From contig JBHICX010000002.1 in NCBI GenBank assembly GCA_046759805.1, forward strand, positions 1-34,155: a DNA stretch of 34,155 bases. The letters run 5' to 3'. This document shows, in pieces, positions 1 through 34,155 of this stretch. Within the stretch, counting starts at the first letter, position 1; each line of letters starts with the position of its first letter. This stretch comes from Kiloniellales bacterium (lineage in GTDB: Bacteria; Pseudomonadota; Alphaproteobacteria; JBHICX01). The notes beneath the pieces were generated by a model. That model was not told where the DNA came from. It did not search any database and saw only the letters and a program-made list of their open reading frames with translations. The position numbers were made by a program, and so were the translations under genes.

Positions 1-1
1 C

Positions 2-475
2 TGTTCGGCGCTCGGCGCCGTCGGCTACGCTGACGGTCCGGGGCATGTGGAGGTGATGTTCGATGAAGCGGCGGGACCGGGCCTCATCGAAGCGGCGGGC
101 CGCGGCGCCGGGTTCATGGTGTTCGACGGCCTGGTGCCGGCCACCAGCGGCTACGACATCGCCACCCAGACGGCGCTCCAGGCGGTGGGCGTCGAGCCGT
201 CGCCGGTGCCCGAAGGGCGGCGGCCAGTGGTGCTCCGCTTCTTTCCCAACCAAGCGGGCCTGGTGCGCAGCTTCGACGGCTTCGACGTGGCCAACCGGAT
301 CGACGGGGTCGAGGCCGCATCCTTCGTCGAGATCGGCGAGCGCGTCGGCGTGGCGCAAACCGACGGCGACCGCCTAGGCTACGTGCTGACCAGCGCCGCC
401 ACGGTGGCCAAGAGCCAACGCCTAGCCGACGAAGCCGAGACCCTGATCCGCTTCCACATAGAGCCGCCGAGCTGA
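2..475 (+). CDS. ATP-grasp family ligase, C-terminal fragment (5' end lies outside the window)
   Basis: Frame 2 is open from base 2, with no stop before the first listed Met at 47. The translation (CSALGAVGYADGPGHVEVMFDE..IEAAGRGAGFMVFDGLVPATSGYD..) resembles the C-terminal lobe of ATP-grasp enzymes. Stop TGA at 473-475. Confidence 0.45.
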   Translation, partial: CSALGAVGYADGPGHVEVMFDEAAGPGLIEAAGRGAGFMVFDGLVPATSGYDIATQTALQAVGVEPSPVPEGRRPVVLRFFPNQAGLVRSFDGFDVANRIDGVEAASFVEIGERVGVAQTDGDRLGYVLTSAATVAKSQRLADEAETLIRFHIEPPS

Positions 476-511
476 CGCCCGAGCGGCCGCTCGGCCCAAG
501 CGGGTAGCGCG

Positions 512-1231
512 ATGGACCTCCGTCACGAGATCATAAGTCTCATACGCCACAACCGCATCTCGACGACGGAGGTGGCGGACGCGTTGGGGAAGGCCGGCGT
601 GCTGCCCGGCGTACACGCGATCACGCCCAACCAGCATCGGGTGGGAACGGTGCGCCCGGTGTTCACGGCCCACGACAGCAACTACGCGGTCCATGAACAG
701 GTGCGCGCGGTCGAGGAAGGCGACGTGGTGGTGGTGTTTAGCCACGGGTGCGAGGGCCGCGCCATACTCGGTGATCTGATCAGCAAGTACATTCTGCTTT
801 ACCGCGGTGCTGAGGCGCTGGTCGTTGACGGCCTGGTCCGCGACGCCGCCCGGCTTACCCGCGAGGGCTATCCGATCTGGGCCGCCGGTGTGAGCCCACT
901 GGGATGCTTCAACCGACCGGCCGATCCGTTCCCGCCCGAGCGTGAGCAAGAGCTGCGGCGGCGGCATGAGGGCGGCGTCGCGGTCTGCGATGGCGGCGGC
1001 GTGGTCATCATCCCGCCCGACCGGGTCGGCGCGGACATGCTGGAGCGGCTCGAGCGCATCGAGTTGCAGGAAGACGTCTGGTACTACTGCCTGGACACGC
1101 TCAAATGGGACACCAAGAGAATCGTCTGCGACAAGGCCTATTTGAGCGAACCCAACATCCTGCCGGAGGCGTTCGCCGAGCGGGTGGGCGAGCTCGCCAA
1201 GCCGTTCGACAAGAAACCGGACGATGACTGA
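512..1231 (+). CDS. RraA-like / 4-hydroxy-4-methyl-2-oxoglutarate aldolase-oxaloacetate decarboxylase family protein with a C-terminal extension
   Basis: 239 aa. GDVVVVFSHGCEGRAILGDLISKY..GAEALVVDGLVRDAARL..GYPIWAAGVSP matches the RraA-family core (..A.lG......G..G.VvDG.vRD......P.fa.g..P). About 70 extra C-terminal residues. Confidence 0.65.
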   Translation: MDLRHEIISLIRHNRISTTEVADALGKAGVLPGVHAITPNQHRVGTVRPVFTAHDSNYAVHEQVRAVEEGDVVVVFSHGCEGRAILGDLISKYILLYRGAEALVVDGLVRDAARLTREGYPIWAAGVSPLGCFNRPADPFPPEREQELRRRHEGGVAVCDGGGVVIIPPDRVGADMLERLERIELQEDVWYYCLDTLKWDTKRIVCDKAYLSEPNILPEAFAERVGELAKPFDKKPDDD

Positions 1232-2234
1232 TCCGGCGGCCCGGCAACCCGCTGCTCGCCTCGGCGAAGCCTCCGGCGAAGCCAGGGCCGGCGATACGCT
1301 GCTTGTGGCGCTCACTTTCGACCTCGACCCGGACTCGTTCGACAGCAGCATCGACACCCACCGCACGACCCACATGACTTGGCGCGGAATCGAGGAAGGC
1401 GTGCCGGCGATTCTCGACATCCTGGAGCGGGCCGGCGCCGAAGCCGGCCGGCGAGCGAAGGCCACCTGGTTCGTACGGGCCGACGACCATATCGCCGCGG
1501 TCTACGGCGACGGCGGCGCCCTGCTCGACAGGCACGAAAGCCTGCTTGGCAAGCTTTCGGCCGCCGGCGACGAGATCGGTTGGCACCCCAACCTGTACCG
1601 CCGTATCGGCGAGCGCTGGGAGCGCGAGACCGACGACGACGCGCTGGCCGCACAGATGCGCCGCGGTGCCAAAGCCATGCGGGCGCGCGGATGGCGGCCG
1701 CAATGTTCGCGCATCGGCGAGAACATGGGATCGAACCGGATCATGCAGACGCTGGAGGACCTCGGGTTCCGGTACGACTCGACGGCGATGCCCGGGCGCA
1801 GCCGTGACGACGGCGAACGCCGGTTCGATTGGCGTGACACGCCCGAGACACCCTATCGGCCGGGCCGCGCCGATTACCGTCGGCCTGGTGAGCCGGCGCT
1901 CAACCTCACCGAGGTTCCGATGACCATGGTCCCGGTGATCGCCGATTACGACGTCGCGCCGATCAGTCGCTACGTCGATCTGGCGTTCCATCCCCGGGCG
2001 CTGCGGGCGGGCCTTGGGGCGTGCCTCGACCAGGCCCGGCTGTTGATTACGGTGAGCCATCCGAGCTGCGTGCTGCCCGGCATATCGAACCGGCCTCACG
2101 GCCTTCTATCGTTCGATATCAATGCGTTTTATGAGAATCTTCAACTGATAATAGAGGAATGTGACCGCTTGGCGCGACCCCTACGCTTCGTCACCCTGTC
2201 GGAAGGTGCGGCCCTCTTCGCCGCCATGGGATGA
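1224..2234 (+). CDS. polysaccharide deacetylase-like (CE4-like) protein, divergent
   Basis: 336 aa. LVALTFDLDPDS and GDEIGWHPNLY resemble CE4 motifs 1 and 2 (TFDD / H-x-x-x-H region). The start ATG overlaps the upstream stop by 8 nt. Confidence 0.45.
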   Translation: MTDPAARQPAARLGEASGEARAGDTLLVALTFDLDPDSFDSSIDTHRTTHMTWRGIEEGVPAILDILERAGAEAGRRAKATWFVRADDHIAAVYGDGGALLDRHESLLGKLSAAGDEIGWHPNLYRRIGERWERETDDDALAAQMRRGAKAMRARGWRPQCSRIGENMGSNRIMQTLEDLGFRYDSTAMPGRSRDDGERRFDWRDTPETPYRPGRADYRRPGEPALNLTEVPMTMVPVIADYDVAPISRYVDLAFHPRALRAGLGACLDQARLLITVSHPSCVLPGISNRPHGLLSFDINAFYENLQLIIEECDRLARPLRFVTLSEGAALFAAMG

Positions 2235-3397
2235 CCCGGGTGAGCCCCACCGTCCGAGCACTCGCGCAGCGCATCGCCGAGCTTCATGGCCGGCGCCATT
2301 GCATCCTTACCGGCCGCGCCACCAGCGCGCTCACCCTCGCCTTCCGCGCCCTTTCGGCGGAGGGTGGGAGGATCGTGTTTCCGGCGATCCTCTGCCCGCA
2401 GCCGGCGAACGCCGCCCTCTACGCCGGTTTCGAGCCTTTGTTCTGCGACGTCTCGGCCGCGGACGCCAACCTCGATCCGGGGGCACTGCGCCGCTTGCTG
2501 TCAGAGGAGAACGACGTCGTCGCCGTCGTCTTCGCGCATCTCTATGGCGAGGCAGCGGACATGAAGCACCTCGCCGAAGTGTGTCAGGACTTTGGAGTGG
2601 TCCCGATCGAGGACGCGGCGCAAGCCATGGGGGCTTCGCTCGACGGCAGGCCGCTTGGCTCCTTCGGCGAGATGTCGGTGCTCTCTTTCGGCCGCACCAA
2701 GGTGCTGGACGTGGGTGACGGCGGCGCGGTGATGACCGAGGACGACCGGCTTGCCGAGAAGCTTGCCGACGCGGCGGCGAAGCTGCCGCCGCGCCCAGCG
2801 GGCATGGCCGGGCTCCAGGCGGAGTACCGCGCCCTCTACTACCGGCTCAAGGCGATGGCCGACGAGAACCCTCGGCTTAATCGACTCTTCCTCCCCCTGC
2901 CGGAGATGTACCGCAACCTCTATCTCTACCAGTTCGATCCCGCCCGGGCCGACGCGTTGTCGCGAGGGCTCGACCGGCTCGACGAGGAGGTCGCGCTGCG
3001 CCGCCGCAAGGCGGCGATCTATGCCGAACGGCTCGACCAATCGAACGTACGGCTGCTGAAGCGACAACCTGGCGGCGTGCCCTGGCGGTTCAACCTGCTG
3101 CTGCCGCCTGAACGCCAGACCGAGATCACGGAGGGCCTGCGACGGGCCGGATTCGACGCCAGCAACTGGTATCCCGCGCTGCCCAAATGGTACGCGACCG
3201 GGCGCGAGCAGGATCTCGGCCTGTTCGAGAATGCGCACCAGATCGAACGCGGCGTGCTCAACCTGTGGCTGGACGCCGCGACAGACGAAGTACGCATTCG
3301 GGCCTGTTGTGCCGCGCTATGCGAGAGCCTCGAGCGATCGCGGAATAGCGTGAACGGCAAACCAGCGGTTGCTCTCGCAGGCGAGGCCGGCCGATGA
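2231..3397 (+). CDS. DegT/DnrJ/EryC1/StrS-family PLP-dependent sugar aminotransferase
   Basis: 388 aa. ..ILTGRATSALTLAFRAL.., IEDAAQAMGA, and SFGRTKVLDVGDGGAV with the putative PLP lysine. ATGA overlap with the upstream gene. Confidence 0.85.
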   Translation: MTRVSPTVRALAQRIAELHGRRHCILTGRATSALTLAFRALSAEGGRIVFPAILCPQPANAALYAGFEPLFCDVSAADANLDPGALRRLLSEENDVVAVVFAHLYGEAADMKHLAEVCQDFGVVPIEDAAQAMGASLDGRPLGSFGEMSVLSFGRTKVLDVGDGGAVMTEDDRLAEKLADAAAKLPPRPAGMAGLQAEYRALYYRLKAMADENPRLNRLFLPLPEMYRNLYLYQFDPARADALSRGLDRLDEEVALRRRKAAIYAERLDQSNVRLLKRQPGGVPWRFNLLLPPERQTEITEGLRRAGFDASNWYPALPKWYATGREQDLGLFENAHQIERGVLNLWLDAATDEVRIRACCAALCESLERSRNSVNGKPAVALAGEAGR

Positions 3398-4383
3398 AGC
3401 GAACCTGCAGGCTCTGCTCCGGTCGGGAATTCACCCGGCTGCTGACCGTTGAGAACGCAAACTTCACCTCCAGGGTTCGGCGGTTCGACATTGTCCGCTG
3501 CACCACCTGCGGGCTTGCGATGATGGACCCGTTCCCAACCGCGGCCGATGTCGAGGAGCTCTACCGTCGCGACAACACCTTTTCACAGCCTTACGAAAAC
3601 CCCTATCGAAGGAACCTCCTGTTTCCGATCCTCGAGCCGATCTACCGCCATTACGGTGACGGCAGGCACTTCATCGTGCGGAACTGCATGCGCCATGCGC
3701 CGAGGCACCGGCCGGTCAAGATACTCGATATTGGCTGCAGCACCGGTTCGCTCCTGCAGGGGTTCCGCGACATGGCGAAGCGGGTGGACCCGACCGGGAT
3801 CGACATCGACCCGATGGCGCGGGCGAATGCGCCGGTGCATCTCAGAGACGCGATCGTCATCGGCGACGTGCTGAGCGAACCGCTGGACGGGCCATATGAC
3901 GTCATCACCATGGAGATGGTGATCGAACACCTGCTTGACCCGGTGGCCTACATCCGCCGCTGCCATGAGCTGCTGCGCCCCGGCGGCGTGCTGATGCTCT
4001 CTACCCCCGATATCGATTCCGTACCGGCGCGTAAGCAGGGGGCGAACTGGTGGCTGGTCAACCGCCCAAGCATGCCCGTCGGGCACGTTGTTTGGTTCAA
4101 CCGTCGCGCCATGGAGTACACGGCGCGGGCATACGGCTTTCGCGTGGCTCGGATCAAGAATCGTGGGAACCTGGTGCCCTACCTGCCGGACTGGCTGCGC
4201 CGGACACTCGAGCGCCTGTTGGGCTTCGATGCGATCAGCGGTCGCTTTATCCGATGGTACCCGGTGCGCATTCTGTGGGCGCTGATAGTGACCGGGTGGC
4301 TATCGGGATTCCTCAGCAAGGGCGAGTACGTCTACGCCTTCCTGGTCAAGGAGTCTGACGAACGGCAGGCGCAGGCGGCATGA
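3394..4383 (+). CDS. class I SAM-dependent methyltransferase with N-terminal Cys4 zinc-ribbon
   Basis: 329 aa. CRLCSG..(x)..CTTCGL zinc ribbon. SAM motif I ILDIGCSTGSLL. VITMEMVIEHLLDP and LRPGGVLMLSTPDIDS. ATGA overlaps at both ends. Confidence 0.8.
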   Translation: MKRTCRLCSGREFTRLLTVENANFTSRVRRFDIVRCTTCGLAMMDPFPTAADVEELYRRDNTFSQPYENPYRRNLLFPILEPIYRHYGDGRHFIVRNCMRHAPRHRPVKILDIGCSTGSLLQGFRDMAKRVDPTGIDIDPMARANAPVHLRDAIVIGDVLSEPLDGPYDVITMEMVIEHLLDPVAYIRRCHELLRPGGVLMLSTPDIDSVPARKQGANWWLVNRPSMPVGHVVWFNRRAMEYTARAYGFRVARIKNRGNLVPYLPDWLRRTLERLLGFDAISGRFIRWYPVRILWALIVTGWLSGFLSKGEYVYAFLVKESDERQAQAA

Positions 4384-5093
4384 ACCTTGCTGTCATTCCC
4401 GCCCGTAGCGGCTCGACCCGGATCAAGGACAAGAACGTCACCGACCTGTGCGGCAAGCCGCTGATCGCCTATCCGCTGCAAGCCGCGCGGGACTCGGGCC
4501 TGTTCGATACCATCCACGTTTCCACCGATTCGGACCGCTACGCGGAGATCGTCCGGGGTCTGGGCTTCGAGGTGGAGTTCCTGCGCGACCCGGCGCTCGC
4601 CGGAAACCAGGTCGGCATGATCGACGTGCTGCGCTGGGTGGTGGGTGCGTACGCCAAGCGCGGCCGCGGGTTCGACGACGTTTGCATGATCATGGCCACA
4701 GCGCCCCTGATCGAGGCCGAAGACCTCAAGCGCGGATACGCGCTGTTCGTCGAGCACGAAAGGCACGTCCCCGTCCTCGCCGTGGCTCCGTTTGCCGCCG
4801 CGATCGAACGGGGCTTTCGGATCGGCGAGTCAGGCGTGCTCGATCCGATGTTCCCCGAGAAGCGCGCCCTTCATTCGCAGGACCTTACCCCGGCTTACCA
4901 CGACGCCGGCGCCTTCTTCTTCATCGACGCCGGGCGGCTGATGGCGGATACGGTCGAGGTCTACAACCAGATGCTGCCGCTCGTCCTGCCGCGCCACAAG
5001 GCGGTCGACATCGACGAGCCGGAGGACTTGGAGACGGCGGAGATTCTGTTCCGCGGGCGGGCGGCACTGAGAGAATCGACCGAAGCGGTATGA
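4380..5093 (+). CDS. acylneuraminate (NeuA/PseF/LegF-type) cytidylyltransferase family protein
   Basis: 237 aa. N-terminal LAVIPARSGSTRIKDKNV is the CMP-sugar synthetase (CTP_transf_3) signature. The length is typical of the PseF type. Confidence 0.85.
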   Translation: MNLAVIPARSGSTRIKDKNVTDLCGKPLIAYPLQAARDSGLFDTIHVSTDSDRYAEIVRGLGFEVEFLRDPALAGNQVGMIDVLRWVVGAYAKRGRGFDDVCMIMATAPLIEAEDLKRGYALFVEHERHVPVLAVAPFAAAIERGFRIGESGVLDPMFPEKRALHSQDLTPAYHDAGAFFFIDAGRLMADTVEVYNQMLPLVLPRHKAVDIDEPEDLETAEILFRGRAALRESTEAV

Positions 5094-6073
5094 CACCGCC
5101 CAAACCCCTCAATGCACTCGTCATCGGCTGCGGCCGAATCGCGGGCAGCGGCGCGCCGACCTCGGCCGATGCCGAGGCGCCCACCCATGCCGATGCCTAC
5201 GACCGGCACCCATCGTTCCGCATGACCACCTGCATCGAGCCGGACGAGCGGCGCCGGCTTGCCTTCATGCGCCGCTGGCAGGTGCCAGAAGGCTTCGCCG
5301 ACCTCGACGCCTGCATCGCGGCGCAGGTCCCGTTCGACGTGGCCAGCGTGTGCGCGCCGACGCCGGCGCACGCGGCGATCCTGTGGCGGCTGCTGGAGAC
5401 CCCGGTGCGCGCCGTGTTGTGCGAGAAGCCATTAACCGACGACGCGGGGGAGTCGGCGCGGCTGGTGGACGCCTACCGCGCCGCCGGGAAGCCGTTGGCG
5501 GTCGCCTATCTGCGCCGTTGGAACCCGGCGATGGCGGAGCTCAAGCGCGAACTCGAAAACGGGGACTGGGGGGCCTTGCGGACGGCGACCGGTCTCTACA
5601 CCAGAGGGCTGCTCGTAAACGGCTCGCACCTTGTCGACCTGATCCGCTACCTGTTCGGCCCTCTCGCCCTCAAGGCGGTGACCGGCAAGCGGATCGACAG
5701 CGAGGCGCAGGATCCCACCGTCGATGCGGTGCTGGCCCTCGACGGCGGCGTGCCGGTTCACCTCATCGCCGCCGACTCCCGTGACTATGCCCTGTTCGAG
5801 TTGCATTTGATCACCGAGCGGGGTGCTATCGGCATCGAGCGATCCGGCCACGGCGTGCGCCGGCGACGCATCGACGAACCTTTCCATCCCCACCACAAAC
5901 TCCTCGACCGCGGGGAATGGGAAGAATGCAGCCACGGCGATCCGTACTTCCGCGCTCTCGGCAATCTTCTCCAGGCACTGGAGAACGGCGAGGCGCTGGC
6001 AAGCGACGGTGAGAGCGCGCTGGAAGCCCAGCGGCTGTGCGAGGAGATGATCGACAAGGCCAAGGACCTTTAA
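5090..6073 (+). CDS. Gfo/Idh/MocA-family NAD(P)-dependent oxidoreductase
   Basis: The track ORF 4448..6073 is a high-GC 5' extension. The plausible start is ATG 5090 (ATGA overlap with the upstream stop), giving MTPPKPLNALVIGCGRIAG (Rossmann GxGxxG) and the CEKPL (EKP) motif. 327 aa. Confidence 0.8.
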   Translation: MTPPKPLNALVIGCGRIAGSGAPTSADAEAPTHADAYDRHPSFRMTTCIEPDERRRLAFMRRWQVPEGFADLDACIAAQVPFDVASVCAPTPAHAAILWRLLETPVRAVLCEKPLTDDAGESARLVDAYRAAGKPLAVAYLRRWNPAMAELKRELENGDWGALRTATGLYTRGLLVNGSHLVDLIRYLFGPLALKAVTGKRIDSEAQDPTVDAVLALDGGVPVHLIAADSRDYALFELHLITERGAIGIERSGHGVRRRRIDEPFHPHHKLLDRGEWEECSHGDPYFRALGNLLQALENGEALASDGESALEAQRLCEEMIDKAKDL

Positions 6074-6084
6074 CCGGGGTTTCC

Positions 6085-7389
6085 ATGCCGATGCGTCCCG
6101 CACGAGTGAGGAACGAGCTGGCGATACTGGGCGGCGAGCCGGAGATCTCCGAGCCGCTGGCGCCCTTCAACAGGATCGGCGAGGAAGAGCGGGCCGCCGC
6201 GGAACGGGTCCTCGAGGGCGGCGTGCTTTCCGGATTCATCGGCGAGCCGGGTGTCGAGTTCGACGGCGGACCGGAGTTGCTGGCCCTGGAGGAAGCCTGG
6301 CGCCGGACCTTCGGCGTCCGGCACGCCGTCACCGTCAACTCCGCCACCTCGGGGCTCACCGCGGCCATGGGCGCGGCGCGCGTCGGCCCCGGGGACGAGG
6401 TGATCCTGCCCCCCTACACCATGTCGGCCACGGCGATGGCGCCGCTCATCTATGGCGGCATCCCGGTGTTTGCCGACATCGAGCCGGAGACCTTCACCAT
6501 CGACCCCGAGCGGGTGCGCCAGGCGATCACCGACAAGACCCGCGCCATCCTCGCCGTCAACCTGTTCGGGCATCCCGCACGGCTCGGCGAGCTGCGCGCC
6601 ATCGCCGACGAGAACGGACTGGTTCTGGTCGAGGACAACGCCCAGGCGCCGCTCGCCACCGAGCACGGGCGCTACGCCGGCACGGTCGGCCATATCGGGG
6701 TGTTCAGCCTCAACCGCCACAAGCACATCCAGACCGGCGAAGGCGGCGTCGTGGTCAGCGACGACGACGATCTGGCGCTGCGCCTCAAGCTCATCCGCAA
6801 CCACGGCGAGAACCTGATCGAGGCGTTCGGGGTCGCAGACCTCACCAACCTCGTCGGCTTCAACTACCGCCTGACCGAAGTTGCCGCGGCGATCGGCCGC
6901 GCCCAGCTCAATAAGGCGGAGGAAATCATCGGCGAGCGAATCGGCTATGCGACGCGGCTCAGCGAGGGGCTTTGCGACCTTCCCGGCCTCACCCCGCCGG
7001 TGGTGCGTGAGCGCTGCCGTCACGTCTACTACGTGTGGCCGGCGCGTTACGATGCCCAGGTCGTCGGCGCCTCGCGCGATGCGTTTGCCCGCGCGCTTGC
7101 CGCCGAGGGGGTTCCGATCAATCAGGGCTACGTGAAGCCGCTGCACCTGCTACCCGTGTTCCAGCGGCGCATCGCCATCGGCCGCCAGGGGTTTCCCTTG
7201 AGCCTCACCAACCGGACCTACGCGCAAGGCCTGTGCCCGATCGCCGAACGCATGCACGAGAAGGAGGAGCTCGGCTTCGGCATCTGCGTGTTCGAGCTGT
7301 CGGAGGCGATCGTCGAGAAGCTGATCTCCGCCTTCCGCAAGGTCTATGACAACCGCGACCGGCTCGCCGGCCTCGACGACGCGGCCTAG
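6085..7389 (+). CDS. DegT/DnrJ/EryC1/StrS-family PLP-dependent sugar aminotransferase (second copy)
   Basis: Start taken at ATG 6085 (MPMRPARVRNELAILGG..). VNSATSGLTAAM, VEDNAQAP, and FSLNRHKHIQTGEGG with the putative PLP lysine. 434 aa. Confidence 0.85.
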   Translation: MPMRPARVRNELAILGGEPEISEPLAPFNRIGEEERAAAERVLEGGVLSGFIGEPGVEFDGGPELLALEEAWRRTFGVRHAVTVNSATSGLTAAMGAARVGPGDEVILPPYTMSATAMAPLIYGGIPVFADIEPETFTIDPERVRQAITDKTRAILAVNLFGHPARLGELRAIADENGLVLVEDNAQAPLATEHGRYAGTVGHIGVFSLNRHKHIQTGEGGVVVSDDDDLALRLKLIRNHGENLIEAFGVADLTNLVGFNYRLTEVAAAIGRAQLNKAEEIIGERIGYATRLSEGLCDLPGLTPPVVRERCRHVYYVWPARYDAQVVGASRDAFARALAAEGVPINQGYVKPLHLLPVFQRRIAIGRQGFPLSLTNRTYAQGLCPIAERMHEKEELGFGICVFELSEAIVEKLISAFRKVYDNRDRLAGLDDAA

Positions 7390-7392
7390 GCG

Positions 7393-8433
7393 ATGGCGCG
7401 GATCCTGTTCGCGGCACATGATTCCGGCGGCGCCAACCTGTTGCAGCCAGTGGCGGAAGCCTGCGAGGCCGCGGGGCATGAGGTCCGCCGCATCGCCCAC
7501 GGACCGGCGCGCGCGCTGTGGGGCGGCAGGTCGCGCACCGTCCGTGCCGAGATGCGCGCCTTTGGGCCCGATTTGGCGGTGACCGGCACCAGCAAGGAAG
7601 CGGGCTTCGAGCAAAGGCTTTGGCGCGTCGCACGGAATCACGGTGTCGGCACGATCGCCGCCATCGACGCTTGGATGAACCTGCGCGACCGGTTCGTCCG
7701 ATCGCAAGACGGGATCCAACCGGATGCGCTGCTGGTCATCGACCAGGGGATGAAGCAGGAGATCGCGGGCGCCGGCTGGTGCCGCGCCAGGCTCTATGTC
7801 GGCGGCCAGCCCTATCTGGAGCGCCAGGCAATCCGCCTCCGCCGGCGCCGGGCCGCCCTGCGGCCCAAAGCCTTCGGGCGACGGGCCGATCGCAGGCTGA
7901 ATTCGCCGCGCGTCGTGGTCTTCTTCTCCGAGCCGCTCGCCGGAACCGCCGCCGCCGGGCGCGTCGGCTACGACCAGTTTCTGGTCGCTGGCCTGATCGC
8001 CGACCGACTGCCCTTACTTGCTTCCGCATGCTTCATTATCCAGCCGCATCCAAAGGAAAAGGCGGGTCCTTGGCACGACTGGCTGGTCGATCATTCGGTC
8101 CCGCCGAGCCTCGAGGCGCGGGTGAGTGACCGCACAACGGAAGATCTGCTCGTCGCCGCCGACGCGGTCACCAGCATGGCCTCGATGGTGGTCATCGAGG
8201 CGGCGGTCGCCGGCATCCCAGCGCTCGCCGTGCAGCCGCGGCGCAACTACTGCCCCAACCCGGCCATCGATTCCATGCCGGAGATCCGGCTGGTGACCGA
8301 TCCGGTCGAGCTCGTGGACGCCCTCGCTGAGGCCTTGGCGACGGACCCCCCCATGGGCGCGACGGAACGCTTCGCCGGCTCCACCGAAGCCTGCCTCCGC
8401 GCCATCGAGACCGAACTCAGGACCAGCGTGTGA
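7393..8433 (+). CDS. GT-B-fold protein (MurG/PseG/2-epimerase-like); specific function unresolved
   Basis: 346 aa. N-terminal RILFAAHDSGGANLLQPVAEACEAAGHEV and C-terminal AVTSMASMVVIEAAVAGIPALAV follow the two-Rossmann GT-B pattern. No family-specific motif recognised. Confidence 0.4.
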   Translation: MARILFAAHDSGGANLLQPVAEACEAAGHEVRRIAHGPARALWGGRSRTVRAEMRAFGPDLAVTGTSKEAGFEQRLWRVARNHGVGTIAAIDAWMNLRDRFVRSQDGIQPDALLVIDQGMKQEIAGAGWCRARLYVGGQPYLERQAIRLRRRRAALRPKAFGRRADRRLNSPRVVVFFSEPLAGTAAAGRVGYDQFLVAGLIADRLPLLASACFIIQPHPKEKAGPWHDWLVDHSVPPSLEARVSDRTTEDLLVAADAVTSMASMVVIEAAVAGIPALAVQPRRNYCPNPAIDSMPEIRLVTDPVELVDALAEALATDPPMGATERFAGSTEACLRAIETELRTSV

Positions 8434-9749
8434 TGGCCCGCACTCGGGCCTTCGCCGCGCCGAAGCGGCTCCGGCCGCGCAGGCGGGTGGTTATCCGCGC
8501 CTTCACGCTACGCCGCGACGCCGCCTCGGCGCTGTTGCTTGCTCGATTTCTCAAGGCGCATGGTTGCCGCGTGATCGTCGCCTCGGGCCGCGACTTCCTG
8601 CGCACGATCCGGCACTGGAGACCGGACGCCGTAGTGGTCAACACGGTGGGCCAGATCGACCGGGTGGCAAAGGAGGCGCCTTACGCCGCCATCGTCCTGT
8701 GGTCGGGCGAGGGCGCGCAGGCCATCGAGAGCAGCGATCCGACGGTGCTCACCTCGATGCCTGGCGCCTACGATCGTCTGGACCTGGTGCTGTTGTGGGG
8801 TCGGGCGACGGGGGCGTTCTACCGCCAGCTGTTTCCCCATTCGAACCACGACAAGCTGGATCTGTGCGGCAACCCCAGGCTGGACCTGGCGAAGTTCAAC
8901 CCGGAACTGATGGACGTGCCGCCCGAGCGTAAGACCGTCGGCTTCATCGGCCGTTACCACACCATCAACCGCTACAACCGGATTCCGACGATCTTCTCGA
9001 TGCAGCGGCCGGAAAAGCGCGACGGTGTGATCTGGCAGGTCGAGACCTTCATCTGCATGATCCGGCTGATCCACCGCATCCTGGAGGAGACCGATCTCCG
9101 CATCTCCATCCGGCCGCACCCGCTGGAGGCGCCGGAAGGCTATGACTTCATGGAAGAAGGTGCGTTCGCGGGGCGGGTCGAGATCGACGACTCACTCGAC
9201 CTCGCCCAGTGGACGGCGCGCCAACGGGTGATCGTGGCACCGTCGTCGCAGAGCTTCTACGAGTCCTACGTGCTCGGCGTTCCGGTCATCAACACCGACG
9301 GGCTGACCGGCGATACGGAGTGGATTCGCAAGGTCACGCCCCATTCCTCGCTCTCCCAGCTGGTGAGCCACAACCCGGCAACCGACGACGAAGCGATCGA
9401 GCTCATCAAAGACGCCCCGAAGGCGCCGCGCGGCAACCCGACGGTCGATCGGCATCTGGATGAGTTCCACGATTGGTTCTCGCCGCACTCGGCGGCGAAG
9501 CGCGGCGCCGATGCGATCATCGCCCTGCTTGGGGGACGCGAACGGGTGAACGGCGTTCGGCTGCCCGCCGGCGTTCTCGACCTGTGGGATCGCGCGTCCT
9601 TCGCGCGGGCGCGGCTCTACGAGCCCCTGCATCCAAACTTCAACTATCACAAGCACTTCCACCCAACGCCCGCCTATTTCGACCGGATCGTCGACAACAT
9701 CCTCGCCGGCCGGTCGATTCTGCCGCGGCCGAGGCTTGCGGCCCAATGA
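8433..9749 (+). CDS. conserved hypothetical surface-carbohydrate biosynthesis protein (possibly capsule-synthesis/GT-B-like)
   Basis: About 438 aa with normal amino-acid composition. ATG 8433 overlaps the upstream TGA by 1 nt (alternative GTG at 8430). VGFIGRYH..., IRPHPLE and VIVAPSSQSFYESYVLGVPVIN resemble capsule/teichoic-type transferases. Function not established. Confidence 0.4.
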   Translation: MARTRAFAAPKRLRPRRRVVIRAFTLRRDAASALLLARFLKAHGCRVIVASGRDFLRTIRHWRPDAVVVNTVGQIDRVAKEAPYAAIVLWSGEGAQAIESSDPTVLTSMPGAYDRLDLVLLWGRATGAFYRQLFPHSNHDKLDLCGNPRLDLAKFNPELMDVPPERKTVGFIGRYHTINRYNRIPTIFSMQRPEKRDGVIWQVETFICMIRLIHRILEETDLRISIRPHPLEAPEGYDFMEEGAFAGRVEIDDSLDLAQWTARQRVIVAPSSQSFYESYVLGVPVINTDGLTGDTEWIRKVTPHSSLSQLVSHNPATDDEAIELIKDAPKAPRGNPTVDRHLDEFHDWFSPHSAAKRGADAIIALLGGRERVNGVRLPAGVLDLWDRASFARARLYEPLHPNFNYHKHFHPTPAYFDRIVDNILAGRSILPRPRLAAQ

Positions 9750-10255
9750 CCACGCTCAGCGCGGAGGCTCTCGACGCCATCGTTTTCGACTTCGACGGGG
9801 TGCTCACCGACAACCGTGTGGTGGTGTTCCAGGACGGCCGCGAAGCGGTCTTCTGCAACCGGGGCGACGGGCTCGCCTTCGATTATCTGCGCCGGGTGGA
9901 GATGCCGGCTTACATCCTGTCGCGGGAAACCAACCCGGTGGTCGCCGCACGGGCGGAGAAGCTCGGGGTGCCGGTCTATGCCGGGGTGAAGGACAAGGCC
10001 GAGGGGCTCGAGCGGCTGTGCGCCGAGCGCGGTCACGCCCCGGCGCGCATCCTCTACGTCGCCAACGACGTCATCGACCTGCCGGTGATGCGGCGGGTGG
10101 GCTTCGCGGCCGCCGTCGCCGACGCCCATCCGGCGGTGCGCGAGGCCGCTTCGATGGTGCTGGAAACCCGCGGCGGCGCCGGCGTGGCCCGCGAGATCGT
10201 CGAGTCGGTGGTCGCCTTCGCAGCGCCGTTCGACGCGGAGGTACTGCGCCGCTGA
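9746..10255 (+). CDS. KdsC-type HAD-IIIA phosphatase (ulosonate-phosphate phosphatase family)
   Basis: Start ATG 9746 (ATGA overlap). 169 aa. HAD motif I FDFDGVLTD, motif IV YVANDVIDLPVM, and TRGGAGVAREIVE, typical of KDO-8-P / KDN-9-P phosphatases. Confidence 0.85.
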   Translation: MTTLSAEALDAIVFDFDGVLTDNRVVVFQDGREAVFCNRGDGLAFDYLRRVEMPAYILSRETNPVVAARAEKLGVPVYAGVKDKAEGLERLCAERGHAPARILYVANDVIDLPVMRRVGFAAAVADAHPAVREAASMVLETRGGAGVAREIVESVVAFAAPFDAEVLRR

Positions 10256-11115
10256 TGCCAATCGATTCGTCGACATCCCAAGTGGTGGTCTATCTCGGCT
10301 ATCACAAGACCGCCAGCAAATGGGTGTGGAACAATTTCTTCAAGCGCCATTACCCGTGCCGCCAGGTGAACCTGTTCGAGCGGCCGGCGGCCGAGTTGAG
10401 AAAGACCATAGGCGGCACCGGCTCCCCCTTCATCCTGCGCCAGCGCATCGAAGGCGGCCTCATGGGCGGGGAGTTGCCGGCCCTGGTGGAGACCATTGCC
10501 GAGGCGTTCCCCGATGCCCGGGTGGTCGCCGGAATCCGCTCCCAGCGCTCGATGCTGCCGTCCCACTACGGCCAGTACGTCACCAACGGCGGGCGGCTGG
10601 GGTTCGCCGCCTATCTCGACCAGGTGGTGAAGACCAAGTGGCATTACACGCCCGTCCTCAAGGCCTTCCTCGAGCGGTTCGGCGACAACATGTTCGTGTA
10701 TCTGTTCGAGGAGTTGCGGGAGGACCCGTTCGCGCTCCTGTGCCGGCTGCGTGACTTCGTAGGCGCGCCGGAGGGCGGGCTCGACGACCAGGCGCTGCGG
10801 CGCGTCGCCGCCGTGCCGCCGATGAACCCGCAGCGCAACGACCTGGTCGTCGACACCATGCTGCTGTTGAACCGCCTGCGCATGCGTCACCCGAAGAACG
10901 CCATCTTCCCGGAGCTCCGCCGGCCGGGGCACGACCACATCCTGGTCGAGGTGGCCGAGGTTATCGCCAGGTCCTACGCGGCACGCTACGGCCGGCCGCT
11001 GCGCTACCGCAGGTTCGACGACCGTGGCGCCCTCGGCCCGGCCTATGGGGCGGAGAACCAGGAGTTGTCGGCGCTGCTGGATCGGCCGTTGCGGGACTAT
11101 GGCTATCCGAGCTAA
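10255..11115 (+). CDS. sulfotransferase-family protein
   Basis: Start ATG 10255 (TGATG overlap). 286 aa. VVVYLGYHKTASKWV is 5'-PSB-like and AGIRSQRSMLPSHYGQYV is 3'-PB-like. The upstream part of track ORF 9736..11115 is a shadow extension. Confidence 0.55.
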   Translation: MPIDSSTSQVVVYLGYHKTASKWVWNNFFKRHYPCRQVNLFERPAAELRKTIGGTGSPFILRQRIEGGLMGGELPALVETIAEAFPDARVVAGIRSQRSMLPSHYGQYVTNGGRLGFAAYLDQVVKTKWHYTPVLKAFLERFGDNMFVYLFEELREDPFALLCRLRDFVGAPEGGLDDQALRRVAAVPPMNPQRNDLVVDTMLLLNRLRMRHPKNAIFPELRRPGHDHILVEVAEVIARSYAARYGRPLRYRRFDDRGALGPAYGAENQELSALLDRPLRDYGYPS

Positions 11116-11131
11116 GGCGACCGCGGCGCCC

Positions 11132-12649
11132 ATGCGCGTCCTGCGCGATCTGGTGCCCCTGCTGCTGCTGGCGAGTTGGCCGTTCGTGGCGTTCCTCGCC
11201 GCGAACAAGGCGCAGATCTTTCGCCTCGAAGATGTCCTGGTTCCCTGGGGTGCCTACGTTGTTGCCCTGACCGCCGGGGCGTTGCTCGCCGCGCGTTGGA
11301 TCAGGGGCCTCTCGCTTGTGCGCGTCGCCATCGTCGTAGGCGCGCTGAGCGCCACCTTCTTCGGCTTCGGCAGCCTCGGCCACCTGCTCGGCCTCGCCGG
11401 CATCGAGCTCGGCACCGTTTGGCTGCTGGTCTGGCTGGTCGCCTTTGCCGCCGTCGGCGGCTTGTGCTGGGTGTTCTCGCGGCGGCCCGCCGCCTGGCTC
11501 GTTACCACGGTTGTGGCCGCGGCATTCCTCGTCTGGCCCAGCCTCGATCTGGCCTCAGCCTGGTTCACCGGCGGCAGCCGGCAGGCGGGCGAGGACAAAG
11601 TGGCGACGACGCAACCGGGCACCGGCAAGATGCCCAACGTCTACTGGTTCCTGCTCGACGGCTATGTGCGCGATGACAGCCTCAGGCGCTACTTCGCCCA
11701 CGACAACGGGCCGTTCGTGCAATTCCTGAGCGAGCGCGGCTTCCAGATCGGCTGGGCCAGCCATTCCAACTACGACAACACCACCTTCTCGCTCGCCTCG
11801 ACCATGGGCATGGATTACGTGTACCTGCCGGGTGAGCCACGCCCTCCATCGCGCGCTTACACGCGCACGCTCGCCGGCTTCAATCCGGTGGTGCGCAAGT
11901 TCCTGGCCACGGGCTACCGCTACATCCACGCGCCTTACGCCGGTTCAGCGAAGACCCAGTGCGGCGGCCTGGAGCACCGCTGCATCCGCGCCCGGCCGAG
12001 CGGGCGCATCCCCCTGAACGAGGTACAGGTGAACCTGTTGCGCTTGACGCCGCTGTTCCGGGTCATCCGCCGGCTGATGCCGGGGGCGTTCCGCTACGAC
12101 CACATCTTCATCGCCGACGTGATGGCCGCCATGCGCGACGGGGAGGCGGCGCCGTTCTTCCTGTTCGCCCACATCCTGTCGCCGCACGCGCCGCCGCGCT
12201 TCACTCCGGAATGCCGGCGCCTGGACGATGTGGCCGCCAGCCTCGACGTCGGCGAGGGGTTCTACGATCCGGTCCAGTTCCGCACCGACGTTAGATGCAC
12301 CAACCGGTCGCTGGAGCGGGCAGTCCGGGAGATCGTCGAACGGGACTCGAGCGACCCGATAATCATCCTGCAAGGCGACCATGGCTTCAAATTCCGCCTG
12401 CCCGGGGAGTCGGAGGGCGCACTCGAGGCCGCCGCCGACGGCGTCCTAGCGGCTCGCCGTCTGGCCATCCTGAACGCGATCCGCTTGCCTACGGCCTGCC
12501 GGGACCGGTTTTACGAGACCATCTCGCCGGTCAACACCTTCCGGCTCGTGTTCGCATGCATCGAGGGCCGCCAGCCCGAATTCGTCGCCGACCGGCACTT
12601 CCTTCGCCCTCGGGGATCGGAGGGGGGCCTCAAGGAAGTGCATCCGTGA
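11132..12649 (+). CDS. membrane-anchored sulfatase-fold (alkaline phosphatase superfamily, LtaS/EptA-like) hydrolase/transferase, paralog 1
   Basis: Start taken at ATG 11132 (MRVLRDLVPLLLLASWPFVAFL..). About 5 N-terminal hydrophobic helices, then MPNVYWFLLDGYVRDD (metal-site Asp), NTTFSLASTMGM (Ser/Thr nucleophile region), HILSPHAPPRF and ILQGDHGFKF. No C/S-x-P-x-R formylglycine motif seen. Confidence 0.75.
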   Translation: MRVLRDLVPLLLLASWPFVAFLAANKAQIFRLEDVLVPWGAYVVALTAGALLAARWIRGLSLVRVAIVVGALSATFFGFGSLGHLLGLAGIELGTVWLLVWLVAFAAVGGLCWVFSRRPAAWLVTTVVAAAFLVWPSLDLASAWFTGGSRQAGEDKVATTQPGTGKMPNVYWFLLDGYVRDDSLRRYFAHDNGPFVQFLSERGFQIGWASHSNYDNTTFSLASTMGMDYVYLPGEPRPPSRAYTRTLAGFNPVVRKFLATGYRYIHAPYAGSAKTQCGGLEHRCIRARPSGRIPLNEVQVNLLRLTPLFRVIRRLMPGAFRYDHIFIADVMAAMRDGEAAPFFLFAHILSPHAPPRFTPECRRLDDVAASLDVGEGFYDPVQFRTDVRCTNRSLERAVREIVERDSSDPIIILQGDHGFKFRLPGESEGALEAAADGVLAARRLAILNAIRLPTACRDRFYETISPVNTFRLVFACIEGRQPEFVADRHFLRPRGSEGGLKEVHP

Positions 12650-12699
12650 ACCGGTCATTGATCGCAACGGATCGGGCCTTTAAGAGTTGACGGCGGTGG

Positions 12700-13578
12700 G
12701 TGATTCCGGGAGCGGCGTCCGGCATGCGACTTAAGGAGTTCGTCCCCCGCCCGCTGCGGCCGGCCGCCAAACGCGCCTACGACAGCTTACGGGTACAATA
12801 CGACCGGCACGTGCACGAGCGCCCGAGTGCCTCTTATCGCCGTAGGGTCTCTAAGCGGGCCACGCTGCCCGGCTTCCTGGAGTACGCGGAAAAACTGTGC
12901 GCCGACGGGGGTGTGGTGATCCCGGGTTTCTTCGGCGAGGATCGCCTGACCGAAATGCGCGAGGAGTTCGAGCGGCTGGTGGCAACCAACCCGCCCAATC
13001 CGGACTCGGCGAAGGACCACTCGGTGCACATCGCCACCGCGCGTTTCCGCGAAACGGCCCTGTTCAGCGAACTCACGTTCGAGCCCAACATGCTGGCGCT
13101 GGTCCAGTACTACTGGGGCAAGCCGGTGGTCCTACACGGCACCGGGGGAACGCGTTACGAGCCCGCCCGCCTGGACGACCGCGGCTCCAACCAGTGGCAC
13201 CACGACGGCAAGCGCAAGCAGGTCCGCGCCTTCATTTTCCTCACCGACGTGCCGGCGGACGGACAGGGCACCCAGTTCGTGCCCGGCAGCCACCGCATCT
13301 TCCACCACGACATCACCCGATCCCGGGCGAGTGAGGCGGAGGTATTGGCTTACGGGACCCCGGTTAGCTGCGCCGGTCCCGCCGGATCGATCGCCATGAT
13401 CGACACCAACGCCTTCCACCGCGCCACGCGCAACCTGGGGCCCCGGCGCGATACCTGGGCCTATTCGTATCGGGCGCCCAACCCGATGTCGACGCAACTC
13501 AATCCGGTCCCCGTGCTGCATCCCGACGTCGTGGAAAGGCTGACCGAGGAGCAGCGTTGGATCGCCCGGATCGCCTGA
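12700..13578 (+). CDS. phytanoyl-CoA dioxygenase (PhyH)-family Fe(II)/2-oxoglutarate dioxygenase
   Basis: 292 aa from GTG 12700 (alternative ATG at 12724). NQWHHDGKRKQVRAFIFLTDV..GTQFVPGSHR carries the H-x-D ... PGSH pattern of PhyH enzymes. Confidence 0.8.
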   Translation: MIPGAASGMRLKEFVPRPLRPAAKRAYDSLRVQYDRHVHERPSASYRRRVSKRATLPGFLEYAEKLCADGGVVIPGFFGEDRLTEMREEFERLVATNPPNPDSAKDHSVHIATARFRETALFSELTFEPNMLALVQYYWGKPVVLHGTGGTRYEPARLDDRGSNQWHHDGKRKQVRAFIFLTDVPADGQGTQFVPGSHRIFHHDITRSRASEAEVLAYGTPVSCAGPAGSIAMIDTNAFHRATRNLGPRRDTWAYSYRAPNPMSTQLNPVPVLHPDVVERLTEEQRWIARIA

Positions 13579-13652
13579 CATTCGCGCGAACGAGTCCGAC
13601 ATTGCCGAGACCCAAGACGACGGCGCGGTTGGCCGGCACCGAGCGGGCGGTG

Positions 13653-15017
13653 ATGAGCCGAAACCAGATCGCGGCCCTGTTCCTCGCCGCCGTCCTGATC
13701 CGGCTCGCCTATGTCGGGGTGGTGGTGCTGTTGGACGGCAGCTTCGACAACGGCAGCGACTCGGGCAAGTACCTGATACGGGCCTCGAACCTCCTGCAAT
13801 ACGGCGCCATCGTCTATTGGGACCACGGGGTGCTCATTCCCGACACCGCGCGCATGCCGCTCTATCCCTACTTCCTGGCCGGCGTTCTGGGCGCAATTGG
13901 CGAGGATGCGCTGTGGGCGGTGGCGGTCCTCCAGGCGTTCATCGACGCCGCCACGGTCATCGCCGTCGGCCTGATTGCCGGCTTGATCGACCGCCGATGG
14001 GCGGTGCCAGCGGCGGCGCTCGCCTGCGTATGGACGACGATGGTTGTCTATTCGTCCTTCGTGTTGACCGACACCCTGTTCCTGGCCTTTTTCGCCTGGG
14101 GGCTGTGCGCCTGCCTGTGGGCGGTGCGAAGCCAACGCAAGGTAGTGTTGCTTATTGCTGCCGGCGCTTGTTTCGGGCTCGCCGTGCTCACCCGCCCGAT
14201 CTTGATTTTCTTTCCCTATCTGCTCATGCCGGCGCTTGCTTGCATGTTGTGGGCCGCGGCCGGGCTCGGATGGCGACGCGCCATCGGACTGGCGGCGATT
14301 CCCGCCCTCCTGCTGGCCGCGGCGCTCATGCCGCGCCTGGGCATGACCTACGCCCACTACGGCGCGCCGGTGGTCACCACCCAGACTGGGAACCAGGCCC
14401 TCGACGTGGTCGACCAGTTCCTGCGCCTGTGCCCGCAATGTGTGGCCGAGCGGAGGGAGCAAGGCATGCACGCGAAGGTTGCGGCACTGTTGGACCAGGA
14501 GGATGCGGCGGATCGAAGGAATCCGCTAGTCCTCGACCGCATTCGCCGCGAGGTGGCATTCGAATACTTGAAGGAGTTGCCGCCCCTCGTGGTGCTTCGG
14601 GGCGTGCTCACCGCGGTCCTGCGCTCGACGCTGCAGACCGGGCTCTACGAGGCCGGATACCAGCTCAACCGCAACCCGATGTTCTTCTCCGCCGCCCCCG
14701 GGGCGTCCTTGGCGGCCCGAATCTGGAACTTCGCCAAGGCCGTCCTCGGCGACGGCTACCTGTTCGCCTGGGCGCTGGCCCAGGCCGCCGTGCTCATTGG
14801 CTTCGCGCTTCAGCTGGGGGGTGTCGTGGCCGGCGTCCGGGACCCGGGTGCCCGGCCTTTCGTCATGTTCCTGATGGCGGTCGCCGCCTACTTCCTGGCG
14901 CTCAACGGCCCGTTCGGCAATCCGCGCTACGGCATGCCGCTGGCGCCCACGTTGGTCGTGCTCACCGTCGCCGGGGGCTTCCTGGTATGGCGGCGGCTTG
15001 CTAACCGGCGAATTTGA
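13653..15017 (+). CDS. GT-C fold membrane glycosyltransferase (ArnT/PMT_2, GT39/GT83-like)
   Basis: Start taken at ATG 13653 (MSRNQIAALFLAAVLIRLAYV..). 454 aa and polytopic (>=9 hydrophobic segments). First-loop acidic motif DNGSDSGKY, then MPLYPYFLAGV, typical of ArnT/PMT-like enzymes. Confidence 0.65.
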   Translation: MSRNQIAALFLAAVLIRLAYVGVVVLLDGSFDNGSDSGKYLIRASNLLQYGAIVYWDHGVLIPDTARMPLYPYFLAGVLGAIGEDALWAVAVLQAFIDAATVIAVGLIAGLIDRRWAVPAAALACVWTTMVVYSSFVLTDTLFLAFFAWGLCACLWAVRSQRKVVLLIAAGACFGLAVLTRPILIFFPYLLMPALACMLWAAAGLGWRRAIGLAAIPALLLAAALMPRLGMTYAHYGAPVVTTQTGNQALDVVDQFLRLCPQCVAERREQGMHAKVAALLDQEDAADRRNPLVLDRIRREVAFEYLKELPPLVVLRGVLTAVLRSTLQTGLYEAGYQLNRNPMFFSAAPGASLAARIWNFAKAVLGDGYLFAWALAQAAVLIGFALQLGGVVAGVRDPGARPFVMFLMAVAAYFLALNGPFGNPRYGMPLAPTLVVLTVAGGFLVWRRLANRRI

Positions 15018-15018
15018 C

Positions 15019-15846
15019 ATGACCCGCGACGACGTGCGGCTCACGCCGCAGGACAAGCGCCGGTTCGAGACGGACGGCTACTACCTGCTCAAGGGCCTCC
15101 TCGGCCCCGAGGAGGCGCGCGCATACCGGCACCTGATCAATCGAGCCCTCGATCTGCCGGAGACTGACTTGGAGTCCGACCAGATCGGTCAACGCACCTA
15201 CTCGCTGGCCGACGGCGTGACCAAGAGCCCCGACTTCTGGCCGCTGATCTTCAACCGGCGGCTGGTGGCGACGGTGCGGGAGCTGTTGGGAGGCGACATC
15301 CGCTACACCCAGCATTCAGACCTGCACATCAATCTGAGGGGTGGCCGCTACCACCGGGATAGCGCCTGCAGGGAATTTGGCCAGGGCCCCGACTGGGACG
15401 AGACCGAGGCGCCCTACAAGGTGGTGCGGGTCGCGATCTATCTGTCGGATTTCCGCGACAGCGGGTCTTCGATCATCATCCTGCCGGGCAGCCACCGCAG
15501 GGAATCGTCGCTCAACCGGCTGGAGTACGTCGCCTGGAACAAGCTGCGGGCGTTGGCACGCCGGCACGGCCGCAACGACATGCTGCCGCACGTCTTCCTC
15601 ACGCGACCGCAGCTAACCATCAGGACCGAACCGGGCGATTGCGTCGTCTTCGACCAACGGTTGATGCACGCGGGCGGTGTTCTTCGCGGCGCCAATCCGA
15701 AATACTCGGTGTTCCTGGCCTATGGCTTGGACAACCATCATTCGCGGAACCACCGCGCGTTCTTCCTGAAACGACCGACCTACAGCCCGGACATCCCGGC
15801 GGAGCTGCGCGACAGGCTCAAGGCGGAAAACCTGCTGCTCGCCTGA
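15019..15846 (+). CDS. phytanoyl-CoA dioxygenase (PhyH)-family Fe(II)/2-oxoglutarate dioxygenase (second copy)
   Basis: Start ATG 15019, 1 nt after the upstream stop. 275 aa. FETDGYYLLKGLL, GGRYHRDS (H-x-D), VAIYLSDF..IIILPGSHR and VVFDQRLMHAG (distal His). Confidence 0.8.
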   Translation: MTRDDVRLTPQDKRRFETDGYYLLKGLLGPEEARAYRHLINRALDLPETDLESDQIGQRTYSLADGVTKSPDFWPLIFNRRLVATVRELLGGDIRYTQHSDLHINLRGGRYHRDSACREFGQGPDWDETEAPYKVVRVAIYLSDFRDSGSSIIILPGSHRRESSLNRLEYVAWNKLRALARRHGRNDMLPHVFLTRPQLTIRTEPGDCVVFDQRLMHAGGVLRGANPKYSVFLAYGLDNHHSRNHRAFFLKRPTYSPDIPAELRDRLKAENLLLA

Positions 15847-15893
15847 TCCGCCGGCCCGCCATCCTCCCCTGTCCATCGAAGGAGGTGCCCGAG

Positions 15894-16739
15894 ATGACAA
15901 CTAGGCGACCCTTCCTGATCGCCGAGATCGGCATCAACCACAACGGCGACGTCGAGCTTGCCAAGCGGATGATAGACGCCGCCAAGGACGCGGCGTTTGA
16001 CGCCGTCAAGTTCCAGAAGCGCACCATCGACCTGGTCTATTCGAAGGAGTTCCTCGACGGCTTCCGGGACAGCCCCTGGGGAACCACCCAGCGCGCCCAG
16101 AAGGAGGGCCTGGAGCTCTCGGAAGCCGACTACGTGGAGATCGACCGCACCTGCAAGGATTTGGACATCCAGTGGACGGCGTCCGCATGGGACCTGGAGA
16201 GCCTCAAATTCCTGGGCCGGTTCGACGTGCCGTTCCACAAGGTGGCCTCGCCGATGCTCGGCCACACCCCGCTGTTGCAGGAGATCGCCGCCGAGGGCAA
16301 GAAGACCTTCATCTCCACCGGCATGTCCACGCTCGACGAGATCGACCAGGTGGTCGATCTGTTCCGCAAGGCGAACTGCCCGTTCGAGCTGATGCATTGC
16401 AACAGCACCTATCCGATGCGCATGGAGGACGCCAATCTGGCGTGCATTCCCATGCTGCGGGAGCGCTACGGCGCCGACGTCGGCTATTCCGGCCACGAGA
16501 CCTGTCTGGTCACCGTCTGCGTCGCCGCGGTGGCGCTGGGCGCCACCTCGCTCGAGCGCCACGTGACCCTGGACCGCAGCATGTACGGCTCCGACCAGGC
16601 CGCCTCCATCGAATGCAAGTCATTGCGTAGCTTCGTGACCGCGGTCCGGGCGGTGCCGGGGATCCTGGGGGATGGGGTGAAGCGGGTGAACGACACCGAG
16701 CGGCCGCTCCGCGAGAAGCTCTACGTCAATGTCGCCTGA
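15894..16739 (+). CDS. NeuB-family nonulosonate (sialic/legionaminic/pseudaminic-type) synthase, TIM-barrel only (no C-terminal SAF domain)
   Basis: GGAGG RBS at 15881-15885 and ATG at 15894. PFLIAEIGINHNGDVELAKRMIDAAKDAAFDAVKFQKR is the canonical NeuB N-terminus. 281 aa, ending right after the barrel (..RPLREKLYVNVA*). Confidence 0.9.
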   Translation: MTTRRPFLIAEIGINHNGDVELAKRMIDAAKDAAFDAVKFQKRTIDLVYSKEFLDGFRDSPWGTTQRAQKEGLELSEADYVEIDRTCKDLDIQWTASAWDLESLKFLGRFDVPFHKVASPMLGHTPLLQEIAAEGKKTFISTGMSTLDEIDQVVDLFRKANCPFELMHCNSTYPMRMEDANLACIPMLRERYGADVGYSGHETCLVTVCVAAVALGATSLERHVTLDRSMYGSDQAASIECKSLRSFVTAVRAVPGILGDGVKRVNDTERPLREKLYVNVA

Positions 16740-17472
16740 GGCGATGGCGCATACGGTCTGCGTGGTGTTGGCGCGCGGCGGCTCCAAGGGCATCCCGGCC
16801 AAGAACCTGGCCGATTTCTGCAGCAAGCCGCTCTTGGCCTGGACCCTCGAACAGGCCCTGGCGGCGACCCGCATCGACCAGGTTTGGGTGAGCTCCGACA
16901 GCGATGCGGTCCTCGACCTCGCCCGGTCGCTCGGCGCCGGGACGATCCGGCGGCCGGCGGCGCTGGCCGGCGACGGGGCGAGCTCGGAGTCCGGCTGGCT
17001 GCACGCGCTCGAGGTCCTGGAGGGCGAAGGTACTACCGTCGACCTCATGGTCGGGCCGCAATGCACCTCGCCGGTGCGCCAAGCCGCCGACTTCGACCGG
17101 GCGATCGAGCGGTTCCAGGCGGAGGGGTTGGATTCACTGTTTTCGGCGACGCTGTTGCCGCATTTCAACTTCTGGCGCACCGACGCGCGCGGCCGGTTCG
17201 CGAGCTTCAACTACGATTACCGGCGGCGCGGATTCCGTCAGGACCAGCCGCCGCAATACCTCGAGAACGGGTCGTTCTACCTGATGAAGCCGGAGATCCT
17301 GCGCCGGCACAACAACCGGCTCGGCGGCCGGATCGGCGTCTACTGCATGGACTTCTGGAAAAGCTTCCAGATCGACGAGGCGGAGGACCTGCGCTTCTGC
17401 GAGACCTTGATGCGCGCCTATCTACCGAATGACGTCGCGGCGGCGCGAACCGGCCAAGACACGGGATCATGA
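16729..17472 (+). CDS. acylneuraminate cytidylyltransferase (NeuA-type CMP-nonulosonate synthetase), second copy
   Basis: 247 aa (alternative ATG at 16744). CVVLARGGSKGIPAKNL signature. Overlaps the NeuB-like stop by 11 nt if it starts at 16729. Confidence 0.85.
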   Translation: MSPEAMAHTVCVVLARGGSKGIPAKNLADFCSKPLLAWTLEQALAATRIDQVWVSSDSDAVLDLARSLGAGTIRRPAALAGDGASSESGWLHALEVLEGEGTTVDLMVGPQCTSPVRQAADFDRAIERFQAEGLDSLFSATLLPHFNFWRTDARGRFASFNYDYRRRGFRQDQPPQYLENGSFYLMKPEILRRHNNRLGGRIGVYCMDFWKSFQIDEAEDLRFCETLMRAYLPNDVAAARTGQDTGS

Positions 17473-19223
17473 ATACCCCAACGGATGGCGACCAACGTCC
17501 TGCTCCCTGGCTGATCGGCGGGCCGGGGCGCAGCGGCAAGACCACGCTCGCGCTGGCGCTGAACAAGGGCGAGGGACCGGTCGCCGGGTTCCCGGTGGAG
17601 GGGCTGTTCACCTACTATCTGAAGCGCCGTTTCCTGAACTTCCCGGTGCACCGGCGTCAACTGTTGGCAGAGTACCTGACCCGGCCGCGCTATATGGACA
17701 GCGACCGGGACGTGGTGCGACGGCCCATCGAGTTCTTCCACCGGCCGCTCACGGACATCCTGGCGCGCATCCCGGCGACCGTCCGGCACCGGATCGACCT
17801 CATCGACTGGGCCTTGCAACGCTTCGCCGAGGATAACGGACGGCGGACATGGGCCGCCTTCGACCTGCATCCCGAGTTCCGCTACCCGAGCTTCCGGCGG
17901 CGCATCCCGGGATTGAAGCTGGCGGTGATGGTGCGCGACCCGCGCCGGTCGCTCCACGACATGATGCATTGGCGCCGCACGCCGATCGGCACGCCGCGCT
18001 TCGAGCGGCGCTTCCGGCACAGCCTCGTCATGTGGTGCCTGGGGCTCCAGGCGGCGCGGCGGCGCGCCAGGCGCTATCCCGGCGACGTCGTGCTGTTCTG
18101 CTTCGACGCCTTGATCCGGGGCGAGGCGCAGGAATGCGCGCGACTGGCCGACGCCTTCGGCATGCAGGCCGAGGCGCTTCGCGCCGCCTTCGCCTTCGAG
18201 CCGGCGCTGCGGCCCGAGGAGGGCAATCAAGCCGACCACCCGGGGCCGGACTTCTCCGCGCCCTACCTGGCCGAGATCGACCTCTTGTGCCGGCCGCTTG
18301 CCGGCGAATTCGTCCGCCAATTCGCGGCACCCGCGGCCGCCACGCGGGCGGCGCGGCGCGGGTTCCTGCGGGTGGCGCGGCTCCTCCTCGCCCTCGGACG
18401 CGTCTCGCCGCGCCTGGCTCGCCTGGCCGCCGACTTCGTCTATTTCCCCGCGAACAGCGCCCGGCGCATGGGCAACTCGCTGCTGCGCGTGGCACGGGAC
18501 AACCTCCACGCGATCGGGGGTCGGGCGCCGGGCGACGCCCCGATGGGGCGCCGCCCCGGACGCCCGTTGTTCTTCGTGGTCGCAGGCGCGCACGGCGTCG
18601 GCAAGTCCACCACCGTCGCCCAATGCCTGCGCATCCTTGAACGCCGCTCGATCCACGCCGAAGCCTTCCACCACGTCGTCGATACCCGTGGCGCCGGGAC
18701 CGGATCGCGCCACGCCGCGGGCCGCGCCGCGCCGCTCGGCTGGCGCCGCCTGGTGCCGGCGATGGTCAAGCTGGTCCTGGTGAGCCTCATCGACGAGGTG
18801 CGATACGCCTCCCGTGTCCACGGTCTCCTGCGGCGCGCGCTCAAGTCCGGGAAGCTCTCGGTCGCCGACCGCTACGTCTACGACCGCTGGGTCGATCTGC
18901 GGATCAGGGGTCGTCCATGGACGCAGATCGCCTCGGTGCGCCTGGCCTGCATGCTCATGCGCAAGCCGCGGCTGGTGGTGGTCCTGGAGGACGACCCGGC
19001 GCAGATCGCCCGGCGGAAGTCGGAGCTCACGGTCGAGGAGATCCGGCGCTACCAGGACGACCTGCCGCGGTTCCTGGAACGGCTGGGCGTCCCCCGCGCG
19101 GTGGTACGCATCGGCGGCCGGGACCCAGCCGCGGTGGCGGAGGAGGCGGTGCGGCGGATGCTGGCCGCGGCCGGCGACGCGGTGACCCCGTTCCTGGTCC
19201 CGGTGAGAAAGGCGGCGGAATGA
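17469..19223 (+). CDS. two-domain P-loop protein: N-terminal sulfotransferase-like domain fused to C-terminal thymidylate-kinase-like P-loop domain
   Basis: 584 aa with an ATGA overlap upstream. N-domain: LIGGPGRSGKTTL (5'-PSB/P-loop, aa 15-27) and LAVMVRDPRRSLHDMM (3'-PB-like, aa 151-166). Arg/Ala-rich linker at about aa 285-365. C-domain: FFVVAGAHGVGKSTT (aa 368-382), ADRYVYDRWVD and VVVLEDDPAQIARRK. Confidence 0.55.
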   Translation: MNTPTDGDQRPAPWLIGGPGRSGKTTLALALNKGEGPVAGFPVEGLFTYYLKRRFLNFPVHRRQLLAEYLTRPRYMDSDRDVVRRPIEFFHRPLTDILARIPATVRHRIDLIDWALQRFAEDNGRRTWAAFDLHPEFRYPSFRRRIPGLKLAVMVRDPRRSLHDMMHWRRTPIGTPRFERRFRHSLVMWCLGLQAARRRARRYPGDVVLFCFDALIRGEAQECARLADAFGMQAEALRAAFAFEPALRPEEGNQADHPGPDFSAPYLAEIDLLCRPLAGEFVRQFAAPAAATRAARRGFLRVARLLLALGRVSPRLARLAADFVYFPANSARRMGNSLLRVARDNLHAIGGRAPGDAPMGRRPGRPLFFVVAGAHGVGKSTTVAQCLRILERRSIHAEAFHHVVDTRGAGTGSRHAAGRAAPLGWRRLVPAMVKLVLVSLIDEVRYASRVHGLLRRALKSGKLSVADRYVYDRWVDLRIRGRPWTQIASVRLACMLMRKPRLVVVLEDDPAQIARRKSELTVEEIRRYQDDLPRFLERLGVPRAVVRIGGRDPAAVAEEAVRRMLAAAGDAVTPFLVPVRKAAE

Positions 19224-19233
19224 GGGCGCGCCG

Positions 19234-20754
19234 ATGACGCCGGGATCGGTCGGTTCGCGCGCCATGACCTGGCTGCCGCTGCCGTTGTTCGGGGCCTGGC
19301 CGTTCCTCGCCTTCCTCAACCACAATCAGGAGGACGCGCTCGACTACGGCGCGTCGGTCCTCGGGCTCGGCGCCGCCTATGTGGTGGTGCTGGCGGTTGC
19401 GGCGCTTGTCGCCGGGCTTCTGTTCCGGCGCAGCGCCCGGGCGCCAGCGGTGAACGCGCTGTGTGTGCTGACGGTGATGTTCTTCACCTATCTGCCGTTC
19501 TCGCGGACGCTCGCGGCCATGGGCGTCTCGCTGGGGACGGTGCGCCTCAGCCTGTGGCTCATATGCGCGCTGGGCCTGGCGGCGCTGGCCTGGCGGCTGT
19601 CGCGCTTCCAACGGGCGTCGTTCGTCGCCGCGCTCATGGGGGCGTTGCTGGTCGCCATGCCGGGGGTGCAACTGGCCTGGTTCGCCGCCGAGGGCGCCAT
19701 GGGGGGCCGGGCCGCTGACGCCGGCCCGCGGGTGGTCGGGGCGCAGGCGGAATCGCCCCCCAACGTGTACTGGTTCGTATTCGACATGTATGCCCGTGCC
19801 GACGTGCTGGAGGCGTATCTGGGCTACGACAACGGCGACTTCCTGGCCGCGCTCGGCCGGCGCGGCTTCTTCGTCGCCGATGAAGCGGTGGCCAACTACA
19901 GCAGTACCAAGCTTTCGCTCAGCACCACGGTCAGCATGGACTACTACCTGCCGGTGGGGCCGAAGCTGCATCCGCGGCTGTGGACCGACCGCCTGCAGGG
20001 CTACAACGCCGTGGTCGAGCGCTTCCATCAGCTGGGCTACCGCTACATCCACGCCGAGCCAGGCGGGGTCAACCGCAAGACCCGCTGCGGCGGCCGCGAG
20101 CAGCAGTGCATCTCCGGGCCGACCCGGGGCGTTCTCGGCATCAGCGAGGCGGAGGCCGGCCTCTTGAAACTGACGCCCTTGTATCCGGTGCTGATCGTCC
20201 TGGCGCCCGGCCTGCTGAGCTTCGATTTCACCGGCCTCGACGACGTGATCGCGGCGGTGCGGCTGGATGCCGAGCGGCCGCACTTCCTGTTCGCGCACAT
20301 CCTCTCGCCGCACCCGCCGGCCCGCTTCGGTCCCGGCTGCCGCCGCCTCACACGAACCGCCTGGGAGCTGGTCACCGAGGATTCCCCGAAGACCCGTACT
20401 GCCTACCTGCACGACCTCGGCTGCCTCAATCGGTTGATCCTGGAGGCGATCGACGAGATCCTGGCGCGGGATCGAAGCGACCCGATCCTGATCCTGCAGG
20501 GGGACCACGGCCTTAAGTTCGGCGCCGCGCCAGCTGGCGCCAGCGGCATGGAGCCGTGGCTGGGGGTGCACGGCATCCTGCATGCCATGCGTCGCCCTGA
20601 ACGCTGCCGCGACGATGCCTCTTCGCGCTTTTCGACGGTGAACACCTTCCGTATCGTGTTCGCCTGCATCGAGGAGACGCCCCTGGACCTGCTTGCCAAT
20701 CGGGTGTTCCGCTACCGCGGCCGCACGCTCACCGAGCTGGTGGCGGATTACTGA
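19234..20754 (+). CDS. membrane-anchored sulfatase-fold (alkaline phosphatase superfamily) hydrolase/transferase, paralog 2
   Basis: 506 aa (alternative Met at 19264). Collinear with 11132..12649: GAWPFLAFLNHNQ / ASWPFVAFLAANK; PPNVYWFVFDMYARAD / MPNVYWFLLDGYVRDD; SSTKLSLSTTVSMDYYL / DNTTFSLASTMGMDYVYL; HILSPHPPARF; ILQGDHGLKF; NTFRIVFACIEE. Confidence 0.75.
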   Translation: MTPGSVGSRAMTWLPLPLFGAWPFLAFLNHNQEDALDYGASVLGLGAAYVVVLAVAALVAGLLFRRSARAPAVNALCVLTVMFFTYLPFSRTLAAMGVSLGTVRLSLWLICALGLAALAWRLSRFQRASFVAALMGALLVAMPGVQLAWFAAEGAMGGRAADAGPRVVGAQAESPPNVYWFVFDMYARADVLEAYLGYDNGDFLAALGRRGFFVADEAVANYSSTKLSLSTTVSMDYYLPVGPKLHPRLWTDRLQGYNAVVERFHQLGYRYIHAEPGGVNRKTRCGGREQQCISGPTRGVLGISEAEAGLLKLTPLYPVLIVLAPGLLSFDFTGLDDVIAAVRLDAERPHFLFAHILSPHPPARFGPGCRRLTRTAWELVTEDSPKTRTAYLHDLGCLNRLILEAIDEILARDRSDPILILQGDHGLKFGAAPAGASGMEPWLGVHGILHAMRRPERCRDDASSRFSTVNTFRIVFACIEETPLDLLANRVFRYRGRTLTELVADY

Positions 20755-20811
20755 GAGATCGCGCCCCGGTTGCCGCCCGGCGGCGGCGCGGGACCTTCGG
20801 GAAACCTTGCC

Positions 20812-21087
20812 ATGACCCAGTCGAAACCGGATCGCCAGCTTTGCCTCATGCTCGCCGCCGCCGTCGGGCTGGTGCCGTCCGATGCCCTGGCCTATATCGA
20901 CATCGGCACCACCGGCATGCTGCTGCAGTTATTGGTGGCCAGCGTCGCCGGGGCGCTGGTGGTGGTGAAGATGACCTGGCGGCGGATGCGCGATGCCACG
21001 GTCCGGATGATCCGTGGCGCCGGCAAGCAAGCCGAGACCGACCCGGGCCACCCTGCGGCGGACCGCAGCCATACCGAACGGCAATAA
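20812..21087 (+). CDS. small membrane/secreted protein of unknown function, paralog A (AY[IL]D.GT.GMLLQLL motif)
   Basis: Start taken at ATG 20812. 91 aa: signal-like LCLMLAAAVGLVPSDALA, then YIDIGTTGMLLQLLVASVAGALVVVKMTWRRMRDATVRMIRG and a polar tail. Coding is supported by amino-acid-level conservation with 25740..25979, including synonymous Leu codon changes. Confidence 0.55.
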   Translation: MTQSKPDRQLCLMLAAAVGLVPSDALAYIDIGTTGMLLQLLVASVAGALVVVKMTWRRMRDATVRMIRGAGKQAETDPGHPAADRSHTERQ

Positions 21088-21092
21088 GGGTT

Positions 21093-21117
21093 TCGCCGCC
21101 GCCTCAGCGGGCGGCGA
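21093..21117. terminator. GC-rich hairpin between convergent genes (possible bidirectional terminator)
   Basis: tcgccgcc (21093-21100) / 9-nt loop / ggcggcga (21110-21117). It lies in the 16-nt gap between the stop of 20812..21087 (+) and the stop of 21104..22279 (-) and runs into the latter's 3' end. There is no clear U-tract. Confidence 0.25.
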
Positions 21118-22279
21118 CGCCGCGCGCGGGCCTTCTGTCGTCGGTGGCCACAGGGCAGAGCCGGCGCAGCGCCCGCGCCGCGATCTGGCGCGCCGCCGGC
21201 CCATCCACCTCGCGGATATTGTTGGCGGCCCGGGCCCGGGTGATGAGCGCGTCGTCCAACCGGTCCGCATGGGCCGGCGTGACATAGCGGGACAGCGCCG
21301 CCCCGAGCCCGAGTTCGTCGAACCAGTCCTCCAGTGATTGCGGCACCGCATCGAGGGCGCAGCCAAGGCCGGCGGCGATCGGCTTGAGCCGCTCCGGGTC
21401 ATCAGCCGCGTTATAGCGCGCGCATTCCGCCAGCGAGAAGCTGCAGGCAAGCCCATGCGGGACCCCGAAGCGGGAGGTAAATTGATAGCTGATCGAGTGG
21501 GCGAGCGCCGTCTGGGTGGTGCCCATGGTGAGCCCCGAGATGAGCGCCGCCGTCTGCATGCGCCGGCGCAGCTCTACGTCGCCGGGCTGGTCGAGCGCGG
21601 CCTTCAGGTTGTTCCGCACGACGCCGATCGCGGTGGTCGCCAGTGCGTCCGTCACCGGCGAGTGATGCCGGTTCCAAACCGATTCGATGGCGTGCGAGAG
21701 GGCGTCCAGACCGCTCGCCAGGGTCAGCTCCGCTGGCATCGATGCGCACAGCGCCGGATCGTGGACGGCATGCCCGGGACGCAGGCGCGGGTCACTGACC
21801 GAGAACTTGATCCCATCGTCGCCCCAGATCGTCCCCCACTGCGTCACCTCCGAGCCGCTGCCCGAGGTCGTGGGCACGGCAATGATCGGCACCGGCTCGA
21901 GATCGTCCGGCAACGGTCGGCCTTCGCGCAGATGCGCCATCAGGGTCGCCACGTCGCCGTTTATGCCGGTGAGCGCCACGATCCCCTTGGCCGCGTCCAT
22001 GACGCTGCCGCCACCCAGCGCCACCACCACCTCCCCCGGCGGAAAGTCCTCGGCCAGGGCGATGACCGCGGAACAGCTCGGATTGGCCTCGACGCCGCCG
22101 ATCCGGACCGCCGGCTCGCCGCAAGCGCCGGCGAGCCGGTCCGGGACATCGCCGTCGGTCCAGAACTGGCTGGTCACCAGGGCCCAGGATCGCCCGCCGA
22201 TCAGTTCGGCCAGGGCCTTGTCGCAATCGGGCCCTTCGACCACCTGGGTCGGGCAGCGAAACGGATGCGTCAGAACCAA
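21104..22279 (-). CDS. iron-containing (group III) alcohol dehydrogenase; candidate phosphonoacetaldehyde reductase
   Basis: 391 aa with a TTG start. VVVALGGGSVMDAAKGIVAL is the Fe-ADH glycine-rich motif. ..AVPTTSGSGSEVT.. and His-rich metal-site region (LDALSHAIES, ALAHSISYQ). The start overlaps the stop of the upstream HEPD/MPnS-like gene by 10 nt. Confidence 0.75.
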   Translation of the reverse strand: MVLTHPFRCPTQVVEGPDCDKALAELIGGRSWALVTSQFWTDGDVPDRLAGACGEPAVRIGGVEANPSCSAVIALAEDFPPGEVVVALGGGSVMDAAKGIVALTGINGDVATLMAHLREGRPLPDDLEPVPIIAVPTTSGSGSEVTQWGTIWGDDGIKFSVSDPRLRPGHAVHDPALCASMPAELTLASGLDALSHAIESVWNRHHSPVTDALATTAIGVVRNNLKAALDQPGDVELRRRMQTAALISGLTMGTTQTALAHSISYQFTSRFGVPHGLACSFSLAECARYNAADDPERLKPIAAGLGCALDAVPQSLEDWFDELGLGAALSRYVTPAHADRLDDALITRARAANNIREVDGPAARQIAARALRRLCPVATDDRRPARGVAAR

Positions 22280-23649
22280 CGTTTCGTCTCCCGGACCACG
22301 CGCCGGCGGGTCTCGGCGGGGTAGAGGGCGAACTCATCGAGCACCGATTGCATGAGGCTCCCCGCCACGCGGACTATGGCCAGATGACCTTCACCCTCGC
22401 CGGTCGGTCGGGCGAAACGGTGGCCTATCATCGGCCGGACATAGGCGGAATCTCCAGGCGCCAGCTCGGTTTGGTGCCGGTCGCCCCAGTTGAGGGCGAC
22501 CGCGGCATCGCCGTAGTTGTAGACGTACTCGTGGAGGCCGTGGCGCAGGACCGCGTCCCCGGTGTCCTCGGCGAGAACCGTCACCTCGAATCCCTTGAGC
22601 CCCGGTTGATGCTTGGTGCGGGCGAGCTCGGTCAGGCGGTAGGCGGCCCGGTTCGAGTCGGGCGGAAAGGCCCGGCTCGGCGACCGCGCCCTGGTGCGCA
22701 CCACCACCTCCTCCTTCGGCGTGAGCTGGCTGACCATCAGGTCGGCGGGTCGCAGATCGAGCGCCGCGGCCAGCGCCGCGACCTCCGCCCCTTGGGGAAG
22801 CCGCGCCCCGGCGGCCAGCGCCGCCGCCGCTTCCTCGTCGAGGCCGGCGTCCACGAGGCGGCGCATGAGCTCGCCCGAGGTCAGGCTTTCCGCCGCCAAG
22901 GCGCGGACGATGCGCGCGGCGAAGGCGCCCTGAGGGTCGCGCAGGTCCCCGGCCAGTCGATCGAGATCCGGTCCCTCCAGGTGGCGCAGGGCGTCGAGCG
23001 CGCCACGCACCTCGCCGGCATAGGTGACGGCGATGATAAGCCCCAGTCGCCGCGGATCGCGGCTGGTGAAGCTGTGACGGACGAACGGGGTGATGTAGTT
23101 CGAATCGCCGGTGTTCATCTCGGCACAGTAGCCGCGCCCATCGATCCGCCAGTAGAAGTTCACCGCGCCGACGAAGAAGGTCAACTGATGCATCAGGTGG
23201 CCGTTGTTGTAGGCCACGTCCGGATTATCCGGGTCCGAATCCTCGACCAGGCGCAGCGGCCGGATCCACTCCGGCTTGAAGGGGGCGAGCCGGCTCATCG
23301 CCGTATCGCGATAGTCGTAGTAGGGCGTCTCGGACCCGGCCCGGTCCTTGCGCTCGAAGACGCGCGACGACGCGTCGGAGTCCGCCCTGCGCATCACCTT
23401 GACACCGTCCTCGGTATCGTCGGCTTCCACCCACAGGTCGGCGAGCGAGATCGGGTAGGCCTCGGCCATCGCGGTGAGCAGCGATCGGGCGGTCGCCTCA
23501 TCGGCCTCACCGGCGATCACCCGACGCACCGTCGCCGGATCCCGGTTCAGCTCCCGCGCCAGCGCCTCGGGGGTGCGTTTGAGGTCGTTGGCCTCGCTGA
23601 GGATGCGGGCGCCCAGCGCCTGAAGGTGTCGGGCCTTTCGGTCTTGCAT
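22270..23649 (-). CDS. HppE/HEPD/MPnS-family non-heme Fe(II) dioxygenase (HTH + double cupin); candidate methylphosphonate synthase
   Basis: Start taken at ATG 23647-23649, overlapping the upstream TGA by 1 nt. 459 aa. XRE-like HTH ARILSEANDLKRTPEALARELNRDPATVRRVIAGE. Cupin 1: VAYNNGH151LMHQ155LTFFVGAVNF165...GDSNYI186TPFVRH192SF. Cupin 2: HEYVYNYGD..LAPGDSAYVRPMIGHRF. Upstream ORF residues 23650..23832 are judged to be a shadow extension. Confidence 0.8.
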   Translation of the reverse strand: MQDRKARHLQALGARILSEANDLKRTPEALARELNRDPATVRRVIAGEADEATARSLLTAMAEAYPISLADLWVEADDTEDGVKVMRRADSDASSRVFERKDRAGSETPYYDYRDTAMSRLAPFKPEWIRPLRLVEDSDPDNPDVAYNNGHLMHQLTFFVGAVNFYWRIDGRGYCAEMNTGDSNYITPFVRHSFTSRDPRRLGLIIAVTYAGEVRGALDALRHLEGPDLDRLAGDLRDPQGAFAARIVRALAAESLTSGELMRRLVDAGLDEEAAAALAAGARLPQGAEVAALAAALDLRPADLMVSQLTPKEEVVVRTRARSPSRAFPPDSNRAAYRLTELARTKHQPGLKGFEVTVLAEDTGDAVLRHGLHEYVYNYGDAAVALNWGDRHQTELAPGDSAYVRPMIGHRFARPTGEGEGHLAIVRVAGSLMQSVLDEFALYPAETRRRVVRETKRWF

Positions 23650-24452
23650 CACGTCACCCCGGCGGCTTCGACGATGGTGAACAGGCGTTGGCGGGCGGAG
23701 ATCGAGGCGAGCCTTTGGTAGTCCTGCGGCGTATCGAGTTCGGCCCAGCCCCGCTCGACCAGCGCGCAGTCGACCCGGATTCCCCGATTCACGAGCTCCT
23801 GGATCATATCCGTGATGTAGGCCTGGCGCCATTCCGTCGCCTCATGGAACGGCGCCAGCGGGTCGAGGCGTCGCGCCAATTCCTCGAACACGTTCCGGAA
23901 GGCGGCCGCGCCGGCGGCGCTCATTCGCCACAGGCCCAGGAATTCGCCACAGTTGTAGGAGGCCGCGTCGGCGGGATCAAGATGCTTGCCGGCCTTGAGG
24001 ACCGCGCCGTCGGCGGAAAGGAACACGTTCTCCGCCTCCTCGACCGGGTGGTCGGTGCGGCCCTCGTAATAGGCCCGCCAGTCGGTGTCGACGGCCAGCA
24101 CGATATCGCCGGGGGTCTCGACGAGCCGGCGGTAGATCGTCGGCTCGACCCAGATGTCGGAGTAGGTGGCGATGACCGGCCCGGCCAGATGATCGCGGGC
24201 GCACATGAACGAGTGCAGGATGTTGTTGTCGAGATAGTCCTGGTTCTCGACGCGAACGATCTCGCCCTGGTCGATGCGGTGACCGAGATAGCCGGTGACC
24301 ACCACCACCGTCCCGCAGCCGACATGGCGCAGGCGCTCGATCGTGTGCTCGATGAGCGGCCGTCCGGCCACCGGAAGCAGGCACTTGGGAATGTCCTTCG
24401 CGACGGCGTCCATCCGGGCGCCGCGCCCGGCCGCGATCACGATGCCCTTCAT
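23649..24452 (-). CDS. LicC/PntC-like nucleotidyltransferase (probable cytidylyltransferase for a phospho(no)-alcohol/phosphonate)
   Basis: Start taken at ATG 24450-24452, preceded by GAGGTGAG. 267 aa. MKGIVIAAGRGARMDAVAKDIPKCLLPVAGRPLIEHTIERL..VVVVTGYLGHRI is the NTP_transferase (GXGTRL...PK) signature, most like LicC-type enzymes. Confidence 0.8.
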   Translation of the reverse strand: MKGIVIAAGRGARMDAVAKDIPKCLLPVAGRPLIEHTIERLRHVGCGTVVVVTGYLGHRIDQGEIVRVENQDYLDNNILHSFMCARDHLAGPVIATYSDIWVEPTIYRRLVETPGDIVLAVDTDWRAYYEGRTDHPVEEAENVFLSADGAVLKAGKHLDPADAASYNCGEFLGLWRMSAAGAAAFRNVFEELARRLDPLAPFHEATEWRQAYITDMIQELVNRGIRVDCALVERGWAELDTPQDYQRLASISARQRLFTIVEAAGVT

Positions 24453-24468
24453 GCGCCGCTCACCTCGA

Positions 24469-25653
24469 TCATTCGGCGCAAACGCCCGAGCGGCTCCGTG
24501 CGAGTTCGGCGATTGCGTCGGCGCCGCGAATGCCGCTCGTTCCAAGGTTGTAGATCCAAGTCTCCCGCATCCGGCGCGCCCGAGCGGCGAAGGAATCCGC
24601 GGTGTCCCACAGGGATTGTATCATCGCCGGCGCTTCGGACAATCGGTCCGGCGCCAGGACGGCCCCGATCTCCTCGCGGATGGCGACCTCCAGCGGCACC
24701 GCGCCCAGCCGCGTATATTCGGGATTGTTCACCTTGCGCGGCACGTCGACGAACAGCACCGGCCGTTCGAGCCCGAAGGCGAACTCCATCGCCACGCCGG
24801 ACCAATCGCTGATCATCAGGTGCGACCGGATGAGCGGGCCGAAGGAGGTGGTGTCCTCGTCGAGGGCGAAACCGGGACGCTCCTGGAAGCGCCCGTGAAG
24901 ATCGTCCAGAACACGCGGCGTGCGCCGGCGGGTCTGCGGATGCGGACGCACGCTCACCTGGTGCCCAGCGGCAAGCAGGATCTCCACCAGTTCCGCGCCG
25001 CAGGTCTCCAACAGCCCGTTCGCACCCCAGGACGGCGCCACCAGGACGCGCACCCCCTGGTCCGCGGGGGCCGGGCCGGGGTGTGCAGTGGCCGCGTCCA
25101 GGAGCGCGTCCAGGGGACCGTAGCCGTGGCGGAACAACCGCTTGGCCGGCAGGCCGTTGAGCCGCTCCCACTCCCGGGTCTCGGCCTCGTGATGGGGGCC
25201 GACGCACAGCACCGAATCGAAATGGTCGAAGGCGCCGCGGCGATAGATCATATGGGTGCTGACCATGGAATGGTGCAGGTAGACGTAATGCACCGGATGC
25301 AGCGAGCGCAGGAGGTGAAGGCTGTGCAGGTCGGGCATGGTCATCACCATGACGCCCGCCTCGATCGACCGAAACAGGTAGGTCTGCGCGGCCCCGTCGC
25401 CGATATAGAAGGCGAGGATGCGCGGGTCGTTGCCTCGAAGCAACGGATCCCGCGGGTCGGAGGTGAGGTAGCAGAGGGACTGGCCGTGCCGCCGGGTGAG
25501 CGCATCGACCACCGGCTTGAAGAACACCCAGTAGGCGGCGCCCTCGGAGTAGAACACCACCCGCCGCGCCTCGGGATCGAGCCTCTGCACCCGCCGGACG
25601 TCGCGCCAGGAACGCAAGACTTGCAACAGACCGCTCATCAAAGGCCGTTCCAT
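24469..25653 (-). CDS. TagB/TagF-like CDP-alcohol phosphotransferase family protein (Glyphos_transf-like)
   Basis: 394 aa (alternative Met at 25638). VLVAPSWG.., VRPHPQT.., SHLMISDWSGVAMEFAFGLERPVLFVD resemble the TagF catalytic-domain pattern (..P.W.., HP.., L[IM]xDYSS..xDF..l.kP.iF). Composition is normal, unlike the two overlapping Arg/Pro/Gly-rich alternative-frame ORFs. Confidence 0.65.
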   Translation of the reverse strand: MERPLMSGLLQVLRSWRDVRRVQRLDPEARRVVFYSEGAAYWVFFKPVVDALTRRHGQSLCYLTSDPRDPLLRGNDPRILAFYIGDGAAQTYLFRSIEAGVMVMTMPDLHSLHLLRSLHPVHYVYLHHSMVSTHMIYRRGAFDHFDSVLCVGPHHEAETREWERLNGLPAKRLFRHGYGPLDALLDAATAHPGPAPADQGVRVLVAPSWGANGLLETCGAELVEILLAAGHQVSVRPHPQTRRRTPRVLDDLHGRFQERPGFALDEDTTSFGPLIRSHLMISDWSGVAMEFAFGLERPVLFVDVPRKVNNPEYTRLGAVPLEVAIREEIGAVLAPDRLSEAPAMIQSLWDTADSFAARARRMRETWIYNLGTSGIRGADAIAELARSRSGVCAE

Positions 25654-25739
25654 CGAAGCGCGGGCGGCCGAGACTGGGTAAGTTTCGCCGTCCGGTCAAG
25701 CGATGCCGGTTCGACCGGATCCGGACGGAGCCATTCGCC
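25654..25739. promoter_or_regulatory. divergent intergenic region between the minus-strand phosphonate cassette and the resumed plus-strand genes; contains nested inverted repeats
   Basis: This 86-bp gap is the only sizeable divergent gap in the window. ccgtccgg (25688-25695) pairs with ccggacgg (25721-25728). Inside it lies the palindrome ccggt-tcg-accgg (25706-25718). No convincing sigma-70 hexamers were identified by eye. Confidence 0.3.
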
Positions 25740-25979
25740 ATGAACCATTCGTTCCGCCTCCTCGTCACAATGGCGTTCGTGGCCGGGCTCATGCCGTCCG
25801 AGGCGTGGGCCTATCTCGACCCCGGCACCGGCGGCATGCTGTTGCAGCTCTTGCTCGGCGGCGTCGCCGGCGCACTGGTGGTGATCAAGCTCTACTGGAG
25901 TCGCCTGCGCGAGGTGACGGCGCGCATCATGCGCGGCCACCAGGATAAGCCAGAGGACGGCCGCGCCGAGCCCGATTGA
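25740..25979 (+). CDS. small membrane/secreted protein of unknown function, paralog B (AY[IL]D.GT.GMLLQLL motif)
   Basis: 79 aa: MNHSFRLLVTMAFVAGLMPSEAWA-YLDPGTGGMLLQLLLGGVAGALVVIKLYWSRLREVTARIMRG.. Collinear with 20812..21087 at both protein and DNA level. Confidence 0.6.
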   Translation: MNHSFRLLVTMAFVAGLMPSEAWAYLDPGTGGMLLQLLLGGVAGALVVIKLYWSRLREVTARIMRGHQDKPEDGRAEPD

Positions 25980-27414
25980 CGGCGCCCGCGACAACCGAAC
26001 AGCCGGCGATGCAGGCCCAGTTGGATCCCGGCTCGTTCAAGGACCCCGAGGGGCGCGTGATCGTGCATCGGGGCGAGGTCTACCGCACCTTGACCGAGGA
26101 CGCGGCCCGGCGCATGCGCGCCAGCCGCGAGACCTTGGAGGCGCTCTGCCGCGACGGCCGGCTGATCGCCACCCGGCTCGTCTCCCGCGACGAGGCCGGG
26201 TTGCCGGCGGGGGTGGGCGGCGAGACCCTGTTGCACCACGAACGGGTGCCGGTCATCACCTATCCGTTCGAATGGTCCTTCGACATGCTTCGCGAGGCGG
26301 CGCTGTGCACGCTCGAGGTGCTGGAGACCTGCCTCGAGCGCGGCCTCATCCTTAAGGACGCCTCGGCCTACAACGTCGCCTTCCACCGCGGGCGCATGGT
26401 GTTCATCGACACCCTGTCGATCGACGCTTACGCCGAGGGCGAGCCCTGGGACGGCTATGCCCAGTTCTGCCGCGAGTTCCTGTTCCCGCTGATGCTGACC
26501 GCCTATCGCGGGGTCGAGTTCCAGCCCTGGTTCCGCGGCCGGCTCAACGGCCTGGCGCTGGCCGACCTGGCGCGTCTCCTCACCTGGCGCGACCTGTTGC
26601 GCAAGGGGGTGCTGCGCCATGTGGTCCTGCAGCGCCGGCTGGAGCGCTGGTTCGCCGGCGCCGACATGGAGATTCGCGGCCGGTTTCGCGACATCCGGTT
26701 CTCCAAAGGGATGATCCTGGCGAACCTGCGCGGCCTGCGAAAGGTTGTCGCATCGCTCGCTTACCGGGCGGCGGAGTCGCACTGGCTCGACTATACGGAA
26801 AAGAGCTCGTATTCCGATGAGGAACGGGCCCAGAAGGCGGACTTCGTCGGGCGAGCCTTGGATCGCCTCGCGCCGGCCCAGGTCGTCGACCTGGGCTGCA
26901 ACATCGGCGACCACGCGCTTATCGCCGCCGGGCGGGCGGCGCAAGTGGTCGCCGCCGACTTGGACCCGGCTTGCGTCAACACCCTCTACCGCCGCCTGGG
27001 CGCGGATGACGTGCGCAACGTGACGCCGATGGTCGCCGACCTTCTCAACCCCTCGCCGGGCCTGGGCTGGGACTTGCGCGAACGCAGCCCCTTGTTCGAC
27101 CGCATCCGCTCCGACGCCTTCCTGGCGCTGGCGCTGGTCCACCACGTGGCGATCGACGGCAACGTGCCGCTGGCCGCGTTCCTGGACCGGCTCAGTGACA
27201 TCGCCCCGGCGGGCGTCGTCGAATGGGTCGACAAGCAGGACGGCATGGTCCGCCGCATGCTGAGAAACCGCACCGACGTGTTCCCCGACTATGACTGGGC
27301 GCACTTCGAGCGCCTGCTGCGCGAGCGCTTTACCCTGGCCGAGGTAGCCGAAAGCCACCAGGGCCAGCGCAAGCTCTGCCTGGTGTTGCCGCGGGACAGG
27401 GAGCCCCCGAGCCC

Positions 27415-27418
<4 letters not shown>
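25976..27418 (+). CDS. fusion protein: N-terminal protein-kinase-like/choline-kinase-like domain + C-terminal class I SAM-dependent methyltransferase
   Basis: 480 aa from TTG 25976 (overlaps the upstream TGA; alternative ATG at 26009). N-domain: GLILKDASAYNVAF and MVFIDTLS resemble the catalytic-loop D-x4-N and the metal-binding Asp of APH/choline-kinase folds. C-domain: VVDLGCNIGDHAL (SAM motif I) and VVAADLD. Confidence 0.6.
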
Positions 27419-29258
<1,840 letters not shown>

Positions 29259-29262
<4 letters not shown>

Positions 29263-30020
29263 GGCGGGAGTTGCTCGACCTCGCCGCGGCCATGCGTTCC
29301 CTTTACGAGACCGGAGACTACTTCGTCCCGCTGGAGCCCGAGGCCGAACCGGACTTCGAGGAGCCCTACTGGCACCAGGTCGTCGACCCCGACGGCAAGC
29401 GCCGCAATCGCCTGCAGGAGCGGGACCGGTTCCTGGCCGACGTCGAGGCGGAGCTCGCCTACATCGACGCCCTGCCGCCGGGCCGCATGCTCGACGTTGG
29501 CTGCGGCCTGGGCTGGCTTCTGTCGGCGGTCAACGATGCCTGGCAGAAGCACGGGCTCGAAGTCTCCGCCTTCGCCGCCGCCAGGGCCGGCCAACACGGC
29601 GAGATCTTCGTCGGATCGCTGCTGGAATCCCCCTACCGGGCCGACGAGTTCGACCTGGTGGTGATGCATCACGTCATCGAGCACATGGCCGACCCGGTCG
29701 CCAACATCGAGGTCGCGCGGCGCATCCTGAAACCGGGCGGGCATCTGATCCTCGGTACTCCGGACTTCGATTCCGGCTGCGCGCGGCGCTTCGGCGCCAA
29801 CTACCGGCTGTTGAACGACCGCACCCATATCAGCCTGTTCTCGAACGACTCCATGCACCGGTTCCTGCGCGACCACGGGTTCAAGATCCTGCGCGTCGAC
29901 TACCCATTCTTCGAGACCGGCCATTTCACGCAAGAGAACCTGCGGCGCCTGTTCGACCGGGACCAGGTCTCGCCGCCGTTCTACGGCAACTTCATGACCT
30001 TCTATTGCCGCAAGCCCTGA
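29259..30020 (+). CDS. class I SAM-dependent methyltransferase (paralogous in C-terminal motifs to 3394..4383)
   Basis: Start uncertain: GTG 29259 (GTGA overlap with the ABC stop), ATG 29235 or ATG 29292. MLDVGCGLGWLL (motif I), LVVMHHVIEHMADP, and LKPGGHLILGTPDFDSGCARRFGANYRLLN (compare STPDIDSVPARKQGANWWLVN in 3394..4383). Confidence 0.8.
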
Positions 30021-31783
30021 CCACGCGCCGCCCGTGGGCGCTCCTCGCCGTGCCTTGGCTGATGGCCGCGGCGGCGCAGGCCGAGGCGGAGCCGGACTGG
30101 CGCGACGACTGGGCGCTGGCCGATGGCCTGACCATGGAGATCGACAGCCGGGGCTACAATTTCCCGGTGCAGACTGCCTTCGTGCCCGACCCTGGGCCGG
30201 AGCCGCGGGATGCCCTCTACTTCGTGGTCGAGCTCAAGGGCCACCTCAAGGCGGTGAGCAACGACCGCAGGGTGCATGCGTTCGCCGCGGATTTCCTGCC
30301 CAACCCCCAGGGCGAGCGCTTCGTCCAGGCGGGCGCCGCCGGCATCTGCCTCGACCCGGTGAACGGGTACGTGTTCGCCACCTTCGCCTATCTCGACGAC
30401 CGCCACGTTTATCGCAACGGCATCGTCAGGTTCGAGTCTGAGCCGAGGCGTTTCGGCCTTCGGGAGAAGGGCCAAAGGCTGTTCCTCGATCTGTTCAAGG
30501 ACGAAGTCTCAGCGACCGACCACCAGATCGGCCCATGCCAGGTGAAGGACGGCCACATGTATGTGAGCGTCGGCTACGGCGTGGACCGGGCGCAGGCACA
30601 GAACCGCCACTCGACGCTCGGCTCGATCCTCCGCATGAGCCTCGATTTCGCGCCTGTGGCGGACAATCCGTTCTACGAGGACGACGGCCGGGAGACCGCC
30701 ATCGACTACCTCTGGGCTTACGGCTTCCGCAATCCGTTCGGCTTGAGGTTCGTCGGCGACCGCCTGTTTGCCACCGACAACGGCGGCAACATCGACCGCT
30801 TCGACGAGGTGGCACGGGGCGAGAACCATCTGTGGAACGGCACCGATTGGGGCATCGGCGCCCGCGCGGCCCAGGTGTTTGCGCCCGCGATCGGCATCGT
30901 CCATCTGGATTTCATCCCCCCGGACAACATGCTGTTCCCGGAGCCGTACCGGGGCCGGTTCGTGGCCGCCGCGGCCGGCGCGCCCGGCGCCAAGGGGCCG
31001 GGAAACAGGGGCCGCCGCAGCGTGGTGATGCTCGACTACGACTTCGAGAACCGGCGCATGGCCGGGCCGCCGAGGGAGATACTGCGGTATCGCGGCGAGG
31101 GGAACCAGATTCCGGTCTCCGCGACCATGGGGCCGGACGGCCTCTATTTCGTCGCCCTCCTGCCCGATCGGACGGGAGAGAGCCCGGTGTACCGGCTCCG
31201 TTACGATCCCGCCGCCGGCTACCCCCACCGCCTGGGCGAGGGCCGGTCGCCGCAGGCGCTGATCAATCGCTACCAGTGCCGCGAATGCCACAAGATCGAA
31301 GGCCAGGGCGGCACCGTGGGGCCGGCGCTCGACGCCACCCTGGTCCCGCGGCTCATCGAGCGCCTCAACGCTCCCGAATACCCGACCCGGGTCGCCGAGA
31401 TCGACCGGATCGACACCGAGCCTTTCGCCGGCTATCGCGCGGCTCGCCGGGAGGTGCTCGCGGCCACCGGGGAGGAACGGGTGCGGCGCTGGCTTAAGGT
31501 GTTCTTGCGCCAATCGAACTTCGACAATCCCGAGGGCAAGATGCCGCCCCAGGGGCTGAGCGAGGCCCACGCCACGCTGATCGCGCGCTACCTGATCGAG
31601 AGCACGACCGCGGCGCCGCCGGAGATCGGCGTCCTCGACCGGCTGCGGTTCTGGGTGGCCCGCCAGATCCCGGACCTTCGCTACCGGCATCTGGTCGTGG
31701 CATTCCTGGCCGGCGGGGCGGCGACGGCGATCTTCCTGCTGGCGCTCTACGCCTGGGTCAGGGGGCGGGCGGGCGGGCCCTAG
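30005..31783 (+). CDS. secreted PQQ-dependent sugar (glucose/sorbosone) dehydrogenase-like beta-propeller fused to a c-type cytochrome domain and a C-terminal TM anchor
   Basis: The track ORF 29177..31783 is over-extended. TTG 30005 gives a Sec-like signal, (M)PQALTTRRPWALLAVPWLMAAAAQAEA. WAYGFRNPFGLRF is the GSDH-family hallmark. CRECH heme-c site at 31277-31291. Terminal hydrophobic helix VVAFLAGGAATAIFLLALYAWV. 592 aa. Confidence 0.65.
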   Translation: MPQALTTRRPWALLAVPWLMAAAAQAEAEPDWRDDWALADGLTMEIDSRGYNFPVQTAFVPDPGPEPRDALYFVVELKGHLKAVSNDRRVHAFAADFLPNPQGERFVQAGAAGICLDPVNGYVFATFAYLDDRHVYRNGIVRFESEPRRFGLREKGQRLFLDLFKDEVSATDHQIGPCQVKDGHMYVSVGYGVDRAQAQNRHSTLGSILRMSLDFAPVADNPFYEDDGRETAIDYLWAYGFRNPFGLRFVGDRLFATDNGGNIDRFDEVARGENHLWNGTDWGIGARAAQVFAPAIGIVHLDFIPPDNMLFPEPYRGRFVAAAAGAPGAKGPGNRGRRSVVMLDYDFENRRMAGPPREILRYRGEGNQIPVSATMGPDGLYFVALLPDRTGESPVYRLRYDPAAGYPHRLGEGRSPQALINRYQCRECHKIEGQGGTVGPALDATLVPRLIERLNAPEYPTRVAEIDRIDTEPFAGYRAARREVLAATGEERVRRWLKVFLRQSNFDNPEGKMPPQGLSEAHATLIARYLIESTTAAPPEIGVLDRLRFWVARQIPDLRYRHLVVAFLAGGAATAIFLLALYAWVRGRAGGP

Positions 31784-31789
31784 GTTGCC

Positions 31790-33427
31790 ATGGCGTCGAT
31801 GACCATGCCCGCTGCCGCCACATGCCAGGGAGAGGTGGCGCTCGACCTGGCGACCCTGGCCGCGGACCCGACCGGGGCGCTCAAGGCCGGCCTCGACTGG
31901 CCGACGCCCTACGCCGACTACGGCTTCCTGTCGAAGGCGCTGGTGGACGAGGTGGCCGCCGGCGCCCGGGAAGGGGCCGAGACGCCGGAGCTTAAGGCCG
32001 CCGTCGAGGCCAAGCTCTACGACATGGTGACCGACCTAGCGGTGATCGGGCGGCTGGCACTCGATCTCCGCCACATGCGGGAATCGGGCCGGCGGCCTCT
32101 GTATAGCCCCGCCGACAGCGCCTGGTTGCATTTCCTGAACCAGGCGGGCACCGACGCGAACGGCGCGGTCGGGCAACGGGCCTGGCACCACCGCCGGGCG
32201 GTCGACAGGCTCTCGGAGCTGAAGCGGCGGCTCAAAAGATGGCACTCGGACAGCCGGGCCACGCTAACGCCCAGCGCGGGCCGGTTCGACCTGCTGAGCC
32301 GCAATCCGCTCATGGACCAGTATCTTGCGGTAAACCACGCCCGAAGGGTTGATATCTCCCCCAACTACCGCGACTGGCCGCCGCCGTCGGAGACTCCGGC
32401 GCCGGTCAAGGGTGTGGCGGCGGCGATGACCGAGACCTTCTCGAAGCTGGCGGTCCGGGCCACCGGGGACGATCCGGCGCTCCGCGCCTCGGCCGAGGCG
32501 CTGGCGCGGGCGATGATCGCCGATCATCTGGCCAAGGCGTGGCGAGACCTGGAGCGGGTCCGCGGGCTCTTTGGCCGGCGGCGTGCCGGCGCGGTGCTGG
32601 CCGGCGGCACCCCGAAGCATATCGGCCGGCTGATCGCCTGGCGGTACAAGGAGTTGGGGCGCGCCGTCTACCGCTTCGCCCATGGCGGCGAGCGCGCGTT
32701 CTACGACGATTACGCCTGGGGCCTGGCGGAGCTACCCGGCTGCGACCGCTATTTCTGCCACAGCCGCGCCGAGGCGACTCACATCGCCCGCCGCCTGGCC
32801 GAGGGCCGCATGGCGCCGGCGGGCCCCGCGGACGTGGCATTCGAGGGTCTGGGCAGCCAACGGCACCGCGCCATCCGCGCCGCTCTGGAAGGCCGCAAGC
32901 GGGGACCGCGCGGCGGCGCCGTCATGTACGTGGCCGGCGGCTATCTGGGCGAGGAGCTGGGCGACTTCCCGGCGCGCAAACCGCCGGACCCGCTCTATTT
33001 CGAATGGCAGGCCTGGCTCTTGGCGACCATCCGCGGCCTCGGGTTCAAGATGGTGACCAAAGTCCACCCGAAGGGGGTGTTGCGCCAGGACCTGCTGCTG
33101 CGCCCGTTCTCCGACGAGGTGCTGGGCGGTACCTTCGACGCCGTAAGCCACGACCAGGCCGATTGCTATTTGTTCGACTTCGCCGGCACCGCGTTCTTCG
33201 ACGCGTTGGCCTCGGACCGCGGAATCGTGCTAATCGATATGGGGGTCCGTCCGAAGGACGCGAACGCCTTCGACGACCTGAAACTGCGCTGCGAGGTGGT
33301 CTCCTGCATACCGGGCTCCGGCAACAGGTTTCGGGTCGACACCGACCGCCTCGGCGAGGCGATCGAGCGGGCGGCGGCGACGCGGTCGTGGCCGGAGCCG
33401 TTCTTCGAAACCTATTTCCACGGCTGA
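31790..33427 (+). CDS. hypothetical protein (possibly capsule/teichoic-type transferase-like C-terminal half)
   Basis: 545 aa with balanced composition. The C-terminal half (GAVMYVAGGYLGEE.., KMVTKVHPKG, CYLFDFAGTAFFDALASDRGIVLID) loosely recalls GT-B/TagF-like proteins. No diagnostic motif recognised. Confidence 0.45.
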   Translation: MASMTMPAAATCQGEVALDLATLAADPTGALKAGLDWPTPYADYGFLSKALVDEVAAGAREGAETPELKAAVEAKLYDMVTDLAVIGRLALDLRHMRESGRRPLYSPADSAWLHFLNQAGTDANGAVGQRAWHHRRAVDRLSELKRRLKRWHSDSRATLTPSAGRFDLLSRNPLMDQYLAVNHARRVDISPNYRDWPPPSETPAPVKGVAAAMTETFSKLAVRATGDDPALRASAEALARAMIADHLAKAWRDLERVRGLFGRRRAGAVLAGGTPKHIGRLIAWRYKELGRAVYRFAHGGERAFYDDYAWGLAELPGCDRYFCHSRAEATHIARRLAEGRMAPAGPADVAFEGLGSQRHRAIRAALEGRKRGPRGGAVMYVAGGYLGEELGDFPARKPPDPLYFEWQAWLLATIRGLGFKMVTKVHPKGVLRQDLLLRPFSDEVLGGTFDAVSHDQADCYLFDFAGTAFFDALASDRGIVLIDMGVRPKDANAFDDLKLRCEVVSCIPGSGNRFRVDTDRLGEAIERAAATRSWPEPFFETYFHG

Positions 33428-33454
33428 CGCGGGGGATGGCCGGTCGGGAATGAG

Positions 33455-34155
33455 ATGCGCGAAGTAACCCTGGTCAAGACTCCTTCGACGCCGCGGCGGC
33501 TGCGCTCGCGGGTGGCGGACTATCTGGCCCGCCGGACGCCGATCTGGGTGTTCCGCAAGATGATGGCGCACAGGTTCATCAATTTCGGCGTCGAGACCAC
33601 CAACATCTGCAACGCCAACTGTACCTTCTGTGGCTACCGCTACATGGAGCGCCCCAAGACGGTGATGCCGTGGGAGGTGTACGAGAAGGCGGTGCGCGAG
33701 TTCGCCAAGGCCGGCGGCGGGGCGCTCAACTTCACGCCGACGGTGGGCGATCCATTGGTCGACAAGCGGCTCATTGAGAAGATCGAGTTCGCCGCCACGC
33801 TGCCCGAGATCTCCGGCACCTTCCTTTACACCAACGGCATCCTCTTGAACCGCTTCGACACCGACCGGCTGCTGCGCTCGGGCCTGAAGCGGCTGGCGAT
33901 CTCCACCTTCATCGGCGACCGCGCCGGCTATAAGCGATACTACGGCAAGGACAAGTACGGGCAGGTGGTGCAGAACGTCATCGACGTCGCCCGGCGCAAC
34001 CGGGAGCTCGGCTCGCCGGTCAGGATCACCCTGCATCTGCGGATCGAAGGCGACCGGGCGAGCTGGTACGACACCGAAACCTATCGCACGTTGGCCGGCC
34101 TCATCGGCGAGGAGAACATCGACTACCTCGAGGTCTACGACGCCTGGGGCGGCCT
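33455..34155 (+). CDS. radical SAM enzyme, N-terminal ~233 aa (3' end outside the window; absent from the supplied ORF track)
   Basis: ATG 33455, with the frame open to the window end. FINFGVETTNIC52NANC56TFC59GYRYM contains the CxxxCxxC 4Fe-4S/SAM motif (Cys codons at 33608-10, 33620-22, 33629-31). There is no N-terminal B12-binding domain. The overlapping minus-strand ORF 33230..34036 is judged a shadow. Confidence 0.8.
   Translation, partial: MREVTLVKTPSTPRRLRSRVADYLARRTPIWVFRKMMAHRFINFGVETTNICNANCTFCGYRYMERPKTVMPWEVYEKAVREFAKAGGGALNFTPTVGDPLVDKRLIEKIEFAATLPEISGTFLYTNGILLNRFDTDRLLRSGLKRLAISTFIGDRAGYKRYYGKDKYGQVVQNVIDVARRNRELGSPVRITLHLRIEGDRASWYDTETYRTLAGLIGEENIDYLEVYDAWGG

Follow-up and report, generated by a model that had tools for sequence, protein, structure and literature searches.

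The E. coli O9a protein WbdD, a kinase/methyltransferase chain terminator of an O-antigen ABC-transporter pathway, works only when it is held at the membrane; it has a membrane-binding region of its own and no separate small protein. The TagF/TagB CDP-glycerol glycerophosphotransferases (PF04464) work on the cytoplasmic side of the membrane, and to our knowledge a YLDPGTGS membrane module, separate or fused, has not been described for TagF. The methylphosphonate cluster of Nitrosopumilus maritimus encodes an Fe-dependent alcohol dehydrogenase (Fe-ADH), a nucleotidyltransferase and a methylphosphonate synthase (MPnS) that bears the Gln/Phe/Ile signature; sulfatase-fold genes lie close to them. 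The same set of phosphonate genes is found in the 34,155-nucleotide stretch of a Kiloniellales genome analysed here (the window), where it is bracketed by two paralogous small genes, A and B, next to an ABC exporter and a WbdD-like methyltransferase. We favour, by a narrow measure, the reading that the small genes encode members of a membrane anchor or adaptor family, that the cassette was joined to the locus by recombination within such a gene, that B serves the methyltransferase and that A is maintained.

Both small genes are on the plus strand and flank a minus-strand block. Gene A (20812-21087; alpha type, the divergent paralog) encodes 91 residues from the ATG at 20812 to the stop at 21087 and scores 95.8 bits with the family profile, and gene B (25740-25979; beta or canonical type) encodes 79 residues and scores 115 bits; they are the only profile matches in the 2.69-Mb assembly. 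The two proteins are identical at 36 of 73 residues (49%; BLASTP, E 2e-16), which confirms the paralogous flanking ORFs, with exact coordinates, proposed in an earlier sequence-only reading of this DNA. That reading had placed a similarity at the DNA level at 20872-21020 and 25791-25940, and a repeat search detected it close by, as a 154-nt direct repeat with 75% identity and a spacing of 4919 nt, whose left copy (20865-21018, plus strand) is the core of gene A and whose right copy (25784-25937, plus strand) is the core of gene B. The longest exact nucleotide match between the genes is 10 bp. Values of GC3 (0.85 in A, 0.89 in B) and GC2 (0.49 and 0.45) correspond to the coding signature of the genome. 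Synonymous Leu codons between the copies had also been taken as a sign of selection. The pairwise dN/dS of A and B is 0.75 and bears this argument out only in part; purifying selection is visible, but only for each copy against its own ortholog.

A and B are real, diverged members of a widespread, undescribed family of membrane proteins of about 80 residues, to which no Pfam or NCBIfam model matches. At E<=1e-3 the family comprises 4,824 cluster representatives (clusters at 50% identity), and the 252 close matches are each 63-131 aa long. A signal-like N-terminal helix leads into the near-invariant motif A-x-A-Y-[LI]-D-P-G-T-G-S; a single, highly conserved TM helix (LLQLLLGGVAG) comes next, and the protein ends in a basic tail (KLYWxR...). 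In every stand-alone member, 45-67 aa follow the motif. The members are predicted to be inner-membrane proteins of about 65-110 aa, with the motif turn outside and the basic helix in the cytoplasm. The AF2 model of B has helices at residues 3-17, 30-51 and 53-66, and the pLDDT of its TM helix is about 90. Both copies fit the family in length (60-130 aa), in the signal-like helix and in the A-x-A columns, which are 96% and 99% conserved (...LVPSDALA in A, ...LMPSEAWA in B). Gene B is canonical in its TM helix and tail, its YLDPGTG agrees fully with Y-[LIV]-D-P-G-[TS]-G, it carries the consensus residue at each of the 24 columns with 80% conservation or more, and its core dN/dS against orthologs is 0.07-0.15. 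Gene A agrees in part: its motif, YIDIGTT, keeps Y, D, G and T, whereas P (97% conserved) and G (95%) are replaced, and its TM helix and tail read LLQLLVASVAG...KMTWRR.

The minus-strand block between A and B is a four-gene phosphonate module. Its first gene (24469..25653), divergent from B across an 86-bp gap, encodes a TagF-like transferase (GPT394) that matches Pfam Glyphos_transf weakly (15.4 bits, against a cut-off of 22.1), whereas homologs of it exceed the cut-off (L065, 48.8 bits, 29% identity, E 1e-57; G529, 32.3 bits). It is followed by a LicC/PntC-like nucleotidyltransferase (23649..24452; Pfam NTP_transf_3, 4.5e-17), whose start was taken at M32 of a long ORF and which is presumed to be the phosphonate activator, and by an MPnS homolog (22270..23649; PDB 6b9s, E 1.2e-81). 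The last gene, pdh (21104..22279), is convergent with gene A across a 16-bp gap and encodes a phosphonoacetaldehyde-reductase-like Fe-ADH, with a Pfam Fe-ADH match and 274 bits with TIGR03405 Phn_Fe-ADH, below its cut-off of 423.7. MPnS is distinguished from HEPD by 2-His-1-Gln iron ligands together with a Phe and an Ile that fix the Gln (PMC11978286). In the alignment with 6b9s the cassette protein has GHLMHQ, VNFYW, NYITPF and RHS, and thereby the H/Q/H ligands, the Phe (in VNFYW) and the Ile (in NYITPF), a residue pattern that points to MPnS over HEPD. MPnS homologs are immediately preceded by a nucleotidyltransferase gene in L035, L036, L039, L041 and L044 and followed by an Fe-ADH gene in L035-L037, L042 and L044; the complete order of the three genes recurs in L035, L036 and L044, and the archaeal locus L039 has an ADH-like gene on the other side. 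No small gene was found within 10 kb of other mpnS loci. The GC3 of the cassette equals that of its flanks. A mobile element was considered and rejected: the main ORFs of the window have no integrase, transposase or recombinase Pfam domains, there is no tRNA, and the block has no terminal inverted repeats.

Downstream of gene B lies MT480 (25976..27418, plus strand), a possible TTG start of which overlaps the stop of B; with the alternative start, 29 nt separate stop and start. MT480 encodes a protein of about 470 aa (AF2 pLDDT of 91), whose N-terminal domain is unassigned and is followed by a class I SAM methyltransferase domain. The best solved relative of this second domain is WbdD (PDB 4azs, 4azw; profile E 1e-4, Foldseek E 1e-7), and the sequence likeness is limited to this domain. 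The N-terminal 280 residues gave no Pfam or PDB sequence match, and invariant K-D...N...D residues suggest that this part may be kinase-like. A further likeness to WbdD is that MT480 adjoins an ABC exporter in a glycan locus. The exporter, a fused TMD-NBD protein of the HepA/MsbA-like type (27415..29262, plus strand; NCBIfam HepA_fam_ABC 289 bits, below the cut-off), belongs to a conserved downstream block and has syntenic counterparts in L032-L034 and the P0010 contig. Upstream of gene A is the second copy of a membrane-anchored sulfatase-fold (LtaS/EptA-like) protein (19234..20754, plus strand; weak Pfam Sulfatase match, E 2e-4), homologs of which hold the same position in L001, L003, L032-L034, L050 and the P0010 contig.

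Neighbouring genes of family members elsewhere connect the small protein with these enzymes. Of 28 class-level loci, 23 have an MT480 homolog directly 3′ of the small gene, and the same order is found in most metagenomic loci (L001, L003, L004, L021-L030, L034, L049). Gene A itself is not upstream of MT480, the convergent Fe-ADH gene coming next. Among 401 class genomes, six encode a member of the TagF-like family, and five of these six also have the small-protein (YLDPGTGS) module, versus 23 of the 395 others (Fisher p 7e-6); this module lies within 1.5-4.3 kb of the TagF-like gene in G354, G186, G388 and G529, and in one genome, G130, it is fused to the N-terminus of the TagF-like enzyme. 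Together with the frequent sulfatase-fold neighbours, this context supports the earlier proposal that the small proteins are membrane partners of the neighbouring enzymes. A similar N-terminal motif on alkaline-phosphatase-superfamily proteins, which had been mentioned alongside that proposal, was not found; a search built for long fusion proteins gave none. Judging from gene context, the small protein may be a detachable membrane anchor or adaptor, which would keep at the membrane the enzymes by which surface glycans receive phosphoryl- or phosphonyl-type substituents. B would be the canonical copy serving MT480, and the likeliest client of A would be the TagF-like transferase of the cassette; the second candidate would be the sulfatase-fold protein encoded upstream.

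Several observations count against this reading. In the loci of the closest MT480 relatives (L032, L033; 70% identity), MT480 follows the sulfatase and the 21 kb contain no small gene, and the YLDPGTGS module is absent from the 21-kb locus of the closest TagF-like homolog (L044, 49% identity). Gene A is 3.4 kb from the TagF-like gene and on the opposite strand, and it is B that adjoins the TagF-like gene. The outer-face motif is conserved beyond the needs of a passive anchor. In a rival reading there would be no anchor, and the processed outer-face end (YLDPGTGS) would be a substrate, primer or regulatory subunit of a periplasmic sulfatase-fold (LtaS-like) enzyme, the two copies being two acceptors or regulators. 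The motif is the most conserved part of the family and is intact even in the fusion protein whose TM helix has diverged, the A-x-A before it resembles a signal-peptidase site, and genes for sulfatase-fold membrane proteins are frequent neighbours, some of them overlapping the small gene, as in G388. However, it is the soluble MT480, not the sulfatase-fold protein, that accompanies the small gene most constantly, no sulfatase homolog lies within 8 kb in L015-L019, and an anchor fits the fusion at the N-terminus of a nucleotide-sugar-type TagF-like enzyme. We also know of no modification chemistry for a YLDPGTGS-type motif, which speaks against this explanation. We thus consider a substrate or regulator improbable, and retain the membrane anchor as the preferred function.

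The two copies have diverged asymmetrically. In 34 core columns there are nine A-specific changes and no B-specific change (p 0.004), and I31, T34, S44 and T55 of gene A stand in place of residues with 95% or more conservation among 262 family members. These replacements and the A-B dN/dS of 0.75 would be expected if A were a functionless orphan left by the insertion and drifting to a pseudogene, with B alone working; open frames come cheap in a genome of 68% GC, and one copy suffices for the cassette-less relatives. Several results argue against drift. A relative in the X4 run, reconstructed from the difference lists of one low-depth contig, has a full-length A-type gene that differs from A by five synonymous and three conservative non-synonymous codon changes and is 88% identical over A, compared with about 76% over the adjoining sulfatase end. 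This gene keeps the unusual residues I31, T34, A43, M54 and T55, the exception being S44G. Against the L006 gene, A has a dN/dS of 0.26 over the signal part and of 0.39 over the core, and the GC3 of A is typical of coding DNA here. In addition, the changes of A affect GG and LYW, which are variable as well in the YLDPGTGS modules associated with TagF-like genes. Since the metagenomic relative keeps the odd residues of A, gene A is probably functional, and we regard the orphan explanation as unlikely. The cassette-less loci manage with one canonical copy; therefore, the retention of A goes with the cassette.

Syntenic loci with one small gene and no cassette, for which the sequence-only reading had recommended a search, do exist: in the P0010 contig, L034 and L001 the order is sulfatase, small gene, MT480 and ABC exporter. 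In L006, the contig of a relative, a single hybrid gene with an A-type 5′ part and a B-type 3′ part joins the sulfatase directly to the start of MT480. Its breakpoint corresponds to 20896..20902 of the window (plus strand), at the codons Y-I-D | P-G-T, and the informative sites are A-like and B-like in ratios of 15:8 to the left and 1:50 to the right (Fisher p 3.8e-9). Therefore, recombination inside the small gene shaped the locus. In L004, a B-type gene has unrelated genes upstream, and a simple one-step integration thus needs at least one further rearrangement. We propose that the ancestral operon would have run from the sulfatase-fold protein through the small gene and MT480 to the ABC exporter, and that a 4.9-kb unit (pdh, mpnS, the NTP transferase and the TagF-like gene) may have been joined to it by homologous recombination at the YID|PGT codons, leaving one copy of the small gene on each side. 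That the event ran as an integration and not as an excision is a presumption of this proposal.

The direct orientation of the copies around the cassette had suggested both that they mark its insertion and that they could mediate its deletion. RecA-dependent crossing-over between them would then often excise the cassette and make the methylphosphonate decoration phase-variable, and the A5′/B3′ hybrid of L006 is exactly the structure expected after excision. However, the L006 organism is different and diverged (71-81% nucleotide identity to the window), and RecA-dependent recombination usually needs far more than a 10-bp exact match and 75% overall identity. No A/B joint was found in the contigs of the source run and three sister runs, from which rare variants could escape, and contigs of these runs span both cassette junctions intact. 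With no more than 10 consecutive bases identical between A and B and no deletion joint among these contigs, phase variation is not supported; we consider it very unlikely. Of the two suggestions, the mark of insertion is the one that gains from the single-copy loci and the hybrid: the small-gene pair appears, from these sequence comparisons, to mark where the module recombined into an older operon rather than a working on/off switch. The idea that a non-coding repeat, or ORFs open by chance in GC-rich DNA, produced the similarity is refuted, despite numerous spurious long ORFs in the window, by hundreds of homologs across phyla with conserved length and motif, a core dN/dS of about 0.1 for gene B, conserved gene position and the lack of any Rfam or tRNA match, and its probability is negligible.

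A broader possibility, which we put forward tentatively and consider less probable than its opposite, is that YLDPGTGS proteins are a general, unrecognised type of detachable anchor (usually a separate protein of about 80 aa, sometimes fused), by which otherwise soluble enzymes of phosphotransfer or methyl transfer (MT480, TagF-like, PK/PPDK-like) are recruited, in the decoration of surface glycans, to ABC exporters and LtaS-like transferases. The strong conservation of its core DNA would in addition make the anchor gene a homologous landing pad for cassette swaps. If so, decoration cassettes with an anchor copy of their own, here the 4.9-kb methylphosphonate unit, would swap into and out of glycan operons.

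Compared with the N. maritimus cluster, the window lacks a PEP mutase and a phosphonopyruvate decarboxylase, no canonical one being found in the 82%-complete assembly either, and its cassette is bracketed by the small-gene paralogs. Compared with the TagF/TagB enzymes, the TagF-like gene of the cassette and its homologs likewise sit by cytidylyl- or nucleotidyltransferase genes, as in tagD-tagF, and homologs of the cassette gene match PF04464; unlike in TagF, the donor would be a putative nucleotide-activated phosphonate. PEP-CTERM/exosortase signals resemble the small proteins in that a short conserved motif precedes a TM helix and a basic cluster. However, the family has no P-E-P motif, and its module stands alone or at an N-terminus instead of at the C-terminus of a cargo protein, which rules out a PEP-CTERM sorting signal; moreover, its TM helix is conserved in sequence and not merely hydrophobic. 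Pfam scans of the main ORFs of the window gave no exosortase-like domain. The locus is also comparable to the scars of recombination-mediated insertion (Campbell-type, or displaced Rhs/CDI ends), in that an added block of about 5 kb stands between imperfect direct repeats of a resident gene, integrase, transposase, tRNA and terminal inverted repeats are absent, and a relative carries a hybrid allele. Unlike in such scars, both copies are complete genes, and both are apparently kept by selection.

Two small plus-strand genes, A (20812-21087; 91 aa from its ATG, or 105 aa if translation began at a TTG at 20770) and B (25740-25979; 79 aa), lie on either side of the minus-strand methylphosphonate cassette. 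BLASTP aligned the two proteins with 36 of 73 residues identical (E 2e-16), and the underlying DNA forms a direct repeat of 154 nt (20865-21018 and 25784-25937) with 75% identity and a spacing of 4919 nt. GC3 was 0.85 in A and 0.89 in B, and both values match the coding pattern of the genome. The protein similarity, the repeat and the coding pattern thus bear out the sequence-only reading that paralogous small genes bracket the cassette. A non-coding repeat was rejected as an explanation of the similarity. A and B are the sole matches to the family profile in the 2.69-Mb assembly, which is 82% complete.

The four closely packed minus-strand genes between A and B encode a TagF-like protein (24469-25653; weak match to PF04464), an NTP transferase (23649-24452), a methylphosphonate-synthase (MPnS) homolog of the HEPD/MPnS family (22270-23649) and an Fe-alcohol dehydrogenase of the phosphonoacetaldehyde-reductase type (21104-22279). 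The MPnS homolog, whose best PDB match is N. maritimus MPnS (6b9s, E 1e-81), contains the His/Gln/His ligands together with the Phe (VNFYW) and the Ile (NYITPF) of the full MPnS signature. According to the rule quoted in PMC11978286, this Phe and Ile tell MPnS from HEPD. The DNA originates from a hydrothermal-vent metagenome. The cassette is set in a long plus-strand glycan locus, which contains aminotransferases, NeuB, two CMP-sugar synthetases, two PhyH dioxygenases, a PMT-like glycosyltransferase and two membrane-anchored sulfatase-fold proteins and, farther along, a P-loop protein, a methyltransferase of 480 aa (MT480), an ABC exporter, another methyltransferase and a GSDH-like protein. 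Neither PEP mutase nor phosphonopyruvate decarboxylase was found in the 34-kb window. The PEP mutase motif EDKxxxxxNS was absent from the only two PF13714 matches of the assembly (82% complete), which are methylisocitrate-lyase-like and read EDQxxPKRCGH (contigs C102 and C51, loci L045 and L046). A promoter and terminator scan returned zero terminators and one promoter-like site only, within the cassette.

With B as a query, 252 proteins of 63-131 aa were retrieved, and an exhaustive search gave 4,824 cluster representatives at E<=1e-3. Pfam assigned no domain to family members, A and B matched nothing in Pfam or NCBIfam, and a literature search for the DPGTG-type motif found nothing relevant. 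The members begin with a hydrophobic helix closing in A-x-A (96% and 99% conserved), which is followed by the motif Y (100%), D (99%), P (97%), G, T, G (95%), then by a TM helix that contains Q (100%) and GG.AG (96-97%), and by K-L-Y-W (84-97%) before a basic tail. The C-terminus of stand-alone members is always 45-67 residues past the motif. In the AF2 model of B, residues 3-17, 30-51 (pLDDT about 90) and 53-66 form helices, whose packing is not predicted with confidence (pTM 0.40). These features fit a single-pass protein, N-out/C-in, after cleavage of a signal peptide, and they also fit an N-in/C-in hairpin; the C-terminal helix would be cytoplasmic under either topology. A PEP-CTERM signal was rejected as the identity of the module. 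One family member (P0240, 161 aa) is matched along two stretches, a sign that the module may have been duplicated in tandem inside a single protein.

The sequence-only reading had also proposed that the small proteins are membrane partners of the neighbouring enzymes, and this idea gained support from gene context. Of 401 sampled genomes from the class to which the window's organism belongs, 28 contain the module, and two copies in one locus were found only in the window's genome. An MT480 homolog begins directly 3' of the small gene in 23 of the 28 foreign loci, and the same order is found in metagenomic loci from several phyla. Sulfatase-fold membrane proteins are frequent neighbours of the small gene, in varying order. 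Five modules do not adjoin MT480, four of which are in genomes with a homolog of the cassette's TagF-like gene. The TagF-like family occurs in 6 of the 401 class genomes, and five of these six carry the module (Fisher p 7e-6). One genome (G130) encodes a TagF-like enzyme with the module fused to its N-terminus (432 aa; 29% identity to the window's TagF-like protein over 354 residues, E 1e-57; PF04464 48.8 bits), and in four others (G354, G186, G388 and G529) the module is located at a distance of 1.5-4.3 kb from the TagF-like gene. One locus (L044) has a TagF-like homolog and no module. The gene context and the one fusion suggest that the module would act as a membrane anchor or adaptor for these partner enzymes. 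Long proteins bearing the module were searched for with a sulfatase-fold protein joined to B, of which only the B part was scored against 5.8 billion proteins; none of the 518 candidates reached E<=1e-3, and the G130 fusion was missed because it is too divergent for this threshold. The first ~30 residues of the window's TagF-like protein (25560-25653, minus strand) read LLQVLRSWRDVRRV, with LKYWNQYRKF in homologs (L074, L044), and resemble the juxtamembrane helix KLYWxRLK of the small family. TagF-like enzymes may once have borne the module, of which the interfacial helix alone would remain.

The closest relatives of MT480 (70% identity) are found in two loci, L032 (8442-11437) and L033 (8425-11437), where a sulfatase-fold gene is followed after ~30 bp by MT480. 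The small gene is absent throughout these 21-kb loci, which indicates that the module can be lost or encoded elsewhere. The MT480 model has a pLDDT of 91, and WbdD is the nearest relative of the methyltransferase domain. The N-terminal domain (residues 1-280, window 25976-26850) had no sequence match in Pfam or PDB, Pfam gave nothing for it in 34 MT480 family members, and Foldseek matched the model via the methyltransferase domain only. Given these Pfam and Foldseek results, we infer no more than compatibility of this domain with a kinase-like fold. Its invariant residues K116-D117, N122 and D134 are located within a beta-rich region. In three loci (L001 1-5385, L079 355-2857, L084 10341-13388), pyruvate-kinase-like, ATP-sulfurylase-like or PPDK-like genes adjoin the small gene, some of them overlapping it, which hints at a common phosphotransfer step. 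A solitary family member (L047 7001-7243) lies beside four transposase genes; MT480, sulfatase-fold and TagF-like genes are absent within 7 kb of it.

B has the consensus residue at all 24 strongly conserved columns, and the dN/dS of its core is 0.07-0.15 against orthologs. Lineage-specific core changes numbered nine in A and zero in B (p 0.004), and among those of A are P→I, G→T, G→S and Y→T, all at sites with at least 95% conservation. The pairwise dN/dS of A and B is 0.75. A 706-nt contig of a relative, from another metagenome run of the same study (X4), spans the sulfatase end and all of A, with about 88% identity over A versus about 76% over the flank. Its A-type gene retains I31, T34, A43, M54 and T55, has S44→G, and differs from A in codons 17-69 by five synonymous and three conservative non-synonymous changes. 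Judged from this conservation, A looks like a maintained, specialised paralog rather than debris. In cassette-less loci one canonical copy serves both the sulfatase and MT480, and TagF-linked modules elsewhere likewise lack GG and LYW. Both observations favour, with modest confidence, the cassette's TagF-like transferase as the client of A.

Three relatives (L034, the P0010 contig and L001) have the same flanking gene order as the window, with a single small gene separating the sulfatase-fold gene from MT480 and without the cassette, which indicates that the cassette is an insertion. The order NTP transferase–MPnS–ADH recurs in other loci without the small gene. The metagenome scan with MT480 gave homologs of 30-41% identity only, GTDB held no genome nearer than the same class, and the closest relatives (L004-L006, L032-L034) came from a protein collection. 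L004 and L005 have a full B-type gene followed by MT480; from 25731 on they are 84% identical to the window at the nucleotide level, and their upstream genes are unrelated. L006, a 599-bp contig of a relative, contains a sulfatase-fold C-terminus, one small gene and the start of MT480. Its small gene is A-like 5' of codon 30 and B/L004-like 3' of it: the ratio of A-like to B-like informative sites is 15:8 to the left of a breakpoint at 20896-20902 and 1:50 to its right (p 3.8e-9). The signal part is 81.5% identical to A, and the core and tail are 92-93% identical to L004 and 80-87% to B. As read from this mosaic allele, crossing-over has taken place in this lineage within the conserved core of the small gene.

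L006 could be the product of a later deletion between A and B, or it could be the unsplit ancestral allele, in which case the window would derive from Campbell-type integration of a 4.9-kb unit with its own small gene. L006 is nearer to L004 than to the window over the available 165 nt, which slightly favours the deletion. The cassette-less relatives and the mosaic thus agree with the earlier proposal that the direct repeats mark the insertion. Its other half, on/off switching by recombination between the repeats, was not supported, nor is phase variation at the present day: uninterrupted identity between A and B extends over 10 bp at most, both junctions are crossed intact by contigs of the source run, and no A/B joint was found in the contigs of four runs, assembled contigs in which rare variants would be missed. 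A mobile element was rejected, as was, on base composition, a recent foreign origin of the cassette. No integrase, transposase, tRNA or terminal repeats were found around the cassette, and its GC3 equals that of the flanks.

Just 5' of the ribosome-binding region of B lies a nested inverted repeat (25691-25731: CCGTCCGG ... CCGGT-TCG-ACCGG ... CCGGACGG). The homology of L004 to the window starts exactly at 25731, where this repeat ends. Relatives' contigs from two runs (X2, X4) are about 87% identical over the TagF-like gene and, within the stretch 25654-25739, diverge from the window at 25657-25661, right after the region of its start codon. The right-hand junction of the cassette may differ among strains.

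Methylphosphonate esters carried by microbial surface polymers are regarded as a source of methane in oxic waters; to our knowledge, phosphonate attachment and the spread of the genes are poorly known. Here a conserved glycan-modification operon received an mpnS module as one unit, and the locus points to an unnamed, very widespread small membrane protein accompanying transferases (thousands of clusters, several phyla). If this protein is an anchor or adaptor, it would be a missing component for reconstituting these pathways. If the conserved gene is a recombination site for cassette exchange, this would explain spread between related bacteria without mobile-element genes. The mechanism as a whole is what we infer from these data. 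Three elements are new: the small-protein family, which is very large, has no name and has defined partners, its Rosetta-stone fusion to a TagF-like enzyme, and the mosaic allele showing recombination through the small gene.

Follow-up and report, generated by a model that had tools for sequence, protein, structure and literature searches.

The DNA analyzed here, a 34,155-nucleotide (34-kb) stretch that we call the window, comes from a high-GC host whose nearest named relatives are marine Rhodospirillaceae/Rhodospirillales. A mechanical listing of ORFs, together with frame analysis by GC3, confirms four minus-strand genes at 21104-25653, in the order GPT (TagF-like candidate transferase), NT (LicC/PntC-like nucleotidyltransferase), MPnS (methylphosphonate synthase-type oxygenase), and ADH (Fe-dependent alcohol dehydrogenase). 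These ORFs have GC3 values of 0.81 to 0.85 and are the only minus-strand genes in the window; all of the remaining genes lie on the plus strand, and those flanking the cassette belong to surface-carbohydrate families. Read directly from the sequence, the GPT stop codon (TGA) ends at 24469 and the NT start codon (ATG) is at 24452, leaving a 16-nt minus-strand spacer (24453-24468, tcgaggtgagcggcgc) that contains a GAGGTGA ribosome-binding site. At the NT–MPnS junction (TGATG), the stop and start codons have a single base in common, at 23649, and MPnS and ADH overlap by 10 nt, with the MPnS stop (TGA) ending at 22270, the ADH start (TTG) at 22279, and a GGGAGA upstream of the latter. The 10-nt overlap recurs in the homologous loci L001 (11368/11377), L003 (11374/11383), and L169 (5382/5391). 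Direct reading thus bears out the coordinates, spacer, and overlaps given in a preliminary description of this DNA, and the recurrence of the overlap agrees with its coupled-operon architecture. The arrangement is best explained as a single operon set divergently within a biosynthesis locus for a surface glycan of the nonulosonic-acid type.

The longest mechanical ORFs overshoot in two cases, NT (reaching 24545) and MPnS (reaching 23832); homolog alignments begin at the starts chosen in the preliminary description. Homologs of every cassette gene number in the hundreds. The nearest relative, L169, has the same gene order and is 82-88% identical to the cassette, and comparison with it yields dN/dS values of 0.37 for GPT, 0.32 for NT, 0.20 for MPnS, and 0.23 for ADH. 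All four genes are under purifying selection; given these ratios and the number of homologs, the ORFs are not chance open frames.

ADH (21104-22279, minus strand) encodes a 391-residue Group-III Fe-dependent alcohol dehydrogenase with a TTG start and an N terminus (MVLTHPFRCPTQV) conserved from residue 1. The protein carries Fe-ADH and ADH_Fe_C domains. Among NCBIfam models, TIGR03405 (Phn_Fe-ADH) matches it best, scoring 274 bits, which is under the 423.7 cut-off but 111 bits over the next family. These matches uphold the earlier Fe-ADH assignment and suggest a phosphonoacetaldehyde reductase. The enzyme is 36% identical to the ADH adjoining the HEPD homolog of Streptomyces hygroscopicus (L075).

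MPnS (22270-23649, minus strand) encodes a 459-residue bicupin non-heme iron oxygenase, predicted from homology and diagnostic residues to be a methylphosphonate synthase. By phmmer, it matches MPnS (6B9S) at 278 bits (1e-81) versus 235 bits for HEPD (6B9R). Residues His151, Gln155, and His192, together with Phe165 and Ile186, align to H148, Q152, H190, F162, and I184 of MPnS; the rule for telling MPnS from HEPD by these residues has been stated previously (PMC11978286). Across 84 loci, the diagnostic residues split the two classes cleanly, with the window oxygenase falling alongside Nitrosopumilus in the F/I class, whereas the Y/G class consists of Streptomyces and other actinomycetes. Several homologs of the window oxygenase are named methylphosphonate synthase by JGI. 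The preliminary description had called this enzyme MPnS/HEPD-like; the family assignment stands, and the five residues resolve the ambiguity, placing the predicted dioxygenase in the MPnS type and not the HEPD type. HEPD of phosphinothricin-type pathways has in common with the window enzyme a bicupin fold, 2-hydroxyethylphosphonate (2-HEP) as substrate, and an Fe-ADH phosphonoacetaldehyde reductase partner, but HEPD-type proteins have Tyr and Gly in place of Phe165 and Ile186.

NT (23649-24452, minus strand) encodes a 267-residue protein of the LicC/PntC type that, from its profile and fold, is presumably a cytidylyltransferase. It matches PF12804 at 63 bits, and its family profile detects LicC (1JYK) at 8e-21 and PntC (6PD1) at 6e-13, both above sugar-1-phosphate enzymes. 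A Foldseek search with the AF2-predicted structure (pLDDT 93.9) returned PntC (6PD2) as the best match (1e-16, TM 0.72), then inositol-1-phosphate cytidylyltransferase and LicC. The LicC-like assignment made earlier is well founded on these matches. Glu104 of PntC, a ligand of the AEP amine (PMC6697681), aligns with Tyr97, which is invariant in the window's NT family, and this replacement fits a substrate that has no amine. We propose that NT may couple methylphosphonate (or 2-HEP) to CMP and so activate it; a search of the searchable literature found no report of CMP-methylphosphonate.

GPT (24469-25653, minus strand) encodes a candidate transferase with a predicted soluble GT-B fold. Its start is ambiguous between the ATG at 25653 (394 aa) and the ATG at 25638 (389 aa); the public gene call for an identical protein is 389 aa long, matching the latter. 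Against PF04464 (Glyphos_transf), the window protein scores 15.4 bits, under the 22.1 cut-off, while 31 of 37 members of its family match (best E = 5.8e-10), and a Pfam search of the same 37 found no competing family. PDB sequence searches with the window protein and with the family profile gave no match, TagF included. When the AF2 model (pLDDT 93.9) was compared with the PDB using Foldseek, TagF (3L7K/3L7I) was the best match to the predicted structure (E = 2.5e-12, TM 0.59), and the TagF-like capsule polymerases 8A0C/8QOY were also among the matches, although TagF scores only modestly above other GT-B enzymes, with similar TM values of about 0.6. A hydropathy scan found no transmembrane segments. 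Based on the fold and on the 31 matching relatives, GPT appears to belong, as a divergent member, to the TagF (PF04464) GT-B family, so that the TagF-like label holds in a weaker form than the preliminary description implied, the window protein itself being subthreshold and unmatched by PDB sequence.

To place GPT in context, we considered 36 loci centered on members of its family. A LicC-like NT is found in 27 of them, C–P genes in 10 (the available flank of the other 26 has none), and NeuB in none of the 36; one sampled locus (L085) has neither NT nor C–P genes nearby. What the family goes with is the LicC-like NT, not C–P genes as such, and it is therefore not phosphonate-specific. A look through the window's genes found no CDP-glycerol synthase of the TagD type (PF01467), so that among adjacent genes only the LicC-like NT could supply GPT with an activated donor.

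We also surveyed 60 usable MPnS/HEPD loci, 45 of MPnS type and 15 of HEPD type. NT is present in 38 of the 45 MPnS-type loci, directly upstream of MPnS in 23, whereas none of the 15 HEPD-type loci has it (Fisher p = 3e-9). GPT is present in 16 MPnS-type loci and, again, in no HEPD-type locus (Fisher p = 0.006). Both p values are optimistic because the loci are not phylogenetically independent. ADH is nearly universal in both classes (42/45 and 14/15). GPT and MPnS co-occur in Alphaproteobacteria, Chloroflexia, Planctomycetota, Gemmatimonadota, and Berkiella, and among loci with at least 8 kb on both flanks, GPT occurs in only 2 of 13 from the window's closest MPnS clade. Two loci, L001 and L002, share the orthologous order GPT, PepM::NT, Ppd, NT, MPnS, ADH, with a sulfatase-family gene, NeuB, and the conserved divergent gene in the vicinity; the GPT ortholog heading the L001 cassette is 47% identical to that of the window. 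The Nitrosopumilus loci, from which methylphosphonate esters were originally inferred, have NT and lack GPT, so another transferase must exist there.

The 34-kb window contains neither PEP mutase (PepM) nor phosphonopyruvate decarboxylase (Ppd). The C–P bond must therefore be made elsewhere, and where phosphonoacetaldehyde comes from lies outside our view. The earlier claim of a complete decoration arm consequently fails. The same PepM/Ppd-less arrangement is seen in 13 of the 45 MPnS-type loci, one of them in a complete cultured genome.

Taken together, the evidence makes it very probable that the four genes produce methylphosphonate, and probable that they also activate it and link it to a glycan of the cell surface. 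From family and synteny, the Fe-ADH would reduce phosphonoacetaldehyde to 2-HEP, and the MPnS-type oxygenase, on its homology to a solved enzyme and its five diagnostic residues, would convert 2-HEP and O2 to methylphosphonate and CO2. NT could then combine CTP with the phosphonate to give CMP-methylphosphonate, and possibly CMP-2-HEP too. GPT may next use the CMP conjugate as donor, placing its methylphosphonyl group on a hydroxyl of a glycan intermediate in the cytoplasm and freeing CMP by the leaving-group chemistry of CDP-glycerol glycerophosphotransferases, and the decorated glycan would be exported, for example, via the adjacent ABC exporter. We hold this entire sequence, from MPnS-made methylphosphonate through GPT transfer to export, to be somewhat better than an even bet; the general route from phosphonoacetaldehyde to an activated and transferred C1 phosphonate, as set out in the preliminary description, fits the gene identities and operon evidence. 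Methylphosphonate is an aerobic methane precursor in the ocean. Published mpnS neighborhoods, with nucleotidyltransferase and arylsulfatase-like neighbors, have already been read as making methylphosphonate esters on polysaccharide, and Rhodospirillales are among the listed MPnS hosts (PMC9381506). The esterified polysaccharide is therefore a published hypothesis and the pathway a recognizable one; what the cassette offers is a testable candidate, GPT, for the methylphosphonate attachment enzyme.

Besides sharing features with HEPD pathways, the cassette resembles three other known systems in part. With the Nitrosopumilus maritimus MPnS cluster and marine mpnS neighborhoods of Pelagibacterales and Rhodospirillales (PMC9381506), it shares the His/Gln/His, Phe, and Ile oxygenase, a homologous LicC-like NT (36-38% identical in Nitrosopumilus), sulfatase-family neighbors, and an inferred methylphosphonate ester on a surface polymer. 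It differs in that its MPnS and the archaeal enzymes have only about 35-40% identity, its ADH is bacterial and TIGR03405-like (23-30% identical to archaeal ADH), a TagF-family gene absent from Nitrosopumilus heads the operon, PepM and Ppd are unlinked, and the cassette sits in a nonulosonic-acid type glycan locus. Pnt phosphonyl tailoring, which pairs the AEP cytidylyltransferase PntC with a LicD-like phosphotransferase (Rice et al. 2019, PMC6697681), likewise uses a PF12804 enzyme, the best structural match of NT, to activate a phosphonate as a CMP conjugate for surface-glycan transfer. In contrast to Pnt, the predicted substrate is methylphosphonate or 2-HEP and not AEP (Glu104 being replaced by the invariant Tyr), there is no AEP transaminase, and a TagF-family GT-B protein takes the place of a LicD-family one as candidate transferase. 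The TagD/TagF wall-teichoic-acid module, which couples CDP-glycerol synthesis to glycerophosphotransfer, also sets a nucleotidyltransferase gene beside a PF04464-family GT-B gene; TagF is the best fold match of GPT, and both systems would have a hydroxyl attack the phosphorus of a CMP-linked donor as CMP leaves. However, the window's partner NT is LicC-type (PF12804) and not TagD-type (PF01467), GPT has a single domain and about 390 aa, falls under the PF04464 threshold, has no detectable pairwise similarity to TagF and no transmembrane segments by hydropathy scan, and probably decorates rather than polymerizes, and the host is Gram-negative.

A different enzyme might perform the transfer. A plus-strand gene at 19234-20754 encodes a membrane-anchored sulfatase/alkaline-phosphatase-superfamily protein, with an N-terminal multi-transmembrane block (roughly residues 44-161), a catalytic domain that weakly matches PF00884 (E = 2e-4), and 29% identity to the sulfatase flanking the L001 cassette; it is an alternative candidate for transfer or for a later remodeling step. 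Methylphosphonate could be made and activated as proposed and then transferred by such a protein, of LtaS/EptA-like architecture, or by another enzyme, with GPT adding a different phospho-substituent or serving the glycan pathway as an ordinary GT-B glycosyltransferase. LtaS/EptA-type enzymes use lipid donors on the external side of the membrane, not nucleotide donors, so the NT product would have no consumer. Sulfatase-family genes do flank many MPnS cassettes (L001, L005, L007, L018, L024, L028, and L168), with homologs of the 19234-20754 protein near MPnS in L005, L007, L018, L024, L028, L045, L048, and L052 and Pfam-called sulfatase genes in L003 and L168, and arylsulfatase-like genes appear in published mpnS neighborhoods (PMC9381506). 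The Nitrosopumilus loci, the scarcity of GPT in the window's closest clade, and the modest Foldseek edge of TagF favor this alternative as well. Nevertheless, GPT heads the operon with merely a ribosome-binding-site spacer before NT, its relatives match the TagF family as their sole Pfam family and mostly lie near a LicC-like NT but never NeuB, and we regard transfer by another enzyme as unlikely.

NT and GPT could instead be a generic phospho-alcohol activation/transfer pair (for phosphocholine, phosphoglycerol, or phosphoethanolamine, for example) unrelated to phosphonate, while MPnS and ADH supply free methylphosphonate for storage, signaling, or export. The many GPT loci that lack C–P genes in the available flank would accord with such a pair, as would LicC being the best sequence match of NT and annotators' labeling of the NT family as choline kinase or phosphocholine cytidylyltransferase. 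However, NT and MPnS overlap at their stop and start codons, the best structural match is PntC, NT accompanies most MPnS-type loci and none of the small-molecule HEPD-type loci, and no choline kinase, ethanolamine kinase, or glycerol-3-phosphate cytidylyltransferase was found in the window, which makes a generic pair rather improbable.

We give little credence to a Fom1-like order in which NT acts before the oxygenase, so that either CMP-2-HEP is the donor and the glycan comes to bear 2-HEP, or the CMP conjugate is the substrate of MPnS, as MPnS was reportedly characterized on free 2-HEP in primary work. The NT gene does precede the MPnS gene, and L001-type clusters have two NT domains, one PepM-fused and one stand-alone, leaving room for two activated species. 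CMP-2-HEP itself has a precedent, cited in PMC6697681, as an intermediate of fosfomycin biosynthesis made by the Fom1 cytidylyltransferase, although that enzyme belongs to PF01467 and not PF12804. The missing C–P bond-forming genes might suggest a cassette that is decaying or already inactive, but such a remnant is very improbable given the dN/dS ratios, intact reading frames, catalytic residues, and recurrence of the PepM-less arrangement, including in a complete genome.

Two further plus-strand genes have counterparts beside the L001 cassette. The first, at 11024-12649, encodes a second membrane-anchored sulfatase-superfamily paralog. In tblastn it shares 30% identity with the L001 sulfatase, its transmembrane block spans approximately residues 90-228 (numbered in the stop-to-stop frame), and, queried alone, it has no Pfam, NCBIfam, or PDB match. 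The second, the divergently transcribed, conserved neighbor at 25976-27418, encodes a soluble protein of about 480 aa that is only possibly part of the system; it has a SAM-methyltransferase-like motif at residues 300-367 and weak family matches only (Methyltransf_25 and TehB-like). Its counterpart next to the L001 cassette has 48% identity to it, and L169 has a divergent gene at the equivalent position.

The ≈25 genes called in the window (GC ≈68%) by GC3 frame analysis all lie on the plus strand except for four consecutive minus-strand genes at 21104-25653. These encode, in order, a TagF-like transferase (GPT, 25653→24469), a LicC/PntC-like nucleotidyltransferase (NT, 24452→23649), an oxygenase (MPnS, 23649→22270), and an Fe-ADH (ADH, 22279→21104). 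GPT is separated from NT by a 16-nt spacer carrying GAGGTGA, NT overlaps MPnS by 1 nt within the motif TGATG, and MPnS overlaps ADH by 10 nt, with the ADH TTG start codon at 22279 preceded by GGGAGA. The gene order and these junctions were borne out as given in the preliminary description, and its gene identities proved correct. GPT begins at either ATG 25653 or ATG 25638, and the public call for an identical protein is 389 aa. The 10-nt MPnS/ADH overlap and the ADH N terminus are also conserved in three homologous loci (L001, L003, and L169). The nearest relative, L169 (82-88% protein identity), shares the layout of divergent neighbor, GPT, NT, MPnS, and ADH. Because the GC content (0.67-0.72) and GC3 of the cassette match those of the flanks, we rejected an origin as a horizontally inserted island. 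A promoter and terminator scan of 20600-26200 returned one intragenic promoter-like site and zero terminators, not above shuffle expectation.

In phmmer searches, the oxygenase scored 278 bits (E = 1.2e-81) against MPnS 6B9S versus 235 bits against HEPD 6B9R, and the alignment to 6B9S, which spans residues 71-520 of the long ORF and chain residues 14-450, indicates full-length homology. The iron triad, His151/Gln155/His192, corresponds to H148/Q152/H190 of MPnS and is invariant in 34 homologs, and Phe165 and Ile186, at the Gln-adjacent positions, correspond to MPnS F162 and I184. According to PMC11978286, which cites the structural study, an enzyme needs the 2-His-1-Gln triad together with this Phe and Ile to make methylphosphonate. 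Among 84 related loci, two clean residue classes emerge, F/I(L,V) and Y/G. The former takes in all Nitrosopumilus loci, SAR86, Prochlorococcus, and an alphaproteobacterial clade, whereas the latter consists mostly of Streptomyces, Kitasatospora, Amycolatopsis, and Nocardiopsis, with a few Acidobacteriota and Planctomycetota MAGs. Tyr/Gly at the Gln-adjacent positions is confined to the Y/G class, and the window oxygenase, with Phe/Ile, falls in the F/I class. The enzyme had been described as "MPnS/HEPD-like"; given its class, this label therefore resolves to MPnS-type, and HEPD identity was rejected because the residues do not fit. The oxygenase is strongly predicted to be a methylphosphonate synthase that would convert 2-hydroxyethylphosphonate (2-HEP) to methylphosphonate and CO2.

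ADH belongs to the group III Fe-ADHs. Its top NCBIfam model is TIGR03405 (Phn_Fe-ADH) at 274.4 bits, which is under the equivalog cutoff of 423.7 and 111 bits above the next model, and the two align end to end (residues 9-354 versus profile 3-352). For comparison of gene neighborhoods, we scored features within ±10 kb in those loci whose sequence extends 3 kb or more to either side, giving 45 MPnS-type and 15 HEPD-type loci. An ADH gene is linked to the 2-HEP-consuming enzyme in 42 of 45 and 14 of 15 of these, respectively. Profile match and linkage alike point strongly to a predicted phosphonoacetaldehyde reductase.

The nucleotidyltransferase contains a PF12804 domain (63.1 bits, cutoff 27), and its "AAGRGARM...IPKCL" segment aligns to "AAGLGTRL...TPKAL" of LicC, the N-terminal GxGxR...PK nucleotide-binding signature. 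A profile of the family matches LicC (8e-21) and PntC (6e-13), with other families, including sugar-1-phosphate enzymes, at 1e-10 or weaker. The predicted structure (pLDDT 93.9) returned PntC 6PD2 as the first Foldseek hit and LicC in the top six, by small margins over RmlA and GlmU. PntC is a phosphonate-specific cytidylyltransferase. In Tde-PntC, Glu104 contacts the amine of 2-aminoethylphosphonate (AEP) (PMC6697681). At this single site, a sequence-profile alignment places Tyr97 of NT, invariant in a 35-member NT alignment, opposite Glu104, so that the window enzyme lacks this AEP-contacting acidic residue; the second ligand, Glu196, is not alignable. This substitution and the lack of a TagD-type enzyme in the window (no called gene matches PF01467, and the nucleotidyltransferase adjoining GPT is LicC-type) are small points that would favor a donor other than AEP or glycerol phosphate. 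We regard NT as a LicC/PntC-type enzyme that, by linkage and analogy, is predicted to use CTP and a phosphonate substrate. JGI applies the label "choline kinase" to this family.

GPT is the weakest of the four assignments. It scored 15.4 bits against PF04464 (cutoff 22.1), and 31 of 37 family members (47-82% identity) match this family, with a best E value of 5.8e-10 and no competing family. Searches of PDB sequences with the single protein or with a 37-member profile gave no TagF match, so the assignment rests on fold and Pfam family. In Foldseek, the AF2 model (pLDDT 93.9) retrieved TagF 3L7K first (2.5e-12) and 3L7I second (9.4e-11), followed by the next GT-B structure at 1.5e-9. The protein is predicted to be soluble, and His128, His134, and His238 are invariant in its family; the catalytic histidine pair of TagF is H444 and H584. 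We treat GPT as a putative divergent TagF-family GT-B enzyme.

The best-supported reading of these assignments is a proposed four-step route in which ADH converts phosphonoacetaldehyde to 2-HEP, MPnS converts 2-HEP to methylphosphonate, NT makes a CMP-phosphonate, and GPT moves the phosphonyl group onto a glycan hydroxyl by TagF-type chemistry with loss of CMP. Family, residues, and synteny argue strongly for the first two predicted steps, and the last two are proposed from linkage and analogy.

The main rival explanation assigns the transfer to a sulfatase-family membrane protein rather than to GPT. The plus-strand genes of the window constitute a nonulosonic-acid-type pathway for a surface glycan, ABC exporter included, and among them are two paralogous membrane-anchored proteins of the sulfatase/alkaline phosphatase superfamily (11024-12649 and 19234-20754), with N-terminal multi-TM blocks in an LtaS/EptA-like layout. 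Because neither paralog has a PDB or NCBIfam match and one has no Pfam match at all, they are described by a weak Pfam match, tblastn similarity to the sulfatase gene of L001, and hydropathy. Homologs adjoin the MPnS cassettes of L001, L005, L007, L018, L024, and L028, and a Pfam sulfatase gene lies near MPnS in L168; both this frequency and the absence of GPT from Nitrosopumilus favor the rival. GPT occurs within ±10 kb in 16 of 45 MPnS-type loci and in none of 15 HEPD-type loci, is found with MPnS in several phyla, and often stands first in the operon, as in the Chloroflexia order of GPT, PepM, NT, MPnS, Ppd, and ADH (PepM, PEP mutase; Ppd, phosphonopyruvate decarboxylase).

A second rival holds that NT and GPT have no relation to the phosphonate. 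The preliminary description had proposed surveying MPnS/HEPD neighborhoods for LicC-like and TagF-like genes, and this survey found both at MPnS-type loci. NT is present in 38 of 45 MPnS-type loci, immediately upstream on the same strand in 23, and both counts are 0 of 15 for HEPD-type loci. Fisher p values for MPnS-type versus HEPD-type loci are 3e-9 for NT and 0.006 for GPT, which are optimistic because the loci share phylogeny. From the side of GPT, we surveyed 80 metagenome loci, 36 of which have at least 3 kb downstream. A LicC-like NT accompanies GPT in 27 of these 36, any C-P (phosphonate-bond) gene in only 10, and NeuB in none. Individual sampled loci range from GPT with neither NT nor C-P genes nearby (L085) through GPT with NT only (L086) to a full phosphonate set (L087). 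From the MPnS-centered and GPT-centered counts, therefore, two robust units stand out, NT-MPnS-ADH and GPT-NT, which are combined in the window. Of the 13 loci in its own clade (at least 49% identity, with 8 kb or more available to each side), GPT is linked in only two and PepM in only four. In L086 (3514-6176 and 9429-10613), the GPT-NT pair has IS/transposase genes on both sides and an Asn-synthase fragment upstream, a setting that suggests that the pair can be mobilized or disrupted as a unit.

A third rival, in which 2-HEP is activated first, would place NT ahead of the oxygenase; against this, free 2-HEP is the substrate on which MPnS was characterized. In some MPnS cassettes there is a pair of LicC-like NT domains, the first as a fusion with PepM and the second as a separate gene upstream of MPnS (L001/L002, 6364-8025 and 9238-10014; L087), a hint that a single pathway may activate two different phosphonates with nucleotides.

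A last and very unlikely rival treats the cassette as a remnant, since no called gene in the window has a PEP_mutase or TPP-enzyme Pfam match, and tblastn of the window with PepM and Ppd from L001 found nothing except an NT-domain match; against this rival, dN/dS versus L169 is 0.20-0.37 for each of the four genes. The window is thus not a self-contained phosphonate cluster with PepM and Ppd inside, and the "complete decoration arm" of the preliminary description was wrong because these two genes are absent. The fullest related cassette, that of L001/L002 (61% identity), comprises GPT, a PepM::NT fusion, Ppd, NT, MPnS, and ADH, with a sulfatase-family gene, a conserved 437-aa neighbor, and NeuB nearby. 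PepM is present in 32 of 45 MPnS-type and 13 of 15 HEPD-type loci; 13 of 45 and 2 of 15, respectively, have neither PepM nor Ppd within ±10 kb. The 13 MPnS-type loci, which include the complete genome CP134604.1, keep the phosphonoacetaldehyde reductase. Absence of PepM/Ppd is listed for the whole window and for L003-L012, L016, L019, L021, L022, L025, and L168. CP134604.1 is the genome of the cultured Thalassospiraceae strain LMO-JJ14, and its NT-MPnS-ADH triad lies at 518764-539573; a sulfatase-family gene accompanies the triad, and neither PepM nor GPT turned up within 10 kb. The protein collection contains more than 500 MPnS homologs, and those with a name that come closest are from marine Rhodospirillaceae/Rhodospirillales MAGs (55-60% identity).

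The pathway concept is known: mpnS neighborhoods have been read as making methylphosphonate esters, with Rhodospirillales listed among MPnS hosts (PMC9381506), and CMP activation of AEP by PntC is established, with LicD-like transferases presumed to act downstream (PMC6697681). Our literature search found no paper tying a TagF-family enzyme or glycerophosphotransferase to phosphonate transfer, which is not proof of absence, and CMP-methylphosphonate is described nowhere among the papers searched. The earlier interpretation is thus partly supported: the gene identities stand, the arm is not complete, and the novelty was overstated. The new elements are a transferase candidate from the TagF family and the finding that PepM/Ppd are often not linked. 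A bolder joint reading, offered tentatively and judged somewhat more apt to fail than to hold, is that GPT would be the first methylphosphonyl transferase to be identified, acting from a CMP-methylphosphonate donor onto a surface glycan, and that the triad without PepM/Ppd would be fed by scavenged AEP.

Aerobic methane production in the sea, the ocean methane paradox, is accepted to draw on methylphosphonate esters of marine dissolved organic matter, and we know of no enzymes identified as activating methylphosphonate and attaching it to macromolecules. The present analysis gives two candidates, an NT found with MPnS-type and never with HEPD-type enzymes and a TagF-family transferase that pairs with it, and LMO-JJ14 is a cultured strain that has the NT-MPnS-ADH triad. 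The attachment question thereby becomes a concrete two-enzyme experiment, although the cassette itself would not surprise a phosphonate specialist. If the joint reading is true, GPT would be the missing step that places methylphosphonate in marine high-molecular-weight organic matter, CMP-methylphosphonate would be a new nucleotide, and the triad without PepM/Ppd, an arrangement of ≈29% of MPnS-type loci and of one complete genome among them, would turn one environmental phosphonate into another with no de novo C-P bond. If the candidates fail, this is one more mpnS neighborhood in a marine alphaproteobacterium. A further question posed by the survey is where the many loci without PEP mutase obtain phosphonoacetaldehyde.

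The nonulosonic-acid-type cluster (2165-17472, plus strand) contains DegT, NeuB, and CMP-sugar synthetase-like genes. It includes two DegT aminotransferases (2165-3397 and 6013-7389), NeuB (15639-16739), two CTP_transf_3 CMP-sugar synthetase-like genes (4359-5093 and 16690-17472), two PhyH dioxygenases (12691-13578 and 14875-15846), a methyltransferase (3349-4383), TIGR04396/BFO_1060-like proteins (glycosyltransferases; 7390-9749), and, at 13368-15017, a membrane protein of GT-C/PMT_2-like type, all on the plus strand. A NeuB gene likewise accompanies the MPnS cassette of L001 and occurs at 12 of 45 MPnS-type loci. A role for GPT as a nonulosonic-acid transferase was rejected, since none of the 36 GPT-centered loci has NeuB close to GPT.

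On the other side of the cassette, the divergent 480-aa neighbor (25976-27418, plus strand) has a weak SAM-methyltransferase-like motif at residues 300-367 and 48% identity to the product of a gene beside the L001 cassette, and L169 has a divergent gene in the same position. Farther along the plus strand, 30020-31783 matches a glucose/sorbosone dehydrogenase-like beta-propeller (PF07995); unlike its neighbors, its GC3 signal is too weak for a frame-analysis call, and it may have atypical codon usage or be a frameshifted gene. A radical-SAM gene (33428-34153, plus strand) is cut by the window end, with an N terminus too short for a B12-binding domain; radical-SAM genes of the B12-binding kind occur close to the MPnS triad of L003/L004 and to a GPT homolog in L085. 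At the opposite end (2-1231, plus strand), the window edge cuts an L-amino-acid ligase gene (LAL_C2, ATP-grasp) down to its C-terminal part, and an RraA-like/aldolase-family gene comes next; such a pairing is seen more typically with small molecules or products decorated with amino acids than with plain glycan synthesis. Two further plus-strand genes lie in the stretch that separates the glycan genes from the cassette: one encodes a 596-aa protein with a P-loop (AAA_16; 17433-19223), and the other a 110-aa two-TM protein (20755-21087), whose gene stops 16 nt short of the end of ADH, in convergent orientation.

Follow-up and report, generated by a model that had tools for sequence, protein, structure and literature searches.

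A methylphosphonate synthase homologue in a bacterial nonulosonic-acid glycan locus

Introduction

Methylphosphonate esters are a proposed precursor of the methane made in oxygenated water, so that every confidently assigned methylphosphonate synthase (MPnS; EC 1.13.11.73) extends the set of probable producers. Among the described relatives of MPnS, the class-II HEPD of S. albus (SaHEPD) makes hydroxymethylphosphonate (HMP).

Lockwood et al. (2022) described mpnS genes from bacteria of several orders, Rhodospirillales among them, next to genes for glycosyltransferases, nucleotidyltransferases and arylsulfatases. Their Supplementary Table S2 characterizes mpnS by H148, Q152, F162, I/V184 and H190, and hepD by A/Q152, I/Y162 and E/G184 (PMC9381506); a second survey applies identical residue criteria for MPnS (PMC11978286). 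A sequence-only reading of a 34,155-nt stretch of DNA from a Kiloniellales bacterium (hereafter the window) had applied residue rules for MPnS and HEPD that Supplementary Table S2 and the second survey corroborate, and had assigned one gene of the window as an MPnS on that basis. Here we compare this gene, its product (the query) and its neighbourhood with the described systems.

Results

The gene for the MPnS homologue (Table 1) is a stop-free open reading frame that translates to 459 aa. The longer reading frame reaches back to an ATG at 23832; because the 459-aa form is covered 98-100% by homologues of 452-476 aa, and because its ATG shares a TGATG with the TGA of the upstream gene, the Met at 23649 that the sequence-only reading had taken as the start is right. 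Codon-position GC of 0.74/0.51/0.82 is typical of genuine genes at the 68% GC of the window. The product is confirmed as an intact bacterial protein of the HEPD/MPnS fold and a relative of MPnS.

The best solved relative of the query is the Nitrosopumilus MPnS (PDB 6B9S), which it matches at full length (residues 11-459, HMMER E 9e-82). An AlphaFold model of the 459-aa protein (pLDDT 92) returned 6B9T and 6B9S as its top Foldseek matches (TM 0.82, E 3.5e-46), with SaHEPD (6B9R) scoring nearly equal to 6B9S; at these sequence and fold E-values the match to MPnS is not due to chance. The model comprises helices at residues 2-79, strands at 83-210, helices at 212-314 and strands at 315-428, and so has the double helical-plus-cupin fold of about 450 aa that characterizes HEPD and MPnS. 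That family fold had been proposed from the sequence alone and stands, but the layout proposed with it, one HTH followed by two cupins, does not: the model shows a helical HTH-like segment plus a cupin barrel, twice. Pfam detects only weak Cupin_2 and HTH fragments in the protein, and NCBIfam has no model for it.

We then compared residues at the predicted active site. An HMMER alignment to 6B9S, gapless at these sites, pairs NNGH151LMHQ155...F165...GDSNYI186TPFVRH192 of the query (H151 through H192 are encoded by nt 23074-23199) with NNGH148FMHQ152...F162...I184...H190 of N. maritimus MPnS (NmMPnS). In comparison with MPnS and SaHEPD, the query's H151, Q155, F165, I186 and H192 fall in line with MPnS H148, Q152, F162, I184 and H190, and the near-identity to MPnS in numbering and length claimed in the sequence-only reading is evident (459 versus 457 aa). 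Read out as five residues, the query and NmMPnS are both HQFIH; SaHEPD, with H-x3-Q, Tyr and Gly at the matching sites, is HQYGH, as are 17 representatives. H151, Q155 and H192 are thus the predicted ligands of a 2-His-1-Gln iron triad, and F165 and I186 supply the Phe (F162 site) and Ile/Val (I184 site) expected of an MPnS. Where class-II HEPDs have Tyr at 162/163 and Gly at 184, the query has Phe and Ile, and where class-I HEPDs have Glu at the I184 site, it has Ile, with Gln as its predicted third ligand. Moreover, K24, R100, Y113 and N148 of the query align to K28, R102, Y110 and N145 of MPnS, which we take to be 2-HEP-binding residues (the lysine as K28'), and are invariant in 26 relatives.

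Overall identity of the query is 37.6% to the characterized NmMPnS and 37.4% to the characterized SaHEPD, and because these values are equal, the call on its product rests on two second-shell residues. SaHEPD Y163F/G184I, from work by Born and colleagues in 2017, is reportedly the single background showing that two residues suffice. HMMER scores favour MPnS over SaHEPD both for the single query sequence (278 versus 235 bits) and for a 26-sequence profile (399 versus 323 bits, with PhpD at 20).

We built a neighbour-joining tree (a distance method; 94 sequences, 100 bootstraps), leaving out the Pelagibacter enzyme and comparing class-I HEPD and HppE with the query by sequence and fold scores outside the tree. 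In 100/100 bootstraps the query falls within a split that contains no HQYGH sequence, and the core HQYGH clade, mostly actinomycetes, leaves it out in 98/100. It belongs to a large bacterial Phe/Ile clade separate from NmMPnS, and we know of no biochemically assayed member of this clade. The query thus sits outside the Tyr/Gly HEPD clade, and class-I HEPD and HppE are far more distant by their scores. As judged from sequence, the assignment as a probable MPnS holds in both tests that the sequence-only reading had proposed, residue register and tree placement, and a PhpC-like reductase gene lies directly downstream.

The gene is the third of a translationally coupled, four-gene minus-strand operon encoding TagF-like, LicC/PntC-like, MPnS and PhpC-like proteins. 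The last gene, encoding an Fe-dependent alcohol dehydrogenase (Fe-ADH), has its start in a 10-nt overlap with the MPnS stop. Among NCBIfam models it matches TIGR03405 (Phn_Fe-ADH) best, with 274 bits and thus under the 423.7-bit cut-off; it is 56% identical to the same-position gene of L001, a locus whose MPnS homologue is 61% identical to the query, and Fe-ADH homologues are found near the MPnS homologue in 71 of 85 loci. The gene is linked in the genome to a putative phpC-type reductase, which would supply 2-HEP. For the nucleotidyltransferase, the mechanical reading frame reaches 24545 and translation probably begins at the Met at 24452; the stop of this gene overlaps the start of MPnS. Among PDB entries the protein matches S. 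pneumoniae LicC best (1JYK, 5e-11) and Tde-PntC (6PD1) weakly, and 52 of the 85 loci have a homologue. Stop and start codons overlap throughout this NTP-transferase/MPnS/Fe-ADH triad, which is kept in L003, the locus of the query's closest relative (88% identical; the next is at 67% or less), and in the majority of relatives at 50-62% identity. The TagF-like protein has no match of its own in Pfam, NCBIfam or PDB; it is 47% identical to an L001 gene bearing PF04464 (Glyphos_transf), has homologues in 20 of the 85 loci, and is a weakly assigned candidate for the transferase that would place activated phosphonate onto a glycan.

Table 1. Features of the window discussed in the text.
Feature	Position	Strand	Basis and remarks
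Second sulfatase-family paralogue	11024..12649	+	Pfam Sulfatase 9.6e-4, below cut-off; weak assignment
NeuB-type nonulosonic acid synthase	15639-16739	+	Part of surrounding nonulosonate glycan genes
CMP-sugar cytidylyltransferase	16729-17472	+	Part of surrounding nonulosonate glycan genes
Sulfatase/alkaline-phosphatase-superfamily protein	19234..20754	+	Weak Pfam Sulfatase 2e-4, below cut-off; convergent with operon
Fe-dependent alcohol dehydrogenase, PhpC-like phosphonoacetaldehyde reductase	21104..22279	-	Pfam Fe-ADH/ADH_Fe_C
MPnS homologue	22270..23649	-	459 aa; 6B9S match, residue register, tree, model
LicC/PntC-like nucleotidyltransferase	23649..24452	-	Pfam NTP_transf_3, 4.5e-17
TagF-like (Glyphos_transf-related) protein	24469..25653	-	First operon gene; via L001 homologue
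Conserved protein, weak methyltransferase-like segment	25976..27418	+	Divergent from operon; weak Methyltransf_25 and TehB matches
Fused-type ABC exporter, membrane and ATPase domains	27415..29262	+	Homologues in 6 MPnS loci

Several flanking genes also have counterparts beside other MPnS homologues. The sulfatase-like protein encoded convergently with the operon is 81% identical to its L003 neighbour and 30% to that of L001, and a PDB search with it gave no match; its paralogue matches the L001 sulfatase by tblastn (30%, 2e-41). Similarly, the conserved protein on the divergent side is 48% identical to the product of a 437-aa gene beside the L001 MPnS cluster. A PDB search with a 584-aa AAA-domain protein of the window gave no match, and Rfam and tRNA scans of the 34-kb window found nothing. 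Around the operon we detected no terminator-like site, and the single promoter-like site was no better than chance. Across the operon region GC stays level at 0.67-0.72; a recent horizontal insertion of the operon was considered and rejected, since uniform GC across the window gives no sign of recent foreign DNA.

The sequence-only reading had called an MPnS in a high-GC bacterial glycan locus an unusual find. This is not borne out, as bacterial HQFIH homologues, loci that are often 55-67% GC, and NeuB, nucleotidyltransferase and sulfatase-family neighbours all recur. Our search returned 524 homologues, and HQFIH is present in 108 of the 120 best, a count that includes the NmMPnS reference. 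JGI already uses the name methylphosphonate synthase for several homologues, and some homologues come from Rhodospirillaceae or Myxococcota MAGs. In GTDB, relatives occur in genomes of Rhodospirillaceae, Rhizobiaceae, Kiloniellaceae, Flavobacteriales, Chloroflexota and Planctomycetota, among others. For the closer relatives, at about 45% identity or higher, most loci have 51-70% GC and two are lower, near 0.42-0.49. In 14 of 85 loci, Nitrosopumilus loci among them, a NeuB homologue is found no more than 10 kb from the MPnS homologue, and the NeuB of one Nitrosopumilus locus (L058) is 56% identical to that of the window. The description of the locus as one of sulfation is likewise not supported: its sole basis is the two weak sulfatase-family matches below the Pfam cut-off, and among the called window genes neither a sulfotransferase nor an APS kinase was detected by Pfam.

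Linkage to pepM and ppd is typical of the family, if not defining, and is absent here. Neither tblastn nor profile HMMs gave any signal for PEP mutase (PepM) or phosphonopyruvate decarboxylase (Ppd) in the whole 34-kb window, and the operon alone cannot make a C-P bond. We rejected a degraded pepM or ppd remnant, as profile HMMs run with filters off found nothing at E below 1. In L001, the TagF-like and NTP-transferase genes directly flank pepM and ppd; the latter pair is missing from the equivalent position in the window and in L003. Among loci with at least 9 kb on both sides, which are not phylogenetically independent, PepM/Ppd are absent within 10 kb in 11 of 16 relatives at least 46% identical to the query and in 3 of 34 more distant ones.

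Discussion

Our analysis argues that the query is very probably a functional non-haem Fe(II), O2-dependent MPnS, working in an operon-encoded pathway to glycan-bound methylphosphonate. The first cupin barrel would hold the iron through H151, Q155 and H192, with F165 and I186 predicted to pack on the Gln ligand like F162 and I184 of the Nitrosopumilus enzyme, and C1-C2 cleavage of 2-HEP would give methylphosphonate and CO2 rather than HMP and formate. In the pathway that we infer, PEP mutase and phosphonopyruvate decarboxylase, presumably encoded elsewhere in the genome, would provide phosphonoacetaldehyde, the PhpC-like Fe-ADH would convert it to 2-HEP, and MPnS would turn 2-HEP into methylphosphonate. 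The LicC/PntC-like nucleotidyltransferase would then form a nucleotide conjugate of the phosphonate, probably with CMP, which the TagF-like protein and/or the nearby sulfatase-family proteins may attach through an ester to a cell-surface glycan. Nonulosonic-acid genes around the operon would build the acceptor, and the adjoining ABC transporter would export it.

We weighed this reading against two others that concern the enzyme itself. The equal identity to SaHEPD and NmMPnS and the near-equal Foldseek scores of 6B9R and 6B9S would suit a class-II HEPD-like enzyme that, despite its Phe/Ile pair, gives HMP and formate or a product mixture. Such an enzyme is very unlikely to be encoded here, given a Phe/Ile rather than Tyr/Gly pair, a position outside the HQYGH clade at 98-100% bootstrap, the preference of both HMMER comparisons for MPnS, and the lack of HMP-processing genes nearby downstream. 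We consider it extremely improbable that the query is an MPnS-fold oxygenase acting on some other phosphonate (nucleotide- or glycan-linked 2-HEP, 1-HEP or 2-HPP), with a product other than free methylphosphonate. All residues aligned to the free-2-HEP site of MPnS are conserved, and the N. maritimus enzyme, which has a similar nucleotidyltransferase neighbour, uses free 2-HEP (title of PDB 6B9T); what speaks for this substrate switch is the translational coupling of the MPnS and nucleotidyltransferase genes, together with a true intermediate of the fosfomycin pathway, cytidylylated 2-HEP, mentioned in a passage of PMC6697681 that cites work on Fom1.

A further alternative keeps the enzyme an MPnS and changes its supply. 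Marine dissolved organic matter is rich in both 2-aminoethylphosphonate and 2-HEP, and in an organism without PEP mutase the operon could draw on phosphonoacetaldehyde or 2-HEP derived from either compound after import, making methylphosphonate for a surface glycan. Salvage of this kind would agree with the empty PepM and Ppd searches of the window, with the loss of pepM and ppd from the L001-equivalent slot in the window and L003, and with the more frequent absence of PepM/Ppd near closer than near distant relatives. However, the loci behind these counts are not independent, a 34-kb contig or 10-kb flanks say nothing of the remaining genome, and a pepM-ppd pair elsewhere could feed several pathways. 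Moreover, no PhnW-type transaminase or phosphonate importer turned up among the window genes in Pfam, NCBIfam and neighbour-homologue scans, nor do the annotated genes of two other pepM-less loci (L084 and L085) include one, and we regard salvage as unlikely. It is similarly doubtful that the nucleotidyltransferase, MPnS and reductase form a portable module uncoupled from PEP mutase, at least some carriers of which would make no C-P bond and instead turn scavenged 2-aminoethylphosphonate or 2-HEP into methylphosphonate for surface glycans. If they do, surveys that use pepM as a marker miss some producers of methylphosphonate and thus of a methane precursor.

As a probable MPnS, the query brings in a divergent bacterial lineage of high GC, with no more than 59% identity to any GTDB species representative, and a clear example of MPnS inside a nonulosonic-acid glycan cluster. 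The family, its diagnostic residues, its bacterial occurrence and a glycan-type neighbourhood are already published, and in these respects the advance is a small one. A more productive lead is that pepM and ppd are repeatedly missing beside mpnS in this clade, a pattern relevant to metagenomic counts of methylphosphonate producers.

Set beside known systems, the query differs from HppE (1ZZ6, 5U55), a member of the same superfamily with a weak match (E 1e-6 to 1e-8) and a single HTH-plus-cupin repeat of about 198 aa, in contrast to the 459-aa double repeat found here. PhpD, a class-I HEPD (3G7D), shares the superfamily and the double-repeat fold (TM 0.63) but is 18% identical, is matched by profile only (E 1e-3), and has its Glu ligand at the I186 position. 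SaHEPD has the fold, the 2-His-1-Gln triad and 37% identity in common with the query (E 1e-68) and differs in having Tyr/Gly for F165/I186 and in falling into a separate, mostly actinomycete clade. As in the Pnt/Lic logic of Rice et al. (2019; PMC6697681), the window has a LicC-like NTP_transf_3 enzyme beside phosphonate biosynthesis genes, which implies nucleotide activation before glycan transfer; PntC, however, was characterized on 2-aminoethylphosphonate and is usually fused or next to PEP mutase (PMC6697681), whereas the window enzyme has methylphosphonate as its presumed substrate and no PEP mutase nearby. Bacterial MPnS homologues of Rhodospirillales-type MAGs, such as L001 and L002 (JGI 3300034980, 'methylphosphonate synthase'), share 59-67% identity, HQFIH, the triad, adjoining TagF-like and sulfatase-family genes and a conserved uncharacterized gene, and NeuB nearby; L001 differs in its pepM-NTP-transferase fusion and ppd between the TagF-like and NTP-transferase genes. 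N. maritimus MPnS (6B9S/6B9T), although only about 38% identical and in a clade apart from the bacterial clade of the query, matches it in length, double fold, iron triad, the Phe and Ile beside the Gln ligand, and the aligned substrate-site residues. In Nitrosopumilus loci, unlike in the window, mpnS has pepM and ppd some 2-3 kb away; these loci share with the window Fe-ADH, nucleotidyltransferase and sulfatase-family genes as well as NeuB.

Reading frame, fold and residue signature of the MPnS homologue

The sequence-only reading had proposed an open reading frame for a methylphosphonate synthase (MPnS) homologue in the window, and we find this frame genuine and uninterrupted, with a GC content by codon position (0.74/0.51/0.82) that agrees with the other genes of the 68% GC window. 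The frame can be extended to an upstream ATG at 23832. The ATG at 23649 chosen earlier is nonetheless the correct start, because its A doubles as the last base of the upstream gene's TGA, and because homologues of 452-476 residues cover 98-100% of the 459-residue form in alignment.

The motif NNGH151-LMHQ155...F165...GDSNYI186TPFVRH192 is present exactly as originally given. An AlphaFold2 model of the protein, built on a 26-sequence alignment, is confident (pLDDT 92.2) and predicts two copies of a unit in which a cupin barrel follows a helical HTH-like domain. This slightly revises the proposed layout of a single HTH ahead of two cupins. A phmmer search against all PDB sequences gave Nitrosopumilus maritimus MPnS (NmMPnS; 6B9S) as top match (E 9e-82, residues 11-459), then the class-II HEPD of Streptomyces albus (SaHEPD; 6B9R; 1e-68), with HppE matching only weakly. 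A profile of 26 relatives scored MPnS (6B9S) at 399 bits, SaHEPD (6B9R) at 323 bits and the class-I HEPD PhpD at 20 bits, and Foldseek ranked 6B9T/6B9S (TM 0.82) above 6B9R (0.79) and PhpD (0.63).

In a gap-free alignment, H151, Q155, F165, I186 and H192 of the query are in register with H148, Q152, F162, I184 and H190 of MPnS, whereas in SaHEPD the two discriminating sites, F165 and I186 in the query, are occupied by Tyr and Gly. K24, R100, Y113 and N148 of the query, invariant across the 26 relatives, match MPnS K28, R102, Y110 and N145, which we take to be the residues that bind 2-hydroxyethylphosphonate (2-HEP). The sequence-only reading gave the signature correctly, and the query carries it in the proposed register. 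It is stated in the literature: Lockwood et al. (2022; PMC9381506, Supplementary Table S2) give H148, Q152, F162, I/V184 and H190 for mpnS, and A/Q152, I/Y162 and E/G184 for hepD, and a second study (PMC11978286) names a His-His-Gln triad plus two Gln-adjacent residues, Phe and Ile, as necessary for methylphosphonate synthesis.

Relatives and phylogeny

Among 5.8 billion proteins we found 524 homologues of the query (E below 1e-10). The nearest, on a 5.3-kb ENA metagenome contig, is 88% identical, and the next at most 67%; others come from MAGs of Rhodospirillaceae, Rhodospirillales and Myxococcota, and several already carry the JGI name 'methylphosphonate synthase'. The closest GTDB species representatives reach just 59% identity and are marine-type MAGs (Rhodospirillaceae, Rhizobiaceae, Kiloniellaceae, Flavobacteriales). 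At the five signature positions, the best 120 of the 524 homologues, counted with the NmMPnS reference, read HQFIH in 108 cases and HQFVH in 10. When 50%-identity representatives were searched exhaustively with HMMER, there were 451 matches at E up to 0.001, 208 of them at 1e-30. Seven representative homologues (P0122, P0137, P0138, P0139, P0154, P0166 and P0168) are 700-815 residues long, with the MPnS part C-terminal to 260-360 additional residues; the extra length may reflect fusion to another protein, such as a nucleotidyltransferase or phosphonopyruvate decarboxylase (Ppd), or gene-calling artefacts.

We aligned 92 near-full-length sequences with two PDB references; 63 of the 94 rows read HQFIH and 17 HQYGH. 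The neighbor-joining tree places the query inside a large bacterial HQFIH clade that is distinct from the HQYGH sequences as well as from the archaeal group of NmMPnS. A split holding the query free of HQYGH sequences appeared in 100/100 bootstraps, and the query fell outside the core HQYGH clade in 98/100, which bears out its predicted position outside the Tyr/Gly HEPDs. Because the query is as close to NmMPnS (37.6% identity) as to SaHEPD (37.4%), the product assignment hangs on signature and clade; the enzyme very probably makes methylphosphonate from 2-HEP.

Operon and proposed pathway

The gene lies in a minus-strand operon spanning 25653 to 21104, in which stops and starts overlap among the nucleotidyltransferase, MPnS and Fe-ADH genes. 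A sulfatase-family gene is convergent to the operon, while an ABC exporter gene and the conserved gene of unknown function at 25976-27418 are transcribed divergently from it.

Features of the operon and the rest of the window (L001, locus of a 61%-identical MPnS homologue)
Feature	Coordinates	Strand	Remark
TagF-like protein	24469-25653	-	47% identity to Glyphos_transf-bearing gene of L001
LicC/PntC-like nucleotidyltransferase	23649-24452	-	top PDB match LicC, 5e-11
MPnS homologue	22270-23649	-	459 codons
Fe-ADH	21104-22279	-	best NCBIfam family TIGR03405 (phosphonate-cluster Fe-ADH)
NeuB-type nonulosonate synthase	15639-16739		
PhyH dioxygenases, two	12700-13578; 14998-15846		Fe/2-oxoglutarate
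ArnT/PMT-like membrane glycosyltransferase	13557-15017		
CMP-sugar-type cytidylyltransferases, two			
DegT aminotransferases, two			
Methyltransferases; surface-carbohydrate proteins			
584-aa protein	17469-19223		weak P-loop (AAA_16/AAA_28) match, C-terminal third
Protein with weak SAM-methyltransferase-like segment	25976-27418		segment at residues 291-358
Coding region	9749-11115	+	coding by codon-position GC

By analogy with the characterised logic of the Lic and Pnt pathways (PMC6697681) and with the N. maritimus cluster, we infer from the observed gene content and order that a four-step route is most likely. Phosphonoacetaldehyde would be reduced to 2-HEP, 2-HEP converted to methylphosphonate, and methylphosphonate activated as a nucleotide conjugate, from which it would be esterified to a nonulosonate-containing surface glycan. 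The enzyme assignment is well supported by sequence, structure and neighbourhood.

Elsewhere in the window, the two PhyH genes sit either side of the ArnT/PMT-like glycosyltransferase gene (12700-15846); this glycosyltransferase and one PhyH have homologues in two alphaproteobacterial MPnS loci (L016 and L075). Some PhyH relatives hydroxylate phosphonates. For one of the window's DegT genes the nearest named relative is from Azospirillum fermentarium (66%), which hints weakly at a source close to Rhodospirillales. The 584-aa protein, encoded between a CMP-sugar transferase gene and the sulfatase-family gene, has no PDB relative and no homologue in any of 85 MPnS loci. The 25976-27418 product is 48% identical to that of L001 14123-15436, next to the L001 MPnS cluster and its sole homologue among the MPnS loci examined. 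In the 9749-11115 region the frame changes near 10150-10250 from that of ORF 9473-10255 into that of ORF 9736-11115, reflecting either two short neighbouring genes or one frameshifted gene; family searches with the translation of 9736-11115 gave no match.

Absence of pepM and ppd from the contig

PEP mutase (PepM) and Ppd make the C-P bond and phosphonoacetaldehyde. Neither was found by tblastn with the L001 proteins anywhere in the 34-kb contig, nor at E below 1 when unfiltered profile HMMs (based on 53 PepM and 42 Ppd proteins from related loci) were run on all six-frame segments of the window. L001 carries a pepM-nucleotidyltransferase fusion and ppd exactly between its TagF-like and nucleotidyltransferase genes, whereas both are missing from this slot in the window (24452-24469) and in L003, the locus of the 88%-identical relative. 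Counting only loci that extend 9 kb or more to each side, PepM/Ppd are absent within 10 kb in 11 of 16 relatives that share 46% identity or more with the query, versus 3 of 34 more distant ones (Fisher's exact p = 3e-5, with loci phylogenetically non-independent). Two pepM-less loci come from contigs 367 kb and 1.29 Mb in length.

The NTP-transferase/mpnS/phpC triad seems to travel without C-P-bond-forming genes in the query's clade. Our default assumption is that pepM and ppd are located elsewhere in these genomes. The substrate could instead be salvaged from environmental 2-aminoethylphosphonate or 2-HEP, but this finds no positive support: the genes examined in the window and in two pepM-less loci (L084 and L085) include no PhnW-type transaminase or phosphonate importer.

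Comparison with known MPnS loci

The sequence-only reading regarded a high-GC bacterial glycan locus as an unusual setting for MPnS, which its recurrent neighbours, high-GC relatives and prior description all contradict. Across the 85 loci, homologues lie within 10 kb of MPnS for the Fe-ADH (71), nucleotidyltransferase (52), TagF-like protein (20), NeuB (14, Nitrosopumilus loci among them) and sulfatase-family protein (10). Loci of closer relatives (at least about 45% identity) mostly have 51-70% GC; two are lower, at about 0.42-0.49. Lockwood et al. (2022; PMC9381506) report bacterial mpnS from Rhodospirillales and further orders, and list glycosyltransferase, cytidylyl/adenylyltransferase and arylsulfatase genes as mpnS neighbours. 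Describing the locus as one of sulfation is not supported: the sulfatase matches fall under Pfam cut-offs, and no sulfotransferase or APS kinase turned up when the genes called in the window were scanned with Pfam.

The window's NeuB is 56% identical to the NeuB homologue encoded less than 10 kb from MPnS in a Nitrosopumilus sp. locus (L058; NZ_OZ253671.1), and the MPnS proteins of the two loci share just ~36% identity. The proximity of NeuB and MPnS hints at methylphosphonate on nonulosonate-containing glycans in both domains. The query adds a fairly divergent member to the already catalogued bacterial MPnS branch, in a neighbourhood of the glycan-tailoring kind usual for the family, and of all features of the locus only the uncoupling of mpnS from pepM and ppd deserves follow-up.

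Follow-up and report, generated by a model that had tools for sequence, protein, structure and literature searches.

A TagF-fold protein encoded in an operon with methylphosphonate synthase as a candidate transferase for small activated phosphorus head groups

The operon and its surroundings

The window, i.e., the whole stretch of 34,155 nucleotides that was analysed, carries on its minus strand an operon of four genes in the order TagF-like gene, LicC-like nucleotidyltransferase, methylphosphonate synthase (MPnS) and phosphonate-type Fe-dependent alcohol dehydrogenase (Fe-ADH). The earlier note had described the first of these as a 394-aa protein at 24469-25653, which the translation confirmed; the strand, which had been left unstated, is the minus one, and the plus strand across this interval is full of stops. 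The GC3 of the ORF is 0.85, a value usual for the real genes in the window (68% GC), and, with its many homologues (see below), it is not a chance ORF. Because the alignments of its homologues begin at Met6, the start may lie at 25638, which would give a protein of 389 aa. The stop of the TagF-like gene (24469) is separated from the ATG of the nucleotidyltransferase (24452) by 16 nt that contain GAGGTGAG. Overlaps follow at 23649, between the TGA of the nucleotidyltransferase and the ATG of MPnS, and at 22279, between the stop of MPnS and the start of the ADH gene. The TagF-like gene does stand first in the operon, as had been proposed, and by this spacing the four genes are tightly and translationally coupled.

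The nucleotidyltransferase (23649-24452, minus strand, 267 aa, N-terminus MKGIVIAAGRG) was assigned to PF12804 (E 4.5e-17), besides which it has a sub-threshold IspD/TarI-type match. Its best match in the PDB was LicC (1jyk, E 1.6e-12), in agreement with the LicC-like character previously suggested, while PntC (6pd1) followed at E 9e-4, and it is 25-30% identical to the PntC domains of Ppm fusions. It presumably activates a phosphonate as an NMP-phosphonate. The MPnS-type cupin dioxygenase (22270-23649, minus strand, 459 aa) has the H/Q/H iron ligands together with the MPnS-type Phe (in VNFYW) and Ile (in NYITPF); it aligns to MPnS 6b9s at 278 bits (E 1e-81) compared with 235 bits for the hydroxyethylphosphonate dioxygenase HEPD (6b9r). 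It also shares GHLMHQ, VNFYW and NYITPF..H with MPnS, whereas HEPD has VNYYF and VWGLPF. Born et al. 2017 reportedly used the Phe162/Ile184 pair to tell MPnS from HEPD. In the last gene (21104-22279, minus strand) the Fe-ADH domains are clear and the best NCBIfam match, TIGR03405 (Phn_Fe-ADH), is sub-threshold, as it reaches 274 of the 424 bits required; the product is presumed to be a phosphonoacetaldehyde reductase that yields 2-hydroxyethylphosphonate (2-HEP).

The claim that the operon makes a phosphonate held for these late steps, phosphonoacetaldehyde reductase and MPnS, and not for the early ones. Neither Ppm (PF13714 with the EDKXXXXXNS motif) nor Ppd was found in the 34-kb window: a profile scan of its ORFs gave no PEP_mutase match, and a tblastn search of the window with 11 Ppm seeds gave matches limited to the nucleotidyltransferase domain; as judged from these searches, the formation of the C-P bond is not encoded in the window. 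Genes of the TagD (PF01467) or TarI/TarJ type were likewise not found among the scanned window ORFs, as the earlier note had stated.

An 86-bp intergenic region (25654-25739) separates the operon from a divergent one on the plus strand, and no consensus promoter was found in it; the promoter and terminator scan of the operon was uninformative. The divergent operon encodes a small membrane protein of 79 aa (25740-25979) of the 'AYLDPGTG...KLYW' family, a 480-aa protein (25976-27418) with a weak SAM-methyltransferase domain at its C-terminus, homologues of which adjoin the TagF-like gene in the loci L007, L009 and L057, and an ABC exporter with fused TMD and NBD (27415-29262), as identified by domain matches, that possibly exports the modified product. 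Two sulfatase-superfamily proteins with an LtaS/EptA-like architecture are encoded on the plus strand at 19234-20754 and 11024-12649, the second being a membrane-anchored paralogue by domain and TM prediction; in both, the catalytic domain comes after 4-5 N-terminal TM segments. The window also encodes NeuB, two CMP-sugar synthetase-type (PF02348) enzymes and DegT aminotransferases.

Fold and conserved residues of the TagF-like protein

The structure prediction that the earlier note had suggested as a check was available as an AlphaFold (AF2) model with a pLDDT of 92.4, and its nearest neighbour was TagF and not a member of an unrelated family. The top six Foldseek matches in the PDB were all TagF chains (E 8e-13 to 1e-11, TM 0.56-0.59), and TagF 3l7k/3l7j/3l7i outranked 8qoy and 8a0m, which are TagF-like capsule polymerases, as well as GT-B enzymes of a generic kind. 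The link at the level of sequence is much looser. The match of the protein to PF04464 (Glyphos_transf) is sub-threshold (15.4 bits, E 0.009, where the cut-off is 22.1), although precomputed PF04464 matches exist for many homologues that are 48-59% identical to it and the scanned family members reach 25-52 bits, which is above the threshold. There was no match in NCBIfam, and searches of all PDB sequences using phmmer with the protein and hmmsearch with a 40-sequence family profile returned nothing TagF-like. An HMM search of the six-frame ORFs of 169 sequences (the window and the loci) revealed a single divergent PF04464 protein (L155:2321-3580), for which a PDB sequence match was absent as well. 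The TagF-type features that had been claimed for the protein are thus supported by the modelled fold and weak at the level of sequence.

The quoted motifs are all present in the translation: VLVAPSWG at residues 203-210, RPHPQ at residues 236-240 and LMISDWSGVAMEFAFGLERPVLFVD at residues 279-303. In 199-200 of 200 family members, the residues H128, S132, H134, E158, R236, H238, D283 and G286 are unchanged. According to a rule quoted in PMC11924219, TagF-like enzymes have two essential histidines, one per domain, and the family has one invariant His motif per domain, H128/H134 in the N domain and H238 in the C domain ('RPHP'). These motifs would fit the rule, with H128/H134 and H238 as putative counterparts of H444 and H584 of TagF. 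No TM segments were predicted, and a helix occupies residues 5-24 at the N-terminus; the protein is best read as a soluble, probably membrane-peripheral GT-B enzyme of the TagF lineage. On the basis of its ORF, fold and invariant residues it was annotated as a candidate phosphonyl or phospho-head-group transferase.

The protein shares the GT-B two-Rossmann fold with the CDP-glycerol:poly(glycerophosphate) glycerophosphotransferases TagF/TarF/TagB (PF04464; S. epidermidis TagF, PDB 3L7I-3L7M), a group that offers the nearest solved structure; the TagF-like capsule polymerase domains Cps3D (8QOY), Bcs3 (8A0M) and C. jejuni HS1.09 were grouped with TagF as the closest known systems. The predicted chemistry is also alike: a hydroxyl would attack an anhydride of the cytidine-diphosphate type at its distal phosphorus, and CMP would leave. 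It differs from TagF in being a single 390-aa domain without long membrane-targeting or TPR regions and in being paired with a LicC-type and not a TagD/TarI activating enzyme. Moreover, the predicted donors bear CH3, NH2 or comparably small groups and no alcohol, and the enzyme would cap and not polymerise, at least with methylphosphonate.

The homologue search gave more than 2,900 matches at E<=1e-3, and a full HMMER scan gave 1,212 cluster representatives at E<=1e-30. Homologues also occur in cultured Pseudomonas strains; P. brenneri DSM 15294 (L031), P. japonica DSM 22348 and P. canadensis carry the gene with the phosphoramidate-type cassette described below. A tblastn search of the plasmid collection returned no match.

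Gene neighbourhoods across the family

We surveyed 82 loci that contain relatives of the TagF-like protein, the genes of which were called with a GC3-aware caller. A LicC-type nucleotidyltransferase was found in 60 of them, usually adjacent; in 58 loci it is a gene of its own, the median gap being 8 bp, and 54 of these 58 copies are co-directional. The co-occurrence that the earlier note had proposed to check was observed: genes of phosphonate biosynthesis (Ppm, Ppd, MPnS or Fe-ADH) are present in 15-17 of the 82 loci, a Nitrosopumilus locus included, with Ppm in 11 related loci, and a phosphonate ABC importer is present in five more. In the Nitrosopumilus SAG locus (L078), the TagF-like gene, the nucleotidyltransferase, MPnS, Fe-ADH, Ppm, a split Ppd and a sulfatase-like gene occur together. 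The commonest context, at 36/82 loci, is nevertheless a Campylobacter-like phosphoramidate cassette composed of a glutamine-kinase-like (PPDK-like) protein, a CDP-amidate-hydrolase-like protein (GATase) and the nucleotidyltransferase, which immediately precede the TagF-like gene in this order; the best NCBIfam match of the GATase is gamma-glutamyl-CDP-amidate hydrolase (135.6 bits against a cut-off of 250). ATP sulfurylase was found in three loci. Altogether, 61 of the 82 loci hold one of the surveyed head-group cassettes, and in none of the 82 do the phosphonate and phosphoramidate cassettes occur together.

The clade of the window protein itself has MPnS, Ppm and importer contexts, and the phosphoramidate context is absent from it. 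Several close relatives (L004, L007 and L008; 57-62% identical) have neither a nucleotidyltransferase nor a head-group cassette within 10 kb. No alignment column splits the members with a phosphonate context from those with a phosphoramidate context, which may point to a loose donor specificity or to a true substrate that is common to all of the contexts. Viewed from the side of MPnS, the phosphonate setting of the TagF-like gene is real and yet not the usual one, since only nine of 80 MPnS loci contain it and most do not. Published MPnS neighbourhoods comprise glycosyltransferases, a LicD-type choline phosphotransferase, an adenylyltransferase and an arylsulfatase, with the TagF-like gene unmentioned (PMC9381506). 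Compared with the Nitrosopumilus maritimus-type methylphosphonate cluster (MPnS, PDB 6B9S), the window has a 6b9s-like MPnS with MPnS-type residues but is missing Ppm and Ppd.

Proposed role and its alternatives

We consider it slightly better than an even chance that the TagF-like enzyme performs the last step of a 'make, activate, transfer' module and passes methylphosphonate from its NMP derivative to a surface acceptor. The idea that the TagF fold has been re-used for phosphonyl transfer is still the leading hypothesis, given the fold, the LicC-type partner in 60 of the 82 loci and the relatives in phosphonate loci, but the family is not specific to phosphonates. Several points weigh against the proposal: the sub-threshold PF04464 score of the protein and its lack of sequence-level PDB or NCBIfam matches, the position of most homologues outside phosphonate loci, the rarity of the gene in MPnS loci, the close relatives with no cassette nearby and the lack of Ppm and Ppd in the window. 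Because the phosphoramidate cassette is the commonest context, the family seems to handle small P-X groups in general, and the subfamily is best read as a putative transferase of small P-X head groups that carry an activating nucleotide, methylphosphonate in the present case.

In the proposed pathway, Fe-ADH would reduce phosphonoacetaldehyde, the source of which would lie outside the window (scavenged AEP, should the rest of the genome lack Ppm and Ppd as well), to 2-hydroxyethylphosphonate, and MPnS would turn this into methylphosphonate. The LicC-like nucleotidyltransferase would then combine the phosphonate with an NTP, probably CTP, into an NMP-phosphonate anhydride, a look-alike of a CDP-alcohol to which the TagF-like enzyme could apply TagF chemistry. 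An acceptor hydroxyl, deprotonated by a histidine of the N domain (H128 or H134), would attack the phosphorus of the phosphonate, while the leaving NMP would be held by R236/H238 of the 'RPHP' motif in the C domain. The reaction is predicted to yield, on the cytoplasmic side, a monoester of methylphosphonate with a cell-surface glycan or with its lipid-linked precursor, and, because methylphosphonate has no hydroxyl, this product could not be extended.

Doubtful, though not negligible, is a two-stage route in which the TagF-like protein is not itself a glycan transferase. At the inner face, it would first charge a membrane lipid or a lipid-linked carrier with the phosphonyl group, and an LtaS/EptA-type enzyme would move this group to the final acceptor outside the membrane with the assistance of the small membrane protein and, elsewhere, of a YidC-like paralogue. 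TagF acts at the membrane on lipid-linked acceptors, and membrane-anchored sulfatase-like (LtaS/EptA-type) genes were found in 44 of the 82 loci, the window copies having the N-terminal TM segments described above. In 17 loci a YidC-like gene lies next to the TagF-like one, in P0256, P0262 and P0267 the YidC-like part and the TagF-like domain form a fusion, and the small membrane protein lies beside TagF-like genes in 17 loci. Such neighbours and fusions allow for a lipid-linked intermediate in place of the glycan acceptor that the earlier note had named together with a CMP donor, both of which are inferred. On the other hand, to our knowledge no lipid intermediate is known in phosphonate or phosphoramidate decoration, a sulfatase-like gene is missing nearby in 38 of the 82 loci and proteins of this kind may just as well be hydrolases or glycan modifiers with an unrelated role; the ABC exporter of the window fits full assembly in the cytoplasm.

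An improbable reading is that the protein uses CDP-glycerol or CDP-ribitol as an ordinary phosphotransferase of the TagF/TagB type and makes a teichoic-acid-like linker or capsule unit, with the phosphonate genes as incidental neighbours in a shared surface-polysaccharide locus. TagF is indeed the nearest structure, PF04464 matches, weak or positive, run throughout the family, one NCBI record labels a homologue as CDP-glycerol glycerophosphotransferase and the nucleotidyltransferase has its sub-threshold IspD/TarI-type match. Against this, no TagD or TarI/TarJ-type genes were found among the scanned window ORFs, the family is too distant from canonical TagF for a sequence-level PDB match and the conserved neighbour is a LicC-type enzyme within cassettes for phosphonate synthesis, CDP-amidate or phosphonate import that span more than 10 phyla. 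In addition, phosphonate and phosphoramidate cassettes exclude one another, which speaks for the cassette as the source of the donor. Least probable is a CMP-nonulosonate (sialyltransferase-like) GT-B glycosyltransferase that serves the NeuB and CMP-sugar synthetase genes and binds CMP by its 'HP' motif: although NeuB, the two PF02348 enzymes and the DegT aminotransferases are in the window, the relatives L004, L007, L017 and L025 sit near NeuB and the protein does have the HP motif, this reading was dropped on the family-wide context, as NeuB is within 10 kb in only six of the 82 loci, the best of the 50 Foldseek matches listed is TagF with none described as a sialyltransferase and the LicC-type gene, in contrast to the PF02348 genes, is the one with which tight coupling is seen.

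The proposed transfer of an NMP-activated head group by the TagF-like enzyme has its parallels in known systems. In the Lic pathway of phosphocholine decoration (LicA/LicC/LicD) and with the phosphonyl-tailoring PntC cytidylyltransferases, a small phosphorus head group is converted by an enzyme of the LicC family into its CMP or CDP derivative, and a dedicated transferase then places it on a surface glycan. The LicD fold is unrelated to the TagF-like fold. Nucleotidyl activation of phosphonates is established, and the transferase named by Rice et al. 2019 in phosphonyl-tailoring is LicD-like (PMC6697681). As in the Pnt clusters, a PF12804 LicC/PntC-type nucleotidyltransferase is close to phosphonate genes in the window, but Ppm, the cluster-defining gene, is not there. 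Our literature search found no paper that ties TagF or glycerophosphotransferases to phosphonates or phosphonoglycans; of the papers that name both phosphoramidate and TagF, those examined concern true CDP-glycerol enzymes of Campylobacter capsules (PMC11924219 among these).

In the making of phosphonate-decorated glycans, the missing link is the step that follows nucleotidyl activation. Methylphosphonate esters in marine dissolved organic matter are the accepted source of methane in oxygenated ocean water, and we know of no enzyme that has been identified as attaching methylphosphonate to a macromolecule. With a homologue in the Nitrosopumilus methylphosphonate locus, the TagF-like family is a good and concrete candidate for this step. 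Tentatively, and as a possibility that we rate clearly below an even chance, the enzyme may be the one shared transferase of an undescribed, widespread surface-decoration system in which interchangeable cassettes supply the activated P-X group. These would provide self-made methylphosphonate, 2-HEP or AEP, imported phosphonates, glutamine-derived phosphoramidate and possibly the product of ATP sulfurylase, while the installing module would consist of the TagF-like enzyme and often the YidC-like paralogue, the membrane protein of about 80 aa and the LtaS/EptA-like enzyme. If this were true, phosphoramidate decoration would extend to Pseudomonas, SAR86, Actinomycetota, Planctomycetota and other groups, the enzyme by which organisms of the Nitrosopumilus type build marine methylphosphonate into macromolecules would have been found and 2-HEP donors, in loci without MPnS, could even give a teichoic-acid-like poly(hydroxyethylphosphonate).

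The O-methyl phosphoramidate (MeOPN) pathway of C. jejuni comprises the glutamine kinase Cj1418, the gamma-glutamyl-CDP-amidate hydrolase Cj1417, the cytidylyltransferase Cj1416, the kinase Cj1415 and the transferases Cj1421/Cj1422, for which the support in the literature is genetic only and no fold is given. The window has no phosphoramidate cassette, but 36 of the 82 subfamily loci have the matching PPDK-like/GATase/nucleotidyltransferase trio, and the sole difference between CDP-amidate and CMP-methylphosphonate is NH2 in place of CH3. An APS-kinase/Cj1415-type gene was found in 0 of the 36 phosphoramidate-type loci, and hence the donor would not be 3'-phosphorylated. The phosphoramidate pathway has been described as Campylobacter-specific (PMC9561416); the present loci suggest that it is widespread, with a different, kinase-free transfer route. 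In Campylobacter, the Cj1415 kinase step comes before transfer (PMC11800397). Among the 80 MPnS loci, an APS-kinase-like gene is present in 20, and it shares only one locus with the TagF-like gene; this near-exclusive distribution looks like two alternative transfer routes.

Fold and conservation of the TagF-like protein

The stretch 24469-25653 is a true gene that encodes a 394-aa protein; its strand was corrected to minus, as the plus-strand translation contains many stops. The motifs that were quoted in the earlier note were all present in the minus-strand protein (VLVAPSWG at 203-210, RPHPQ at 236-240 and LMISDWSG...LFVD at 279-303), and the GC3 of the frame (0.85) matched the bias of the true genes in the window (68% GC). 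Because the alignments of the homologues begin at Met6, 25638 may be an alternative start codon. The protein belongs to a large and strongly conserved family, with more than 2,900 homologues at E<=1e-3 and 1,212 at E<=1e-30 among the 1.84 billion representatives that were scanned in full with HMMER; H128, S132, H134, E158, R236, H238, D283 and G286 did not vary in 199-200 of the 200 members compared.

In sequence, the protein is only weakly linked to TagF. PF04464 matched the window protein at E 0.009 and 15.4 bits, under the 22.1-bit cut-off, the NCBIfam scan gave no match, and no TagF-like sequence was found when the PDB sequences were searched with the protein and with a 40-sequence family profile. 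PF04464 matches were present in many homologues that are 48-59% identical, and the scanned family members scored 25-52 bits. A confident AlphaFold2 model that was built from the family alignment (pLDDT 92.4, pTM 0.90) was closest to six S. epidermidis TagF chains in the PDB (E 8e-13 to 1e-11, TM 0.56-0.59), followed by generic GT-B enzymes and the TagF-like capsule polymerases 8QOY and 8A0M. Its N-terminal residues 5-24 form a helix; no transmembrane segments were found in the protein. Schertzer 2005, as quoted in PMC11924219, states that TagF-like enzymes require two histidines, one in each domain. The invariant histidines of the family lie in the N domain (H128/H134) and in the 'RPHP' motif of the C domain (H238), and they are putative counterparts of this essential pair.

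Putative activation cassettes beside the relatives

Among the species-representative genomes, 293 candidate stretches contained a TagF-like relative; 80 loci were fetched from such genomes and metagenome contigs were added. Their genes were called by a GC3-aware script and clustered, and the cluster representatives were annotated. The 293 stretches come from the Alpha- and Gammaproteobacteria, Acidobacteriota, Planctomycetota, Chloroflexota, Actinomycetota, Nitrospinota, Myxococcota, Chlamydiales, Omnitrophota and Nitrosopumilus. The dominant neighbour was a LicC-type nucleotidyltransferase, which was found in 60 of the 82 loci including fusions to Ppm, the enzyme of C-P bond formation; the stand-alone form (58 loci) shares the strand of the TagF-like gene in 54 of its 58 copies, and the median gap between the two is 8 bp. 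The most frequent cassette (36/82 loci, e.g., L042:4019-7003 and L064:2250-2885) is a trio of a PPDK-like putative glutamine kinase (a PPDK_N/PEP-utilizer protein of ~1,000 aa; NF004508, 835 bits), a class-I GATase and the LicC-like nucleotidyltransferase. Genes for phosphonate biosynthesis (Ppm-nucleotidyltransferase fusion, Ppd, a cupin of the methylphosphonate synthase (MPnS) type and an Fe-dependent alcohol dehydrogenase, Fe-ADH) were present in 15-17 loci, including the Nitrosopumilus locus L078 with the whole MPn pathway, while the nucleotidyltransferase was accompanied by a PhnD/PhnC/PhnE-type phosphonate ABC importer in five and ATP sulfurylase by pyruvate kinase in three. Some such cassette occurred in 61 of the 82 loci, and in 29 of the 38 whose flanks each span 8 kb or more; the phosphoramidate and phosphonate cassettes were together in none of the 82.

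The trio equals Campylobacter Cj1418-Cj1417-Cj1416, which yield cytidine diphosphoramidate (PMC11800397), in order and composition, and its GATase had 'gamma-glutamyl-CDP-amidate hydrolase' as the top NCBIfam match (135.6 bits, under the cut-off of 250). In the literature, the phosphoramidate pathway is treated as specific to Campylobacter. Here a MeOPN-like cassette immediately precedes the TagF-like gene in hosts from many phyla (e.g., L031, L046, L052, L060, L069 from Pseudomonas and L064 from SAR86). In the importer loci (L024, L029, L037, L044 and L067; e.g., L037:6585-7463, L044:1623-3194), PhnD/PhnC/PhnD-PhnE and the nucleotidyltransferase adjoin the TagF-like gene which, by analogy with choline in the Lic pathway, suggests that scavenged phosphonates may be activated and installed. 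An ATP-sulfurylase homologue directly adjoins it in L038:11139-13681, L043:3952-6512 and L041:8853-9923, with pyruvate kinase next in L038 and L043, and may be the source of another nucleotide-activated oxyanion donor.

The phosphonyl transfer that was proposed earlier is the best available hypothesis and was strengthened by comparative genomics. It is to be broadened to a candidate transferase for small nucleotide-activated phosphorus head groups (P-X groups), with the acceptor and nucleotide left general and with no restriction to phosphonates; 36 of the 82 loci are of the phosphoramidate type. The context types were mixed across a rough NJ tree; the clade of the window held MPnS, Ppm and importer contexts and some cassette-less loci with no phosphoramidate type, and no alignment column separated phosphoramidate- from phosphonate-context members. 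Against this reading count that most MPnS loci have no TagF-like gene, that close relatives are cassette-less within 10 kb (L004, L007 and L008, 57-62% identical) and that the window protein is under the Pfam threshold. The conserved partnership with the cassettes and the lack of TagD and TarIJ among the scanned ORFs of the window make an ordinary CDP-glycerol or CDP-ribitol enzyme unlikely. The same holds for a CMP-nonulosonate transferase, since NeuB, although encoded in the window, is nearby in just six of the 82 loci.

Operon and glycan locus of the window

The TagF-like gene (25653-24469) is the first of four translationally coupled minus-strand genes. It is separated by 16 nt with GAGGTGAG from the start of the nucleotidyltransferase gene (24452-23649; N-terminus MKGIVIAAGRG), whose TGA overlaps the ATG of MPnS (23649-22270), the stop of which overlaps the start of the fourth gene, Fe-ADH (22279-21104). 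In a homologous contig whose TagF-like protein is 82% identical, the first three genes are the same and equal in length (389, 267 and 459 aa). The nucleotidyltransferase belongs to PF12804, with LicC as the nearest solved structure (1jyk, E 1.6e-12); it matched PntC weakly (6pd1) and aligned with the PntC domains of the Ppm fusions. The cupin protein was closer to N. maritimus MPnS (6b9s, E 1e-81) than to HEPD (6b9r, E 1e-68), and where HEPD carries Tyr and Gly, it has the Phe and Ile of MPnS. Born et al. 2017 reportedly separated MPnS from HEPD by these positions. The top NCBIfam match of the Fe-ADH was the phosphonate-cluster Fe-ADH, under its cut-off. Neither Ppm nor Ppd was found in the 34-kb window; therefore, of the making and activation of a phosphonate that had been ascribed to the operon, the late steps and the activation are encoded but C-P bond formation is not. 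Both are missing despite MPnS and an alcohol dehydrogenase of the phosphonoacetaldehyde-reductase type, as they are within 10 kb in L001 and L168, and phosphonoacetaldehyde could be supplied via a distant ppm or scavenged AEP. In these two loci (L001:11333-12448, L168:11324-12439; relatives that are 64-65% identical), the 371-aa nucleotidyltransferase has an N-terminal HTH_3/HTH_19 DNA-binding domain and may be a regulator-enzyme fusion. L022, L033 and L056 combine Fe-ADH and the TagF-like gene with no MPnS; L033 and L056 also have Ppm and Ppd.

Outside the operon, the window is a surface-glycan locus with NeuB, two PF02348 CMP-sugar synthetases, two DegT aminotransferases, methyltransferases, two membrane-anchored sulfatase-superfamily proteins and two plus-strand PhyH-family Fe/2-oxoglutarate dioxygenases (12700-13578 and 14998-15846) on either side of a PMT_2-type membrane protein. 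Between a CMP-sugar synthetase gene and a sulfatase-like gene lies a plus-strand gene (17469-19223); in its 584-aa product just a P-loop at the C-terminus was recognised, through weak AAA_16, AAA_28 and zeta-toxin-like matches, and the PDB gave no relative. A second operon, divergent from the TagF-like gene, encodes a 79-aa membrane protein, a 480-aa methyltransferase-like protein and an ABC exporter. The gene for the 79-aa protein, which was unannotated (25740-25979, plus strand; MNHSFRLL...AYLDPGTGGMLLQ...KLYW), has a stop that overlaps the start of the next gene (25976-27418).

Proposed transfer and routes to the surface

The nucleotidyl activation of phosphonates is established, and LicD-like transferases or glycosyltransferases were considered the likely next step (PMC6697681). 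Marine MPnS genes have been described with glycosyltransferases, a LicD-type transferase, an adenylyltransferase and an arylsulfatase around them (PMC9381506). Cj1421 and Cj1422 were assigned as MeOPN transferases from genetics alone. Our literature search found no paper that connects phosphonates or phosphoramidates with a TagF-like protein; such a link would be of much practical value for work on marine methylphosphonate and bacterial surface chemistry. In the proposed chemistry, the LicC-like enzyme would condense methylphosphonate, or 2-hydroxyethylphosphonate (2-HEP) in MPnS-less loci such as L022, L033 and L056, with an NTP, and the product would be a cytidine-diphosphate analogue whose distal phosphorus bears CH3 in place of O-glycerol. 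Under TagF-like catalysis, an acceptor hydroxyl would attack this phosphorus and displace NMP. CDP-NH2 and CMP-P(O)(CH3) are isosteric, which would explain why a single enzyme family works with both kinds of cassette and why the two are not told apart by any alignment column. As in the earlier note, a methylphosphonate product would not be extendable; 2-HEP, with its free hydroxyl, could in principle give one that is extendable or polymerisable like glycerol phosphate.

Sulfatase-superfamily genes with an LtaS/EptA-like membrane topology were found in 44 of the 82 loci, a YidC-like paralogue adjoins the TagF-like gene in 17 (e.g., L071:11567-13075), and a membrane protein of ~80 aa ('AYLDPGTG...KLYW') adjoins TagF-like or YidC-like genes in 17, including the window. 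These proteins fit either a lipid-linked glycan that is modified before export or a two-stage route via a lipid intermediate. In three family representatives (P0256, P0262 and P0267), a YidC/Oxa1-like part precedes the TagF-like domain within one fused protein, and the JGI label 'YidC/Oxa1 insertase' on many family members probably stems from this paralogue. In other fusions, the partner is a formyltransferase-like domain (P0169) or an ABC ATPase (P0226).

A sample of 80 metagenome loci of the MPnS family contained a nucleotidyltransferase in 52, an APS-kinase-family gene in 20 (e.g., L088:12529-13065, L100:8138-8659) and a TagF-like gene in nine. The latter two were almost mutually exclusive, as they occurred together in one of the 80, and only L068 among the 82 TagF-like loci had an APS-kinase homologue. 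In Campylobacter, the APS-kinase-type Cj1415 3'-phosphorylates CDP-amidate ahead of transfer (PMC11800397); none of the 36 phosphoramidate-type loci had a gene of this type. The near-exclusion and the Campylobacter 3'-phosphorylation suggest two alternative routes from an activated P-X group to the surface: one via a PAPS-like donor, which would be 3'-phospho-NMP-methylphosphonate in the APS-kinase MPnS loci, and a kinase-free, TagF-like one. A sulfotransferase-family gene lies beside the APS-kinase gene in one such locus (L100:6856-8073), and an MPnS locus with an APS-kinase-like gene encodes a second, far more divergent PF04464 protein (L155:2321-3580, 25.4 bits).
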